Of a stretch of 39,639 bases of DNA, positions 1 through 39,639 are shown in pieces. The notes below the pieces were generated by a model. The model worked only from the letters and a program-made list of their open reading frames with translations, was not told where the DNA came from and made no database searches. The position numbers were made by a program, and so were the translations under genes. Numbering within the stretch: position 1 is the stretch's first letter; every line of letters starts with the position of its first letter. The DNA comes from Acidobacteriota bacterium (GTDB lineage: Bacteria; Acidobacteriota; Thermoanaerobaculia; Multivoradales; SZUA-115): NCBI GenBank assembly GCA_003231035.1, contig QIHU01000303.1, forward strand, positions 1 to 39,639. The letters run 5' to 3'.

Positions 1-91
1 TCCGATCGCGATGGAAAAGGGCGTTCGCTTCGCGATTCGCGAAGGCGGCCGTACGGTTGGTGCCGGCACCGTTGCCGAGATTGTGGAGTAG
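1..91 (+). CDS. tuf: Elongation factor Tu, 3' end (gene runs off the left edge)
   Basis: Frame 2 reads PIAMEKGVRFAIREGGRTVGAGTVAEIVE then TAG at 89-91, a canonical EF-Tu C-terminus. Its position upstream of tRNA-Trp/secE/nusG is the conserved synteny. Confidence 0.9.
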   Translation, partial: PIAMEKGVRFAIREGGRTVGAGTVAEIVE

Positions 92-138
92 TGAGGCGCC
101 CGGCGCCGAAGCGATTGAAATCAGCTGAAGAGGAATCC

Positions 139-215
139 AGGCCAGTAGCTCGAACTGGTAGAGCATCGGTCTCCAAAACCGAGGGTTGGGGGTTCGAATC
201 CCTCCTGGCCTGCCA
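139..215 (+). tRNA. tRNA-Trp (anticodon CCA), 3' CCA encoded
   Basis: Hand-folded cloverleaf. Acceptor AGGCCAG/CTGGCCT, D stem GCTC/GAGC, anticodon stem TCGGT/ACCGA with loop CTCCAAA (anticodon CCA). T stem GGGGG/CCCTC with loop TTCGAAT, discriminator G, then CCA. Confidence 0.9.
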
Positions 216-237
216 ACACTTTTAGGGATAATTCATC

Positions 238-441
238 ATGTCGTGGTGGAATCAAATCAAGACCTTCCTTGCGGAGGTTCGCTCGGAAATTCGCAAGGTC
301 ACTTTTCCCGGCCGAGACGAAGTGGTCTCCACGACCATCGTGGTCCTGGTCACCAGTGTGATTTTCGCGGCCTTTCTCTGGCTCGCGGACACCGTGGTTG
401 TGTTTTGCTACCAAGGCGTTCTGCAGGTGTTCAAGTCATGA
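238..441 (+). CDS. secE: Preprotein translocase subunit SecE
   Basis: 67-aa ORF with one C-terminal TM helix (VVSTTIVVLVTSVIFAAFLWL) preceded by an EVRSEIRKVTFP motif. ATGA overlap with nusG. Conserved position between tRNA-Trp and nusG. Confidence 0.85.
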   Translation: MSWWNQIKTFLAEVRSEIRKVTFPGRDEVVSTTIVVLVTSVIFAAFLWLADTVVVFCYQGVLQVFKS

Positions 442-986
442 GCCCAGCCGAGGCCGGCGAGCTTCGCTGGTTTATCGTTCACACCTACTCGGGCTTTGAA
501 GAGCGGGTCAAGGAGACGCTGCTACAGCGCGCGGAAGCGCTGAATATGGCGGACGATTTCGGCGAGGTGCGAATCCCAACCGAGACGGTGGTCGAGTTCA
601 AGGGCGGCAAGAAGCGCGAGATTGAACGCAAGTTCTTTCCGGGTTACATCTTGGTTCAGATGGCGATGTCCGATGCGGCTTGGCACGTGGTCAAGAATAC
701 GCCGAAGGTCACCGGTTTCGTGGGCACGGGTAAGAAGCCGACTCCCCTTACCAAGGCCGAGGTCAGTCAGATTCTCGAGCAGGTTTCCACCGCGAAAGAG
801 AAGCCTAAGCCGAAATACGTCTTCGACAAGAATGAGCCGGTCAAGATTATCGACGGACCGTTCAGCAATTTCACCGGCAAGGTCGAAGAGGTCAACCTGG
901 ATCGCGAGACACTCAAGGTCATGGTGACCATTTTCGGTCGAGCGACGCCGGTGGAGCTGAGTTTCTTGCAGGTGGAGAAGCTCTAG
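438..986 (+). CDS. nusG: Transcription termination/antitermination factor NusG
   Basis: [28 protein letters not shown]... carries the NGN domain (WFIVHTYSG) and a C-terminal KOW motif ([18 protein letters not shown]). Start is taken at ATG 438 rather than ORF-track position 186, which would overlap the tRNA and secE. Confidence 0.95.
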
Positions 987-1033
987 CTCTTTCCGTTCGC
1001 ACGGGTTCGTTTTAGCATCGATACGAGGAAAAG

Positions 1034-1459
1034 ATGGCAAAGAAAGTCACCGGTCTAGTCAAACTACAGATCCCCGCCGGGGGAGCGACTCCGGCACCTC
1101 CCGTGGGCCCAGCCCTCGGTCAGGCGGGGTTGAATATCATGGACTTCTGCAAGGCGTTCAACGCGCGAACGCAAAATGAGCAGGGCCTGATTATTCCTGT
1201 CGTGATCACGGTTTACGCTGACCGCACCTATAGTTTTATTACCAAGACGCCGCCCGCGGCGGTGCTTCTGAAGAAGGCCGCCGGTTTGGCCAAGGGCTCT
1301 GGTGAACCCAATCGAGACAAGGTCGGCACGGTGACCCGGGCGCAACTTGAAGAGATTGCCACTACCAAGATGCCCGATTTGAACGCAGCGGATCTAGACG
1401 CGGCCTGCAAGATTATTGCGGGTACCGCCCGATCCATGGGAATTGAGATTCAAGGCTGA
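1034..1459 (+). CDS. rplK: 50S ribosomal protein L11
   Basis: [43 protein letters not shown] is the canonical L11 N-terminus. A GAGGAAAAG RBS lies upstream. Confidence 0.97.
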
Positions 1460-1502
1460 GCGCCGATGGGCTCAGTGAGAGCGATAGCGCAAGGAGACGA
1501 TC

Positions 1503-2207
1503 GTGTCTAAGCACGGAAAGAGATACCGCAACCTAGCGGCTGAGTTGGACGAGAGCCGGCATACGCTGGATCGCGCCATTGAACTCGCCAAAGGGACGGC
1601 ATCCACCAAGTTCGATGAAACGCTCGAGGTCGCGTTGCGACTAGGGGTGGATCCGCGTCACGCTGACCAGATGGTGCGCGGCACGGTTGTGTTGCCGCAC
1701 GGTACCGGTCGCACGGTGCGGGTGTTGGTATTTGCCGATGGCGAAAAGATCAAAGAGGCCGAGGAGGCTGGAGCCGATCACGTGGGTGGAGCCGAGTTGG
1801 CCAAGAAGATTCAAGAGGGGTGGCTCGACTTCGATGCCGTCGTTTCAACTCCCGACATGATGAAGGTCGCGGGTCGGTTGGGTCGGGTGCTAGGGCCTCG
1901 TGGTCTGATGCCCAACCCGAAGACCGGAACGGTGACGATGGATGTCACCAAGGCGATCACCGATATCAAGGCGGGTAAGGTGGAATTCCGAGTCGAGAAG
2001 GCCGGCATCGTGCAGGCGCCTCTTGGCAAGCTGTCCTTCTCCCAAGAACAGCTGCAGGAAAACGCTCGGGCGCTGATCGGAGCGGTGCTCAAGGCCAAGC
2101 CACCGGCGTCCAAGGGCAAGTACATCAAGAGTGCCTCGCTGTCGGCGACGATGGGGCCCGCTATCAAACTCGATGACGCCGCGCTCAGTGCCGCGGCTGA
2201 GGCCTAG
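1503..2207 (+). CDS. rplA: 50S ribosomal protein L1
   Basis: GTG start with an [25 protein letters not shown]...[16 protein letters not shown] is typical L1. Confidence 0.97.
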
Positions 2208-2218
2208 GAGGGCGTACG

Positions 2219-2743
2219 ATGGCCTTAACTCGTAAAAAGAAAGACTCGCTTCTCGCCGAGTACGAGAGCGGTTTCTCCCAGGTGTCCAATGCCTTCTTGC
2301 TGGGCTTCAAGGGTATCTCCGTCCCTGACGTGACGGAACTGCGCTCGAAGGTCCGCGAGAACGGTGCTGGGTATCTCGTGGTCAAGAATACCATCGCCCT
2401 GCGCGCCACCAACGGTACCGCGCTGGCCGAGTTGCAGGAACATTTCCAAGGTCCGACGGCCGTCGCCTATACCGATGGCGATGTGGTTGCGTTGGCCAAG
2501 GTCTTGACCGATTTTGCCAAGGATGTACCGGCGATCGAATTTAAGGCGGGAATCGTGGATTCCAGTCCGGTCGGCGCGGAAGATATCAAGGAGCTCGCAG
2601 GACTCCCGAGTCGCGAGGCGTTGATCGCCAAGTTGCTCTTCCTGATGCAGTCGCCGGTGACGCGACTGACCCGCGGCCTCAACGCCATCACGCGGGACTT
2701 TGTGGTCGTCGTCGACCAAATCCGGCAACAGAAAGAAGAGTGA
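2219..2743 (+). CDS. rplJ: 50S ribosomal protein L10
   Basis: AGGAGG RBS. A 174-aa L10-like sequence sits between rplA and rplL. Only 11 nt separate it from rplA, so there is no L10 leader here. Confidence 0.93.
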   Translation: MALTRKKKDSLLAEYESGFSQVSNAFLLGFKGISVPDVTELRSKVRENGAGYLVVKNTIALRATNGTALAELQEHFQGPTAVAYTDGDVVALAKVLTDFAKDVPAIEFKAGIVDSSPVGAEDIKELAGLPSREALIAKLLFLMQSPVTRLTRGLNAITRDFVVVVDQIRQQKEE

Positions 2744-2801
2744 GAGAGGTCTCTCGCAGGACTCTGGAAATCCAGTTTCGAAGAACATAAGGAGAGTTTA
2801 G

Positions 2802-3179
2802 ATGGCCATTGCCACAGAAGATTTCATTCAGCAGATTGACGAGATGAGCGTCTTGGACTTGAACAACATCGTCAAGGCGCTCGAGGAGCACTACGGCGTT
2901 TCGGCTGCCGCGGCTGGTGTTCCGATGATGGCCGCCGGTCCTGGCGGCGGCGAGGCGGAGGAGGAGCAGACCGAGTTTGACGTCGTCCTGACCTCCATCG
3001 GTGACAAGAAGATCAACGTCATTAAGACGGTTCGCGAGGTCACCAGCCTGGGACTCAAAGAGGCCAAGGAGTTGGTCGAGTCGGCGCCGGTCAACGTCAA
3101 GGAAGGCTTGTCCAAGGACGAGGCCGAAGAAGTCAAGAAGAAGTTCGAGGACGCTGGCGCTCAGGTCGACCTGAAATAG
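2802..3179 (+). CDS. rplL: 50S ribosomal protein L7/L12
   Basis: N-terminal dimerisation helix, Ala/Gly/Glu hinge ([21 protein letters not shown]), and C-terminal domain [24 protein letters not shown]...[14 protein letters not shown]. Confidence 0.97.
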
Positions 3180-3202
3180 ACCACGTTCCCGCTGTATTTG
3201 CT

Positions 3203-3232
3203 GCTCGCCGCGCATTACGATGCGCGGCGAGC
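3203..3232 (+). terminator. rplL-rpoB intergenic hairpin (attenuator-like, no U tract)
   Basis: Perfect 13-bp stem GCTCGCCGCGCAT / ATGCGCGGCGAGC with loop TACG, 24 nt after the rplL stop. A partial terminator at this position is known in other bacteria. No T-run follows. Confidence 0.5.
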
Positions 3233-3491
3233 ATTGCCGCCCCCGTATCCAATGACCCGCAAGTGCTCTCTTGAGAGTGCGTATTCTTAGCTTGGCGCGA
3301 CACCGCGCAAACATGTGATTCGGCGCTCTTGCTGACCTGCCAAAACCTCACAACCACGCTCCAGCGCCGCCTCGACGCGGTGCCAGGGAAAGACGTGGTC
3401 TACCCCCGTCCGAGTGGCGCCTCACTATCACTCGAGACTACCGCTCAGCGGTGTACTGCAAGCCCTCTTCAGCTACTGCAGGGAGGATTCC

Positions 3492-7745
<4,254 letters not shown>

Positions 7746-7757
7746 GGAGGAAGCCAG

Positions 7758-11939
<4,182 letters not shown>

Positions 11940-11967
11940 GATTTCTTCCATCGTTGCGGACTGCTTG

Positions 11968-11997
11968 GGGGCAGGTCTTTTGGGCCTGTCCCTTTTT
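11968..11997 (+). terminator. Rho-independent terminator after rpoC
   Basis: Stem GGGGCAGG (11968-11975) pairs with CCTGTCCC (11985-11992): 8 bp including one G:U, 9-nt loop. TTTTT follows at 11993-11997. It starts 29 nt after the rpoC stop. Confidence 0.55.
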
Positions 11998-12200
11998 CCA
12001 TGGTGGCGGCAAACTTGCCCCCAAAAGGATCGGCGGCTTCGGGTGTTCCACGGCGACCGTAACGCGACCTACAGGGTTTTCCTGCCGGACCTCTAGGGTT
12101 GGTCGACACACTTTGAGCTGAGTGCGCCCTACCCAGGCGCTTACAGATATGATGACGCCACCGGCGGATCCTGGCCGGAATTATCCGCGAGAGGAAGCCG

Positions 12201-14030
12201 GTGGCGAGAGGTTTGACGGATCCCGACCTGACATTCCCCGACCTGAGGGTCTTTCTCGATCATCTACGCGGTGAGCGCGACCTGGTCCACATCGAGGTTC
12301 CGGTCGATGCGCGCCTCGAAGTGGCGGAGATTCATCGCCGGGTGATCGCCGCCGGGGGGCCGGCGCTCCTCTTCACTCAGGTCCAAGGGGCAGATTTTCC
12401 GCTGGTGACCAACCTCTTCGGGACCGCCGGGCGCGCCGAGGCGGCTTTCGGGAAGCGGCCGCTGCGCCTGATCCGGCGCTTGGTCGAGCTGGCGGAGACT
12501 CTGCTGCCGCCCACTCCCGCCAAGCTCTGGGCGGCACGCGATGTGGCCCGGGAGGCCTTGCGGATCGGAATGCGCAAGCGCCGCGGCGGACCGGTCACCG
12601 AAGTGGTGACCCAGGATGTCCGGCTCGACCGGCTACCGGTATTGACCACCTGGCCCGAGGACGGCGGCCCCTTTGTCACTCTGCCTTTGGTCTATACCGA
12701 ACACCCGGATGGAAAAGGGCCGAACCTCGGAATGTATCGGTTGCAGGTGCACGACGAGCGCACCACCGGAATGCACTGGCAGATCGGCAAGGGCGGCGGC
12801 TTTCACTACGAGGTGGCCCAGGAGCGCAACGAGCCGCTGCCGGCCACCGTCTTTCTCGGCGGGCCACCGGCTTTGATTCTGGCGGCGATCGCTCCGTTGC
12901 CGGAAAACGTTCCCGAAACCCTGCTCGCCTCCCTGCTCGCCGGCCAACGTTTGCCGACCTGTGGCGGTCCCGGAGCGCACCGGTTGATCGCTTCGGCGGA
13001 GTTCGCCCTCGTCGGTTCGGTGGCCCCGAGGGTGCGCCGCGCCGAAGGTCCGTTCGGCGATCACTACGGCTATTACTCGCTGCGTCATGACTACCCGGTT
13101 TTCGAGGTCAGCCACCTGGCTCACCGTCGCGATGCAATCTTTCCCGCCACGGTGGTGGGCAAGCCTCGGCAAGAAGACTTCTTCATCGGTGACCTGCTCC
13201 AGGAGCTGCTTTCGCCCCTCTTTCCGCTGGTCATGCCGGCGGTCCGAGATCTGTGGTCGTACGGTGAAACGGGCTACCATTCCCTGGCCGCGGCGGTGGT
13301 GCGGGATCGCTACCCGCGCGAGGCGATGGTGAGTGCCTTTCGAATCTTGGGCGAAGGGCAGCTGGCGCTGACCAAGTTCCTGTTGGTGATCGATCAGCCG
13401 ATCGATCTGACCGATTTCTCAGCCACCCTGGAACATCTCCTGGCGCGAACCCGACCGGAGACCGACCTCTACGTTCTGGGCAACCTCTCGATGGACACCC
13501 TCGACTACACCGGTCCTGAGGTTAACCGGGGCTCCAAGGGGGTCTGGCTTGGCCTGGGCGAGCCGGTGCGCGATCTTCCGGGGGAGTTTCGACCGTCGGC
13601 TTCGCCTCCTCCCGAGGTCACGGATGTTCGAGTCTATTGTCGCGGTTGCTTGGTGATCGGCGGCCCGTCGTACGACGAGGACCCAGAGGCGGCGCGGCGC
13701 CTGGCGGAGCATCCAGCCTTCGCCGATTGGCCGCTCGTAGTGCTCAGCGACGAGCCGGCGCGGGCCGTCGCCAGCTCGATGAACTTCCTATGGACCACCT
13801 TCACCCGTTTCGAGCCGGCGGCCGATATCCACGCGGCGGCGCAGCGGATCGTCCGCAATCAGATATCCTACAGCCCACCGATCTTGATCGATGCGCGGAT
13901 GAAACCGGGCTATCCGGACGAGCTGTCTTGCGATGAAGGGACGGCGGCTCTGGTGACAAAGCGATGGAAGGAGTATTTCCCTGACGGAGGGGTGGAGATG
14001 GGAGACTCCGAGAGCGGCCACCTGGATTGA
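12201..14030 (+). CDS. UbiD-family (prenylated-FMN dependent) decarboxylase, long form
   Basis: GTG start with a GAGAGGAAG RBS. LRVFLDHLRGERDLVHIEVPVDARLEVAEIHRRV...PALLF...FPLVTNLFGT and later GMYRLQV...MHWQIGKGGGFHY are typical UbiD blocks. At 609 aa it resembles the menaquinone-associated long forms. Confidence 0.85.
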   Translation: MARGLTDPDLTFPDLRVFLDHLRGERDLVHIEVPVDARLEVAEIHRRVIAAGGPALLFTQVQGADFPLVTNLFGTAGRAEAAFGKRPLRLIRRLVELAETLLPPTPAKLWAARDVAREALRIGMRKRRGGPVTEVVTQDVRLDRLPVLTTWPEDGGPFVTLPLVYTEHPDGKGPNLGMYRLQVHDERTTGMHWQIGKGGGFHYEVAQERNEPLPATVFLGGPPALILAAIAPLPENVPETLLASLLAGQRLPTCGGPGAHRLIASAEFALVGSVAPRVRRAEGPFGDHYGYYSLRHDYPVFEVSHLAHRRDAIFPATVVGKPRQEDFFIGDLLQELLSPLFPLVMPAVRDLWSYGETGYHSLAAAVVRDRYPREAMVSAFRILGEGQLALTKFLLVIDQPIDLTDFSATLEHLLARTRPETDLYVLGNLSMDTLDYTGPEVNRGSKGVWLGLGEPVRDLPGEFRPSASPPPEVTDVRVYCRGCLVIGGPSYDEDPEAARRLAEHPAFADWPLVVLSDEPARAVASSMNFLWTTFTRFEPAADIHAAAQRIVRNQISYSPPILIDARMKPGYPDELSCDEGTAALVTKRWKEYFPDGGVEMGDSESGHLD

Positions 14031-14164
14031 ACTCGCCTGGATCGAAGCCGGTCGAATCGGCCGCCGCCGTTACTCACTGCCGCCAAGCTCAGAATACTCG
14101 TTTCGCGATGAACCACTAGAACCGTTTCGGGTACTCACCGCAAAATGATCAAGGAGAGCTTCCC

Positions 14165-15247
14165 ATGCATCGATTCTCGTTCAATCTACTGAATCTTGCG
14201 TTCCTCTGTGGTCTTCTCGCCCTAGCTGGGCCGGCGCGGGCCGCTAACTTCAATGTTGTTCTGAGTTCCAATGTCTTCGTGCCCTCGGTACTCAATATCA
14301 ATGTCGGCGACAGCGTCACTTGGACTAACCAAGGGGGCTTCCACAATGTGGAGGCGGTGAGTGGTCTCTTCAACAGTGGGCCGCCGGCCAATCCTCCCTG
14401 GACTTTCACCTTCACCTTCACCACGCCTGGGACGGTGCCGTACATCTGCATCGTCCACTCCGCCATCGGGATGACAGGGGTGATCAATGTCGCTGGCGCG
14501 CCGCCGGTTCCGGGCTCGATTCGCTTCGCGGAAGGCGCCTCGACGGTCAATGAGGCGGCGGGGATCAAGGCGCTTGAGTTGCAACGCATCGGCGGTAGCG
14601 ACGGTGCGGTGAGCGCGACCTTCTCAACCGCCAACGGCTCCGCCACCGCTGGCCAGGACTATACGGCGACCACTACGGTGGTGAATTGGGGGGACGGTGA
14701 CAGCAGCTCGAAGAACGTCACGGTGATGATCCTCGAAGATACTCTCGACGAGGCCAACGAGACGGTGGCGCTCTCCCTTTCCAACCCGACGGGCGGAGCT
14801 AGCCTGGGCAACCCGGCGAACGCGACGCTGACCATCATCGACAATGACGATGCCACCCCGCCGCCGCCACCGCCACCGCCGCCGCCAGTGGAGCCATGTG
14901 TGGAAGATGCGGAAACCCTCTGCCTGCTCGATGACCGTTTTGAGGTCACGGCCCTCTTTGAAACCAACCAGGGTCAGACCGGGGTGGCTCAGGCGATCGA
15001 GCTGACGCCGGACACCGGCTACTTCTGGTTCTTCACCGAGGAGAACGTCGAGCTGGTGGTCAAAGTCCGCAACGCCTGTGTCAATCCTTTCAACCGCTTC
15101 TGGTTCTTCGCTGGCGGTCTGACCAATGTGCAGGTCGACATCATGGTGACAGACACCGAAACCGGTGCGACAAAGAGCTACAGCAACCCACTGAACACCC
15201 CTTTCCTACCGATCACCGACACCGACGCCTTCAATACCTGTCCCTAG
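14165..15247 (+). CDS. Secreted multidomain protein: signal peptide, type-1 copper (cupredoxin) domain, Calx-beta domain, poly-Pro linker, unassigned Cys-containing C-terminal domain
   Basis: AAGGAGAG RBS and signal peptide ending ARA|A. Copper ligand pattern H60...C95-x2-H98-x4-M103 (GGFHNV, YICIVHSAIGM). The Calx-beta signature is SIRFAEGASTVNEAAG...GSATAGQDY...DDTLDEANETVALSLSNPTGGASLG. PPPPPPPPPP lies at nt 14858-14887, followed by a 118-aa domain. Confidence 0.8.
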   Translation: MHRFSFNLLNLAFLCGLLALAGPARAANFNVVLSSNVFVPSVLNINVGDSVTWTNQGGFHNVEAVSGLFNSGPPANPPWTFTFTFTTPGTVPYICIVHSAIGMTGVINVAGAPPVPGSIRFAEGASTVNEAAGIKALELQRIGGSDGAVSATFSTANGSATAGQDYTATTTVVNWGDGDSSSKNVTVMILEDTLDEANETVALSLSNPTGGASLGNPANATLTIIDNDDATPPPPPPPPPPVEPCVEDAETLCLLDDRFEVTALFETNQGQTGVAQAIELTPDTGYFWFFTEENVELVVKVRNACVNPFNRFWFFAGGLTNVQVDIMVTDTETGATKSYSNPLNTPFLPITDTDAFNTCP

Positions 15248-16276
15248 GCAAATTGGTGGAGTCGTGTAACCAGGGAGCCCGGCCACGGGCTCCCTGGATG
15301 CCGTCTGTATGGGGTCGTCCAGGCCGGTTTCTAGCTTCGGGCTAGAGTTGCTTCCGGGATCCGCGTTGGCCTTGGCGATGAATCTCGCGGCCTGCTCGGC
15401 GACCTTTCGGTTCCTGAGAATCCTGCGGTGGCCCAAACCGTCGGTGGTGAGCAGCCGCGAGTTCGGCCAGGCTCGGTGGACCTGCAAGCCGCCTTCATAG
15501 CTGGTCTCTGGGTCCCCTCGGTCGTGGGCCACCAGTAGGGGGATCTCGGTGGCCGCATCCATGGTGACGCGGCGCACCGCTTCCCAGGAGATGTGGAATC
15601 GTCGTTCGATCGCTTGGGTCAGGGTGTCGTAGACCCGGTCGGGAAGGCCGAAGGAATGGACGGTGCGCAAGAGGAAACCACCGAAGTCGGCGGGCGGCGC
15701 GACAAAAACGAGCCGTTCCATGTGCAGCCCTTGGCGCACCGCGAGGGCAGCGATGGCGCAGCCGAAGGAGTGGGCGATCAGGCCATGCAGCGGGCCGGCT
15801 GCTTGCGCGGCGGCTTGCAGAGCATTGGTCATCTCCGGTAGCGAAGAGAGCTTGCCGCCGCTCTCGCCGTGAGCGGGGGAGTCGAAAGTGACCACCCGGT
15901 AGCCCGCCGCGGTCAAGGGCGTCACGAAGGCTCCCATCTGACTACCCCTTCCTTCCCAGCCATGAACCAGGAGGACGGTTGGGCCAGAACCCCAAGCCCA
16001 GCCGGCGAGTTCATGGGGTGCATCGGCGTCGGCGCCGACCGAGGGACGAATCGGGATGGCGAACCGTTGTGCCGTCGCCAGCCACTTCTCTTCGCGGTCT
16101 GGACGTCGGTGGGGACGTGGCGTGCGAAACTGCGCCAAGGCCAGTTTCTCGATCTTGCGGGGCACGATTCGATAGGCGATCGGCAGCAGCGTGCGCAAGG
16201 CACGCATTGAAAAGGAAGAAGAGCGAACGTTCGTTCTTTTTTCAAGATCAGACTTCTGCTTCTTGTCCATGGTCAT
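15206..16276 (-). CDS. Alpha/beta-fold hydrolase
   Basis: VLLVHGWEGRGSQ, nucleophile elbow IAHSFG, and a late DRGD...GLGHRRIL are consistent with a Ser-Asp-His triad. It lies 19 nt downstream of the TetR gene (operon). Its 3' end overlaps the convergent cupredoxin gene by 42 nt. The start could also be ATG 16270. Confidence 0.75.
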   Translation of the reverse strand: MTMDKKQKSDLEKRTNVRSSSFSMRALRTLLPIAYRIVPRKIEKLALAQFRTPRPHRRPDREEKWLATAQRFAIPIRPSVGADADAPHELAGWAWGSGPTVLLVHGWEGRGSQMGAFVTPLTAAGYRVVTFDSPAHGESGGKLSSLPEMTNALQAAAQAAGPLHGLIAHSFGCAIAALAVRQGLHMERLVFVAPPADFGGFLLRTVHSFGLPDRVYDTLTQAIERRFHISWEAVRRVTMDAATEIPLLVAHDRGDPETSYEGGLQVHRAWPNSRLLTTDGLGHRRILRNRKVAEQAARFIAKANADPGSNSSPKLETGLDDPIQTASREPVAGLPGYTTPPICLGTGIEGVGVGDR

Positions 16277-16295
16277 CTCCGGGAGTCGGACGGTA

Positions 16296-16898
16296 CTAGC
16301 ACTGGGCGATCGGGGCCGCGGAGCGAATCAATCTCTCGAAAGCACGTCGAGTTCGCGGCTTCGTCTCGGGGTCGCGCAAGAGGCGGTCGAAGTGATGGTG
16401 GGCCAATAGGATCGAATACAGCTCGTAGGCGAACTGGTGAGTATCGAGGTTAGCTCGGAAGTGGCCCTCTTCGACGCCGAGCCGGGTCGCGGTGGTCAAC
16501 GCCTCGATCCAGTCGCGTTGCGCGGCCACCAGGGCTTCGCGCAATGGACCGGGGCGATCGTCGAGCTCGTTGGCGGTGGCCAAAAAAATACAACCACCCG
16601 GAAGATAGGGTGCCTGAGTCCAATCCATCCAACGCTCGACGAAGGCTCGAATGCGCGGCTCCCCGCGGGGAGCCGCCAGCGCGGGGGCGATCACATCGTC
16701 GATGAATCGACGCACCGCCGTTCCCAGGACCTCGATCTGGAGATTCTCCTTCGAGGCGAAATGGGCGAAGAGACCGCTCTTGGACATCCCCACCTCTTTG
16801 GCCAGACTACCGATCGACAACGCCTCCAGTCCGTACGTGCTGGCGGCGGCGAGGGCGGTGGAGAGAATCGTCTCTCGGGTTTCGGCTCCTTTGCTCAC
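16296..16898 (-). CDS. TetR/AcrR-family transcriptional regulator
   Basis: GTG start. The N-terminal HTH RETILSTALAAASTYGLEALSIGSLAKEVGMSKSGLFAHFASKENL is the classic TetR_N signature. Confidence 0.9.
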   Translation of the reverse strand: MSKGAETRETILSTALAAASTYGLEALSIGSLAKEVGMSKSGLFAHFASKENLQIEVLGTAVRRFIDDVIAPALAAPRGEPRIRAFVERWMDWTQAPYLPGGCIFLATANELDDRPGPLREALVAAQRDWIEALTTATRLGVEEGHFRANLDTHQFAYELYSILLAHHHFDRLLRDPETKPRTRRAFERLIRSAAPIAQC

Positions 16899-17051
16899 CG
16901 ATCGATACTAGCACGGTCGTGCGGTTCTGGGTCAAGAGGGGTACGGCGAGAGTTCGCATTGAGCGAAGACAGGCAAATAGATGTATGATGTGAATCACTG
17001 AACTGAGGCTTGAAAATATCTGCTCCGTCTCGCTGAATGGGGAGAGGCCGA

Positions 17052-17197
17052 ATGCGATTGCCGAGGGTGTTGCACCGAGGTTGGCCATGGATGGTCCTGC
17101 AAGTGGTGGTGGTGGTGACGGGCTACCTGTCGCGACCTGGTTTTGAGCTGATCCTGCGCAATGACAGCCATCTCTACGTCAAGTTGGCGCGGCAGGT
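17052..17197 (+). pseudogene. 5' fragment of a membrane GT-C-like (ArnT/PMT_2-like) gene interrupted by the mobile element
   Basis: GGAGAGG RBS and ATG 17052, encoding MRLPRVLHRGWPWMVLQVVVVVTGYLSRPGFELILRNDSHLYVKLARQ. As it stands, the reading frame runs into the left inverted repeat and stops at TAA 17208-17210. It joins in frame to 21596 onward once the element and one TSD copy are removed. The split itself is certain. The GT-C family call is moderate (motif NDS.Y..LA......RT.GYPLFL). Confidence 0.75.
17190..17197. repeat. Target-site duplication, left copy (CGGCAGGT)
   Basis: These 8 nt directly abut the outer end of the left IR and are identical to 21588-21595, which abut the right IR. 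Confidence 0.9.
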
Positions 17198-17223
17198 GGT
17201 GGTGTCCTAAGAGTGTGTGGGCG
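17198..17223 (+). repeat. Left terminal inverted repeat (IRL)
   Basis: GGTGGTGTCCTAAGAGTGTGTGGGCG. The reverse complement of 21562-21587 is GGTGGTGTCCTAACAGTGTGTGGGCG (one mismatch). Confidence 0.92.
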
Positions 17224-17363
17224 CCCGATCTAGCCTGACTCGGCTTGAGCGGGCGGTAGTCTTGCCGGTATCGGGAGGGGCGCGCCTTCCCGGAACCGAT
17301 GAAGCGGCCCGGCGCAGCGGTGAGAACGCGACGCCGAGCCTAGCCACTCAGGAGACAAGCCTC

Positions 17364-17609
17364 ATGAGCGACCGCGATAATTGTACCGCCGACCCGGAGC
17401 GCGAGACCGATTTACAGGAGATACACGCCGGCCTGATGTCGGCGGACGAAGCCGACTGGAACCAAGCATTGCGGGCCGTGCTGCTGCGCCTGCTAGCTCA
17501 CAAGCGGATTTGGTTCGCTACCGCTGCGCAGATCGGAGCTACAGCCGACCGGCAAGGCAAGCGCGCAGCGTTGGTGGAGTTGGTGATGGTTCTAGCTTTC
17601 GAGGGCTAG
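17364..17609 (+). CDS. Hypothetical protein (81 aa), passenger gene
   Basis: AGGAGA RBS lies 8 nt before ATG 17364, encoding MSDRDNCTADPERETDLQEIHAGLMSADEADWNQALRAVLLRLLAHKRIWFATAAQIG... No recognisable motif. A hairpin with a short T-run follows. Confidence 0.45.
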   Translation: MSDRDNCTADPERETDLQEIHAGLMSADEADWNQALRAVLLRLLAHKRIWFATAAQIGATADRQGKRAALVELVMVLAFEG

Positions 17610-17621
17610 GAACTGGAGTTG

Positions 17622-17647
17622 AGGGCGGCGCGGGTCGCCCTTTCCTT
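17622..17647 (+). terminator. Terminator-like hairpin after the 81-aa ORF
   Basis: AGGGCGGC / GTCGCCCT (8 bp, one G:U), GCGG tetraloop, then TTCCTT. Confidence 0.4.
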
Positions 17648-17778
17648 GGCCTAGAGTTGTTACCGATCTACCCGAAGGAGCAGGATTGAAGTAAGATGCT
17701 TGCGTGTGGCGCTTTGATTTAAGCCTCAAGATGGGGCCGGAACGACCACTGGTCGCTCAATGGAAGGAGTCAGAGAGA

Positions 17779-18228
17779 ATGGTTCGCAAGCTAGATGACT
17801 TGATCGATGAGTTCGCATCAGATTTTGACGGCAACATGAAGTCAGATGAAGTTGCGAATGACCGGAGCCGGAAGCGAAGAGACGACTTCTGCGATGCATT
17901 CCTTCAGTGGCATCGATCTACCCTGTTGCCTTTGCTTGAGCGCGCAGGGTCAAGGATCGAGGAAAAGTCAGAGTTCCTACAGACGTCTGTAGGCCCTAAT
18001 CCACTTGGGCTTGATGGCACGACTCTTAGGGTCTTCAGACGAAGCGACACAAGCAATCTTTCCGGTTGGTCCATGACCTTCTTGAAGCACTTCGAGTCAC
18101 TGAAGGTAAAGGTTTTAATTGATATGCCCGGAAAAGACACAGAAGACTTTTCCGTTGATGCTTTGACGGAAGAGCGCCTTGACGAGCTGATTGCTGAGTT
18201 CTTGCGGATGATTTCTATTCGCCGCTAG
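17779..18228 (+). CDS. Hypothetical protein (149 aa), passenger gene
   Basis: AAGGAG RBS lies 9 nt before ATG 17779, encoding MVRKLDDLIDEFASDFDGNMKSDEVANDRSRKRRDDF... The GC content is low. No motif is recognised. Its stop codon overlaps the stop of the convergent transposase gene. The ORF track opens at 17704. Confidence 0.55.
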   Translation: MVRKLDDLIDEFASDFDGNMKSDEVANDRSRKRRDDFCDAFLQWHRSTLLPLLERAGSRIEEKSEFLQTSVGPNPLGLDGTTLRVFRRSDTSNLSGWSMTFLKHFESLKVKVLIDMPGKDTEDFSVDALTEERLDELIAEFLRMISIRR

Positions 18229-19190
18229 ATCGATGCCGCTAGCAGATCGCCCATCGACCACGGCGCCCGTGTGACTCCGGCCTTCATCGCCGGGGTCATG
18301 CGGATCGACCGATGCATCTTGCAGAGGTTGTAGCTCGCGAAGTGCAGGGCGAACGCGGCGCGGAGGTTCTCCCACTTCTTGGAGAATGCACAGGTTAGGC
18401 GGGTCATCCGCTTCATGTGGGTGCGGATGGTGAGGTTCGACCGCTCAACGTGGCTAGTGCAGATCCGCGCTTCGTCAGGCGCGCCGTGGATGGCTCGCTT
18501 CTCAATGGCTATTATCGAGGCGGGAGAATACCGCCGCTGATCTTCCTTCGTGGTGGAGCCGTACTGCTTGATGACCTGGCCGTAGTCCACTCGTGTTCCC
18601 AGGTGGTAGCTGATGGCTTCCGGGTAGGAGTCGAGGCCATCGGTGGAGAGTTGGAAGCGGCCGGCCGTGGCCTTGTCCAGTGCCTCGCAAAAGGCGTCAG
18701 CGTGCATCGCGGTACGGGAGCCGAGCCGGTGGGTGAGAATCATCTTGCTCTCGCGGTCAATGGCTGTCCAACACCAAGCATCACCAAGGTGGTGGCTGTC
18801 GATCTTCCTACCGGTCTTGGTCTTCTGCTTCATCCCGACGAAACCCCAAATCTCATCTGCTTGAACATCGTTGACCTCGACGCCCACCACCAGGCGCTCA
18901 AGGAGTTCGCCGCAGCGGTCGCCGACGGTGCGCAGCAGGCGACACACGGTGTCTCTGTGCGTCCCGGTTACGCGCTCGATAGCGCGGATGCTGGAACCCT
19001 CGACTAGGAGGTTGAGAACCAGGATGGCCCGCTCTAGCGGGATGCGGTGGTTGCCCAGCGGGCGGGCCGGCCGGTTGGCGAAGGTCGAGCCGCAAGCCTT
19101 GCACTTGAACCGCTGGTGGCCGTTGCGATCCGCTCCCCACTTGATGGCGTCGCCGGAGCATTTCGGGCAATTGGTGTGTGTCGTTTCCAT
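18225..19190 (-). CDS. IS1-family transposase, single ORF (zinc finger + HTH + DDE)
   Basis: N-terminal CPKCSG...CKACG zinc finger and HTH SSIRAIERVTGTHRDTVCRLLRTVG. DDE candidates are VQADEIWGFVG, LSTDGLDSYPEA and HVERSNLTIRTHMKRMTRLTCAFSKKWENL. The last closely parallels E. coli IS1 InsB [25 protein letters not shown]. Confidence 0.88.
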   Translation of the reverse strand: METTHTNCPKCSGDAIKWGADRNGHQRFKCKACGSTFANRPARPLGNHRIPLERAILVLNLLVEGSSIRAIERVTGTHRDTVCRLLRTVGDRCGELLERLVVGVEVNDVQADEIWGFVGMKQKTKTGRKIDSHHLGDAWCWTAIDRESKMILTHRLGSRTAMHADAFCEALDKATAGRFQLSTDGLDSYPEAISYHLGTRVDYGQVIKQYGSTTKEDQRRYSPASIIAIEKRAIHGAPDEARICTSHVERSNLTIRTHMKRMTRLTCAFSKKWENLRAAFALHFASYNLCKMHRSIRMTPAMKAGVTRAPWSMGDLLAASI

Positions 19191-19196
19191 GTCCCT

Positions 19197-19225
19197 ACTG
19201 TACTCCCTTTAGGAGTACAAGTCAA
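19197..19225 (-). promoter_or_regulatory. Putative transposase promoter with an embedded 8-5-8 palindrome
   Basis: The minus strand reads TTGACT, a 17-nt spacer, TACAGT, then AGGGAC and ATG. The -10 therefore ends 6 nt before the start codon, giving leaderless geometry. The palindrome TGTACTCC-CTTTA-GGAGTACA (19199-19219) covers the spacer and part of the -10. Confidence 0.5.
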
Positions 19226-19260
19226 GAGATTGAGAAGAGGAATCCTCAGAAATCTTGGTA

Positions 19261-19289
19261 TTGACATGGCGTTACGATGGGAGTACATT
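19261..19289 (+). promoter_or_regulatory. Putative promoter of the RHH gene
   Basis: TTGACA (19261-19266), a 17-nt spacer, TACATT (19284-19289), then GGGAGC and ATG 19296. The geometry matches the divergent transposase promoter. The half-site GGAGTACA recurs at 19280-19287. Confidence 0.5.
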
Positions 19290-19295
19290 GGGAGC

Positions 19296-19460
19296 ATGAA
19301 GGAAGCGCGAATACAGGATGAGAGATTGCAGGTCAGATGCACGGCGGAAGAGAAGGCGACACTGCATGCGGCGGCAAAGCTAGAGAACCGAAACCTCTCG
19401 AACTTTGTTCTAACAGCAGCGCTTGAGCGAGCGCGTACGGAACTCAAGAAGGAGAAGTAG
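19296..19460 (+). CDS. Ribbon-helix-helix protein of the DUF1778/TacA antitoxin type, truncated to the DNA-binding domain (54 aa)
   Basis: MKEARIQDERLQVRCTAEEKATLHAAAKLENRNLSNFVLTAALERARTELKKEK matches the DUF1778 RHH pattern (beta strand R-L-x-V-R, EEK..L..AA...G.S.S.F). It ends where TacA-type antitoxins begin their toxin-binding tail. An alternative ATG at 19266 lacks an RBS. Confidence 0.65.
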   Translation: MKEARIQDERLQVRCTAEEKATLHAAAKLENRNLSNFVLTAALERARTELKKEK

Positions 19461-19660
19461 GGCGGCGCGTAGGGATCGGACCTCGACCGCCCTACGGCTA
19501 GATATCTGCGACCGTGGCAGATACGGCCGATGCCGCTTCCACCCGATCGCTCTTGGAGCCTCTTGGGCCACCTCGCACCGCCTTTCCAGTTGCGGCACAG
19601 CCCTGCGAGCGGATACAATCCACCCGATGAAATCAATGGCAGGGCTGCTGCCTGGTTTCT

Positions 19661-19690
19661 GAAACGCCACCTCGTAACAGGTGGCGTTTC
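19661..19690. terminator. Perfect 12-bp stem hairpin between convergent genes
   Basis: GAAACGCCACCT-CGTAAC-AGGTGGCGTTTC. The U tract is poor on both strands (GCGTT on plus). It may be a bidirectional terminator or a protein-binding/nick-site hairpin. Confidence 0.45.
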
Positions 19691-19784
19691 GCGTTAGCGG
19701 GGTCTACTTCGCCCCGACCTCAGCATCGTAAGTGAGCGATGCCGGCCTGTCAAGCGGGCTAAGTCTATGAAAACAATAGGCTTA

Positions 19785-20630
19785 CTAGCGTCTTGTCCCG
19801 GACGAAAAGGATGACTTATCCCGTTCTTCTTCGATATTTACAGATTTTGTCCCGTCTTTTTTGGAGACTGTCCCGCTGTTTGAGTTACCTTGTCCCGTAA
19901 CCGGGCTCAGCCTGTCCCGAAGTGCGGAAATCGAATCTCTTGCCCAAAAAAAGTCGTATACGGCGACACGGCGCTCTTCAAGGCGGTCCTCCTCGCCATG
20001 CAAGCGTTTCAGCTCCGAGAGAATCTCCTCCTCCTCGAAGAAACCCTTCTCTCGAAGTGAAGGCACGAGCCGGTCAGCGTGACCGGCTAGGAACTCTTGC
20101 ATCTCCTTCAGCTCTGCCTTGATGCTCTCGACAAGTGAGCCCAGCTCAGGGTCTGCCGGGTCGATGCCGAGCCTTCGGAGTTTCTCCGCCGCCGGCTCTA
20201 GGCTTCTCTCTGCCTCCTCCAGAGCCCTTCTCTCGTTGGCAAAGATGTTCTTCACGCCCCGTTCTTGAAATTCAGGAACCGGAGGACCCGTGGGCAAGGT
20301 GCCTTTCTTCTTAGCGCGGCGAAACGCTCTTCGAAGGCGCTCATAGTGGCGCTTTGGTGGATCCAGATTCCGCTTTCGAATGAGCCGCCAGACAGCAGCC
20401 TCCTGTTCGAGGCCATCTACCTCAATCAAGCGCCTTATCTGGTAGAGCTCGGCGTGCTTTTCCGACTTGGAGCTCCGATATCTCTCATCGGATGGCAAGG
20501 GGTTGCACCTCCACCTGGTGCCCACAAAGAAAAGCGGCGCGGCATTCCGGGCTGTGGGAGCCCAGCGTTCGGGGATCAACCTAGCCGCGCCGAAGATTGA
20601 GGCGATTCTACAGGAGGGGGCGGCGGTCAA
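19785..20630 (-). CDS. Hypothetical charged, helix-rich protein (up to 281 aa; start uncertain), passenger gene
   Basis: A long ORF lies 45 nt downstream of the DUF3800-like gene on the same strand. The basic patch RRAFRRAKKKG is followed by acidic helical segments (ERRALEEAERSLEPAAEKLRRLG, EEEILSELKRLHGEEDRLEERR). The last ~45 codons are encoded by the repeat array and read as low-complexity SGT/DGT/RDK. No internal ATG occurs before residue 176, so an alternative start codon is likely. Confidence 0.5.
   Translation of the reverse strand: MTAAPSCRIASIFGAARLIPERWAPTARNAAPLFFVGTRWRCNPLPSDERYRSSKSEKHAELYQIRRLIEVDGLEQEAAVWRLIRKRNLDPPKRHYERLRRAFRRAKKKGTLPTGPPVPEFQERGVKNIFANERRALEEAERSLEPAAEKLRRLGIDPADPELGSLVESIKAELKEMQEFLAGHADRLVPSLREKGFFEEEEILSELKRLHGEEDRLEERRVAVYDFFWARDSISALRDRLSPVTGQGNSNSGTVSKKDGTKSVNIEEERDKSSFSSGTRR
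19793..19919 (+). repeat. Array of six phased direct repeats, consensus (T/C)TGTCCCG
   Basis: Copies start at 19793 TTGTCCCG, 19816 TTATCCCG, 19847 TTGTCCCG, 19868 CTGTCCCG, 19890 TTGTCCCG and 19912 CTGTCCCG. All share one orientation. Spacings are 23, 31, 21, 22 and 22 bp, with AT-rich spacers. Confidence 0.85.
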
Positions 20631-20675
20631 CGCGGCGGGAGGGCTACTCGGAAGCCGTGGACGGTGGCGGATCTG

Positions 20676-21545
20676 CTAACTGATTTCTGAGTCGAGGTCC
20701 GAATTGATTTTCTCGCCGTACGCTTGAATCTGCGCGAAGTACTCACGAAGAATCCGACTTCTTGGTGTTAGGTGCTGCGCCTTGAACTTGATGCGCTTGC
20801 CCATGATCAGATTGCGAAATTCAGGCCGCGAAGGCTCCTTGCCACTGTCAAGGTGTTCACCCTTGAATCGTCCGTATTCCCACGCGAGTAGATCGGCTGC
20901 CTGAAGGACTGTTGAGTCCTGCTTTCCGACGAATGCGTGGGAGTGGTAGTGATATGCACGGCGCAATGTAGCGTCTCGCCTCACGAGGTGCATCAAAGCG
21001 TCGGCGTCGCCTTGCGGACCTTCGTTTCCCTGCTCAAAGAGATAGGAAACGACATCTGTCCTCTTATCCTTGTCCAGGTGCGCACCGACCGCAGCGAGAC
21101 AGAAGTGGGCACAAAGTGGGTACGCGCGGTTGAATCCGCGCACCTTAGGAAGGTATGGTTCGATCTCGGTGAGGTTGCAGGCGACTGCTACCCCGAACTG
21201 AGCGTACTTTGCAATAATTTCGACAGCTTGATCCTGAAGCCGTTGCGACGCTTCGCGCCCTCTCAGGTGCTTAAACTGTCGATTTCTGTGTACAACCTCC
21301 ACCATGTGGAAGATCCGGCCACAAGTAAGCATCTCTTTCCACTCAGACTGAAAACGCGCAGCCTGACCCTTGGTGAATACGAAGCCAGCCACGCAGAAAG
21401 TGCCGTCTGGCCTCTGCGATTCGTCGAAGTAGGCTTTCAGCATGCAGGCTAGGCCGCCGTCCCTTGGGAGAAGGTCGTTAAGGTCGAAACCCAAGAAGTC
21501 TAGCGCATCGCTCGTGGCTACACTGGCCCCCCGCCCGCTACTCAT
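20676..21545 (-). CDS. DUF3800-like protein, passenger gene
   Basis: MLKAYFDESQRPDGTFCVAGFVF and LQAADLLAWEY match the two hallmark DUF3800 motifs as I remember them (N-terminal DES, C-terminal Q.aDl.a). Start is taken at ATG 21545 (GGGGGAAGG RBS), 17 nt inside the right IR. ATG 21443 would start directly at the conserved core and is an alternative. Confidence 0.6.
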   Translation of the reverse strand: MSSGRGASVATSDALDFLGFDLNDLLPRDGGLACMLKAYFDESQRPDGTFCVAGFVFTKGQAARFQSEWKEMLTCGRIFHMVEVVHRNRQFKHLRGREASQRLQDQAVEIIAKYAQFGVAVACNLTEIEPYLPKVRGFNRAYPLCAHFCLAAVGAHLDKDKRTDVVSYLFEQGNEGPQGDADALMHLVRRDATLRRAYHYHSHAFVGKQDSTVLQAADLLAWEYGRFKGEHLDSGKEPSRPEFRNLIMGKRIKFKAQHLTPRSRILREYFAQIQAYGEKINSDLDSEIS

Positions 21546-21561
21546 CCCCGCCGCCTTCCCC

Positions 21562-21587
21562 CGCCCACACACTGTTAGGACACCACC
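21562..21587 (-). repeat. Right terminal inverted repeat (IRR)
   Basis: CGCCCACACACTGTTAGGACACCACC is the reverse complement of IRL with one mismatch. Confidence 0.92.
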
Positions 21588-21595
21588 CGGCAGGT
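21588..21595. repeat. Target-site duplication, right copy (CGGCAGGT)
   Basis: Identical to 17190-17197 and directly abuts the IRR. Confidence 0.9.
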
Positions 21596-22790
21596 TCCGG
21601 TGGGTGAGATGCTGGGTAGCATGCGCACCGTGGGGTATCCACTCTTCTTGCGGGCGGTCGAGAGCGCTTGTGGCGAGCTGCTTTGCCTGCCGGCTGTACA
21701 GTTGTTGCTATACGGTTTTTCGGTGGTGCTACTCTGCGCGGCGCTGGAACGGTTTGGCCTCTCCGCCTTGGCAGCGGTCGTGGCTACCACCCCTCTTCTC
21801 TATTCCTCGTTGGTCGTGCACTTGGCGCCTTCGGCCATGACCGAGGTTCCGGCCTCGGCCTTTGGCTTGGTTGCGTTGTCCGCGCTGCTTGGCCTGTCGC
21901 TGGCGCGGGGGCGGGCGGTTGGCCTCTGGATCCTCTTTGGGGCCACCCTCTTGGTGGCCTACCAGATTCGACCGGCGTTCCTATTCCTGGTTCCACTCAG
22001 TCCGCTGGCCGTTCTGGTCTGGAGCCGTTCTCTACGTCGTGCCGGGGTCGTCCTGCTGGTGGCGGTGGTGCCCTTCTTGGCTTTCAGCTTCTTGCGCTGG
22101 GTGGTGGTGGGGCACTTCGGGCTGGTCGGTTTTGCGGGCTACAATCTCTCGGGTATCGCTACGTCCATGGTGGGAGACGAGGTGATCGAAGTTCTGCCCG
22201 CTGAGGATCAAGAGCTAGCCTCCCGTATCCTCGCGCAACGCCAAGCCCGTGGCTTGCCGCCGCTCACCGCCTCCTCTCCGTACGACGACTGGCAGGAGTC
22301 CTTCAACATTAACGCGTGGAAGATCGCCATTCCCCAGGCACGCGGGTTGTGGAGGGAGTTTTACTCCGACCGCCCCCCTGAGATTCCGCGCGATCTGTTT
22401 GTCGATCGGCGGCTCAGTCGATTCTCGATCTCCGTGATCCGCCAGCGACCGCGTTTGTATGCGGTTTGGCTAGCTCGGTCGTGGTTGCGAGCCTTGCGGT
22501 TGACCGCCGCCAAACCTTGGATCTGGCTGCCGGCGTTGCTGTGCCTATTCAGCGCGGCAGTTTGTCGTTGGCGTTGCCAGAAAGGGGGGTGGAGCGGTGC
22601 CGGAGCGGCTCTGAACTTCCTGCTGCTGGCGGTCGCGTTCTATCTCGCCTCCCTCGCCCTCACCCTGCTGGTTGAACCACCGGAGTGGCGCTACCTGGCC
22701 TCGGCCGAACTTCTTCTGCCCGGTGCGATGTTGGCCGCGGCGGTGGAGCTTTGGCGCTCTGGATCGGGGAAGGGAGCGGTCGAGCGGTGA
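21596..22790 (+). pseudogene. 3' fragment of the interrupted membrane GT-C-like gene
   Basis: The open frame (ORF track 21600-22790) encodes many TM helices: GSMRTVGYPLFLRAVESACG..., AYQIRPAFLFLVPLSPL. The frame is continuous with 17052-17197 after excision: ...LYVKLARQ-V-PVGEMLGSMRTVGYPLFL. Confidence 0.75.
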
Positions 22791-22792
22791 GG

Positions 22793-23458
22793 TCAACCGA
22801 GGGTGGCGGCGAAGAGGGCGATGGCCTCGATTGCCGTGGCCAGATGTTCTTCCTGGGAGCGGCCGGATCGCTTGCGCGGTTTGAAAGAGTGGTCCCCGTC
22901 GTCCAGCCAGTGGAGCTGGATCGAGGGTGAAAGAGGGTAGCCGTCAACCTCTTCGGGCTTGCCGAACGGATCGCGGGTACCCTGGAGGATGAGGGTCGGG
23001 GTGGCGAGATCGGCCAGGTGGGCGGTGCGGGTTTTCTCTGGGCTACGCGGAGGGTGGAAGGGATAGCCGAGGCAGACCAGGCCGTCGACGCCGAGAGAGT
23101 CCGCGACATGGCTGGCGACGCGGCCACCCATCGACTTGCCGCCGATGATCAGTCGCGTGGCCTTGCGCCCGCGCGACCCCGTTGCGCCAGCCAGTTGCTC
23201 GACCGCTTGGCGCCAGCACGCTTCGAGCTCCGGCATCCGGTTGGGGGGGCGGCGCGATCCACCGTGGCGGCGTTGGGCCATGTAGGGAAACTCGAAGCGG
23301 GCAACTCGCAGACCGAGGCGGGCGAGGCCATCGGCGAGGGTGGCCATGAAGGGGGTGTCCATCGGTGCTCCGGCGCCGTGTGCCAAGACAACCATACAGG
23401 GCGTGTAGAGCGGCGACTCGCCAGAGGGTTCGTCGAAAAGGAACTCAATCGGCGCCAT
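22793..23458 (-). CDS. Alpha/beta hydrolase (KANL3/Tex30-like, COG3571-type)
   Basis: MAPIEFLF...VVLAHGAGAPMDTPFM...LIIGGKSMGGRVAS...LILQGTRDPFG...GDHSF. Start is taken at ATG 23458. The upstream ORF extension overlaps the serC 3' end. Confidence 0.75.
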   Translation of the reverse strand: MAPIEFLFDEPSGESPLYTPCMVVLAHGAGAPMDTPFMATLADGLARLGLRVARFEFPYMAQRRHGGSRRPPNRMPELEACWRQAVEQLAGATGSRGRKATRLIIGGKSMGGRVASHVADSLGVDGLVCLGYPFHPPRSPEKTRTAHLADLATPTLILQGTRDPFGKPEEVDGYPLSPSIQLHWLDDGDHSFKPRKRSGRSQEEHLATAIEAIALFAATLG

Positions 23459-23475
23459 GGTGATCGCTCTTGGCC

Positions 23476-24603
23476 TCAGTGCGAGTGGCGAAACTCGTCC
23501 ATGAAAGCCGCCAGTTCTTCGACGCTCTGGGGAGCCATGGCGTTGTAGATCGAGGCTCGCAGCCCGCCGACCGACCGGTGCCCTTTCAAACCCACTAAGC
23601 CGCGTTCGCTGGCTCGCGAGAGGAACGGGCTTTCGAGCGCCGGGTCGGCCAGGGTCCAAGCGATGTTCATTTGCGAGCGACTGGTGGGTTCGGCGTGGCC
23701 ACGGTAGAAGCCGTCGCTCTCATCGATTCGGTTGTAGAGAATCCCTGCCTTCTCGCGATTGCGTTCCTCCATCTTGGCCAGCCCGCCCATCTCGTCGCGC
23801 AACCAACGGGTGACTAGAAGGACCAAGTAGATCGAGAAGACCGGCGGCGTGTTGTAGGCCGAGCCCTTGGCGGCATGGATTCGGTAGTCGAGCATGGTGG
23901 GTAACCCTGGGGGGGAGCGCTCGAGCAGCGGGCGGTGAACGATGACCAGGGTCACTCCCGCCGGTCCGGCGTTTTTCTGGGCTCCGGCGTACAGCATGCT
24001 GTAGCGAGAGATGTCGATCGGACGGCTCAAGAAGTTCGAAGAGCAGTCACAGATCATCGCCCTGCCTGACTCCGAGGGCGGAGCGATGTCGAACGGCGGA
24101 TCGGGGAATTCGACTCCCTGGATGGTCTCGTTCGAGGTCAAGTGGAGGTAGGCGGCGTCGGGGTCGAGGTCGAGTTCAGCGAGGCTGGGAACCCGCTTGA
24201 ACCCCGCGTCTTTGCCGTTCCACACTTGGCGCACGGTCCCCTCCCGCTGGCCTTCGGTGACCGCTTTGGCACTCCAAGAGCCGGTCACCAGGTAGTCCGC
24301 GCTGGCGGTTTCGCCGTTGGCTTGGCGCAGGAAGTTCATCGCCACCATCGAGAACTGAAGACTGGCGCCGCCTTGGAGGAAGAGCACCTCGTAGTCGTCC
24401 GGGATGTTCAAGAGCTGGCGTAGGTTGTGGCGCGTTTCGTCGAGGATCGCGGTGAAGGCCGCAGAGCGGTGGCTAATCTCTAGGATCGAGGCTCCCGCTC
24501 CTGGCAAACAGAGCAAATCGCGTCTTGCCTCTTCGAGCACGGCCAGGGGCAGGGTGGCGGGGCCGGCTGAGAAGTTGTGAAGACGTTCAGAAGCAGTCGG
24601 CAT
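23476..24603 (-). CDS. serC: Phosphoserine aminotransferase
   Basis: MPTASERLHNFSAGPATLPLAVLEEA..., FLQGGASLQF, and YAGAQKNAGPAGVTLVIV (PLP-lysine region) are typical SerC blocks. Confidence 0.9.
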   Translation of the reverse strand: MPTASERLHNFSAGPATLPLAVLEEARRDLLCLPGAGASILEISHRSAAFTAILDETRHNLRQLLNIPDDYEVLFLQGGASLQFSMVAMNFLRQANGETASADYLVTGSWSAKAVTEGQREGTVRQVWNGKDAGFKRVPSLAELDLDPDAAYLHLTSNETIQGVEFPDPPFDIAPPSESGRAMICDCSSNFLSRPIDISRYSMLYAGAQKNAGPAGVTLVIVHRPLLERSPPGLPTMLDYRIHAAKGSAYNTPPVFSIYLVLLVTRWLRDEMGGLAKMEERNREKAGILYNRIDESDGFYRGHAEPTSRSQMNIAWTLADPALESPFLSRASERGLVGLKGHRSVGGLRASIYNAMAPQSVEELAAFMDEFRHSH

Positions 24604-24624
24604 GAGAGAGGTTTCCTAGGGCTG

Positions 24625-26355
24625 CTAACCGGTCAGGGCAGAGGCGAAGATTCCCGGCACTTTGAAGGGTGAGGGGTCGATCTCGAACCGGGTCATCCGG
24701 CGCCCTAGTTCCAGGGACTTCCTGTGGCTCACGAACCACGGCGGTTTAGGAGAGACCCGGAAAGGGGCCCGGAGGACGGACTTCTGGGGGCGGTCGAACA
24801 TCAGGGTGTTGTGAACCACCCCGGTGCCGGACTGAATGTCGTAGAGGTCGGCGCCGGGGAAGGCTCCCCAGGTGGTGGCCACCATGCCATAGCCGATGGC
24901 GGCCCAGTGGTTTATCGCCACCGTGCCGTAGCGCAACTCTTCCACCGCGCGCTCGAAGGCGGCGGCTATGGCGGGGTCGCGCAGGGTGGCGGGATGGATC
25001 ACCAGGGTGACGTTCAAGGTTCCCCACAGCCGCTCATTGGCGTAGCGCACGGCGGCATCGAGGAAGCTGGCGGGATCGTGGGCCGGCAGGGCAGTCTCGG
25101 CCATCACGCTACAGAAGGCTTCGCTGCGTTGACACAGATCCTCTTCGAGTGCCGGGTCCAGATCTGGAATCAGGACCCAGGGCAAGCGGCCGAAATCGTC
25201 GTCGCCGAACTGTTCGCTGCGCTCGTGGCTCTCCACGAAACGGCTCCACCGCTCCTCGGCACCGGGGTAGTAGGCACGACGGGTGGGCAGGGTGGTCAGC
25301 AGCCGTCGCATCTCGTCGAGGAGGGGAGCGCGCCCCTCCCAGCCGGCGTGGGTGACCAGCATGCGGGTGGCGTTGCAGTTGAAGCCGGCATTGTTGGCCA
25401 GGCTAGAGACGATGTTCTCGGCTTGGTAGGCCACATCGGCCACTGACCATGGGCCTGGAACGACGATCCACGGACTGATGTTGCCCAGCTCGCTGGTGAT
25501 CTTCTTGCTGAGCTTCGGCTTGCGCGCCGCCTTGTTCGCGGCGCCTTGCTCTCCGGTTCCAAAAGCGATCGCTTCCACCGTCTTGTCTGAACCGGTCACA
25601 TGGATCTCGTCGATCCCTGAGTGCTCGCACAGGTAGGCCCCTTCCCGCGCCCCGCCGTAGACCACGCGTAGAAAACCGCGCCGGATGAGGGGCTCAAACC
25701 CTTCCGCGAAGAGGGGTCCGAGGTAGTGGTTAGTCTGGTGAACCTTGAAGAGCACCACCCGGTTGTCGACGAAGAGTTTGTAGAGAGTGTCCATCGGCCC
25801 GATCGAGGAGACATTGCCGGCGCTCAACACCAACGCCACGCCCCCTTCGTCGGCCTCGCGGTAGTGGGCTGCTTGCGGTATGTCGTCGGCGGTGACCCCG
25901 GGCTCCATCCAGACTTCGGCGCTGACCCCGGCGTAGAAAATACGATCCCAGAGGGTGGACGGGATCACCTGCGCGACCACCTGGCCGTTGGCGCGGGTGG
26001 TCACCGGGCCGGGAATTCGGGGACGACCATGGCGGGCGATGTCGCGCAGTGAGCCGCGCAGGAGGCGCAGATTGCGGAAGATCAAGTAGGGCCCGGCCAG
26101 CCACTCTTCGCCCGCCAGCGCATTGGCGGGGGGAATCCCCTCCGCCTCCAGGCAACCATCGACCCAGCGCTGGGCGACCGTGGCGAAACTGGCGATCAGT
26201 TGATCAGTCAGCTCCAAACGCCGCTGCGCGCCAAGGGCGCTCCAACTCTTGCGCTTCTCGGCCAGCTGCCGGACAGCGGTGTCGAGATCGGCCCGCGAGG
26301 TGGTGGGTCCCAGGTGCGGTCCGCTGGAAGGGTTGGGCGACGGCGGAGTGGGCAA
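24625..26355 (-). CDS. Aldehyde dehydrogenase family protein (long, atypical)
   Basis: The ALDH-like core includes SELGNISPWIVVPG (catalytic Glu region) and NAGFNCNATR (catalytic Cys region). It is 576 aa long. The apparent start is TTG, so the start is uncertain. Confidence 0.7.
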   Translation of the reverse strand: MPTPPSPNPSSGPHLGPTTSRADLDTAVRQLAEKRKSWSALGAQRRLELTDQLIASFATVAQRWVDGCLEAEGIPPANALAGEEWLAGPYLIFRNLRLLRGSLRDIARHGRPRIPGPVTTRANGQVVAQVIPSTLWDRIFYAGVSAEVWMEPGVTADDIPQAAHYREADEGGVALVLSAGNVSSIGPMDTLYKLFVDNRVVLFKVHQTNHYLGPLFAEGFEPLIRRGFLRVVYGGAREGAYLCEHSGIDEIHVTGSDKTVEAIAFGTGEQGAANKAARKPKLSKKITSELGNISPWIVVPGPWSVADVAYQAENIVSSLANNAGFNCNATRMLVTHAGWEGRAPLLDEMRRLLTTLPTRRAYYPGAEERWSRFVESHERSEQFGDDDFGRLPWVLIPDLDPALEEDLCQRSEAFCSVMAETALPAHDPASFLDAAVRYANERLWGTLNVTLVIHPATLRDPAIAAAFERAVEELRYGTVAINHWAAIGYGMVATTWGAFPGADLYDIQSGTGVVHNTLMFDRPQKSVLRAPFRVSPKPPWFVSHRKSLELGRRMTRFEIDPSPFKVPGIFASALTG

Positions 26356-26361
26356 GGTCGG

Positions 26362-27399
26362 CTACCGGCGGCGCGAGAGAAGATACTCGGGGGCGTACTC
26401 CAGAGCCTCTCGAGTGGTCGAAGGAGGGAAGAACTCCAACTGCTGGCGGGCCTGCTGGGCGTAGTCACCGGCGATCTGTTCGACCTCTTGAAGAGTACCT
26501 TCGGTGTTGACCAGGTCTAGAATCTCCTGGGGATCGACGCGGTCGAAACTACGATCTTCGAGCACCCTCTCAACGCGCTGGCGGGCTTTGGCCGTGAGGC
26601 GCGGCATGAGCAGCAAGACCGGCAAGGTGAGTTTGCCTTCCTTGAGGTCAGAGAGCACCGGCTTGCCTAGATCGGACTCGCGGGCGGTGAAATCGAGCAG
26701 GTCGTCCACTAGCTGGAAGCAGATGCCCAGCGCCTTGCCGTAGCGTGCCAGCACGGCACCGGCTTCGGGGCGCTCGGTGGGGATCAGGCTGGGGATCGAA
26801 CAGGCGGCGGAGAAGAGGTCGGCGGTCTTGCGGCCGATGATCTCGAAGTACTCCTCGACGCTCAGGTCGGGGACTCCGAGCCGATCGAGAACCAAAAGCT
26901 CGCCTTCGGTCATCCGCGCGGTGGCAGTGCACAGGCGCCGGATGACCTCAACCCGGCCGTGCGAAAGGGCCATGTTCATGCTGGTGGTGTAGGCCCAGTC
27001 ACCCAGCAAGACGGTGCGATGGTTGTCCCATAGCTGGCTAACCGTCGGTCGGCCCCGGCGCAGGGGGGCGTAGTCGATGATGTCGTCGTGAATCAGGGTC
27101 GCGGTGTGGATCAGTTCGACGACGGCGGCGTAGGTCACTTCTTCCTCGCCGTCGTGGCCCAGCAGCTGGGCGGCGAGCAGCAGCAGAGCTGGTCGAACGC
27201 GCTTGCCACCGCCTTGCGCCAGGTACTTGCCGGCCTCTTCGATGAAGGGCACATCGCTCGCCAGGTGTTGGCGAAAGATGACCTCGGTCGCCACCAACTT
27301 GTCGGCGACCAGTTCCAAGAAACGGGCAGGGGGCGCCGTTTGCGGTGGGCTGGTGGGGTGGCGCTCGTTCGGGTTCGCCAAAGGCATCGGTTGACTCAC
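26362..27399 (-). CDS. Polyprenyl diphosphate synthase (trans-IPPS, IspB-like)
   Basis: The first DDxxD motif lies in LIHTATLIHDDIIDYAPLRRGRP and the second in FQLVDDLLDF. Start is GTG 27399 or ATG 27387. Confidence 0.88.
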   Translation of the reverse strand: MSQPMPLANPNERHPTSPPQTAPPARFLELVADKLVATEVIFRQHLASDVPFIEEAGKYLAQGGGKRVRPALLLLAAQLLGHDGEEEVTYAAVVELIHTATLIHDDIIDYAPLRRGRPTVSQLWDNHRTVLLGDWAYTTSMNMALSHGRVEVIRRLCTATARMTEGELLVLDRLGVPDLSVEEYFEIIGRKTADLFSAACSIPSLIPTERPEAGAVLARYGKALGICFQLVDDLLDFTARESDLGKPVLSDLKEGKLTLPVLLLMPRLTAKARQRVERVLEDRSFDRVDPQEILDLVNTEGTLQEVEQIAGDYAQQARQQLEFFPPSTTREALEYAPEYLLSRRR

Positions 27400-27435
27400 G
27401 AGAGATCCAGGGGCAGGCGAGGTCGCGGGGCCGCG

Positions 27436-28128
27436 CTAGGGTTCCGCGGTGACCGGATCGAAAGGCTCGATACGCTCGAGCTTGCCATCGTTGAAACGGT
27501 AGACCTTACCGGCCTCAAAATACCACCAAGCGACCTCGGTGTGGTCCCGGAAATCGAGTTGCTCCACTTTGTCCGGCTCGCCGACCTCCTGGTGGGTGCG
27601 CCGTTGGTCCTCCGAGCTAATCGAGGCGAGAAACTCTCGCAGGCTAGCCACGAAGGCCGCATCGCGCACCACGATGGAAGAGACCACCGGACTGCCTTGC
27701 TTGATCTTGTGGCTGAGATCGATCCGTTCCAACTCGTGCATTCGCTCGCCACGCACATCGCGCACGGGGATACTGACCACCAGCTGAAAGTCGTTGAAAT
27801 AGCTGTTCCAGGGCCATTCGAGATCGAACTTGCCACGCTCGTTGGTCAAGCCGGTCAGCCGTCGAATCTCTTTGCGCTGCCGCCTGAAGTGGCGCGGGCT
27901 GAAACCAGAACGGGCAACTTCGAGGGCCACGTACAGTCCGTCGATCGGTAGCCCGCCAGGTTCGGTGACCAGGCCGGTGAGGCGAATGCGGTCGCCCTCT
28001 TCATAGGGCCCCCTAGCGGCTCGCGCCGAAGGCGCTGGAACCAGCACGAGGACGGCCAGCAGCCACGAAAGCACCAGTGCGGCGCGGGTCGCGCGAGGTG
28101 GGCGGCGGCGGCGGCCGCGATTGAGCAA
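27436..28128 (-). CDS. Hypothetical secreted protein
   Basis: An Arg-rich N-terminus is followed by a hydrophobic signal-like segment ALVLSWLLAVLVLVPAPSARA. No motif is recognised. The apparent start is TTG, directly after the yajQ stop. Confidence 0.5.
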   Translation of the reverse strand: MLNRGRRRRPPRATRAALVLSWLLAVLVLVPAPSARAARGPYEEGDRIRLTGLVTEPGGLPIDGLYVALEVARSGFSPRHFRRQRKEIRRLTGLTNERGKFDLEWPWNSYFNDFQLVVSIPVRDVRGERMHELERIDLSHKIKQGSPVVSSIVVRDAAFVASLREFLASISSEDQRRTHQEVGEPDKVEQLDFRDHTEVAWWYFEAGKVYRFNDGKLERIEPFDPVTAEP

Positions 28129-28130
28129 GG

Positions 28131-28622
28131 TCAGCTACTCCGGTAGTTGGTGAAGGACACGGGCACGTCGAGATCGAGCTTTTTGACCAGCGCGATCACC
28201 TCTTGCAGCTGGTCCCGCTTCTTTCCCGAAACGCGCACCGTGTCCCCTTGGATGGCGCCTTGAACCTTGAGCTTCATCTTCTTGATCTCCGCGACGATGC
28301 GCTTGGAGGTCTCTTGCGGGATGCCCTGTTGGAGGGTGATCTTCTGTCGCGATCGCCCCCCCGCGGCGTCCTCCGGGGTCTCGTAGCGCAATGATTTGAG
28401 GTCGATGCCGCGGCGGATGATCTTGCTCTTCAACACATCGAGACACTGGCCCAGGGTGTACTCATCCGCCGACTCGAGCAGCAACTCCTCGCCCTGCAGC
28501 TCGATCCGCGAAGCGGCCTTCTTGAGGTCAAAACGGTTGGCAACCTCGCGATGCGCCTGGTCGACGGCATTGCGAACTTCTTGCAGATCCACGGTCGAAG
28601 CGATGTCGAATGATTCAGCCAT
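28131..28622 (-). CDS. yajQ: YajQ-family (UPF0234/DUF520) nucleotide-binding protein
   Basis: MAESFDIASTVDLQEVRNAVDQAHREVANRFDLK...KVQGAIQGDTVRVSGKKRDQLQEVIALVK is the characteristic YajQ sequence. Start is taken at ATG 28622. Confidence 0.88.
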   Translation of the reverse strand: MAESFDIASTVDLQEVRNAVDQAHREVANRFDLKKAASRIELQGEELLLESADEYTLGQCLDVLKSKIIRRGIDLKSLRYETPEDAAGGRSRQKITLQQGIPQETSKRIVAEIKKMKLKVQGAIQGDTVRVSGKKRDQLQEVIALVKKLDLDVPVSFTNYRSS

Positions 28623-28841
28623 AACTAGGCGGGAGTATACCGCTTGCACGGCCCACGCGGCAGCCGGGATTGAGTTTGGTTTTGGTCCCCCTGAGCCAGC
28701 AGGAGCCGATGCTGACGATATTCAACCCAGACCTCCAAGGTTCACTGCGAGAACCGTGCGGCGAACTGCTACCATCGGTGCTCACGACACTCTTGAATGG
28801 GGCTGGGTGGCCAGTCGTTCGCGCGCGGAGAGGAACTCGAC

Positions 28842-30512
28842 ATGGCAGCGTTTGGTGTAGCTAGAGAATCGCGATTCTTGCCTCGGCCTGGCTCCAGCCG
28901 TAGCCGGCTTGGCTTGGCTCTGCTGCTGGTGGCAGGGGTCTGTGGGTCTGGCCTCGCGGCCGCGGCCCAGACGATCTTTATCGAGGACTTTGAAAGCGGC
29001 AACTTCTGCGCTTGGAACTCTTCGCTGGGTGTTCCTGGCCCCTTTGTCGAGAACTTCGCGGGCGCCGATGGCGATCCGTGGCCCGCTTACTGGTCCGCGG
29101 TGGGTGGGGTGGCCCTGGCCGACTTGCAAGCGGGGCAGGCGCGCTTTCGCCCCGTCCCTAGCGGCTATTCGCTAGCTCGCCTCTTCGCGCCGGTGGATAC
29201 CCGCGACGTGGAGCTACGGTTCACGGTGGTCTTTGAAGACATCGCTACCCAAGGCGTTGGTTTCTATGTGCGGCAAAACGGCGGCTATCTCCAGCAGACG
29301 ACGCCCTTTGGCCAGGGTTATGCGGTGTTCGTGGAAGGTTTTCGCGCCCTGCCCGGGATCGGAGTCTGGCGAGAGGTCGACGGTGTGGAGCAACAGATCC
29401 AGATCTTTTTCGACGCGGCTCTCAACTTCCAAAACGGGGTGCCCTACCGAGTGCGATTCAGGGTCAATCAGGTGGACTTGGCCACCACCATGCTCCAGGC
29501 AAAAGTTTGGCCGGAAGCAGACGCGGAGCCGGAGGGCTGGCAGGTACAGGCGACGGACTCCACACCCGCGCTGCAAGGGATCTCTGGTGGTATAGCCCCC
29601 GACTCCTGGAGCGCGCTTCAGTCGCCGGGACCGATCACGGCGCACACCTTCGTCGACGACATCGAAGTGGAGGCGCTGTGCAATCCTTTGGCGGGGCGTG
29701 GCGCGGTGGAGACGGTCTCGGAGAGCTTCGTCTTCACCGAAGGACCGCTGTGGCGAGGCGACCACCTGCTCTTTAGCGACATCACCGCCGACACGATCCA
29801 TCGGCTCGATCCGCCGGCCAACTTCGCCGTTTTCCGCGACCCGAGTGACCGAGCCAATGGTCTGGCGCTCCTGCCGGGGAGCGGGGAGCTGCTGGCTTGT
29901 GAACATTCCACGCGACGCCTCTCGCACACCGACGGCGCAGGCCTGGTGACGCCGCTGGTCGATGAGTACCTTGGTATGCGTTTCAACTCGCCCAACGACC
30001 TCGTGGTCCGCACGGACGGCACGGTTTACTTCACCGACCCGGACTACGGCCTGGATAACCCTGGCGACCGCGAACTGCCGTTCAACGGTCTCTTCCGCCG
30101 CGATCCAAACGGCGCATTGACCGCGGAATGGGAGGGAGTGATCGGCGTCAACCAGCCTAACGGCGTCGCCCTTTCTTCCGATCAGCAGCAGCTCTACCTG
30201 GCCGACTCGGAAGCGGGAGAACTGCTGGTGTTCGACGTGGCCGCTGACGGCTCTCTTTCGAATCGCCGCGCGATTGCCACCGGCCTGACGATTCCCGACG
30301 GCCTCTGCGTCGATCACCAAGGCAATGTATTTGTCGCCACCTGGGCCTCGACGATCGAAGTCTTCGCGGCCGATGGCACCCCCTTTGGAGCGATTCCCAT
30401 CCCCCAGGCAGCGACCAACTGTACCTTTGGCGGCACCGACTTTCGGTCCCTCTATGTGACTGCCCAAACGGGCCTCTACCGTGTGCCGATGGTCTTGCCG
30501 GGATTTCGCTAG
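28842..30512 (+). CDS. Secreted protein: N-terminal jelly-roll (lectin/LamG-like) domain + C-terminal SMP-30/gluconolactonase/LRE-like six-bladed propeller
   Basis: GGAGAGGA RBS, ATG 28842, and a signal peptide. The N-domain is framed by IFIEDFESGNF...FVDDIEVE. The C-terminal part carries SGL-type blocks: FTEGPLWRGD, RFNSPNDLVVRTDGTVYFTDP, PNGVALSSDQQQLYLADS, PDGLCVDHQGNVFVA. Confidence 0.8.
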   Translation: MAAFGVARESRFLPRPGSSRSRLGLALLLVAGVCGSGLAAAAQTIFIEDFESGNFCAWNSSLGVPGPFVENFAGADGDPWPAYWSAVGGVALADLQAGQARFRPVPSGYSLARLFAPVDTRDVELRFTVVFEDIATQGVGFYVRQNGGYLQQTTPFGQGYAVFVEGFRALPGIGVWREVDGVEQQIQIFFDAALNFQNGVPYRVRFRVNQVDLATTMLQAKVWPEADAEPEGWQVQATDSTPALQGISGGIAPDSWSALQSPGPITAHTFVDDIEVEALCNPLAGRGAVETVSESFVFTEGPLWRGDHLLFSDITADTIHRLDPPANFAVFRDPSDRANGLALLPGSGELLACEHSTRRLSHTDGAGLVTPLVDEYLGMRFNSPNDLVVRTDGTVYFTDPDYGLDNPGDRELPFNGLFRRDPNGALTAEWEGVIGVNQPNGVALSSDQQQLYLADSEAGELLVFDVAADGSLSNRRAIATGLTIPDGLCVDHQGNVFVATWASTIEVFAADGTPFGAIPIPQAATNCTFGGTDFRSLYVTAQTGLYRVPMVLPGFR

Positions 30513-30527
30513 GGAAAGTATCGCTTG

Positions 30528-32285
<1,758 letters not shown>

Positions 32286-32366
32286 TCGTCGGTGATTCTT
32301 TAGACGCTCATCCCTACGCTTCGAAGAGTTTGTAGGTTTCGTTGTCGCCTACCGGATGACCGGCAC

Positions 32367-35300
32367 CTAGTCGGTAGAGCCTTCTCCGGGCGCCGCCGCG
32401 AACTCTCGAGCCCGGTTCGGCCGTCCCAGAGCGGTGTATAGCTCGCGCAGGTAGCGGCGGTTGCGTTCGATCTTGGCCGATTGTTCGGCGCAACAGGTGA
32501 GGAGCCTGTCGAGGCCCTGGAGCAGCTTCGCTTCGGCCTCGCGGTAGCGGTGTTGGCGCAGGAGGACTAGCCCCAGGGCGCGCTCCTGGTCGGCGATGAC
32601 TTGGGGATTGGCCGGTGTCTGGCTAGCGGCGAGCAGGGAGCGGCGGGCAACGCTTTCGGCTTCGTCGAACTCGCCAAGGCGCAGCAACACGGAAACCAGA
32701 GGGCCGGAGAAGGTGAGAGTGTTGCCGTGTTGCTCGCCGAGCTTTTCCTTGGCGAGCTGGTAAGCCCTGTGGAACGACTGGCGGGCGTCAAAGAGATTCT
32801 TTCGCTTTAGCTGGATGACGCCCAGGTTGTGGTACAGCGTGGCGATGGTCGGGTGGCTGGGGCCGAGGATCTTGAGGAAGACCTCCAGCGACTGGCGGTA
32901 CATGGCCTCCGCTCTATCGAATTGACCAAGGCTGCTATAGACCCGGCTCAGATTGTTGGCCACGGTGGCGACTTCGGTGTGGGTGTCGCCATATTCAGCT
33001 CGGTAGATCTCCAGCGCTTCGCGGTAGAGTCGCTGCGCTTCCTCGAAGTCTTCTTGGCGGTAGCGCAAGCCAGCCAGCCGACTCAGGGATTCGGCGACCT
33101 CGATATGGCCGGCCCCGAACCTCTCTCGACGGATCTTCAAGGAACGGGTGAAGTGCTCTTCCGCTTCGTCGAACCTCCCTTGGGCGATGCGCAGCTCACC
33201 TAGCTGGTCGAGGCTATAAGCGATCGCTGGATGACCCTCGCTGTAGAGCTGGCGGCGAAGCTCCAGGGCTTCCTGGAATAGGCTCTCCGCCTCTGCAAAG
33301 CGGTGAAGCTGGCGCAGCATGGTGGCCAAGTTGGTGAGCGTGGTGGCGAGCAGGGGATGGCCCTCGGGGTAGAGGTGGCGCTGTCGGTCAATCGCATCGC
33401 GAAAAACCTCCTCCGCTTCCTCATAACGGCCCTGACGCTGTAGAGCGGTGGCCAAATTTCCGGTGGCGCCGGCCAGTAGGGGGTGGCGATCGGTGATCTG
33501 TCCCATCAGTTTGATCGTCCGCCGATGGAGTTCCTCGGCGGCCTCGAACTGGGCCAGTTGGCGCTTGAGCGAACCGAGAGCGTCGAGGCCGGTCCCCAGC
33601 AGCTTGATGCGCTCTTGAGTTGTGGGTTCGATCAGCTCGATCGACTCCTGAAACGCCTTTTCCGCCTCCTCGAAACGGCCCACCTCTTGGTAGAGGCTGG
33701 CCAGCTTGTGAAGGCATGAGACCACTCCTTGTGGACTCTTCCCTAGTCTCCTTCGGCGGATCGCCAGCGCTTCCTGGAGGTGCTCTTCGGCTTTTCCATG
33801 GTTCGCCTGCAGCGTTTCGATCCGACCCAGCTCTTCGAGCGTGTCGGCCAGCCTGGGGTCGATTTTCGAATGCAGTTCGCGGCGGTTGGCCAACGCCGAG
33901 AACAACAGCTCCCGGGCTGGCTCGTAGAGGCCCAACCCGAGATAGGTCTTGGCCAGAGTCTCCATCAAGCTGGCCTGGATCTCCGGCTGTCCCGAGAGTT
34001 GCTGGAGTTCACCGGCGCTGTTGTCGAGGACTTCGCGAGCGGTGATGCTCTCACCCTTCGATTGGGTAGGATCGGCGATCTCATAGAGATCGATCATGAA
34101 CTGGGAGACCACCCCGGCTCGGTCGCGTTGTTGCAGGGTCTTTTGACGCTGTAGGAGCAGGCTGGTGAGGAGGACGAGTAGGAGCGTTAAGGCTGCCGCG
34201 GCGGCGGTCGTTGCAAGGCGATGACGATTGAAGAATTTGCTGGTTCGGTAGACCAGGGTGTCCTTGCGGGCGCCAACTGGCAGGCCGGCCAGGTGGCGTT
34301 GGACATCTCCCGCCAGGGCCTCCACTGAGGGGTAGCGACGGCTGGGTTCCTTGCGCAGCGCCATCAAAACGATGGTGTCGAGATCCCCGGCGAGTCGCCG
34401 CTCCAGCTTGGATGCCCGTTCGGCGATTCCGGCCTCCGCAACGCTTTTAGCATCGCTGACCGACGCGGAGGGGCGACGCGGCTCCTGCTCGCAGACCGCG
34501 CGGGTGAGCTCGTGGGCGGCCGCCGAATCCAACCGGTAGGGAAGCTGGCCGGTCAGCAGGACGTTGAGCAGCACCGCCAGCGAGTAGACATCGGTCGCGG
34601 TGGTGATGGCCTCGCCCAAGATCTGCTCAGGACTGGCGTAGCTCGGGGTCATCAGCTGCACCCCGGACTGCGTTTGGACTAGGGTTTGCGGGAAGTCATC
34701 TTGGCGCAGTAGTTTGGCGATGCCAAAGTCGAGCAGTTTCGGCTCGCCGTCGGGCGCGACCAGGATGTTGCCTGGCTTGATGTCGCGATGGACCACCAGA
34801 TTGCGGTGTGAGAAGGCGACCGCCGCGCAGACTTTGACGAAGAGGCGAAGGCGTTCTTCGACATTGAGCTGGTTGTGGCGACAGAACTGGGTGATGGGAA
34901 GACCATCGACGAAGTCCATCACCAGATAGGGCGCACCTTCCTGGGTAGCGCCGCCGTCGAGCAGCTTGGCGATCCCCGGATGGTCGAGGTTGGCCAAGAT
35001 CTGCCGTTCGCTCAGGAAGCGACGCTCGAGGTCGAGGTGTACCAGATTGCGCTCGAGGAGTTTGATCGCCACCTGTTTGCGGTAGGTGTCGTCGGCCCGG
35101 AAGGCGAGAAAGACCGCGCCCATTCCACCACGACCCAGCAGGCGAACCAGTTCGTAGGGGCCAATCTTGCGCCCCGCGATCGCCGGTTCGTCGGCCTCCC
35201 CGCTGGCGGCAAGAGCTAGCGGATCGACGGCCGGCCGGTCGATGAAGGCGGTGGCTTCGTGGTGACTAGCGAGGAGAGAGTCAACCTCTTGGCGCAGCTC

Positions 35301-35405
35301 AGGATCGGCGCAGCTCTCATCCAGCCAACCCGCGCGTCGATCCTCTGCCTGTTCCAGGGCGGCATGGAAGAGTTCTTGGACCTGCCCCCAGCGTTGCGCT
35401 TGCAT
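32367..35405 (-). CDS. Ser/Thr protein kinase with one TM helix and a long TPR-repeat C-terminal domain
   Basis: Start is ATG 35405, 8 nt after the sigma-gene stop. Kinase motifs are LGRGGMGAVF, VAIKLL, HRDIKPGNIL, DFGIAKL and SPEQ. The TM helix is AAAAALTLLLVLLTSLLL, followed by ~500 aa of TPR-like repeats (...YEEAE..F..AL...). Confidence 0.9.
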   Translation of the reverse strand: MQAQRWGQVQELFHAALEQAEDRRAGWLDESCADPELRQEVDSLLASHHEATAFIDRPAVDPLALAASGEADEPAIAGRKIGPYELVRLLGRGGMGAVFLAFRADDTYRKQVAIKLLERNLVHLDLERRFLSERQILANLDHPGIAKLLDGGATQEGAPYLVMDFVDGLPITQFCRHNQLNVEERLRLFVKVCAAVAFSHRNLVVHRDIKPGNILVAPDGEPKLLDFGIAKLLRQDDFPQTLVQTQSGVQLMTPSYASPEQILGEAITTATDVYSLAVLLNVLLTGQLPYRLDSAAAHELTRAVCEQEPRRPSASVSDAKSVAEAGIAERASKLERRLAGDLDTIVLMALRKEPSRRYPSVEALAGDVQRHLAGLPVGARKDTLVYRTSKFFNRHRLATTAAAAALTLLLVLLTSLLLQRQKTLQQRDRAGVVSQFMIDLYEIADPTQSKGESITAREVLDNSAGELQQLSGQPEIQASLMETLAKTYLGLGLYEPARELLFSALANRRELHSKIDPRLADTLEELGRIETLQANHGKAEEHLQEALAIRRRRLGKSPQGVVSCLHKLASLYQEVGRFEEAEKAFQESIELIEPTTQERIKLLGTGLDALGSLKRQLAQFEAAEELHRRTIKLMGQITDRHPLLAGATGNLATALQRQGRYEEAEEVFRDAIDRQRHLYPEGHPLLATTLTNLATMLRQLHRFAEAESLFQEALELRRQLYSEGHPAIAYSLDQLGELRIAQGRFDEAEEHFTRSLKIRRERFGAGHIEVAESLSRLAGLRYRQEDFEEAQRLYREALEIYRAEYGDTHTEVATVANNLSRVYSSLGQFDRAEAMYRQSLEVFLKILGPSHPTIATLYHNLGVIQLKRKNLFDARQSFHRAYQLAKEKLGEQHGNTLTFSGPLVSVLLRLGEFDEAESVARRSLLAASQTPANPQVIADQERALGLVLLRQHRYREAEAKLLQGLDRLLTCCAEQSAKIERNRRYLRELYTALGRPNRAREFAAAPGEGSTD

Positions 35406-35413
35406 CAGAAGGG

Positions 35414-36115
35414 CTAGCTCTTGCGCAGTTCGCGATGCAACCAGGCCTTGACCGCCAGCCAGTCTCTGCTGACCGTAGCCACTCCCACTCCTAGTACCTC
35501 CGCGGTCTCGTCGATGGTCAGCCCGCCGAAAAATCGCAGCTCCACCATCCGCGACTGGCGAGGGTCCATGGTGGCCAAGGTCTTGAGAGCGTCGTCGAGG
35601 GCGATGATGTCCACGCAACGTTGCTCAGGCAACCCCATCACCTCCTCGATAGGAATTTTCGAGGCACCGTGGCCACGCTTCCAAGCTTTCTGTGCCCTGG
35701 CATGATCGACTAGAATACGACGCATCGTTTCGGCCGCGAAGCCGAAGAATTGCGCTCGGTTTTGCCAACTGACTCGGCGCTGATCGACTAGTCGTAGGTA
35801 GACTTCGTTGACCAGTGCTGTCGGTTGCAGGGTGTGTCCCGGACCTTCGCGCGCGAGATACCGTTGAGCGCGCGCATGGAGCTCACCCGCGACCACCGGA
35901 ATCAACCGTTCCAGTGCGCGGTCCTTCCCGGAACTCCAGTCGAGGAGGAGCTGCGTTACATCCTGATCTTTGGCCTGCACGGGGGCAGTATAGGGCCATA
36001 GGGTAAAGAAGGAGTCGGTCGAGACGGGTGGATTGGGACCGGCCGAGACTGAAAAGAAATTCTCTGATGGATCTGGCGCGGCGATTTCGCGTTCGAGGGT
36101 AGAGGGGGACACCAC
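35414..36115 (-). CDS. ECF-type sigma-70 factor (TIGR02999 / ECF43-like); start uncertain
   Basis: DVTQLLLDWSSGKDRALERLIPVVAGELHARAQRYL...TLQPTALVNEVYLRLV forms region 2. DPRQSRMVELRFFGGLTIDETAEVLGVGVATVSRDW forms region 4. The conserved part starts near GTG ~35965. The ORF is open to GTG 36115. Confidence 0.85.
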   Translation of the reverse strand: MVSPSTLEREIAAPDPSENFFSVSAGPNPPVSTDSFFTLWPYTAPVQAKDQDVTQLLLDWSSGKDRALERLIPVVAGELHARAQRYLAREGPGHTLQPTALVNEVYLRLVDQRRVSWQNRAQFFGFAAETMRRILVDHARAQKAWKRGHGASKIPIEEVMGLPEQRCVDIIALDDALKTLATMDPRQSRMVELRFFGGLTIDETAEVLGVGVATVSRDWLAVKAWLHRELRKS

Positions 36116-36188
36116 AGCTGGTACCTAGCAGCCTAGAGAGCGATCTCTGTCTGTTCCGGAACCGCTTTCTTTGTAAAGGGAGATTCCA

Positions 36189-37865
36189 ATGAATCGCAGC
36201 CTACGTGGGGTTAGACTGCTCGCCGCTGGTTTTCGGCCGGTGGTTCTGACTATAGCTCTGATGGTTGTCGCGGCAATTGCCGCCGCGGCGCAAACTACCT
36301 ATACGAGCCCTGCCACGCTCATTGTGCCGCCTGAGGACATCGCCTTCGCGATTTCTCTCTCCGCGCTGGGCGTGGCTTCGTCCAACACCATTACCGCGAT
36401 CGAAGGCGGTGACCTGGGGACGATTCTTTCGGTAAGTGGCCAAGCCGATGAGATCACTTACGCCCCGAGCGACCAGTTCTGGACGATGGGGTTCGACACG
36501 CTGACCATCACCTCGGTGAGTTCGCTGAATGCTGAGGCTTACACCTATTCCAAGGTGATCCTCGAAGCGGGTAGCTGTCGCGAAGTCTTGTTCGTTGACA
36601 ATTTCGAAGGGGCGCAGCCCATCCGGGTTGTCGTTGGCGACGCCGGCATGGTGTTGTTTACCAGCGCCGCGGCACTCAATGGGCTGCTGGGGCTGGAGGT
36701 CAAGACCGAGGTGGGAAACACCAACGCGGCCTTCGTCGAGTATCCGTTGGATGGGGTGGGCACGAATCCGAAAGGGCGTCCCGACGATGGCGGGCTCGAC
36801 GTTGGGATCGACCCCAACGGTGAACCGCCAATCGCTGGCGAAATCCTGCCGATCTCGATTGTCCAGGCGGTAAGACCTGTCGGCGGCTTCCCGATTCCCG
36901 GCCTTCCCGAGCCGCTTTCTTTCGAGATTCAAATCCAGTACACCGACCTTGACGGCTATCAGGTTCGTGCGATCGCCTACGATGAGGAGGGCGGCGATGC
37001 CACGGACTGGTACTCGATCAGCAACCAGCCTCACAAGTTGAGTCTCGACTGGTGGTCGGACGAGGTCACGAAGAGCAACCCGACGCCGGAAGTCGGAATG
37101 CTCTTTCGAGTGGACGAGAGATTCGCCGGCAAGCTGGCCGGGATCGGCGATCCGCTGACCGTCGATCTGATTCGCCTCGGCGCCATGAACTTGACTAACC
37201 CGCCCGACCAGGAATGGTACTTCGACGACTTGGAGATCTGGTTGGGTAATCTGGTGGGCGAGCGTGAGATGTTCTTCGGAGACCAATTCGACGGATCGAC
37301 CACCTGGACCGCTTCGTTTCAGGGTGGAGGTCTCCTGACCAACAACGCCAGCGCGGCTCTGATTGGGGACTACGGTCTCGATGTCTCGTTGCAGGCGACT
37401 TCGCACGTCTTCTTGCAGTCGGAGGTACCCGCGGCGGAAGACCGCTTTACTGCCCGCTTCCTCTTCGATCCCAATTCCCTGGATATGGGGAGCGATGACC
37501 TGAGTCTGTTCACCGCCTACGGCGCAGATGGCCCAGTGGGGGATCTCCAGCTTCAGGTGCGGATCAAGAAGAGCGCATCGGCCTACCAGGTCATCCTAGG
37601 TATCTGGGATGAGGACGGCTATCGGTCTAGTGGTTGGACCGATCTGGTCGATGGGCCGCAGACCCTCACCGTGCAGTGGTGGAACGCCGCTGCCTTGAAT
37701 GCCACGAAGGGTCGTGCCCGCCTCTGGGTGGGTAATTCGGAGGCGGTCGAGATTCTAGATATCAAGACCGGGACGACTCAGATCGAGGCGATACGGTTGG
37801 GCTCCTTGGGGATCAATGGGACGACTGGATCGATCTACCTCGACGAGTTCGAGATTTGGCGCTGA
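36189..37865 (+). CDS. Secreted protein with two tandem jelly-roll (LamG-like) modules
   Basis: AGGGAG RBS and a signal/TM segment. The two modules have parallel motifs: FVDNFEG / FGDQFDG, AALNGLLGLEV / AALIGDYGLDV, HKLSLDWWS / QTLTVQWWN, IRLGAM...YFDDLEIW / IRLGSL...YLDEFEIW. Confidence 0.7.
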   Translation: MNRSLRGVRLLAAGFRPVVLTIALMVVAAIAAAAQTTYTSPATLIVPPEDIAFAISLSALGVASSNTITAIEGGDLGTILSVSGQADEITYAPSDQFWTMGFDTLTITSVSSLNAEAYTYSKVILEAGSCREVLFVDNFEGAQPIRVVVGDAGMVLFTSAAALNGLLGLEVKTEVGNTNAAFVEYPLDGVGTNPKGRPDDGGLDVGIDPNGEPPIAGEILPISIVQAVRPVGGFPIPGLPEPLSFEIQIQYTDLDGYQVRAIAYDEEGGDATDWYSISNQPHKLSLDWWSDEVTKSNPTPEVGMLFRVDERFAGKLAGIGDPLTVDLIRLGAMNLTNPPDQEWYFDDLEIWLGNLVGEREMFFGDQFDGSTTWTASFQGGGLLTNNASAALIGDYGLDVSLQATSHVFLQSEVPAAEDRFTARFLFDPNSLDMGSDDLSLFTAYGADGPVGDLQLQVRIKKSASAYQVILGIWDEDGYRSSGWTDLVDGPQTLTVQWWNAAALNATKGRARLWVGNSEAVEILDIKTGTTQIEAIRLGSLGINGTTGSIYLDEFEIWR

Positions 37866-37877
37866 TCGGGTAGAAGG

Positions 37878-37899
37878 GTCCGGGAGGTCGCTCCCGGAC
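37878..37899. terminator. Hairpin between convergent genes
   Basis: Perfect 9-bp stem GTCCGGGAG / CTCCCGGAC with loop GTCG. There is no U tract. Confidence 0.4.
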
Positions 37900-38552
37900 T
37901 AACCCTCTTCCCACTCGATCCCATCGGGTGGCGAGAGGACTTGGCGGCCGGTTAGAGGTTTGTGGTCGCCCAAGGTGAAGGCGGTGCGGTTGCCTTCGAG
38001 ATCGCGGTACTCAAGCCGCGTCACCCGGCCCGCTTCAGGGTCGAGGGTCAGCCAAGCCTCTTGGATCTCGCTCGTCTCCGTTTTGGGCTCCAGGCTCAAA
38101 GTCACGCGGCCGTCTTCGCCGGTTTCGGCGCTAGCTGTGTAGCGCTCCGCGAGACTGTCCACCGAGAGCAAGAGCAGATCGAGGCCAGGCTCGTTGCGGG
38201 CGTCAATCTCTTGGCGCCGACCGGTTCCGTCGGTCTCGTTCCAGTACCAGATGGTGTCTTGGCAGATCAAGAAGCTCTTGGGGTAGGGATCGGCGTAGTC
38301 CCAGCGCAGGCAGTCGGGCAGCGAGAAGGTGAGTTGGCCGGTCTCGGTTTCGCCGCCCTTGAAGCCGGCGGCGATGAAGGTCTGCTCGAAAGTCGTCGCC
38401 GTCTTCCCGCGCCGCGCCAGCTGGTGACGGACCTCTTCGAGCGCCGCCCAGGGGCTCGCGGTGGCGGTGGAATCTTGGGCCAAGGTCGGTGCCGAGAGGC
38501 AGAGGAGGGCCGGGAGAAGAGCGCGGAGGAGGCCAAAGTGGTTCGGTCGCAT
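37899..38552 (-). CDS. LolA-like outer-membrane lipoprotein carrier / sorting protein
   Basis: Start ATG 38552. The signal peptide is LLRALLPALLCLSAPTLAQ. FEQTFIAAGF...GQLTFSLPDCLRWDYADPYPKSFLICQDTIWYWN follows the LolA pattern. Confidence 0.65.
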   Translation of the reverse strand: MRPNHFGLLRALLPALLCLSAPTLAQDSTATASPWAALEEVRHQLARRGKTATTFEQTFIAAGFKGGETETGQLTFSLPDCLRWDYADPYPKSFLICQDTIWYWNETDGTGRRQEIDARNEPGLDLLLLSVDSLAERYTASAETGEDGRVTLSLEPKTETSEIQEAWLTLDPEAGRVTRLEYRDLEGNRTAFTLGDHKPLTGRQVLSPPDGIEWEEG

Positions 38553-38604
38553 GGTGAACTCCGGTAGCAAACCCTGTGCCGACGGGCGGCTGGGGCGGTT
38601 GGGT

Positions 38605-39639
38605 CTAGTGTCTGAAGTGGCGCTGGCCGGTGAAAAGCATGGCCACACCCTGTTCGTTGGCGGCGTCGATGACCTCCGCGTCGCGTTTGCTGCCGCCCGG
38701 TTGAACGATGGCGGTCACCCCAGCCCGGGCGAGGACATCGAGACCATCGCGGAAGGGAAAAAAGGCGTCCGAGGCGGCGACCGCGCCGGTGAGCGAACCC
38801 TCGGCTTTGCCGATCGCCAGGTGACAGGCGTCCACCCGGCTCATCTGGCCGGCGCCGACGCCCAGGGTGGCGTTGGCGTTGGCGATCACAATGGCGTTGG
38901 ACTTGGTGTAGCGCGCCGCCTTCCAGGCAAACTCTAGCGCTCGCTGCTCCTCCTCGGTGGGAGCACGGCGGGTCGGACACTCCCAGGAGGCCACGCTGTC
39001 TTGGCCAGCGTCGGGGACCTGGGCCAGAAAGCCGCCAGCCACGGCGCGCAGCTCGATCTCGCCGTCCGCCGCTCGGTAGTTTGGACACTCGAGGAGGCGG
39101 AGGTTTTTCTTCTTCGCGTAGAGGTCGCGGGCGCCGGGCTCGAAGGCCGGAGCCGCGATCACTTCGACGAACAGCTTGTCCATCGCCGCCGCCAAAGTGG
39201 CCGGTACCGGCCGGTTGATCGCGATCACCGAGCCAAAAGCGGAGAGGGGGTCACTGGCTAGGGCGCGCTCGTAGGCTTCAACCAAGGTTTCACCCCGGCC
39301 AATCCCGCTGGGGTTGCTGTGTTTGACGATGACCACCGTCGGTTCCGCGTACAGGGCCGCCATCTTGCGGGCGGCGTCGGTATCGAGCAGGTTGTTGTAG
39401 GAAAGCTCTTTGCCTTGGAGCTGTTCGAAGCCGCCAAAAAGGCCGGCACCGCCGTCGCTACGGTAGACGGCCGCCGCCTGGTGAGGGTTTTCGCCATACC
39501 GGGGTTCGAATTCTCGCGCCAGATCGAGGGTCAGGTGGCGGAGGAAAAAGGGGGGCTCGGCGCCGCGTCCTTGGGCCTCGAGCCAGGTGGCGATGGCGGC
39601 GTCGTAGGCTTGAGTGTGCCGGAAGGCCTTCAAGGCGAG
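38605..39639 (-). CDS. purH: Bifunctional AICAR transformylase / IMP cyclohydrolase, C-terminal ~345 codons (5' end beyond window)
   Basis: KAFRHTQAYDAAIATWL..., YGENPHQ, VIVKHSNPSGIG, GVGAGQMSRVD, and the canonical end VQPGGSKRDAEVIDAANEQGVAMLFTGQRHFRH. The frame stays open to the right edge. Confidence 0.92.
   Translation of the reverse strand, partial: LALKAFRHTQAYDAAIATWLEAQGRGAEPPFFLRHLTLDLAREFEPRYGENPHQAAAVYRSDGGAGLFGGFEQLQGKELSYNNLLDTDAARKMAALYAEPTVVIVKHSNPSGIGRGETLVEAYERALASDPLSAFGSVIAINRPVPATLAAAMDKLFVEVIAAPAFEPGARDLYAKKKNLRLLECPNYRAADGEIELRAVAGGFLAQVPDAGQDSVASWECPTRRAPTEEEQRALEFAWKAARYTKSNAIVIANANATLGVGAGQMSRVDACHLAIGKAEGSLTGAVAASDAFFPFRDGLDVLARAGVTAIVQPGGSKRDAEVIDAANEQGVAMLFTGQRHFRH

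What the first reader, a model, noticed from the sequence alone, without database searches (positions are those of the whole stretch)
17190..21595. 4.39-kb IS1-family element with long cargo: 26-bp IRs, 8-bp TSD, centrally placed transposase
Directly readable: IRL GGTGGTGTCCTAAGAGTGTGTGGGCG (17198-17223) and the reverse complement of 21562-21587 differ at one base. CGGCAGGT flanks both ends. The IR tip GGTGGTG fits the IS1-family GGnnnTG consensus, and 8-9 bp duplications are typical of IS1. The only transposase is IS1-like. Classic IS1 is under 1 kb, yet here the transposase sits 1.0 kb from one end and 2.4 kb from the other. I found no internal copies of the IR, so roughly 3.4 kb of passenger DNA moves as one unit. 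I recall ISfinder describing an ISMhu11 subgroup of IS1 that reaches several kb, but cargo content in such elements is poorly characterised. This cargo consists of proteins of unknown function.
Basis: partly seen in the sequence, partly recalled or inferred. Interest (0 to 1): 0.8.

Follow-up and report, generated by a model that had tools for sequence, protein, structure and literature searches.

The report
Cargo-carrying IS1-family insertion sequence
A 4.39-kb jumping gene of the IS1 family, carrying five extra genes and a structured RNA leader, has inserted into and split a membrane-protein gene; it belongs to a large, little-described group of similar cargo-carrying elements in Acidobacteriota and Planctomycetota.

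Summary
A 26-nt inverted repeat with one mismatch (17198-17223 / 21562-21587) is flanked by the 8-bp duplication CGGCAGGT. Removing the element and one copy of the duplication restores a 451-aa ORF. That ORF aligns without a gap across the junction to an uninterrupted 59%-identical homologue.

The 321-aa transposase is IS1-family: it passes the NCBIfam and Pfam cut-offs and keeps the zinc finger and DDE residues shared with E. coli IS1.

The element is not a one-off. 52 of 85 loci carrying a related transposase (counting this window) have homologous ends (GGTnGTGTCCTAA...) with exact 8-bp duplications. All 51 non-redundant duplications differ. These elements are 1.9-8.2 kb long, and none is about 1 kb.

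Cargo varies between elements: HTH/ImmA regulators, TIR, HicB, Panacea, AAA ATPases and, here, a DUF3800 RNase H-like protein.

Two "cargo" items are really conserved backbone:
- A ribbon-helix-helix gene divergent from the transposase gene.
- A covariation-supported, int-alpA-like RNA leader with its own -10 box (20518-20593, minus strand).

Verdict: a genuine transporter IS of the IS1 family. It is a new member of a known kind and of moderate interest.

The parts
17037..17197 (+). 5' part of the interrupted target gene (conserved membrane protein); its last 8 bp (17190-17197, CGGCAGGT) are the left copy of the target-site duplication
   Evidence: the in-frame fusion with 21596-22790 gives 451 aa, which aligns gap-free across the junction to P0122.
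17198..17223 (+). Terminal inverted repeat at the transposase-distal end (conventional IRR, because tnp is on the minus strand); tip GGTGGTG
   Evidence: The family consensus is GGTaGTGTCCTAAt..tgtGTtG.
17364..17609 (+). 81-aa ORF, no family match (passenger, coding status uncertain)
   Evidence: no hits. AGGAG lies 9 nt upstream of the ATG (read).
17779..18228 (+). 149-aa orphan ORF, convergent with tnp and overlapping its stop codon
   Evidence: Only a self-hit among 5.8 billion proteins.
18225..19190 (-). IS1-family DDE transposase, a single 321-aa ORF: zinc finger C8/C11/C30/C33, D112, D184, E249
19197..19289 (.). Back-to-back sigma-70-like promoters. P_tnp is 19225-19197 on the minus strand (TTGACT-17-TACAGT). 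P_rhh is 19261-19289 on the plus strand (TTGACA-17-TACATT). Each ends 6 nt before its ATG. Palindrome TGTACTCC-N5-GGAGTACA (19199-19219) and a third GGAGTACA box (19280-19287) overlap the -10 boxes; these are the putative RHH operator.
   Evidence: searches (promoter scan; inverted repeat I5), and the sequence read. The operator role is inferred.
19296..19460 (+). Ribbon-helix-helix protein (TacA1/NikA-like), divergent from tnp; a conserved partner of the transposase in this subclade
   Evidence: PF08681, 38.2 bits against a cut-off of 21; the same gene sits in the same position and orientation in 18 of 51 bounded elements, including 17 of the 21 closest to this one.
19628..19753 (-). Sigma-70-like promoter (19753-19725, TTGACA-17-TACGAT) followed by three hairpins (19719-19628). 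Either a candidate small RNA or a bidirectional terminator between convergent genes.
   Evidence: MFE -42.7 kcal/mol, z -4.5, 0 of 200 shuffles. Not conserved in relatives.
19794..19919 (-). Array of five exact CGGGACA heptads plus one CGGGATA, phased about 22 bp apart. It overlaps the non-conserved 3' extension of the 237-aa ORF. Putative protein-binding array.
   Evidence: five of the seven TGTCCCG in the window lie within 126 bp, all on one strand.. Searches show that homologues end before most of the array.
19785..20498 (-). 237-aa all-helical protein of a small uncharacterised family (ERLRKxYRRLxxxGxLP motif), translated from the RNA leader
   Evidence: The same leader-ORF-RHH-tnp order occurs in L005 and L086.
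20518..20612 (-). Conserved extended -10 box TGTAGAAT (20612-20605) and a structured RNA leader related to the Rfam int-alpA motif (20593-20518)
   Evidence: 26.4 bits, E 0.022; the L018 homologue scores 35.9 against a gathering score of 35.8; 12 instances in 10 loci, 7 of 15 pairs covary, 98% paired, 0 of 500 shuffles; conserved -10 box..
20646..20681 (+). Relic of the 3' end of a second IS1-family transposase gene (TRKPWTVADLLT), inverted relative to the resident tnp; a scar of past recombination or nesting
   Evidence: I1: 33 nt, 79% complementary to the resident tnp 3' end; 14 of 25 family transposases hit exactly here with their C-terminal 9-11 residues, at up to 91% identity.
20676..21545 (-). 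DUF3800 protein (predicted RNase H-like fold) with DE (YFDES) and QxxD (LQAADLL) motifs. The start is uncertain: ATG at 21545 or 21443; the mechanical ORF begins at GTG 21572, inside the IR.
   Evidence: PF12686, 25.3 bits against a cut-off of 21. The fold and defence associations come from PMC7736814 and PMC10910872.
21562..21587 (-). Terminal inverted repeat at the transposase-proximal-upstream end (conventional IRL), 25 of 26 matches to the other end
21588..22790 (+). Right copy of the target-site duplication (21588-21595, CGGCAGGT) and the 3' part of the interrupted membrane-protein gene

Best explanation
Window 17198-21587 is one complete, single-copy transporter insertion sequence (tIS) of the IS1 family.

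Inferred from IS1 biology: the 321-aa transposase has an N-terminal zinc finger and helix-turn-helix followed by a DDE catalytic core. It binds the two 26-bp ends (tips GGTGGTG), joins them to a target cut with an 8-bp stagger, and so moves everything between the ends as one 4.39-kb unit.

Shown: the last such event put the element into a conserved membrane-protein gene and duplicated CGGCAGGT.

The element has a conserved backbone and exchangeable cargo. The backbone has three parts:
- The ends.
- The transposase gene, with a divergent ribbon-helix-helix gene. Their back-to-back promoters overlap GGAGTACA boxes, so the RHH protein probably represses both (inferred).
- A promoter plus structured, int-alpA-like RNA leader that drives a variable downstream ORF, here the 237-aa helical protein.

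The remainder is cargo that differs between relatives: a DUF3800 RNase H-like protein and the 149-aa and 81-aa orphan ORFs. By analogy with the TIR, HicB, Panacea, ImmA/XRE and ATPase cargo of sister elements, it probably serves defence, addiction or element regulation (inferred).

Cargo turnover happens by recombination between family members. The mosaic pair L001/L002 and the relic of a second transposase gene inside this element both point to this.
For: - Ends and duplication: (0 chance matches).
- Empty site restored in frame and aligned gap-free to an intact homologue.
- Lower G+C than the flanks.
- IS1 membership.
- Family-wide architecture: one search shows homologous ends 4.0-4.6 kb apart in the three closest relatives. 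Searches show 52 of 85 loci (counting this window) with GGT.GTG-tipped ends and exact 8-bp duplications, lengths 1867-8196 bp. One search shows 51 distinct duplications and T3, T6 and G7 conserved at 99-100% without being imposed by the search.
- Variable cargo.
- RHH in a conserved position.
- RNA leader.
- Mosaicism.
- Relic.
- Promoters.
Against: - Only one copy is visible, and the rest of the genome could not be searched, so current activity is unproven.
- ISfinder could not be queried, so the subgroup assignment is open.
- The RHH-operator and leader functions are inferred from position and conservation only.
- The window's own leader scores below Rfam's gathering threshold (26.4 against 35.8 bits).
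- The two orphan ORFs may not be genes.
- My IR/TSD scan imposed GG tips and an exact 8-bp duplication, so roughly 0.3-1.6 of the 52 bounded elements could be chance pairs (my estimate).
- Junction reads were not available.
Confidence: 0.9

Rival explanations
1. The present element is a fusion or nested product of two family members and not a stable unit. What looks like cargo is debris of a second element, and the outer ends only happen to pair.
For: - A 36-nt relic of a second transposase 3' end lies at 20646-20681 in inverted orientation.
- Other loci carry partial or second transposase copies inside or next to elements: L079, L022, L006, L009, L059.
- L074 has three end copies.
Against: - One perfect 8-bp duplication flanks the outer ends, and the target ORF is restored exactly. 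The whole 4.39 kb therefore moved as a unit in the last event.
- No internal end copies remain.
- The relic is only about 36 nt.
- This is better read as the element's history than as an alternative to it.
Confidence: 0.3
2. The element belongs to the IS1595 family, whose members are the textbook transporter ISs, and not to IS1.
For: - IS1595 elements also have an N-terminal zinc finger, 8-bp duplications and passenger genes. The TnCentral preprint states that tIS are presently restricted to IS1595 and IS66.
- The NCBIfam zinc-finger domain model NF050000 is shared by both families.
- The spacing between the second D and the E is about 40 residues longer than in E. coli IS1.
Against: - The IS1 equivalog NF033558 passes its cut-off and PF03400 passes its own.
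- No IS1595 Pfam model hit at E <= 0.01.
- Database relatives are annotated as IS1 family.
- The IS1 signature motifs DE.WG[FY]V, TDG and ER.NL..R are aligned.
Confidence: 0.05
3. The element is an immobile fossil: a once-mobile tIS that is now fixed, with its genes retained for host benefit.
For: - There is a single copy in the window.
- The exact transposase sequence occurs in only one contig in the 15-billion-protein collection.
- The cargo includes possible host-useful defence genes.
Against: - The transposase ORF is intact with all catalytic and zinc-binding residues.
- The ends match at 25 of 26 positions and the duplication is perfect.
- The interrupted host gene has not decayed: both halves are still open and 59% identical to the homologue. 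This points to a recent insertion.
Confidence: 0.15
4. The repeat and duplication are coincidental, or the junctions are an assembly artefact.
For: None found. Reads could not be examined.
Against:: 0 chance matches, homologous ends in dozens of relatives, and exact in-frame restoration of a conserved gene.
Confidence: 0.02

Closest known systems
IS1 (E. coli IS1A/IS1 family prototype)
   Same: - Homologous DDE transposase with an N-terminal CxxC...CxxC zinc finger and the motifs DE.WG[FY]V, TDG and ER.NL..R.
- GGnnnTG tips.
- 8-9 bp target duplication.
   Different: - Here there is a single 321-aa ORF, not insA/insB' joined by a -1 frameshift.
- About 40 extra residues lie between the second D and the E.
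- The element is 4.39 kb rather than 0.77 kb.
- It has five extra ORFs, an RNA leader and a separate RHH regulator.
ISMhu11 subgroup of the IS1 family (ISfinder; recalled from memory as 0.9-4.6 kb, not checked here)
   Same: A long IS1-family element whose length falls inside the range I recall.
   Different: Sequence relationship not testable here. The clade found is bacterial (Acidobacteriota, Planctomycetota) and reaches 8.2 kb.
Transporter ISs (tIS) of the IS1595 family (ISNwi1+, ISNha5 groups; Siguier et al. 2009, cited in PMC7986276)
   Same: An IS-like structure with one transposase, terminal IRs, an 8-bp duplication and passenger genes. The concept is described in PMC9330008 and the TnCentral preprint.
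   Different: The transposase matches IS1 models, not IS1595 models. It also has a conserved RHH partner and an RNA leader.
int-alpA RNA motif (Rfam RF02996)
   Same: The three-helix architecture is shared, and one family member (L018) reaches the gathering score. The motif lies in a mobile element upstream of an ORF.
   Different: The window's copy scores 26.4 bits against a gathering score of 35.8. Here the motif sits inside IS1-family elements, and no integrase or alpA gene was noted next to the instances examined. The integrase/alpA association of the Rfam family is recalled from memory.
DUF3800 proteins with associated ncRNA motifs (Weinberg et al. 2017, PMC5737381); retron type VII and Cas12a2-linked DUF3800
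   Same: A DUF3800 protein with DE and QxxD motifs, and a structured RNA that starts 82 nt downstream of its stop codon.
   Different: The RNA is not one of the DUF3800-I to XI motifs. In sister elements the RNA occurs without a DUF3800 gene, so the pairing here is probably incidental.

Membership tests
IS1 family | DDE transposase homologous to IS1 InsAB' | tested here: met
   NF033558 scores 106.5 bits (cut-off 100) and PF03400 scores 36.3 (cut-off 24.1). BLASTP against E. coli IS1 transposase gives E 2e-16.
IS1 family | N-terminal zinc finger and catalytic D, D, E | tested here: met
   C11, C30, D112, D184 and E249 are invariant and C8 and C33 nearly invariant in 25 relatives, and they align with E. 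coli IS1. NF050000 scores 40.6 bits (cut-off 28). Pfam Zn_ribbon_InsA scores 24.1, just under its cut-off of 26.1.
IS1 family | Terminal inverted repeats with GGnnnTG tips | tested here: met
   GGTGGTG at both ends. T6 is 100% and G7 99% conserved across 102 ends.
IS1 family | 8-9 bp target-site duplication | tested here: met
   8 bp here. Exact 8-bp duplications occur in 52 related loci counting this window (51 after dropping a duplicate contig), and all 51 are distinct.
IS1 family (classical group) | Two ORFs (insA, insB') fused by a -1 frameshift; length 0.74-1.2 kb | tested here: not met
   A single uninterrupted 321-aa ORF and an element of 4390 bp. This excludes the classical group only. 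Single-ORF subgroups are recognised by ISfinder (from memory).
ISMhu11 subgroup of IS1 | Transposase clusters with ISMhu11 in ISfinder | not testable with these tools
   ISfinder is not available, and the term is absent from the paper library.
IS1595 family | Transposase matches IS1595 catalytic-domain models | tested here: not met
   No IS1595 Pfam model at E <= 0.01. Only the zinc-finger domain model shared by IS1 and IS1595 hit.
Transporter IS (tIS) | IS-like unit (one transposase, IRs, duplication) that encloses passenger genes | tested here: met
   The cargo differs among relatives.
Composite transposon | Two flanking IS copies | tested here: not met
   One transposase gene, no internal IR copies, and only a 36-nt relic of a second transposase gene.
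int-alpA RNA (RF02996) | Score at or above the Rfam gathering threshold | tested here: inconclusive
   The window scores 26.4 against 35.8. The homologous L018 instance scores 35.9. The shared structure is supported by covariation.
DUF3800 (PF12686) | Pfam gathering score; DE and QxxD motifs | tested here: met
   25.3 bits against a cut-off of 21. YFDES and LQAADLL were read. The motif definition comes from PMC7736814.
TacA-TacT type II toxin-antitoxin | RHH antitoxin with an adjacent GNAT toxin gene | tested here: not met
   The RHH domain matches PF08681, but there is no toxin gene beside it. Its constant neighbour is the transposase gene.

The most novel reading that the evidence does not exclude
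This element represents an unrecognised, widespread clade of modular IS1-family transposons in Acidobacteriota and Planctomycetota. A fixed regulatory backbone acts as a platform into which defence, addiction and regulator genes are swapped by recombination. The backbone would consist of a repressor gene next to the transposase gene plus a portable promoter and int-alpA-like RNA leader. On this reading the RNA leader is a dedicated control element, or a recombination landmark, of the transposon.
Probability: 0.4. Interest if true: 0.55.

Novelty: new member of a known kind. Interest (0 to 1): 0.4.

Why it matters
IS1 is usually taught as a minimal element of about 0.8 kb. Here a whole clade of IS1-family elements from soil phyla is never minimal in the sample examined. 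Its members carry exchangeable defence-like, toxin-antitoxin-like and regulator genes.

That makes these elements a plausible route for moving such genes within poorly studied phyla, and annotators who look only for 1-kb ISs would miss their true boundaries.

The conserved RHH partner and the covariation-supported RNA leader offer concrete handles for studying how an IS1-type transposase is regulated without the classical InsA/frameshift system. They also give a new genomic context for the uncharacterised int-alpA RNA motif.

Tried and rejected
- PADLOC and PHROGs scans of the five non-transposase ORFs gave nothing useful. There were no PADLOC hits, and only weak Arc/RHH-type PHROG hits for the RHH protein.
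- The 149-aa ORF has no homologue other than itself.
- The 237-aa protein gave a confident AlphaFold model (pLDDT 89). It had no significant PDB neighbour: best Foldseek E 2.2. It also had no Pfam hit.
- Profile comparison found no relation between the alternative ORFs that follow the RNA leader in different elements.
- Rfam at gathering thresholds found only a tRNA in the window. None of the DUF3800-I to XI motifs was found.
- Literature searches for ISMhu11 and for IS1-family cargo elements found nothing specific. The two Chandler-lab reviews that hold the ISfinder table are not in the library.
- The window's contig could not be traced to a named organism, and no further contigs of the same genome could be retrieved.
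- The heptad array and the three-hairpin region are not conserved in relatives, so no comparative support could be obtained for them.
- The idea that the RHH gene is an orphan antitoxin was rejected because its constant neighbour is the transposase gene.

Full report
**Observation.**
- GGTGGTGTCCTAAGAGTGTGTGGGCG at 17198-17223 and the reverse complement of 21562-21587 match at 25 of 26 positions.
- These are the only two matches in the window at up to three mismatches, and none appeared in 100 dinucleotide-preserving shuffles.
- The 13-nt tip has no additional copy inside the element.
- CGGCAGGT lies immediately outside both ends, at 17190-17197 and 21588-21595.
- The only transposase gene, 18225-19190 on the minus strand (321 aa), lies 1027 bp from one end and 2397 bp from the other.
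- G+C is 0.55-0.59 inside the element and 0.61-0.67 in the flanks.

**The insertion is real.** Deleting 17198-21595 (the element plus one copy of the duplication) joins ORF 17037.. in frame to ORF 21600-22790 and gives a 451-aa protein. A search with that reconstructed protein found uninterrupted homologues of 435-489 aa. The best, P0122 (476 aa, 59% identity, E 1e-158), aligns without any gap across the junction: HLYVKLARQV|PVGEMLGSMRT against RLYVKLDRQASVVEILGSMRT. This is an empty-site reconstruction at the protein level, and it makes coincidence or misassembly very unlikely. The neighbours are ordinary chromosomal genes: a TetR regulator, alpha/beta hydrolases and a class-V aminotransferase.

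**The transposase is IS1-family.**
- It passes NCBIfam's IS1 equivalog (NF033558, 106.5 bits, cut-off 100) and Pfam DDE_Tnp_IS1 (36.3 bits, cut-off 24.1). It matches the shared IS1/IS1595 zinc-finger model, and no IS1595 catalytic model hit.
- Against the annotated IS1 transposase of an E. coli plasmid it gives E 2e-16. The CxxC...CxxC finger and the motifs DE.WG[FY]V (D112), TDG (D184) and ER.NL..R (E249) are aligned. D112, D184, E249 and two of the zinc-finger cysteines are invariant, and the other two cysteines nearly so, in 25 relatives.
- Differences from classical IS1: a single ORF with no frameshift, and about 40 extra residues between the second D and the E.
- The tips GGTGGTG fit GGnnnTG, and the duplication is 8 bp.

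**The element belongs to a large clade of long elements.** The transposase has 5626 homologues at E <= 1e-10.
- The three closest relatives with context all have homologous ends (GGTCGTGTCCTAA...) 4.0-4.6 kb apart. These are L001 and L002 from one Acidobacteriota MAG and L003 from a Deltaproteobacteria-labelled MAG.
- A scan of one genome per species returned 80 more loci, mostly Acidobacteriota with some Planctomycetota.
- A script looked for GG-tipped inverted ends flanked by an exact 8-bp direct repeat around each transposase gene. It bounded 52 of 85 loci (counting this window). Most of the rest run off a contig end.
- Lengths range from 1867 to 8196 bp, with a median near 3.7 kb. None is close to 1 kb.
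- The consensus end is GGTaGTGTCCTAAt..tgtGTtG. T3, T6 and G7 are 99-100% conserved, although only the GG was imposed by the search.
- After dropping one duplicate contig, all 51 duplications differ and show no target consensus.
- I estimate that 0.3-1.6 chance pairs could pass the weakest threshold. Most pairs carry the family motif.

**Backbone and cargo.** All-against-all comparison of ORFs inside the 51 non-redundant bounded elements shows that only the transposase is universal. A Pfam scan of 134 non-transposase ORFs of at least 100 aa from these elements (the window's own DUF3800 protein was a 135th query) found the following:

| Pfam family | ORFs |
|---|---|
| HTH_3 (XRE-type regulators) | 10 |
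| DUF3467 | 4 |
| Peptidase_M78 (ImmA/IrrE) | 3 |
| P63C | 3 |
| AAA_22 | 3 |
| TIR | 2 |
| SocA_Panacea | 2 |
| HicB | 2 |
| DNA methylase | 1 |
| ClpP | 1 |
| Bro-N | 1 |

This is a typical mobile-element mix of regulators, addiction modules and defence candidates. Two features of the window's "cargo" are conserved backbone.

*The ribbon-helix-helix gene.* The RHH gene (19296-19460; PF08681 TacA1, 38.2 bits) lies next to the transposase gene and diverges from it. An HMM built from its homologues finds the same gene in the same place and orientation in 18 of 51 elements, including 17 of the 21 whose transposases are most similar to this one. The two genes have back-to-back sigma-70-like promoters (TTGACT-17-TACAGT and TTGACA-17-TACATT), each ending 6 nt before its ATG. 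A palindrome TGTACTCC-N5-GGAGTACA and a third GGAGTACA box overlap the two -10 boxes (sequence). I infer that the RHH protein represses both promoters and so takes the role that InsA plays in IS1. No toxin gene accompanies it, so it is not a TacAT module. In other branches of the clade the position upstream of the transposase gene is held by XRE or XRE-plus-ImmA genes.

*The RNA leader.* Outside the transposase gene, the only DNA conserved between the window's element and other loci is a stretch of about 90 nt at 20505-20613.
- It coincides with a sub-threshold Rfam hit to int-alpA (RF02996, 26.4 bits, E 0.022).
- The homologous stretch in L018 reaches the gathering score, 35.9 against 35.8.
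- A covariance model built from four copies found 12 instances in 10 loci. All of those in bounded elements lie inside them.
- A further instance lies in L086 directly before a homologue of the window's 237-aa ORF. It is followed by an RHH-sized gene and a 50%-identical transposase.
- On the 12-sequence alignment, 98% of cells pair, against 31-45% when partners are slid. Seven of 15 pairs show compensatory changes, and no shuffle out of 500 reaches the observed values. The alignment was fitted to the model, which favours the structure somewhat.
- Every instance has a TAGAAT-like -10 box, often TGTAGAAT, a few to about a dozen nt upstream. An ORF start follows within a few nucleotides in most cases (within 16 nt in 10 of 12), and those ORFs are unrelated to each other.

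I read this as a portable promoter-plus-leader cassette that expresses an exchangeable gene.

**The window's own cargo.**
- *DUF3800 protein (20676-21545 or -21443, minus strand).* It passes the Pfam threshold and has the DE and QxxD motifs. Published work predicts an RNase H-like fold and links the family to type VII retrons, a Cas12a2 branch and many ncRNA motifs (PMC7736814, PMC10910872, PMC5737381). The RNA leader starts 82 nt past its stop codon. Sister elements have the leader without a DUF3800 gene, so I regard the pairing as incidental.
- *237-aa ORF (19785-20498, minus strand).* It belongs to a small family of 21 representatives among 1.84 billion proteins and has an ERLRKxYRRLxxxGxLP motif. 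The AlphaFold model is confident and all-helical, but it has no PDB neighbour.
- *149-aa and 81-aa ORFs.* These are orphans.

**Traces of history.** The stretch 20646-20681 on the plus strand encodes TRKPWTVADLLT. This matches the extreme C-terminus of 14 of 25 family transposases, at up to 91% identity. It is also 79% complementary over 33 nt to the resident transposase gene's own 3' end (I1). It is a scar of a second, inverted family member.

In the related MAG, L001 and L002 share the left 820 bp (86% identity), the transposase gene (87%) and the right end, but have unrelated DNA in both cargo blocks and different duplications. Cargo is therefore exchanged by recombination between family members. 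The single perfect duplication shows that the present 4.39 kb last moved as one unit.

**Comparison with what is known.** The structure is a transporter IS as defined in the literature (PMC9330008; the TnCentral preprint; PMC7986276, which cites Siguier et al. 2009). The TnCentral text says tIS are presently restricted to IS1595 and IS66. From memory, ISfinder lists an ISMhu11 subgroup of IS1 reaching 4.6 kb. I could not check that, or test membership. I therefore file the element as an IS1-family tIS, a new member of a known kind. The clade-level observations are the parts that may be new: no minimal members in the sample, the RHH partner, the int-alpA-like leader and modular cargo exchange.

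**Scores.** Confidence that this is a bona fide IS1-family tIS insertion is 0.9. Interest is 0.4: the element is real and tidy and has some fresh regulatory anatomy, but it is not surprising in kind.

Noticed in passing
window 20518-20612 (minus strand); also L001 3390-3467, L002 4618-4694, L003 4622-4698, L005 5595-5673 and 9076-9153, L007 1712-1788, L018 5921-5997, L024 6117-6192 and 8643-8716, L026 5536-5610, L069 5886-5964, L086 1897-1971: A structured RNA leader related to Rfam int-alpA, with a conserved TGTAGAAT -10 box, recurs inside IS1-family cargo elements in front of unrelated ORFs. Covariation supports three helices.
   Followed up: yes
window 20646-20681 (plus strand): A 36-nt relic encodes the C-terminal TRKPWTVADLLT of a second IS1-family transposase, inverted relative to the resident gene. 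It is a scar of past nesting or recombination.
   Followed up: partly
window 19794-19919: Five exact CGGGACA heptads and one CGGGATA lie on one strand at about 22-bp phasing. They lie in and beyond the non-conserved tail of the 237-aa ORF and just upstream of a sigma-70-like promoter. No relative has this heptad array (L062 carries an array of different short repeats); the binding protein is unknown.
   Followed up: partly
window 19628-19753 (minus strand): A promoter-like site TTGACA-17-TACGAT is followed by three stable hairpins (MFE -42.7 kcal/mol, z -4.5). This could be a small RNA, or simply a bidirectional terminator between the convergent RHH and 237-aa genes. It is not conserved elsewhere.
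   Followed up: partly
window 19197-19298: Twin back-to-back promoters for tnp and the RHH gene each end 6 nt before the ATG, which suggests leaderless mRNAs. Three GGAGTACA boxes, two of them forming a palindrome, overlap the -10 boxes.
   Followed up: partly
L001 2664-7285 and L002 3900-7887 (both from GCA_034211275.1): Two elements in one MAG have the same ends and different 8-bp duplications. They share the left 820 bp, the tnp gene and the right end, but both cargo blocks have been swapped.
   Followed up: yes
L074 5682, 8727 and 13877: Three end copies are present. A perfect 29-nt repeat pair lies 3.05 kb apart without a matching duplication, and an outer pair lies 8.2 kb apart with an exact 8-bp duplication. 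This may be a nested or tandem arrangement.
   Followed up: no
L079 element 3044-3874; L022 element 1378-1608; L006 13474-14406; L009 2448-3236; L059 2870-3670: Second or partial copies of family transposase genes lie inside or next to elements. This suggests frequent insertion of family members into or beside one another.
   Followed up: no
L033, L035 (XRE + Peptidase_M78 ORF directly upstream of tnp); L056, L079; L025, L036, L047, L066, L067 (XRE-type ORF upstream): In branches lacking the RHH gene, the slot upstream of the transposase gene is held by XRE or ImmR/ImmA-like regulators. This hints at stress-inducible control of transposition.
   Followed up: partly
window 19785-20498 (minus strand): The 237-aa protein belongs to a rare family (21 representatives in 1.84 billion proteins). 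Its AlphaFold model is confident (pLDDT 89) and all-helical but has no PDB neighbour. Three members checked sit in the same slot of IS1-family elements.
   Followed up: yes
window 14165-15247 (plus strand): An ORF combines a plastocyanin-like copper-binding domain, a Calx-beta domain and an 11-residue proline run. It is unrelated to the finding.
   Followed up: no

Follow-up and report, generated by a model that had tools for sequence, protein, structure and literature searches.

A DUF3800 gene and a helical-protein gene carried as passengers by an IS1-family transposon in an Acidobacteriota genome

The window analyzed here is a contig of 39,639 nt (QIHU01000303.1) from an Acidobacteriota bacterium, in which an IS1-family transposon of 4,390 bp (17198-21587) is bounded by 26-bp inverted repeats and flanked by an 8-bp target duplication (Table 1). 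This transposon has inserted into, and split, a host membrane-protein gene. When the element and one copy of the duplication are deleted in silico, an in-frame 451-aa polytopic membrane protein results, and this restoration of the host ORF supports the reading of the element as an insertion. A sequence-only reading of the same DNA had singled out two co-oriented ORFs near the right end, and both are indeed present on the minus strand (20676-21572 and 19785-20630). The first encodes a DUF3800 protein and the second is referred to below as ORF2. Both genes are transposon cargo, as had been supposed, and the first starts 17 nt inside the right inverted repeat, with its ATG at 21545 and the inner edge of the repeat given by 21562-21587. 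The lower GC content that had been reported for the pair is also observed (54.3% for the DUF3800 gene and 57.2% for ORF2, compared with 60.5% in the left flank and 63.8% in the right flank), and the value for the whole element is 57.8%. Like the 81-aa putative ORF, the 174-aa passenger ORF has no match in Pfam, PHROG or NCBIfam, and it has none in PADLOC.

Table 1. Coordinates of the transposon features and of the interrupted host gene in the 39,639-nt window
Feature	Position	Strand	Basis or remark
Interrupted host membrane-protein gene	5' part 17037-17197; 3' part 21596-22790	+	rejoined in frame
Target-site duplication, left copy, CGGCAGGT	17190-17197	.	identical to 21588-21595
Left terminal inverted repeat, GGTGGTGTCCTAAGAGTGTGTGGGCG	17198-17223	+	25/26 complementary to 21562-21587 (I2)
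81-aa putative ORF	17364-17609	+	ORF only; no Pfam, PHROG or NCBIfam match
174-aa passenger ORF, slot convergent with transposase 3' end	17704-18228	+	overlaps transposase stop by 4 nt
IS1-family transposase, single ORF, 321 aa	18225-19190	-	NCBIfam/Pfam IS1 models
Divergent promoter region, transposase / ribbon-helix-helix gene	19188-19298	.	20-nt inverted repeat I5
Ribbon-helix-helix regulator, TacA/Arc/MobA type, 54 aa	19296-19460	+	Pfam TacA1
ORF2, 237 aa, TTG start	19785-20498	-	gene call P0001 and homologue alignment
Structured 5' leader of ORF2, int-alpA RNA class	20505-20591	-	Rfam RF02996, model R1
-10-like box TAGAAT	20605-20610	-	conserved, 13 nt upstream of leader
Sibling transposase 3' remnant, last 11 codons (TRKPWTVADLL)	20646-20678	+	abuts DUF3800 stop codon
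DUF3800 protein, 289 aa, RNase H2-like	20676-21545	-	Pfam PF12686, fold
Right terminal inverted repeat	21562-21587	-	I2
Target-site duplication, right copy, CGGCAGGT	21588-21595	.	matches left copy

At the center of the element lies a transposase whose zinc ribbon, helix-turn-helix and DDE regions are all contained within one continuous ORF. It passes the NCBIfam equivalog model NF033558 (transpos_IS1; score 106.5, cutoff 100), matches IS1_IS1595_Zn (40.6, cutoff 28) and Pfam DDE_Tnp_IS1 (36.3 against 24.1, E 8.5e-9), and shares 59-73% identity with the transposases of three sibling loci (L001, L010 and L011). Divergent from it is the gene for a small ribbon-helix-helix protein, which scores above the gathering score of Pfam TacA1 (35.8 bits, E 7.7e-9) and has an Arc-like PHROG match, together with NCBIfam MobA/RelB matches below cutoff. 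The region between the two genes contains promoter-like sites on both strands (minus strand, TTGACT-17-TACAGT; plus strand, TTGACA-17-TACATT) and the inverted repeat (19188-19207 and 19279-19298). L001, L010 and L012 have comparable palindromes, and by its sequence the repeat is likely an operator. An antitoxin-type regulator had previously been noted next to the passenger genes. A TacA-type gene is indeed there; however, it is the divergent partner of the transposase, a homologue being found in this arrangement in about 60 of 79 sibling loci, and the ORF list shows no toxin-like ORF beside or downstream of it. The encoded protein would be a repressor that probably binds the palindrome over both promoters.

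The element shares several hallmarks with the IS1 family. In addition to an equivalog-level transposase with an IS1/IS1595 zinc-ribbon N-terminus, its inverted repeats start with GGTGGTG, which fits the GGnnnTG ends given for IS1 in ISfinder, and the 8-bp target duplication, a length in line with the 8-9 bp of the IS1 family, recurs in perfect form in 23 of the 25 sibling elements for which both ends were located. On the other hand, classical IS1 joins insA and insB' by a -1 frameshift, whereas the transposase here is a single continuous ORF, which places the element in the single-ORF branch of the family. Moreover, IS1 measures 0.77 kb compared with 4.4 kb for this element, which adds a conserved ribbon-helix-helix gene divergent from the transposase, a pair of cargo slots and a leader of the int-alpA class that would drive slot cargo. 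IS elements with passenger genes form a recognized category, termed 'tIS' (PMC7986276).

Sibling loci were gathered using an alignment of the transposase, and further copies were collected with a pattern of the RNA described below. The 79 loci found come mostly from Acidobacteriota metagenome-assembled genomes (MAGs), and the sibling elements are bounded by homologous ends, GGnnnTGnCCTA. They define a coherent family of IS1-type transposons of 1.8-5.8 kb with two cargo slots, mostly from Acidobacteriota. No published description of this group was found in the literature searched, and a literature search for ISMhu11 returned nothing. The core of transposase and regulator is flanked by two cargo slots, L and R. 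Slot L lies upstream of the transposase on the same strand and is occupied by ORF2, and slot R, convergent with the transposase, is the place of DUF3800 in sibling elements. At least six unrelated protein clusters occur in the slot of ORF2 across the siblings. The convergent slot holds DUF3800 in L001, L003 and L059, and elsewhere unrelated proteins, including membrane proteins, P63C proteins, a methylase-Mrr fusion and HTH_3-Peptidase_M78.

The assignment of the first ORF to DUF3800, proposed earlier from the motifs AYFDESQ and LQAADLLAWEY, is upheld by Pfam, where the protein matches PF12686 with 25.3 bits (gathering score 21, E 2.8e-5) over profile positions 2-148 of 149; PHROG and NCBIfam gave no match. 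Thirteen homologues were found at 24-64% identity. The FDES (D41/E42) and LQAADLL (D218) motifs are present, and across 14 homologues there is little or no variation in the aspartate and the AADL block; D41/E42, E171 and D218 are candidate catalytic residues judging from sequence conservation. A 30-residue N-terminal extension, DFLGFDLxxLLP, is likewise conserved in the homologues. The suggestion of an RNase-H-like protein gains support from the AlphaFold model (pLDDT 85, pTM 0.85), for which the top 12 Foldseek matches in the PDB are all RNase HII/H2 chains (best E 1.7e-4, probability 1.0, TM-score 0.36-0.50). An RNase H2-like fold has also been reported for DUF3800 proteins (PMC7736814, PMC10910872). 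In the literature searched, no DUF3800 protein with shown nuclease activity or an established biochemical function was found. The protein is predicted to be a stand-alone RNase H2-like nuclease, and its gene is most likely a conflict gene, for defence or against mobile elements, that would pay for the retention of the element.

How DUF3800 may have reached its present position is suggested by a short scar. The 33 nt downstream of its stop codon correspond to the end of a sibling transposase gene; they form an inverted repeat (I1) with the 3' end of the resident transposase and are recovered by tblastn. This remnant is closer to the 3' end of the L001 transposase than to that of the resident one, and the similarity breaks near 20645 (alignment A5). 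A piece of a sibling transposase directly after the DUF3800 stop codon implies that the cassette arrived by recombination. DUF3800 would thus have moved to the far left of slot L, carrying with it 33 nt of the 3' end of its former neighbor. The possibility that the strand opposite ORF2 carries the decayed copy of a second transposase gene was also considered and rejected, the match being limited to the last 11 codons.

ORF2 had been described as a 281-aa protein, which proved too long. The start at TTG 20498, preceded by GGAGG 9 nt upstream, is backed by a database gene call of 237 aa and by the closest homologue (P0016), whose N-terminus aligns with ORF2 from this codon residue for residue. 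ORF2, for which a non-coding status had been envisaged, is a real, though shorter, protein. A word-index homologue search with the 281-aa query found only the query itself, and an exhaustive search of 1.84 billion representatives yielded 20 relatives at E <= 1e-3; the ORF2 family is rare, fast-diverging and helical. As anticipated, no recognized domain is present: ORF2 has no match in Pfam, PDB, BFVD, PHROG, NCBIfam or PADLOC, and its family profile finds nothing below E 0.07 among PDB sequences. The AlphaFold model is all-helical (pLDDT 88.8) and combines a basic-arm three-helix N-terminal module with long helices and a tail that is disordered; the protein also carries the motif ERLRRAFRRAKKKGTLP. 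Foldseek matches of this model in PDB and BFVD are limited to generic coiled coils, all with E > 0.3, and neither these searches nor the PDB profile search detected homology to a characterized DNA-binding protein. A different slot-L family has the same N-terminal module (hhalign probability 88%, E 2.8e-6). The three-helix model and the sequence pattern are consistent with a helix-turn-helix-like module, and the most probable role of ORF2 is to bind DNA as an accessory protein or regulator of the transposon.

The most interesting by-product of the analysis is the leader RNA of ORF2, which comprises 87 nt followed by a hairpin holding the Shine-Dalgarno sequence. Upstream of the leader, CCTGTAGAATC or close variants are conserved, both at the ORF2 loci and at numerous further copies, and the TAGAAT box may act as a promoter element. 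The leader in the window aligns with the full length of RF02996 (1-71 of 71; 26.4 bits, E 0.024) but misses the gathering score of 35.8. Matches 5' of ORF2 homologues in L001, L009, L010 and L012 reach 26.9-33.9 bits, and 16 of the 20 pattern-matched metagenome copies, among them that of another sibling element (L125, 37.2), pass the gathering score. With our own leader model (R1), the window copy scores 76.9 bits. Single-sequence folding of the window leader is no better than that of shuffles (z = -0.54), and the RNA call therefore rests on comparative data. Among 37 distinct sibling-element copies, 98% of cells are paired and compensatory changes affect 9 of the 18 pairs, counts that derive from related sequences in an alignment fitted to the model; none of 500 shuffles reaches this level, and slid controls pair at 30-53%. 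Weak matches of the element to Deinococcus Y RNA, snoRNAs and lncRNAs under permissive Rfam thresholds look like chance.

In addition to its helices, the leader has a hairpin loop that is complementary to downstream sequence. Because the decoy-site region aligns too raggedly (MAFFT) for a count of paired positions, a pseudoknot and an alternative pairing were tested by comparing cognate with permuted loop-site pairs, and cognate pairs are the more complementary (z = 13.4; 0 of 5000 permutations reach the observed value). A decoy site is one apparent pairing partner of the loop, and in most family members the Shine-Dalgarno region is the alternative; in the window leader this second complementary site is weak (4 bp). 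For its expression ORF2 apparently relies on a -10 box of its own and on an int-alpA-class leader, and the loop pairing together with the weak TTG start codon would keep its translation gated. More generally, it is tentatively proposed that int-alpA-class leaders are portable translational gates placed before interchangeable, fast-evolving basic-arm/HTH cargo, ORF2 included, with the loop, which resembles an anti-Shine-Dalgarno sequence, choosing between the decoy and the ribosome-binding site. No function of the int-alpA motif was reported in the literature searched, where it is mentioned only incidentally. If true, the proposal would provide the first mechanistic model for this orphan motif, a concrete and testable one in which decoy and Shine-Dalgarno sites covary with the loop, and would point to modular 'leader plus cargo' cassettes on IS1-family elements, with DUF3800 as one exchangeable conflict gene.

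These observations bear on how the two passengers relate to each other. The sequence-only reading had considered them a candidate system in a context where defence or addiction modules are often found. Taken further, this would be a dedicated module carried as one cassette, in which a nuclease works with a helical protein as its sensor or partner. Such a module would agree with the adjacency and shared orientation of the genes in the window, the presence of both in L001, the ties of DUF3800 to retrons and CRISPR accessory modules (PMC7736814, PMC10910872, PMC13594972) and the occurrence of defence-type cargo in sibling elements; because the window and L001 both carry both genes, some functional link between them is conceivable. 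However, the module has already been largely refuted by synteny, since the ORF2 family tracks the IS1 transposase module and the int-alpA-class leader instead. The leader is present 5' of ORF2-family members in 12 of 12 distinct loci, and a transposase follows downstream in all 10 distinct contigs that reach far enough, nearly always accompanied by a small ribbon-helix-helix regulator. DUF3800, by comparison, occurs in only 2 of the 12 loci and is absent from the 10 others (L214 is too short to inform on its presence). The second of the two is L001, where the genes flank the transposase on opposite sides about 1.65 kb apart. That the pair might never co-occur elsewhere had been envisaged, and this is nearly the case, the one further co-occurrence being that of non-adjacent co-passengers. 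Nor is there an ORF2 near the DUF3800 relatives in L002, L004-L008 and L059 (L003 is too short to judge). Moreover, the reported gap of 45 nt between the genes holds for the literal ORFs, but the real spacer is 177 nt, because the upstream 44 codons of the longer ORF overlap the TAGAAT box and the 87-nt structured RNA. The spacer thus contains ORF2's own conserved expression signals, which leaves no sign of an operon, and the junction bears the recombination scar. The PADLOC screen that had been suggested found no defence match: in PADLOC-DB v2, DUF3800, ORF2, the 174-aa ORF and the ribbon-helix-helix protein all remain without a match at E <= 1. A dedicated two-gene module is accordingly very improbable.

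Slightly less probable still is that the int-alpA-class RNA serves DUF3800 as partner or substrate and is not merely the leader of ORF2. DUF3800 genes are known to adjoin noncoding RNAs on either side and in either orientation, with eleven motifs described (Weinberg et al. 2017, PMC5737381), and the RNA in the window begins only 85 nt past the DUF3800 stop codon. Yet about 30 sibling loci that lack DUF3800 yield the leader in searches with model R1 and the DUF3800 loci L002, L003, L004, L005, L008 and L059 yield none, the distance between RNA and DUF3800 is about 2.2 kb in L001, and the Rfam motifs DUF3800-I to XI match nothing in the element even at E <= 10. An ORF invariably follows the RNA directly, and a Shine-Dalgarno hairpin is present. 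A somewhat larger, though still low, probability is assigned to ORF2 being a fast-evolving effector against the host or competing mobile elements, for example in anti-defence, and to the leader being a general cassette for hypervariable cargo. The diversity downstream of the leader class is extreme (111 distinct protein sequences in 79 BLAST clusters), model R1 detects in some siblings an additional leader that faces inward from the opposite cargo slot, and the ORF2 family is rare and quick to diverge, all of which would suit such an effector. Against it, ORF2 has its basic-arm three-helix module in common with a different slot-L family, which speaks for a shared role in nucleic-acid binding and not for unrelated effectors, and the position of ORF2 beside the transposase-regulator core is fixed.

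The best explanation as a whole, in which we have considerable confidence, is that the DUF3800 gene and ORF2 are passengers, each a unit independent of the other, on a 4,390-bp IS1-family 'transporter IS'. Both genes are ordinary passengers of the transposon family, and a false lead is thereby removed, DUF3800 and the helical protein not being a new two-gene defence system. That the gene of a predicted stand-alone DUF3800 nuclease has been shuffled as cargo of an IS1-family transposon extends the view of DUF3800 as a conflict gene that is mobile. Its counterparts in type VII retrons, in the Cas12a2/a3-associated TPR-DUF3800 proteins and in the Cas13-associated Csx32 have the same N-terminal D-E and C-terminal Q-x-x-D motifs and RNase H2-like fold, and a mobile-element context is shared as well. 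Unlike the retron type VII effectors, the DUF3800 protein described here stands alone: a scan of seven ORFs from the element and its surroundings gave no match to a reverse transcriptase, and no retron RNA family matches. The element also differs from the TPR-DUF3800 and Csx32 systems in containing no TPR domain, and no tandem or CRISPR-like repeats are present in the whole window. Further differences from the known DUF3800 systems are the conserved N-terminal extension and the lack of an Rfam DUF3800-associated RNA motif.

With regard to int-alpA RF02996, the window leader has the same P1 helix, two internal hairpins and 3' pseudoknot partner, and it again belongs to a mobile element and precedes the gene of a small protein that probably binds DNA, in keeping with the name of the motif (integrase, alpA). 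It departs from that family in its score below the gathering threshold and in its downstream gene, which encodes no integrase and no homologue of AlpA. In addition, these copies extend in the 3' direction into the Shine-Dalgarno hairpin, which carries a second copy of the complement of the loop. The TacA-TacT systems offer a parallel for the regulator, the 54-aa protein being above the TacA1 gathering score, but in those systems an acetyltransferase or other toxin gene would be adjacent, whereas here the neighbor in about 60 loci is the divergent transposase. This ribbon-helix-helix protein scores comparably against MobA, NikA and Arc-type repressors.

The 4,390-bp element carrying both genes is a clean transposon insertion. 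Its 26-nt inverted repeats (17198-17223 and 21562-21587; 25/26 paired) are flanked on each side by CGGCAGGT (17190-17197 and 21588-21595), and in-silico removal of the element with one repeat copy joins 17037-17197 to 21596-22790 in frame, giving an uninterrupted plus-strand gene whose product is a polytopic membrane protein of 451 aa. Judging by an ND..Y...A pattern at its N-terminus, this protein is presumed to be a GT-C-type glycosyltransferase. Because the halves of the split host gene rejoin across one 8-bp copy, the insertion looks recent and inactivating. Farther upstream, positions 1-16900 contain a tRNA-Trp gene and, in one orientation, a pair of very long ORFs (1443 and 1393 aa) that, by size and order, are probably rpoB and rpoC of a ribosomal-protein/RNA-polymerase cluster; if so, the transposon's surroundings are housekeeping genes, not a defence island.

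The sequence-only reading had proposed that a DUF3800-like protein and a 281-aa helical protein (ORF2) form a candidate two-gene system within this element. Both genes are indeed lower in GC (54.3% for DUF3800, 57.2% for ORF2) than the left and right flanks (60.5% and 63.8%), and as literal ORFs they are co-oriented and 45 nt apart. The proposed length and spacing of ORF2, however, were not sustained. The public gene call gives 237 aa, and the nearest relative, P0016 (34% identity, E 2.9e-23), has the equivalent start residue, which together place the start at TTG 20498, 9 nt past GGAGG. The spacer from the DUF3800 stop codon to this TTG is therefore 177 nt long, and it contains a scar, a -10-like box and a structured RNA, hereafter the leader.

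Coordinates of features in the window and in related loci (L-numbered)
Feature	Position	Strand	Remark
DUF3800 gene, literal ORF	20676-21572	minus	298 aa from GTG
ORF2, literal ORF	19785-20630	minus	281 aa from TTG
-10-like box	20605-20610		conserved CCTGTAGAATC, in the 177-nt spacer
Structured RNA (leader)	20505-20591	minus	87 nt; full-length int-alpA (RF02996) match
Transposase	18225-19190	minus	one single ORF; NCBIfam IS1 equivalog
Ribbon-helix-helix gene	19296-19460		54 aa; divergent from transposase; Pfam TacA1 match
Inverted repeat, 20 nt	19188-19207 / 19279-19298		between transposase and ribbon-helix-helix gene
174-aa ORF	17704-18228	plus	converges on transposase 3' end
81-aa ORF	17364-17609	plus	inside element
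ORF2-family genes without usual start	L009 ~1679-1690; L058 ~1693-1700; L074 ~4780-4788; L212 ~1992-2000		
Second leader copies	L012 3915-4000; L017 8119-8203; L021 1689-1786; L038 1914-2002; L062 7536-7621; L078 7631-7714	minus	
Sibling cargo genes	L087 7010-8608; L017 7036-8115	plus	
Sibling cargo genes	L084 3220-4353; L068 4716-5816	minus	

Gene neighbourhoods argue against a dedicated pair. A search of 1.84 billion representative proteins gave ORF2 20 relatives at E <= 1e-3, and ORF2-family members in 12 distinct loci were examined (the window, L001, L009, L010, L011, L015, L046, L058, L074 and L212-L214; L011, L012 and L013 are one locus, counted once, and L046 is a weak hit). The leader lies directly upstream in all 12, an IS1 transposase in the same orientation follows ~0.35-0.65 kb downstream in 10/10 distinct contigs extending far enough, and a ribbon-helix-helix gene separates the two genes in most contigs. 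DUF3800 is found only in the window and L001 (2/12), and in L001 it lies beyond the transposase, on the opposite side from the ORF2-family gene. Among the 13 detectable relatives of DUF3800, those in L001 (58% identity) and L003 (64%) converge on an IS1-type transposase and overlap its 3' end, an arrangement repeated in L059, while L002 and L004-L008 present other contexts with no ORF2-family gene. The ORF2 family thus follows the leader and transposase, not DUF3800. Straight after the window DUF3800 stop codon lies a 33-nt scar that reads, in reverse complement, as the final 11 codons of a transposase gene (TRKPWTVADLL). It resembles the L001 transposase more closely than the resident copy, with the similarity ending near 20645. 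This scar indicates that the DUF3800 cassette was excised from a sibling element, where it had filled the convergent slot, and inserted upstream of the ORF2 promoter; shuffling of cassettes within the transposon has produced the pairing as a by-product.

Assignment of the first gene to DUF3800 was confirmed by Pfam (25.3 bits; gathering score 21). Its start is read as ATG 21545 (289 aa), and a 30-residue N-terminal extension (DFLGFDLxxLLP) is kept in relatives, some without an internal Met. The suggested RNase-H-like acidic site gained support from a confident structural model (pLDDT 85, pTM 0.85), in whose PDB comparison RNase HII/H2 chains fill the top 12 places (E 1.7e-4 to 2e-3) and 19 of the top 21, the remaining two being RNase HIII, another type 2 enzyme. 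D41/E42, E171 and D218 are conserved among relatives. This fold agrees with previous descriptions (PMC7736814, retron type VII; PMC10910872), and DUF3800 has been reported adjoining Cas12a2/a3 and Cas13 (PMC13594972; bioRxiv 10.64898/2026.08.25.746378) and eleven ncRNA motifs (PMC5737381), with no activity assigned to it in these sources. A PADLOC screen for known defence components, which the earlier reading had suggested as a check, matched nothing at 19785-21545. The DUF3800 gene probably represents conflict cargo encoding a stand-alone, RNase H2-like nuclease.

ORF2, as anticipated, has no recognised domain: searches of Pfam, PDB, BFVD, PHROGs and NCBIfam yielded no sequence or fold match. 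Its confident, all-helical model (pLDDT 88.8) comprises three short helices at residues 11-65 bearing the family motif ERLRKKYRRLxxxGxLP, then long helices and, at the end, 40 disordered residues. A basic arm (G-R/K-x-G-x-K) and the helices after it form an N-terminal module that the ORF2 family has in common with a second slot family (hhalign probability 88%, E 2.8e-6 over 40 columns). ORF2 probably serves the element as a DNA-binding accessory or regulator.

The leader belongs to the int-alpA class. Individual matches to Rfam RF02996 score below its gathering score of 35.8 (26.4 bits in the window, where there is one copy only, and 26.9-33.9 bits for full-length matches directly 5' of the ORF2 homologue in L001, L009, L010 and L012), and class membership follows from metagenomic copies: a pattern from ORF2-linked leaders recovered 120 stretches, and 16/20 of those tested against Rfam passed. 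A covariance model built on 12 ORF2-linked leaders found 39 copies in 92 loci. Standard pairs occupy 98% of alignment cells, with changes on both sides in 9/18 pairs, in an alignment fitted to the model from related sequences; this pairing was reached by 0/500 shuffles, and slid controls dropped to 30-53%. Folding the window leader alone was uninformative (z = -0.54).

The loop of the third helix (e.g., CCCACA, CCGCA, CUCCGA, CCGUA, CCCUAC) shows complementarity to a site immediately 3' of the first helix and, in most copies, to a second site within a small Shine-Dalgarno hairpin. Loop and sites covary, with CCCACA accompanied by UGUGGG and UGUGGGGG, and CCGCA by UGCGG and UGCGGAGG. In 147 parsed copies, loops reached a summed complementarity of 12.07 against their own downstream regions versus 9.77 +/- 0.17 when partners were permuted (z = 13.4; reached by 0/5000 permutations), a test inflated by relatedness of the copies, and two complementary sites were present in 70% of cognate versus 34% of non-cognate pairs. 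From these patterns we infer that the leader may act as a translational gate in which the loop complements decoy and Shine-Dalgarno sites; the second site in the window comprises 4 bp only. The ORF2 start codon is also weak. TTG is used in the window, L001, L010 and L011, and four further genes (L009, L058, L074 and L212) have no ATG, GTG or TTG at their paralogues' start (M-[AG]-K-R-G...). In these four, ATC (or ATT-ATC) lies 0-6 nt past the Shine-Dalgarno hairpin and public gene calls begin upstream, within the leader, which suggests AUC initiation. Leader and weak start codon together would keep ORF2 translation low and conditional.

The transposase passes the NCBIfam IS1 equivalog model (106.5; cutoff 100) and the IS1/IS1595 zinc-ribbon model, and the ribbon-helix-helix protein has weaker matches to Arc, MobA and RelB-type models. 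The 20-nt palindrome overlaps the -10 regions of both divergent promoter-like sites, and L001, L010 and L012 have comparable ones; the palindrome is likely an operator through which the ribbon-helix-helix protein probably represses both the transposase and regulator promoters. The slot of the 174-aa ORF, which had no family match in Pfam, PADLOC, PHROGs or NCBIfam, holds DUF3800 in L001, L003 and L059; the 81-aa ORF had no match in Pfam, PHROGs or NCBIfam. Just past the ORF2 stop codon lies a near-consensus sigma-70-type site (TTGACA-17-TACGAT; 19725-19753, minus), followed by a 12-bp perfect hairpin (19661-19690; fold z = -4.1, no U tract). A transcript from this site would run antisense to the ribbon-helix-helix gene, toward the transposase.

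A transposase-alignment scan of genomes identified 79 loci. Acidobacteriota MAGs (Thermoanaerobaculia, Holophagales, Pyrinomonadaceae and others) supply most of them and other phyla a few, a distribution that points to the window's host without proving it. Both GGnnnTGnCCTA ends were in range in 25 loci, 23 of which have a perfect 8-bp duplication, and element sizes span 1.8-5.8 kb. About 60 of the 79 loci contain the ribbon-helix-helix gene and ~30 the leader, which usually shares the orientation of the transposase and lies 1-1.5 kb 5' of it. In ~6 loci the other slot holds a second leader copy that faces inward, suggesting that the leader acts as a portable cargo expression cassette. The four tabulated cargo genes encode an N6/N4 methylase-Mrr-type endonuclease fusion, two P63C-domain proteins and an ImmA/IrrE-like HTH_3-Peptidase_M78 protein, which give the cargo a leaning toward conflict and regulation; other cargo comprises membrane proteins and numerous proteins lacking a family match. 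Hypervariability marks the proteins encoded downstream of the leader class (111 sequences in 79 BLAST clusters).

In architecture, family memberships and synteny, all directly observed, the window element joins known kinds: tIS, DUF3800 and int-alpA. IS elements with passenger genes ('tIS') are a recognised class (PMC7986276), and the element is an IS1-family member of it. The novelty is modest, comprising a coherent, mostly acidobacterial transposon family with leader-driven cargo slots and a testable model for the int-alpA motif.

Unrelated to either gene, a SECIS_3 match was observed in L009 (5222-5280, plus; 35.6 bits, threshold 63; E 1.2e-4) where two molybdopterin-oxidoreductase gene calls meet; the two calls are probably one formate-dehydrogenase-type gene with selenocysteine, divided at its UGA codon.

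Follow-up and report, generated by a model that had tools for sequence, protein, structure and literature searches.

A phased repeat array at the end of an uncharacterised gene in an IS1-family transposon is most likely an operator array and not a replication origin

The transposon and its genes

Within the window, i.e., the whole 39.6-kb stretch of DNA that was analysed, the repeat array described here is carried by a transposon of 4,390 bp (17198-21587), which sits in a chromosomal contig carrying rpoBC. The element is bounded by 26-nt terminal inverted repeats beginning GGTGGTG (GGTGGTGTCCTAAGAGTGTGTGGGCG at 17198-17223 on the plus strand; its counterpart at 21562-21587 on the minus strand, matching at 25 of 26 positions) and flanked by an 8-bp target duplication (CGGCAGGT, 17190-17197 and 21588-21595). 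It interrupts a membrane-protein gene, and in silico excision restores an ORF of 446 aa. Ends of IS1 elements, as collected in ISfinder, begin GGnnnTG. Similar inverted repeats delimit elements of 2.6-6.5 kb in 10 relatives; the contigs that hold relatives reach up to 5.8 Mb. Domain profiles and annotated homologs identify the 321-aa transposase (18225-19190, minus strand), which scored 36.3 bits against DDE_Tnp_IS1 (cut-off 24.1) and 24.1 bits, slightly under the cut-off of 26.1, against Zn_ribbon_InsA; its plasmid homologs are annotated as "IS1 family transposase". By its transposase domain and its inverted repeats with a duplication in the 8-9-bp range, the element is assigned to the IS1 family. 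An earlier reading made from the sequence only had spoken of an IS1-type element, which holds for the family, but the element is far larger than a plain IS1. A weaker pair of inverted repeats (18240-18272 and 20646-20678, 79%), which might have delimited a nested element, was set aside as barely above chance. A metagenome scan with the transposase returned 48 loci, among them no new member of the ORF237 family introduced below and no close copy of the element.

Apart from the transposase gene, the element carries a cargo gene for a DUF3800 protein (20676-21572, minus strand, domain match) and two cargo ORFs of 130 aa (17217-17609) and 174 aa (17704-18228), both on the plus strand and without a family match. 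A ribbon-helix-helix (RHH) protein resembling TacA1 and NikA is encoded divergently from the transposase (19296-19460, plus strand) and probably has its targets in the palindromes around 19188-19298 rather than in the array. The passenger gene ORF237 (P0001; 19785-20498, minus strand) is uncharacterised and was delimited by a protein-database gene call, its homologs and a structural model. Its start is most likely the TTG at 20498, giving 237 aa, as favoured by a GGAGGTG Shine-Dalgarno sequence upstream and by the same start in the database call. The 281-aa ORF of the sequence-only reading, extending to 20630, probably includes an untranslated extension; the 44 extra codons coincide with a conserved structured leader (20521-20591, minus strand) similar to the Rfam int-alpA RNA (RF02996); a TAGAAT -10-like box lies near this leader at 20609-20604. 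The leader of the window scored 26.4 bits, below the gathering threshold of 35.8 bits, and the orthologous leaders of L123, L124 and L125 reached 42.7, 39.3 and 38.1 bits, respectively.

ORF237 is predicted to be all-helical. Residues 1-197 are conserved and confidently modelled, and residues 198-237 form an array-encoded tail which AlphaFold predicts as disordered. The full model has a pLDDT of 89 and contains a high-confidence N-terminal three-helix unit (H11-28, H32-43, H48-65) with no significant fold match; modelled separately, the N-terminal part reached a low-confidence pLDDT of 65. Foldseek searches of PDB and BFVD with the full and the low-confidence N-terminal model gave no significant match, a PDB sequence search gave none, and neither ORF237 nor its homologs matched Pfam, PHROG or NCBIfam. 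Consequently, no DNA-binding domain could be demonstrated by family, sequence or fold searches, and no ParB, ParR, RHH or StbA signature was found. An exhaustive HMMER search yielded 20 distant homologs; a word-indexed protein search had returned the query alone, and an exact-sequence context look-up of P0001 gave no match. The 11 homologs with readable neighbourhoods all reside in elements of this kind, none possesses the 45-aa tail, and the family is absent from 72,556 plasmids. As judged from these searches, ORF237 founds an uncharacterised family of helical proteins, which was encountered here in IS1-type transposons only.

The repeat array and its counterparts in related elements

The array comprises six direct repeats (19793-19919, minus strand), reading CGGGACA(A/G)(G/A/T) in the sense of the transposase. 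On the plus strand, YTGTCCCG occurs exactly at 19793, 19847, 19868, 19890 and 19912, and a sixth copy at 19816 (TTATCCCG) deviates by one mismatch, so that the starts are spaced by 23/31/21/22/22 bp. The corresponding minus-strand starts are 19919, 19897, 19875, 19854, 19823 (the copy CGGGATAAG) and 19800, with spacings of 22/22/21/31/23 bp. In these respects the sequence-only reading was accurate: it had described six repeats in one orientation with a phasing of about 22 bp, located within the last ~45 codons of an ORF that ends at 19785, and separated by AT-rich spacers, which indeed have a GC content of 40.5% vs 57% in the ORF body and 61.7% in the window. Outside the array, the exact motif was found only once in the entire window (33987). 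Shuffled sequences lead to an expectation of 4.2 copies over the whole window and both strands, and at this rate five copies on one strand inside 127 bp have p ~ 4e-10. All three reading frames are used by the six copies (offsets 2,0,2,2,1,0). Tandem Repeats Finder reported no tandem duplication at the array, as the spacers are mutually unrelated. The low-complexity tail of ORF237 may be a by-product of translation through the six sites, all of which can be passed because the motif of the window (CGGGACAAG) contains no stop codon.

Facing the transposase gene, a sigma-70-like promoter matching the consensus (TTGACA-17-TACGAT; 19725-19753, minus strand) follows the array; its distance from the start of the last repeat is 47 bp. 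Promoter matches of at least 10/12, positioned 37-47 bp past the last repeat, were found in 4 of 11 loci vs 0.39 expected; some other loci have weaker matches, and the distance to the last repeat varies. On these consensus matches, the array appears to be placed beside a promoter, as expected of operator sites. Downstream of the promoter follows a strongly structured region (19600-19722, minus strand) with a 5-bp hairpin and a perfect 12-bp hairpin at 19661-19690 (GAAACGCCACCT-N6-AGGTGGCGTTTC), the latter exactly where the sequence-only reading had placed it; a terminator-like hairpin at 19638-19652 precedes a T-rich run. These GC-rich hairpins could simply terminate transcription of ORF237 and of the RHH gene converging with it, which weakens the case for a promoter with its own leader.

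Comparable arrays were found in 12 of 13 loci of the ORF237 family, each with three to six direct repeats at or just past the 3' end of the gene. Within an array all repeats share one orientation, and each element has its own YGGG-type motif, a variant of (C/T)(G/T)GG..., e.g., CGGGACAag, TGGaGACAAaTtc, tGGGGAACAATTC, TGGGtAAGAACC, TGGGTAGAGTTTC (the L146 type), CTGGAAAAGaT or, in the L201 type, TGGAGACAAATTC. The pooled spacings (n=40) were 20 bp (3), 21 bp (20), 22 bp (8), 23 bp (1), 30 bp (1), 31 bp (5), 34 bp (1) and 37 bp (1), so that 32/40 fall into a class of 20-23 bp and 7/40 into one of 30-34 bp, corresponding to two or three turns of B-DNA. The stop codon precedes the array in five loci, lies within a repeat in five (GGGTAG, GGGTAA, TGGTAA), follows the second copy in one and the sixth in the window, which indicates that the repeats act as DNA and not as codons. 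Moreover, five arrays are accompanied by flanking copies in inverted orientation, pointing to recognition of duplex DNA rather than RNA. Across 472 kb surrounding related transposases, the multi-k-mer arrays were located 675-730 bp upstream of the transposase start, with L170 (+1605) as sole exception. The nearest homolog of known context (L121/L145, 34% identity) showed no clear array.

Place, orientation and phasing are consequently kept among the relatives and the encoded amino acids are not, the outcome of a check that the sequence-only reading had proposed; its view of the repeats as a phased multi-site array at the DNA level, not a protein feature, is supported by these comparisons. Its expectation that no such arrangement belongs inside an IS1-type element is contradicted, as this IS1 subgroup carries the array regularly. 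The arrays differ even between elements with near-identical RHH proteins, transposases of 69-81% identity and conserved terminal repeats. In a covariation test on 12 pairs, which is confounded by shared descent, motif similarity correlated with N-terminal identity in the ORF237 family (Mantel r=0.42, p=0.008), the value for C-terminal identity being r=0.17 (p=0.13). The motif thus tracks the N-terminal region of ORF237, and not the RHH protein or the transposase.

Candidate roles of the array

An operator array is the most likely role of these repeats, and a replication origin is not. As to the binder, we give about an even chance to the proposal that the array represents phased double-stranded DNA sites for ORF237 itself, whose gene runs into the array, and that it functions in transcriptional control. 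Observed are the array with its conservation, phasing and DNA-level nature, its setting in a transposon, the agreement with a promoter consensus and the covariation of motif and protein; from these we infer ORF237 as the binder and transcriptional control of the transposition module as the output. Several ORF237 units, joined by their long C-terminal helices, would bind side by side at intervals of two or three helical turns, all on one face of the DNA, and would control the sigma-70-type promoter situated 36-47 bp past the final site. From there, transcription may proceed through a structured leader downstream of the promoter into a small ORF, the RHH repressor gene in antisense and the transposase gene. 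Gene and array could in this way form an element-specific "specificity cassette" between the int-alpA-like leader and the conserved RHH-transposase module. A regulator is favoured by the related element L133, in which a recognised DNA-binding transcription factor (Trans_reg_dom and RovC_DNA-bd) occupies this slot, with repeated palindromic sites after it.

The sequence-only reading had also considered a replication origin, with lambda ori inside gene O as analogy, and the analogy is apt as architecture. Like lambda-type origins, the array consists of short direct repeats on a single strand inside a gene, translated in varying frames into a low-complexity linker. In fact, TGTCCCG arrays occur in more than 120 IMG/VR contigs, 45 of the arrays being located within O-like or DnaD-like replication-initiator genes, where the same heptamer (CGGGACA on the coding strand) has the same gene-relative orientation and a phasing of 11/12 or 21-24 bp; this coincidence raised the idea of ORF237 as an O-like initiator. 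Phased same-orientation repeats typical of iteron origins (six copies, 21-23 or 31 bp), lower-GC spacers and a nearby hairpin are likewise present. Plasmid iterons have a phasing of ~22 bp in RK2, P1, F and R6K, and the incC/incA arrays lie downstream of rep genes; the resemblance extends to the two-turn repeats beside the gene of a presumed binder and to a specificity that differs between relatives. An iteron-type origin inside the 3'-terminal part of an initiator gene is nevertheless highly improbable here. The phage arrays are hosted by recognised initiator genes, followed by a DnaB-like helicase in 27 loci, whereas ORF237 is unrelated to O-like and DnaD-like initiators or any Rep family, and no cognate initiator (Rep_3, O-like, DnaD-like or pi/TrfA) was found. 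The hhalign probability of the family against the phage O-like profile was 0.1-0.5%, and a degraded or divergent O-like initiator was rejected by tblastn and hhalign comparison. Furthermore, the array occupies the extreme 3' end of its gene instead of an inter-domain linker, genes for Rep, helicase, primase, a loader or ParA are absent from the element, and a reading of 19600-19980 showed neither an extended AT-rich block that could serve for unwinding nor a TTATCCACA or TTGTCCACA box. In contrast to plasmid replicons, the element is integrated in a chromosome as a transposon with target duplication and its relatives lie in Mb-size contigs, which does not point to an autonomous replicon or a replicative circular phase, and the heptamer in common with the phages reflects the selection of those loci. 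A reading of the repeats as DnaA boxes, already dismissed in the sequence-only reading, was rejected on a match at only 6/9 positions and on the dissimilar motifs of the relatives (e.g., TGGGTAGAGTTTC).

Of the remaining alternatives, a transposition accessory site bound by ORF237 or the transposase, e.g., an internal enhancer, an immunity site or a copy-pairing site, is unlikely. In its favour, the array is confined to IS1-type transposons and keeps a constant spacing to the transposase gene, and element-specific motifs would prevent cross-talk among related elements; however, the array is 1.7-2.6 kb away from either element end, and its motifs are unlike the conserved terminal repeats (GGTsGTGTCCTAA), which makes binding by the transposase unlikely. 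Quite unlikely, too, is a centromere-like or handcuffing site, with ORF237 as centromere-binding protein tethering or positioning the element-carrying DNA. Arrays follow the gene of the binding protein in sopB-sopC of F and in StbA-stbDR of R388, and a phased array after a gene for a long helical protein predicted to oligomerise fits this layout. Yet ORF237 lacks the signatures of such proteins, the partition NTPases ParA, ParM and TubZ are missing from the element and from 11 related loci, every well-assembled copy is chromosomal and the family has not been found on plasmids; the partition centromere suggested by the sequence-only reading hence lacks both its ParA and its plasmid context. Binding by the neighbouring RHH protein, to an extended operator or a NikA-like, oriT-like accessory region, appears very unlikely: arrays of short repeats are typical targets of RHH proteins, and the RHH gene, matching NikA-like and TacA1 models, is 330 bp away, but the near-identical RHH proteins of L121-L124 coexist with wholly different arrays or (L121) none, the RHH and transposase promoters are flanked by palindromes of their own, and a relaxase is absent. 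Similarly improbable is a role at the RNA level, as a repeated motif in the 3'-terminal part of the ORF237 mRNA, or a functionless stretch, whether it arose by slippage or is low-complexity coding sequence. Transcription of the array together with ORF237 is probable, and in the window the array is also translated; against these readings stand the two- and three-turn phasing, the inverted copies in five relatives, the use of all frames, the variable stop codon, the disordered and non-conserved tail, the negative Tandem Repeats Finder result and the unrelated spacers.

Relation to known regulatory arrays

With ORF237 as regulator, the arrangement resembles operator arrays of transcription factors, including mobile-element regulators of the RovC/FseA type, in its phased sites upstream of a promoter, and the occupant of the L133 slot, with its own repeated sites, belongs to this type. 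Unlike such regulators, ORF237 and its homologs show no recognisable DNA-binding domain, and an array lying partly inside the coding end of its own regulator is unusual. In phage Mu, the internal activation sequence overlaps the Mu operators; an internal multi-site region, an element-encoded regulator and an influence on transposition would be common to both systems, although the transposase families are unrelated and contact of the transposase with the array is not evidenced here.

Insertion sequences are usually viewed as minimal, comprising two ends and a transposase. The IS1 family members compared here have a conserved multi-part control region with a central pair of protein and site array that varies by element. 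If ORF237 and the array are indeed a cognate regulator and its operators, a function could be assigned to an unannotated protein family, the elements would offer a natural set of orthogonal pairs of protein and DNA site, and related transposons would insulate their regulation mutually, like heteroimmune phages. The comparison also advises caution, as arrays of the CGGGACA heptamer belong to origins in phages, which is not the case here: an "iteron-like" array within a gene is insufficient for calling an origin.

A broader option, which we consider possible but rather doubtful, is that members of this IS1 subgroup, which was observed here in uncultured Acidobacteriota, Planctomycetota and relatives, possess an exchangeable cassette composed of the int-alpA-like leader, a swappable regulator, the regulator's own phased sites and an outward promoter directed at the transposase by way of a structured leader and a small ORF. 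Such a cassette could act as element-specific transposition switch or immunity region, in the manner of the heteroimmune repressor-operator regions known from lambdoid phages. No comparable exchangeable control system was found described for insertion sequences, and the literature on ISMhu11, IS1 passenger genes and int-alpA yielded nothing relevant. The regulators would be fast-evolving or swappable and comprise the ORF237 family, RovC-type factors or others; in L122 and L151, a third type of gene is followed by repeats with a phasing of 25 bp.

The array and its host transposon

Exact copies of YTGTCCCG are located on the + strand of the window at 19793, 19847, 19868, 19890 and 19912, and a sixth copy at 19816 reads TTATCCCG, resulting in start spacings of 23/31/21/22/22 bp. 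Since shuffled sequences yield just 4.2 copies for the whole window and both strands, the probability of five same-strand copies within 127 bp is about 4e-10; only one further exact copy occurs elsewhere in the window. The six same-orientation phased repeats proposed by a sequence-only reading hence stand as a non-random array, with five of the copies being exact. The array spacers show a GC content of 40.5% compared to 61.7% for the window and are unrelated in sequence, which is why Tandem Repeats Finder did not report the array.

The same reading had placed the copies in the final ~45 codons of a minus-strand ORF and described a perfect 12-bp hairpin at 19661–19690, and both were recovered: the copies occupy the last 45 codons of the ORF ending at 19785, using all three reading frames. 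The ORF, given there as 281 aa, is best read from its start region as 237 aa (ORF237), as TTG 20498 is positioned behind GGAGGTG, in agreement with the database gene call, and the 44 upstream codons fall on a leader that is conserved and non-coding. A one-mismatch motif copy (AGGGACA on the minus strand, 19190–19196) overlaps the transposase start codon and is probably due to chance, because 106 one-mismatch 7-mers are present in the window (163 expected).

The window is chromosomal, with nusG, rplA, rplJ, rpoB and rpoC at 186–11939 and otherwise ordinary metabolic genes. The array-bearing, complete IS1-family transposon comprises 4,390 bp (17198–21587), ends in 26-nt terminal inverted repeats matching at 25 of 26 positions and is flanked by the 8-bp direct target duplication CGGCAGGT (17190–21595 including the duplications). 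It interrupts a membrane-protein gene by an in-frame insertion that looks recent, because in-silico excision of the transposon plus one duplication copy restores an uninterrupted 446-aa ORF (17052... joined to ...22790). In transposase sense, the element consists of a DUF3800 gene, the conserved leader (20521–20591, minus), ORF237 (TTG 20498 to 19785, minus), the array (19793–19919), a sigma-70-like promoter (TTGACA-17-TACGAT), a strongly structured stretch including the 12-bp hairpin (z = -4.5), an opposite-strand gene encoding a TacA1/NikA-like ribbon-helix-helix (RHH) protein, the IS1-family transposase (DDE_Tnp_IS1 and Zn_ribbon_InsA matches) and two ORFs without family match. A second, weaker inverted repeat (18240–18272/20646–20678, 33 nt, 79%) encloses the transposase-RHH-ORF237 core, leaving DUF3800 and the ORF130/ORF174 cargo outside, and could be a relic of an older, smaller element, or chance.

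Transposases 38–82% identical to that of the window were found at 23 genome and 48 metagenome loci, mostly in MAGs of Acidobacteriota, Planctomycetota and Verrucomicrobiota. In ten relatives, comparable terminal repeats delimit elements of 2.6–6.5 kb, which therefore represent an IS1 subgroup with passenger genes. The loci with the closest transposases (L121–L125 and L133, 55–81% identity) have two DNA blocks in common with the window, namely the leader and the RHH-gene-to-array region. The gene between them is variable: an ORF237 relative in L121, L123, L124 and L125, an unrelated ORF in L122 and a Trans_reg_dom + RovC_DNA-bd transcription factor in L133.

Arrays across the ORF237 family

Searched exhaustively with HMMER, a set of 1.84 billion representative proteins contained 20 ORF237 homologs (25–37% identity, 148–257 aa). 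All alignments end by residue 209 of 237, and the array-encoded tail is consequently found in the window's protein alone. With the family alignment as input, AlphaFold returned a confident all-helical model (pLDDT 89) featuring an N-terminal three-helix unit, long helices up to residue 197 and then a disordered tail. Neither the family in Pfam, PHROGs, NCBIfam and PDB sequences, nor the model in Foldseek searches of PDB and BFVD, gave a recognisable match. The gene neighbourhoods that were retrievable belong to one and the same kind of transposon: every sufficiently long contig also encodes an IS1 transposase and a NikA-like RHH protein.

Downstream sequence was readable at 13 family loci, and 12 of these carry three to six direct repeats of constant orientation from the 3' end of the gene or just beyond. 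The motifs comprise CGGGACAag in the window (six copies), TGGaGACAAaTtc in L201, TGGGtAgAAA in L125, TGGGCanATCTC in L202 and gGGGTTCTGTCgta in L124 (five each), tGGGGAACAATTC in L199, TGGGtAAGAACC in L150, TGGGTAGAGTTTC in L146, TGGGTAGgGTTTC in L147 and CTGGAAAAGaT in L123 (four each), and TGGGGAAgAAT in L200 and CTGGTAA in L148 (three each). Conservation concerns the architecture of the array and not its sequence, and the expectation that relatives would retain it while the encoded amino acids vary was borne out. A clear array is missing only in L121/L145, which encodes the closest ORF237 homolog (34% identity). At this locus (L121 5313–5440, same in L144 and L145), possible degenerate copies GGATACAA, GGACACAA and GGTTACAG start at 5331, 5364 and 5389, and the promoter-like TTGACA-17-TAGAAA and the hairpin are retained despite the lack of a clear array.

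Pooled array spacings (n = 40) correspond to two or three B-DNA turns, i.e., 20 (3), 21 (20), 22 (8), 23 (1), 30 (1), 31 (5), 34 (1) and 37 bp (1). The 31-bp step of the window is a regular feature, because 31-bp-class spacings recur across the family arrays; five arrays additionally have flanking inverted copies. Scanned blind, 472 kb of sequence around related transposases yielded arrays backed by multiple overlapping k-mers; they lie 675–730 bp ahead of the transposase start, L170 (+1605) being the sole exception. The stop codon of the gene is found ahead of the array in L124 and L199–L202, within a repeat (GGGTAG, GGGTAA or TGGTAA) in L146, L147, L148, L150 and L125, past copy 2 in L123 and past copy 6 in the window. 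As the window motif lacks a stop codon, its SGT/DGT/TGQ/RDK tail is read-through; the motif itself supplies the stop in five relatives, and motif evolution therefore sets the number of translated sites.

Candidate binder and function of the array

The transposases of the window and L121–L124 are mutually 69–81% identical and have their terminal-repeat sequence in common, and the RHH proteins of L121–L124 are nearly identical, whereas the arrays differ entirely between these loci and L121 has none. Both proteins are therefore disfavoured as array binder; the RHH and transposase promoters also have palindromes of their own alongside. Across the ORF237 family, motif similarity correlates with N-terminal identity (Mantel r = 0.42, permutation p = 0.008, confounded by shared descent) and not with C-terminal identity (r = 0.17, p = 0.13), which lends modest support to ORF237 as binder. 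In L133, the ORF237 slot is occupied by the RovC-type factor, a regulator known to bind DNA, and repeated palindromic TTCCCnGGGAA sites (5374–5440) follow it; in L122 (5381–5448) and L151 (2310–2374) another passenger gene is followed by TCAGnCCCnCCTGTGAAT-like units with 25-bp phasing. From these lines of evidence together, we infer that the array downstream of its gene is the putative binding site of ORF237.

In four of 11 loci (the window, L124, L201 and L202; 0.39 expected), a sigma-70 consensus match of at least 10/12 is located 37–47 bp past the start of the final repeat; L121, L199, L125 and L148 have weaker matches. The predicted promoter faces a structured leader, then a small ORF that has a strong Shine-Dalgarno sequence and is kept in several relatives, the RHH gene in antisense and then the transposase. 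The most economical mechanism, to which we assign about an even chance, treats the array as an operator or upstream activator: regulator units in helical phase would bind cooperatively and set the activity of the outward sigma-70-like promoter, which in turn could balance RHH repressor against transposase. A role as transposition enhancer, immunity or pairing site ranks below this operator or activator function and appears unlikely, and a centromere-like site is less likely still.

The replication origin offered by the sequence-only reading is very improbable, even though lambda-style origins with exactly this heptamer appear to exist. The pattern TGTCCCG-N13-17-YTGTCCCG-N13-17-YTGTCCCG matched more than 120 IMG/VR contigs, many of them perfect coding tandem repeats; at 45 viral loci, the arrays have variable spacers, adjoin AT-rich DNA, show phasing of 11/12 bp and 21–24 bp and sit within an opposite-strand gene, followed by a DnaB-like helicase in 27 (e.g., L010 1041–1190, L021 5831–6000 and L116 2081–3022). 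All 30 array-holding proteins sampled match PHROG replication-initiation families (O-like, DnaD-like), four of them also Pfam Phage_rep_O, making these arrays candidate lambda-type origins in which two very different initiator subfamilies have one heptamer in common. Heptamer and in-gene placement are alike, but the viral host genes are recognised initiators, to which ORF237 and its family profile showed no relation (tblastn; hhalign probability 0.5% and 0.1%). Moreover, the array sits in an integrated transposon in which no replication gene was found, and no member of the ORF237 family was present in 72,556 plasmids. Site arrays resembling operators or iterons are known as a kind; a description of such transposon control architecture was not found in the literature searched. 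Overall, what is conserved is a set of helically phased DNA sites that is specific to each element and accompanies a new protein family within IS1-type transposons; the sites look functional.

Leader and structured regions

The leader (20521–20591, minus) matches the Rfam int-alpA RNA (RF02996, gathering threshold 35.8 bits). Scores exceed this curated threshold in L123 (4633–4705, 42.7 bits), L124 (234–306, 39.3 bits) and L125 (4660–4729, 38.1 bits), and the window leader remains below it (26.4 bits). The inner hairpin of this conserved leader displays compensatory changes (CCGGG/CCCGG, CTGGG/CCCAG, CCAGG/CCTGG). An int-alpA-like RNA ahead of regulators in IS1 elements seems unreported.

The RHH gene and the transposase have divergent sigma-70-like promoters (19261–19289, + and 19225–19197, -, respectively) at 19188–19298, flanked by the palindrome GTACTCC-N4-GGAGTAC and a 20-nt inverted repeat (19188–19207/19279–19298). 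Relatives feature GTAGTCCCA...TGGGACTAC at the same position, and the region is probably the RHH operator.

The array-to-RHH interval (19460–19722, minus) contains a run of stable hairpins (z = -4.5), with equivalents in L121–L125, L146, L147 and L199. Together with the small ORF past the hairpins, it may serve the transposition module as a small RNA, as an attenuator or by way of a micro-protein. This ORF has a strong GGAGG site, and its peptide M..FYRGPvPLHRF..GLLWQSRPR is conserved in several relatives, the window version being divergent.
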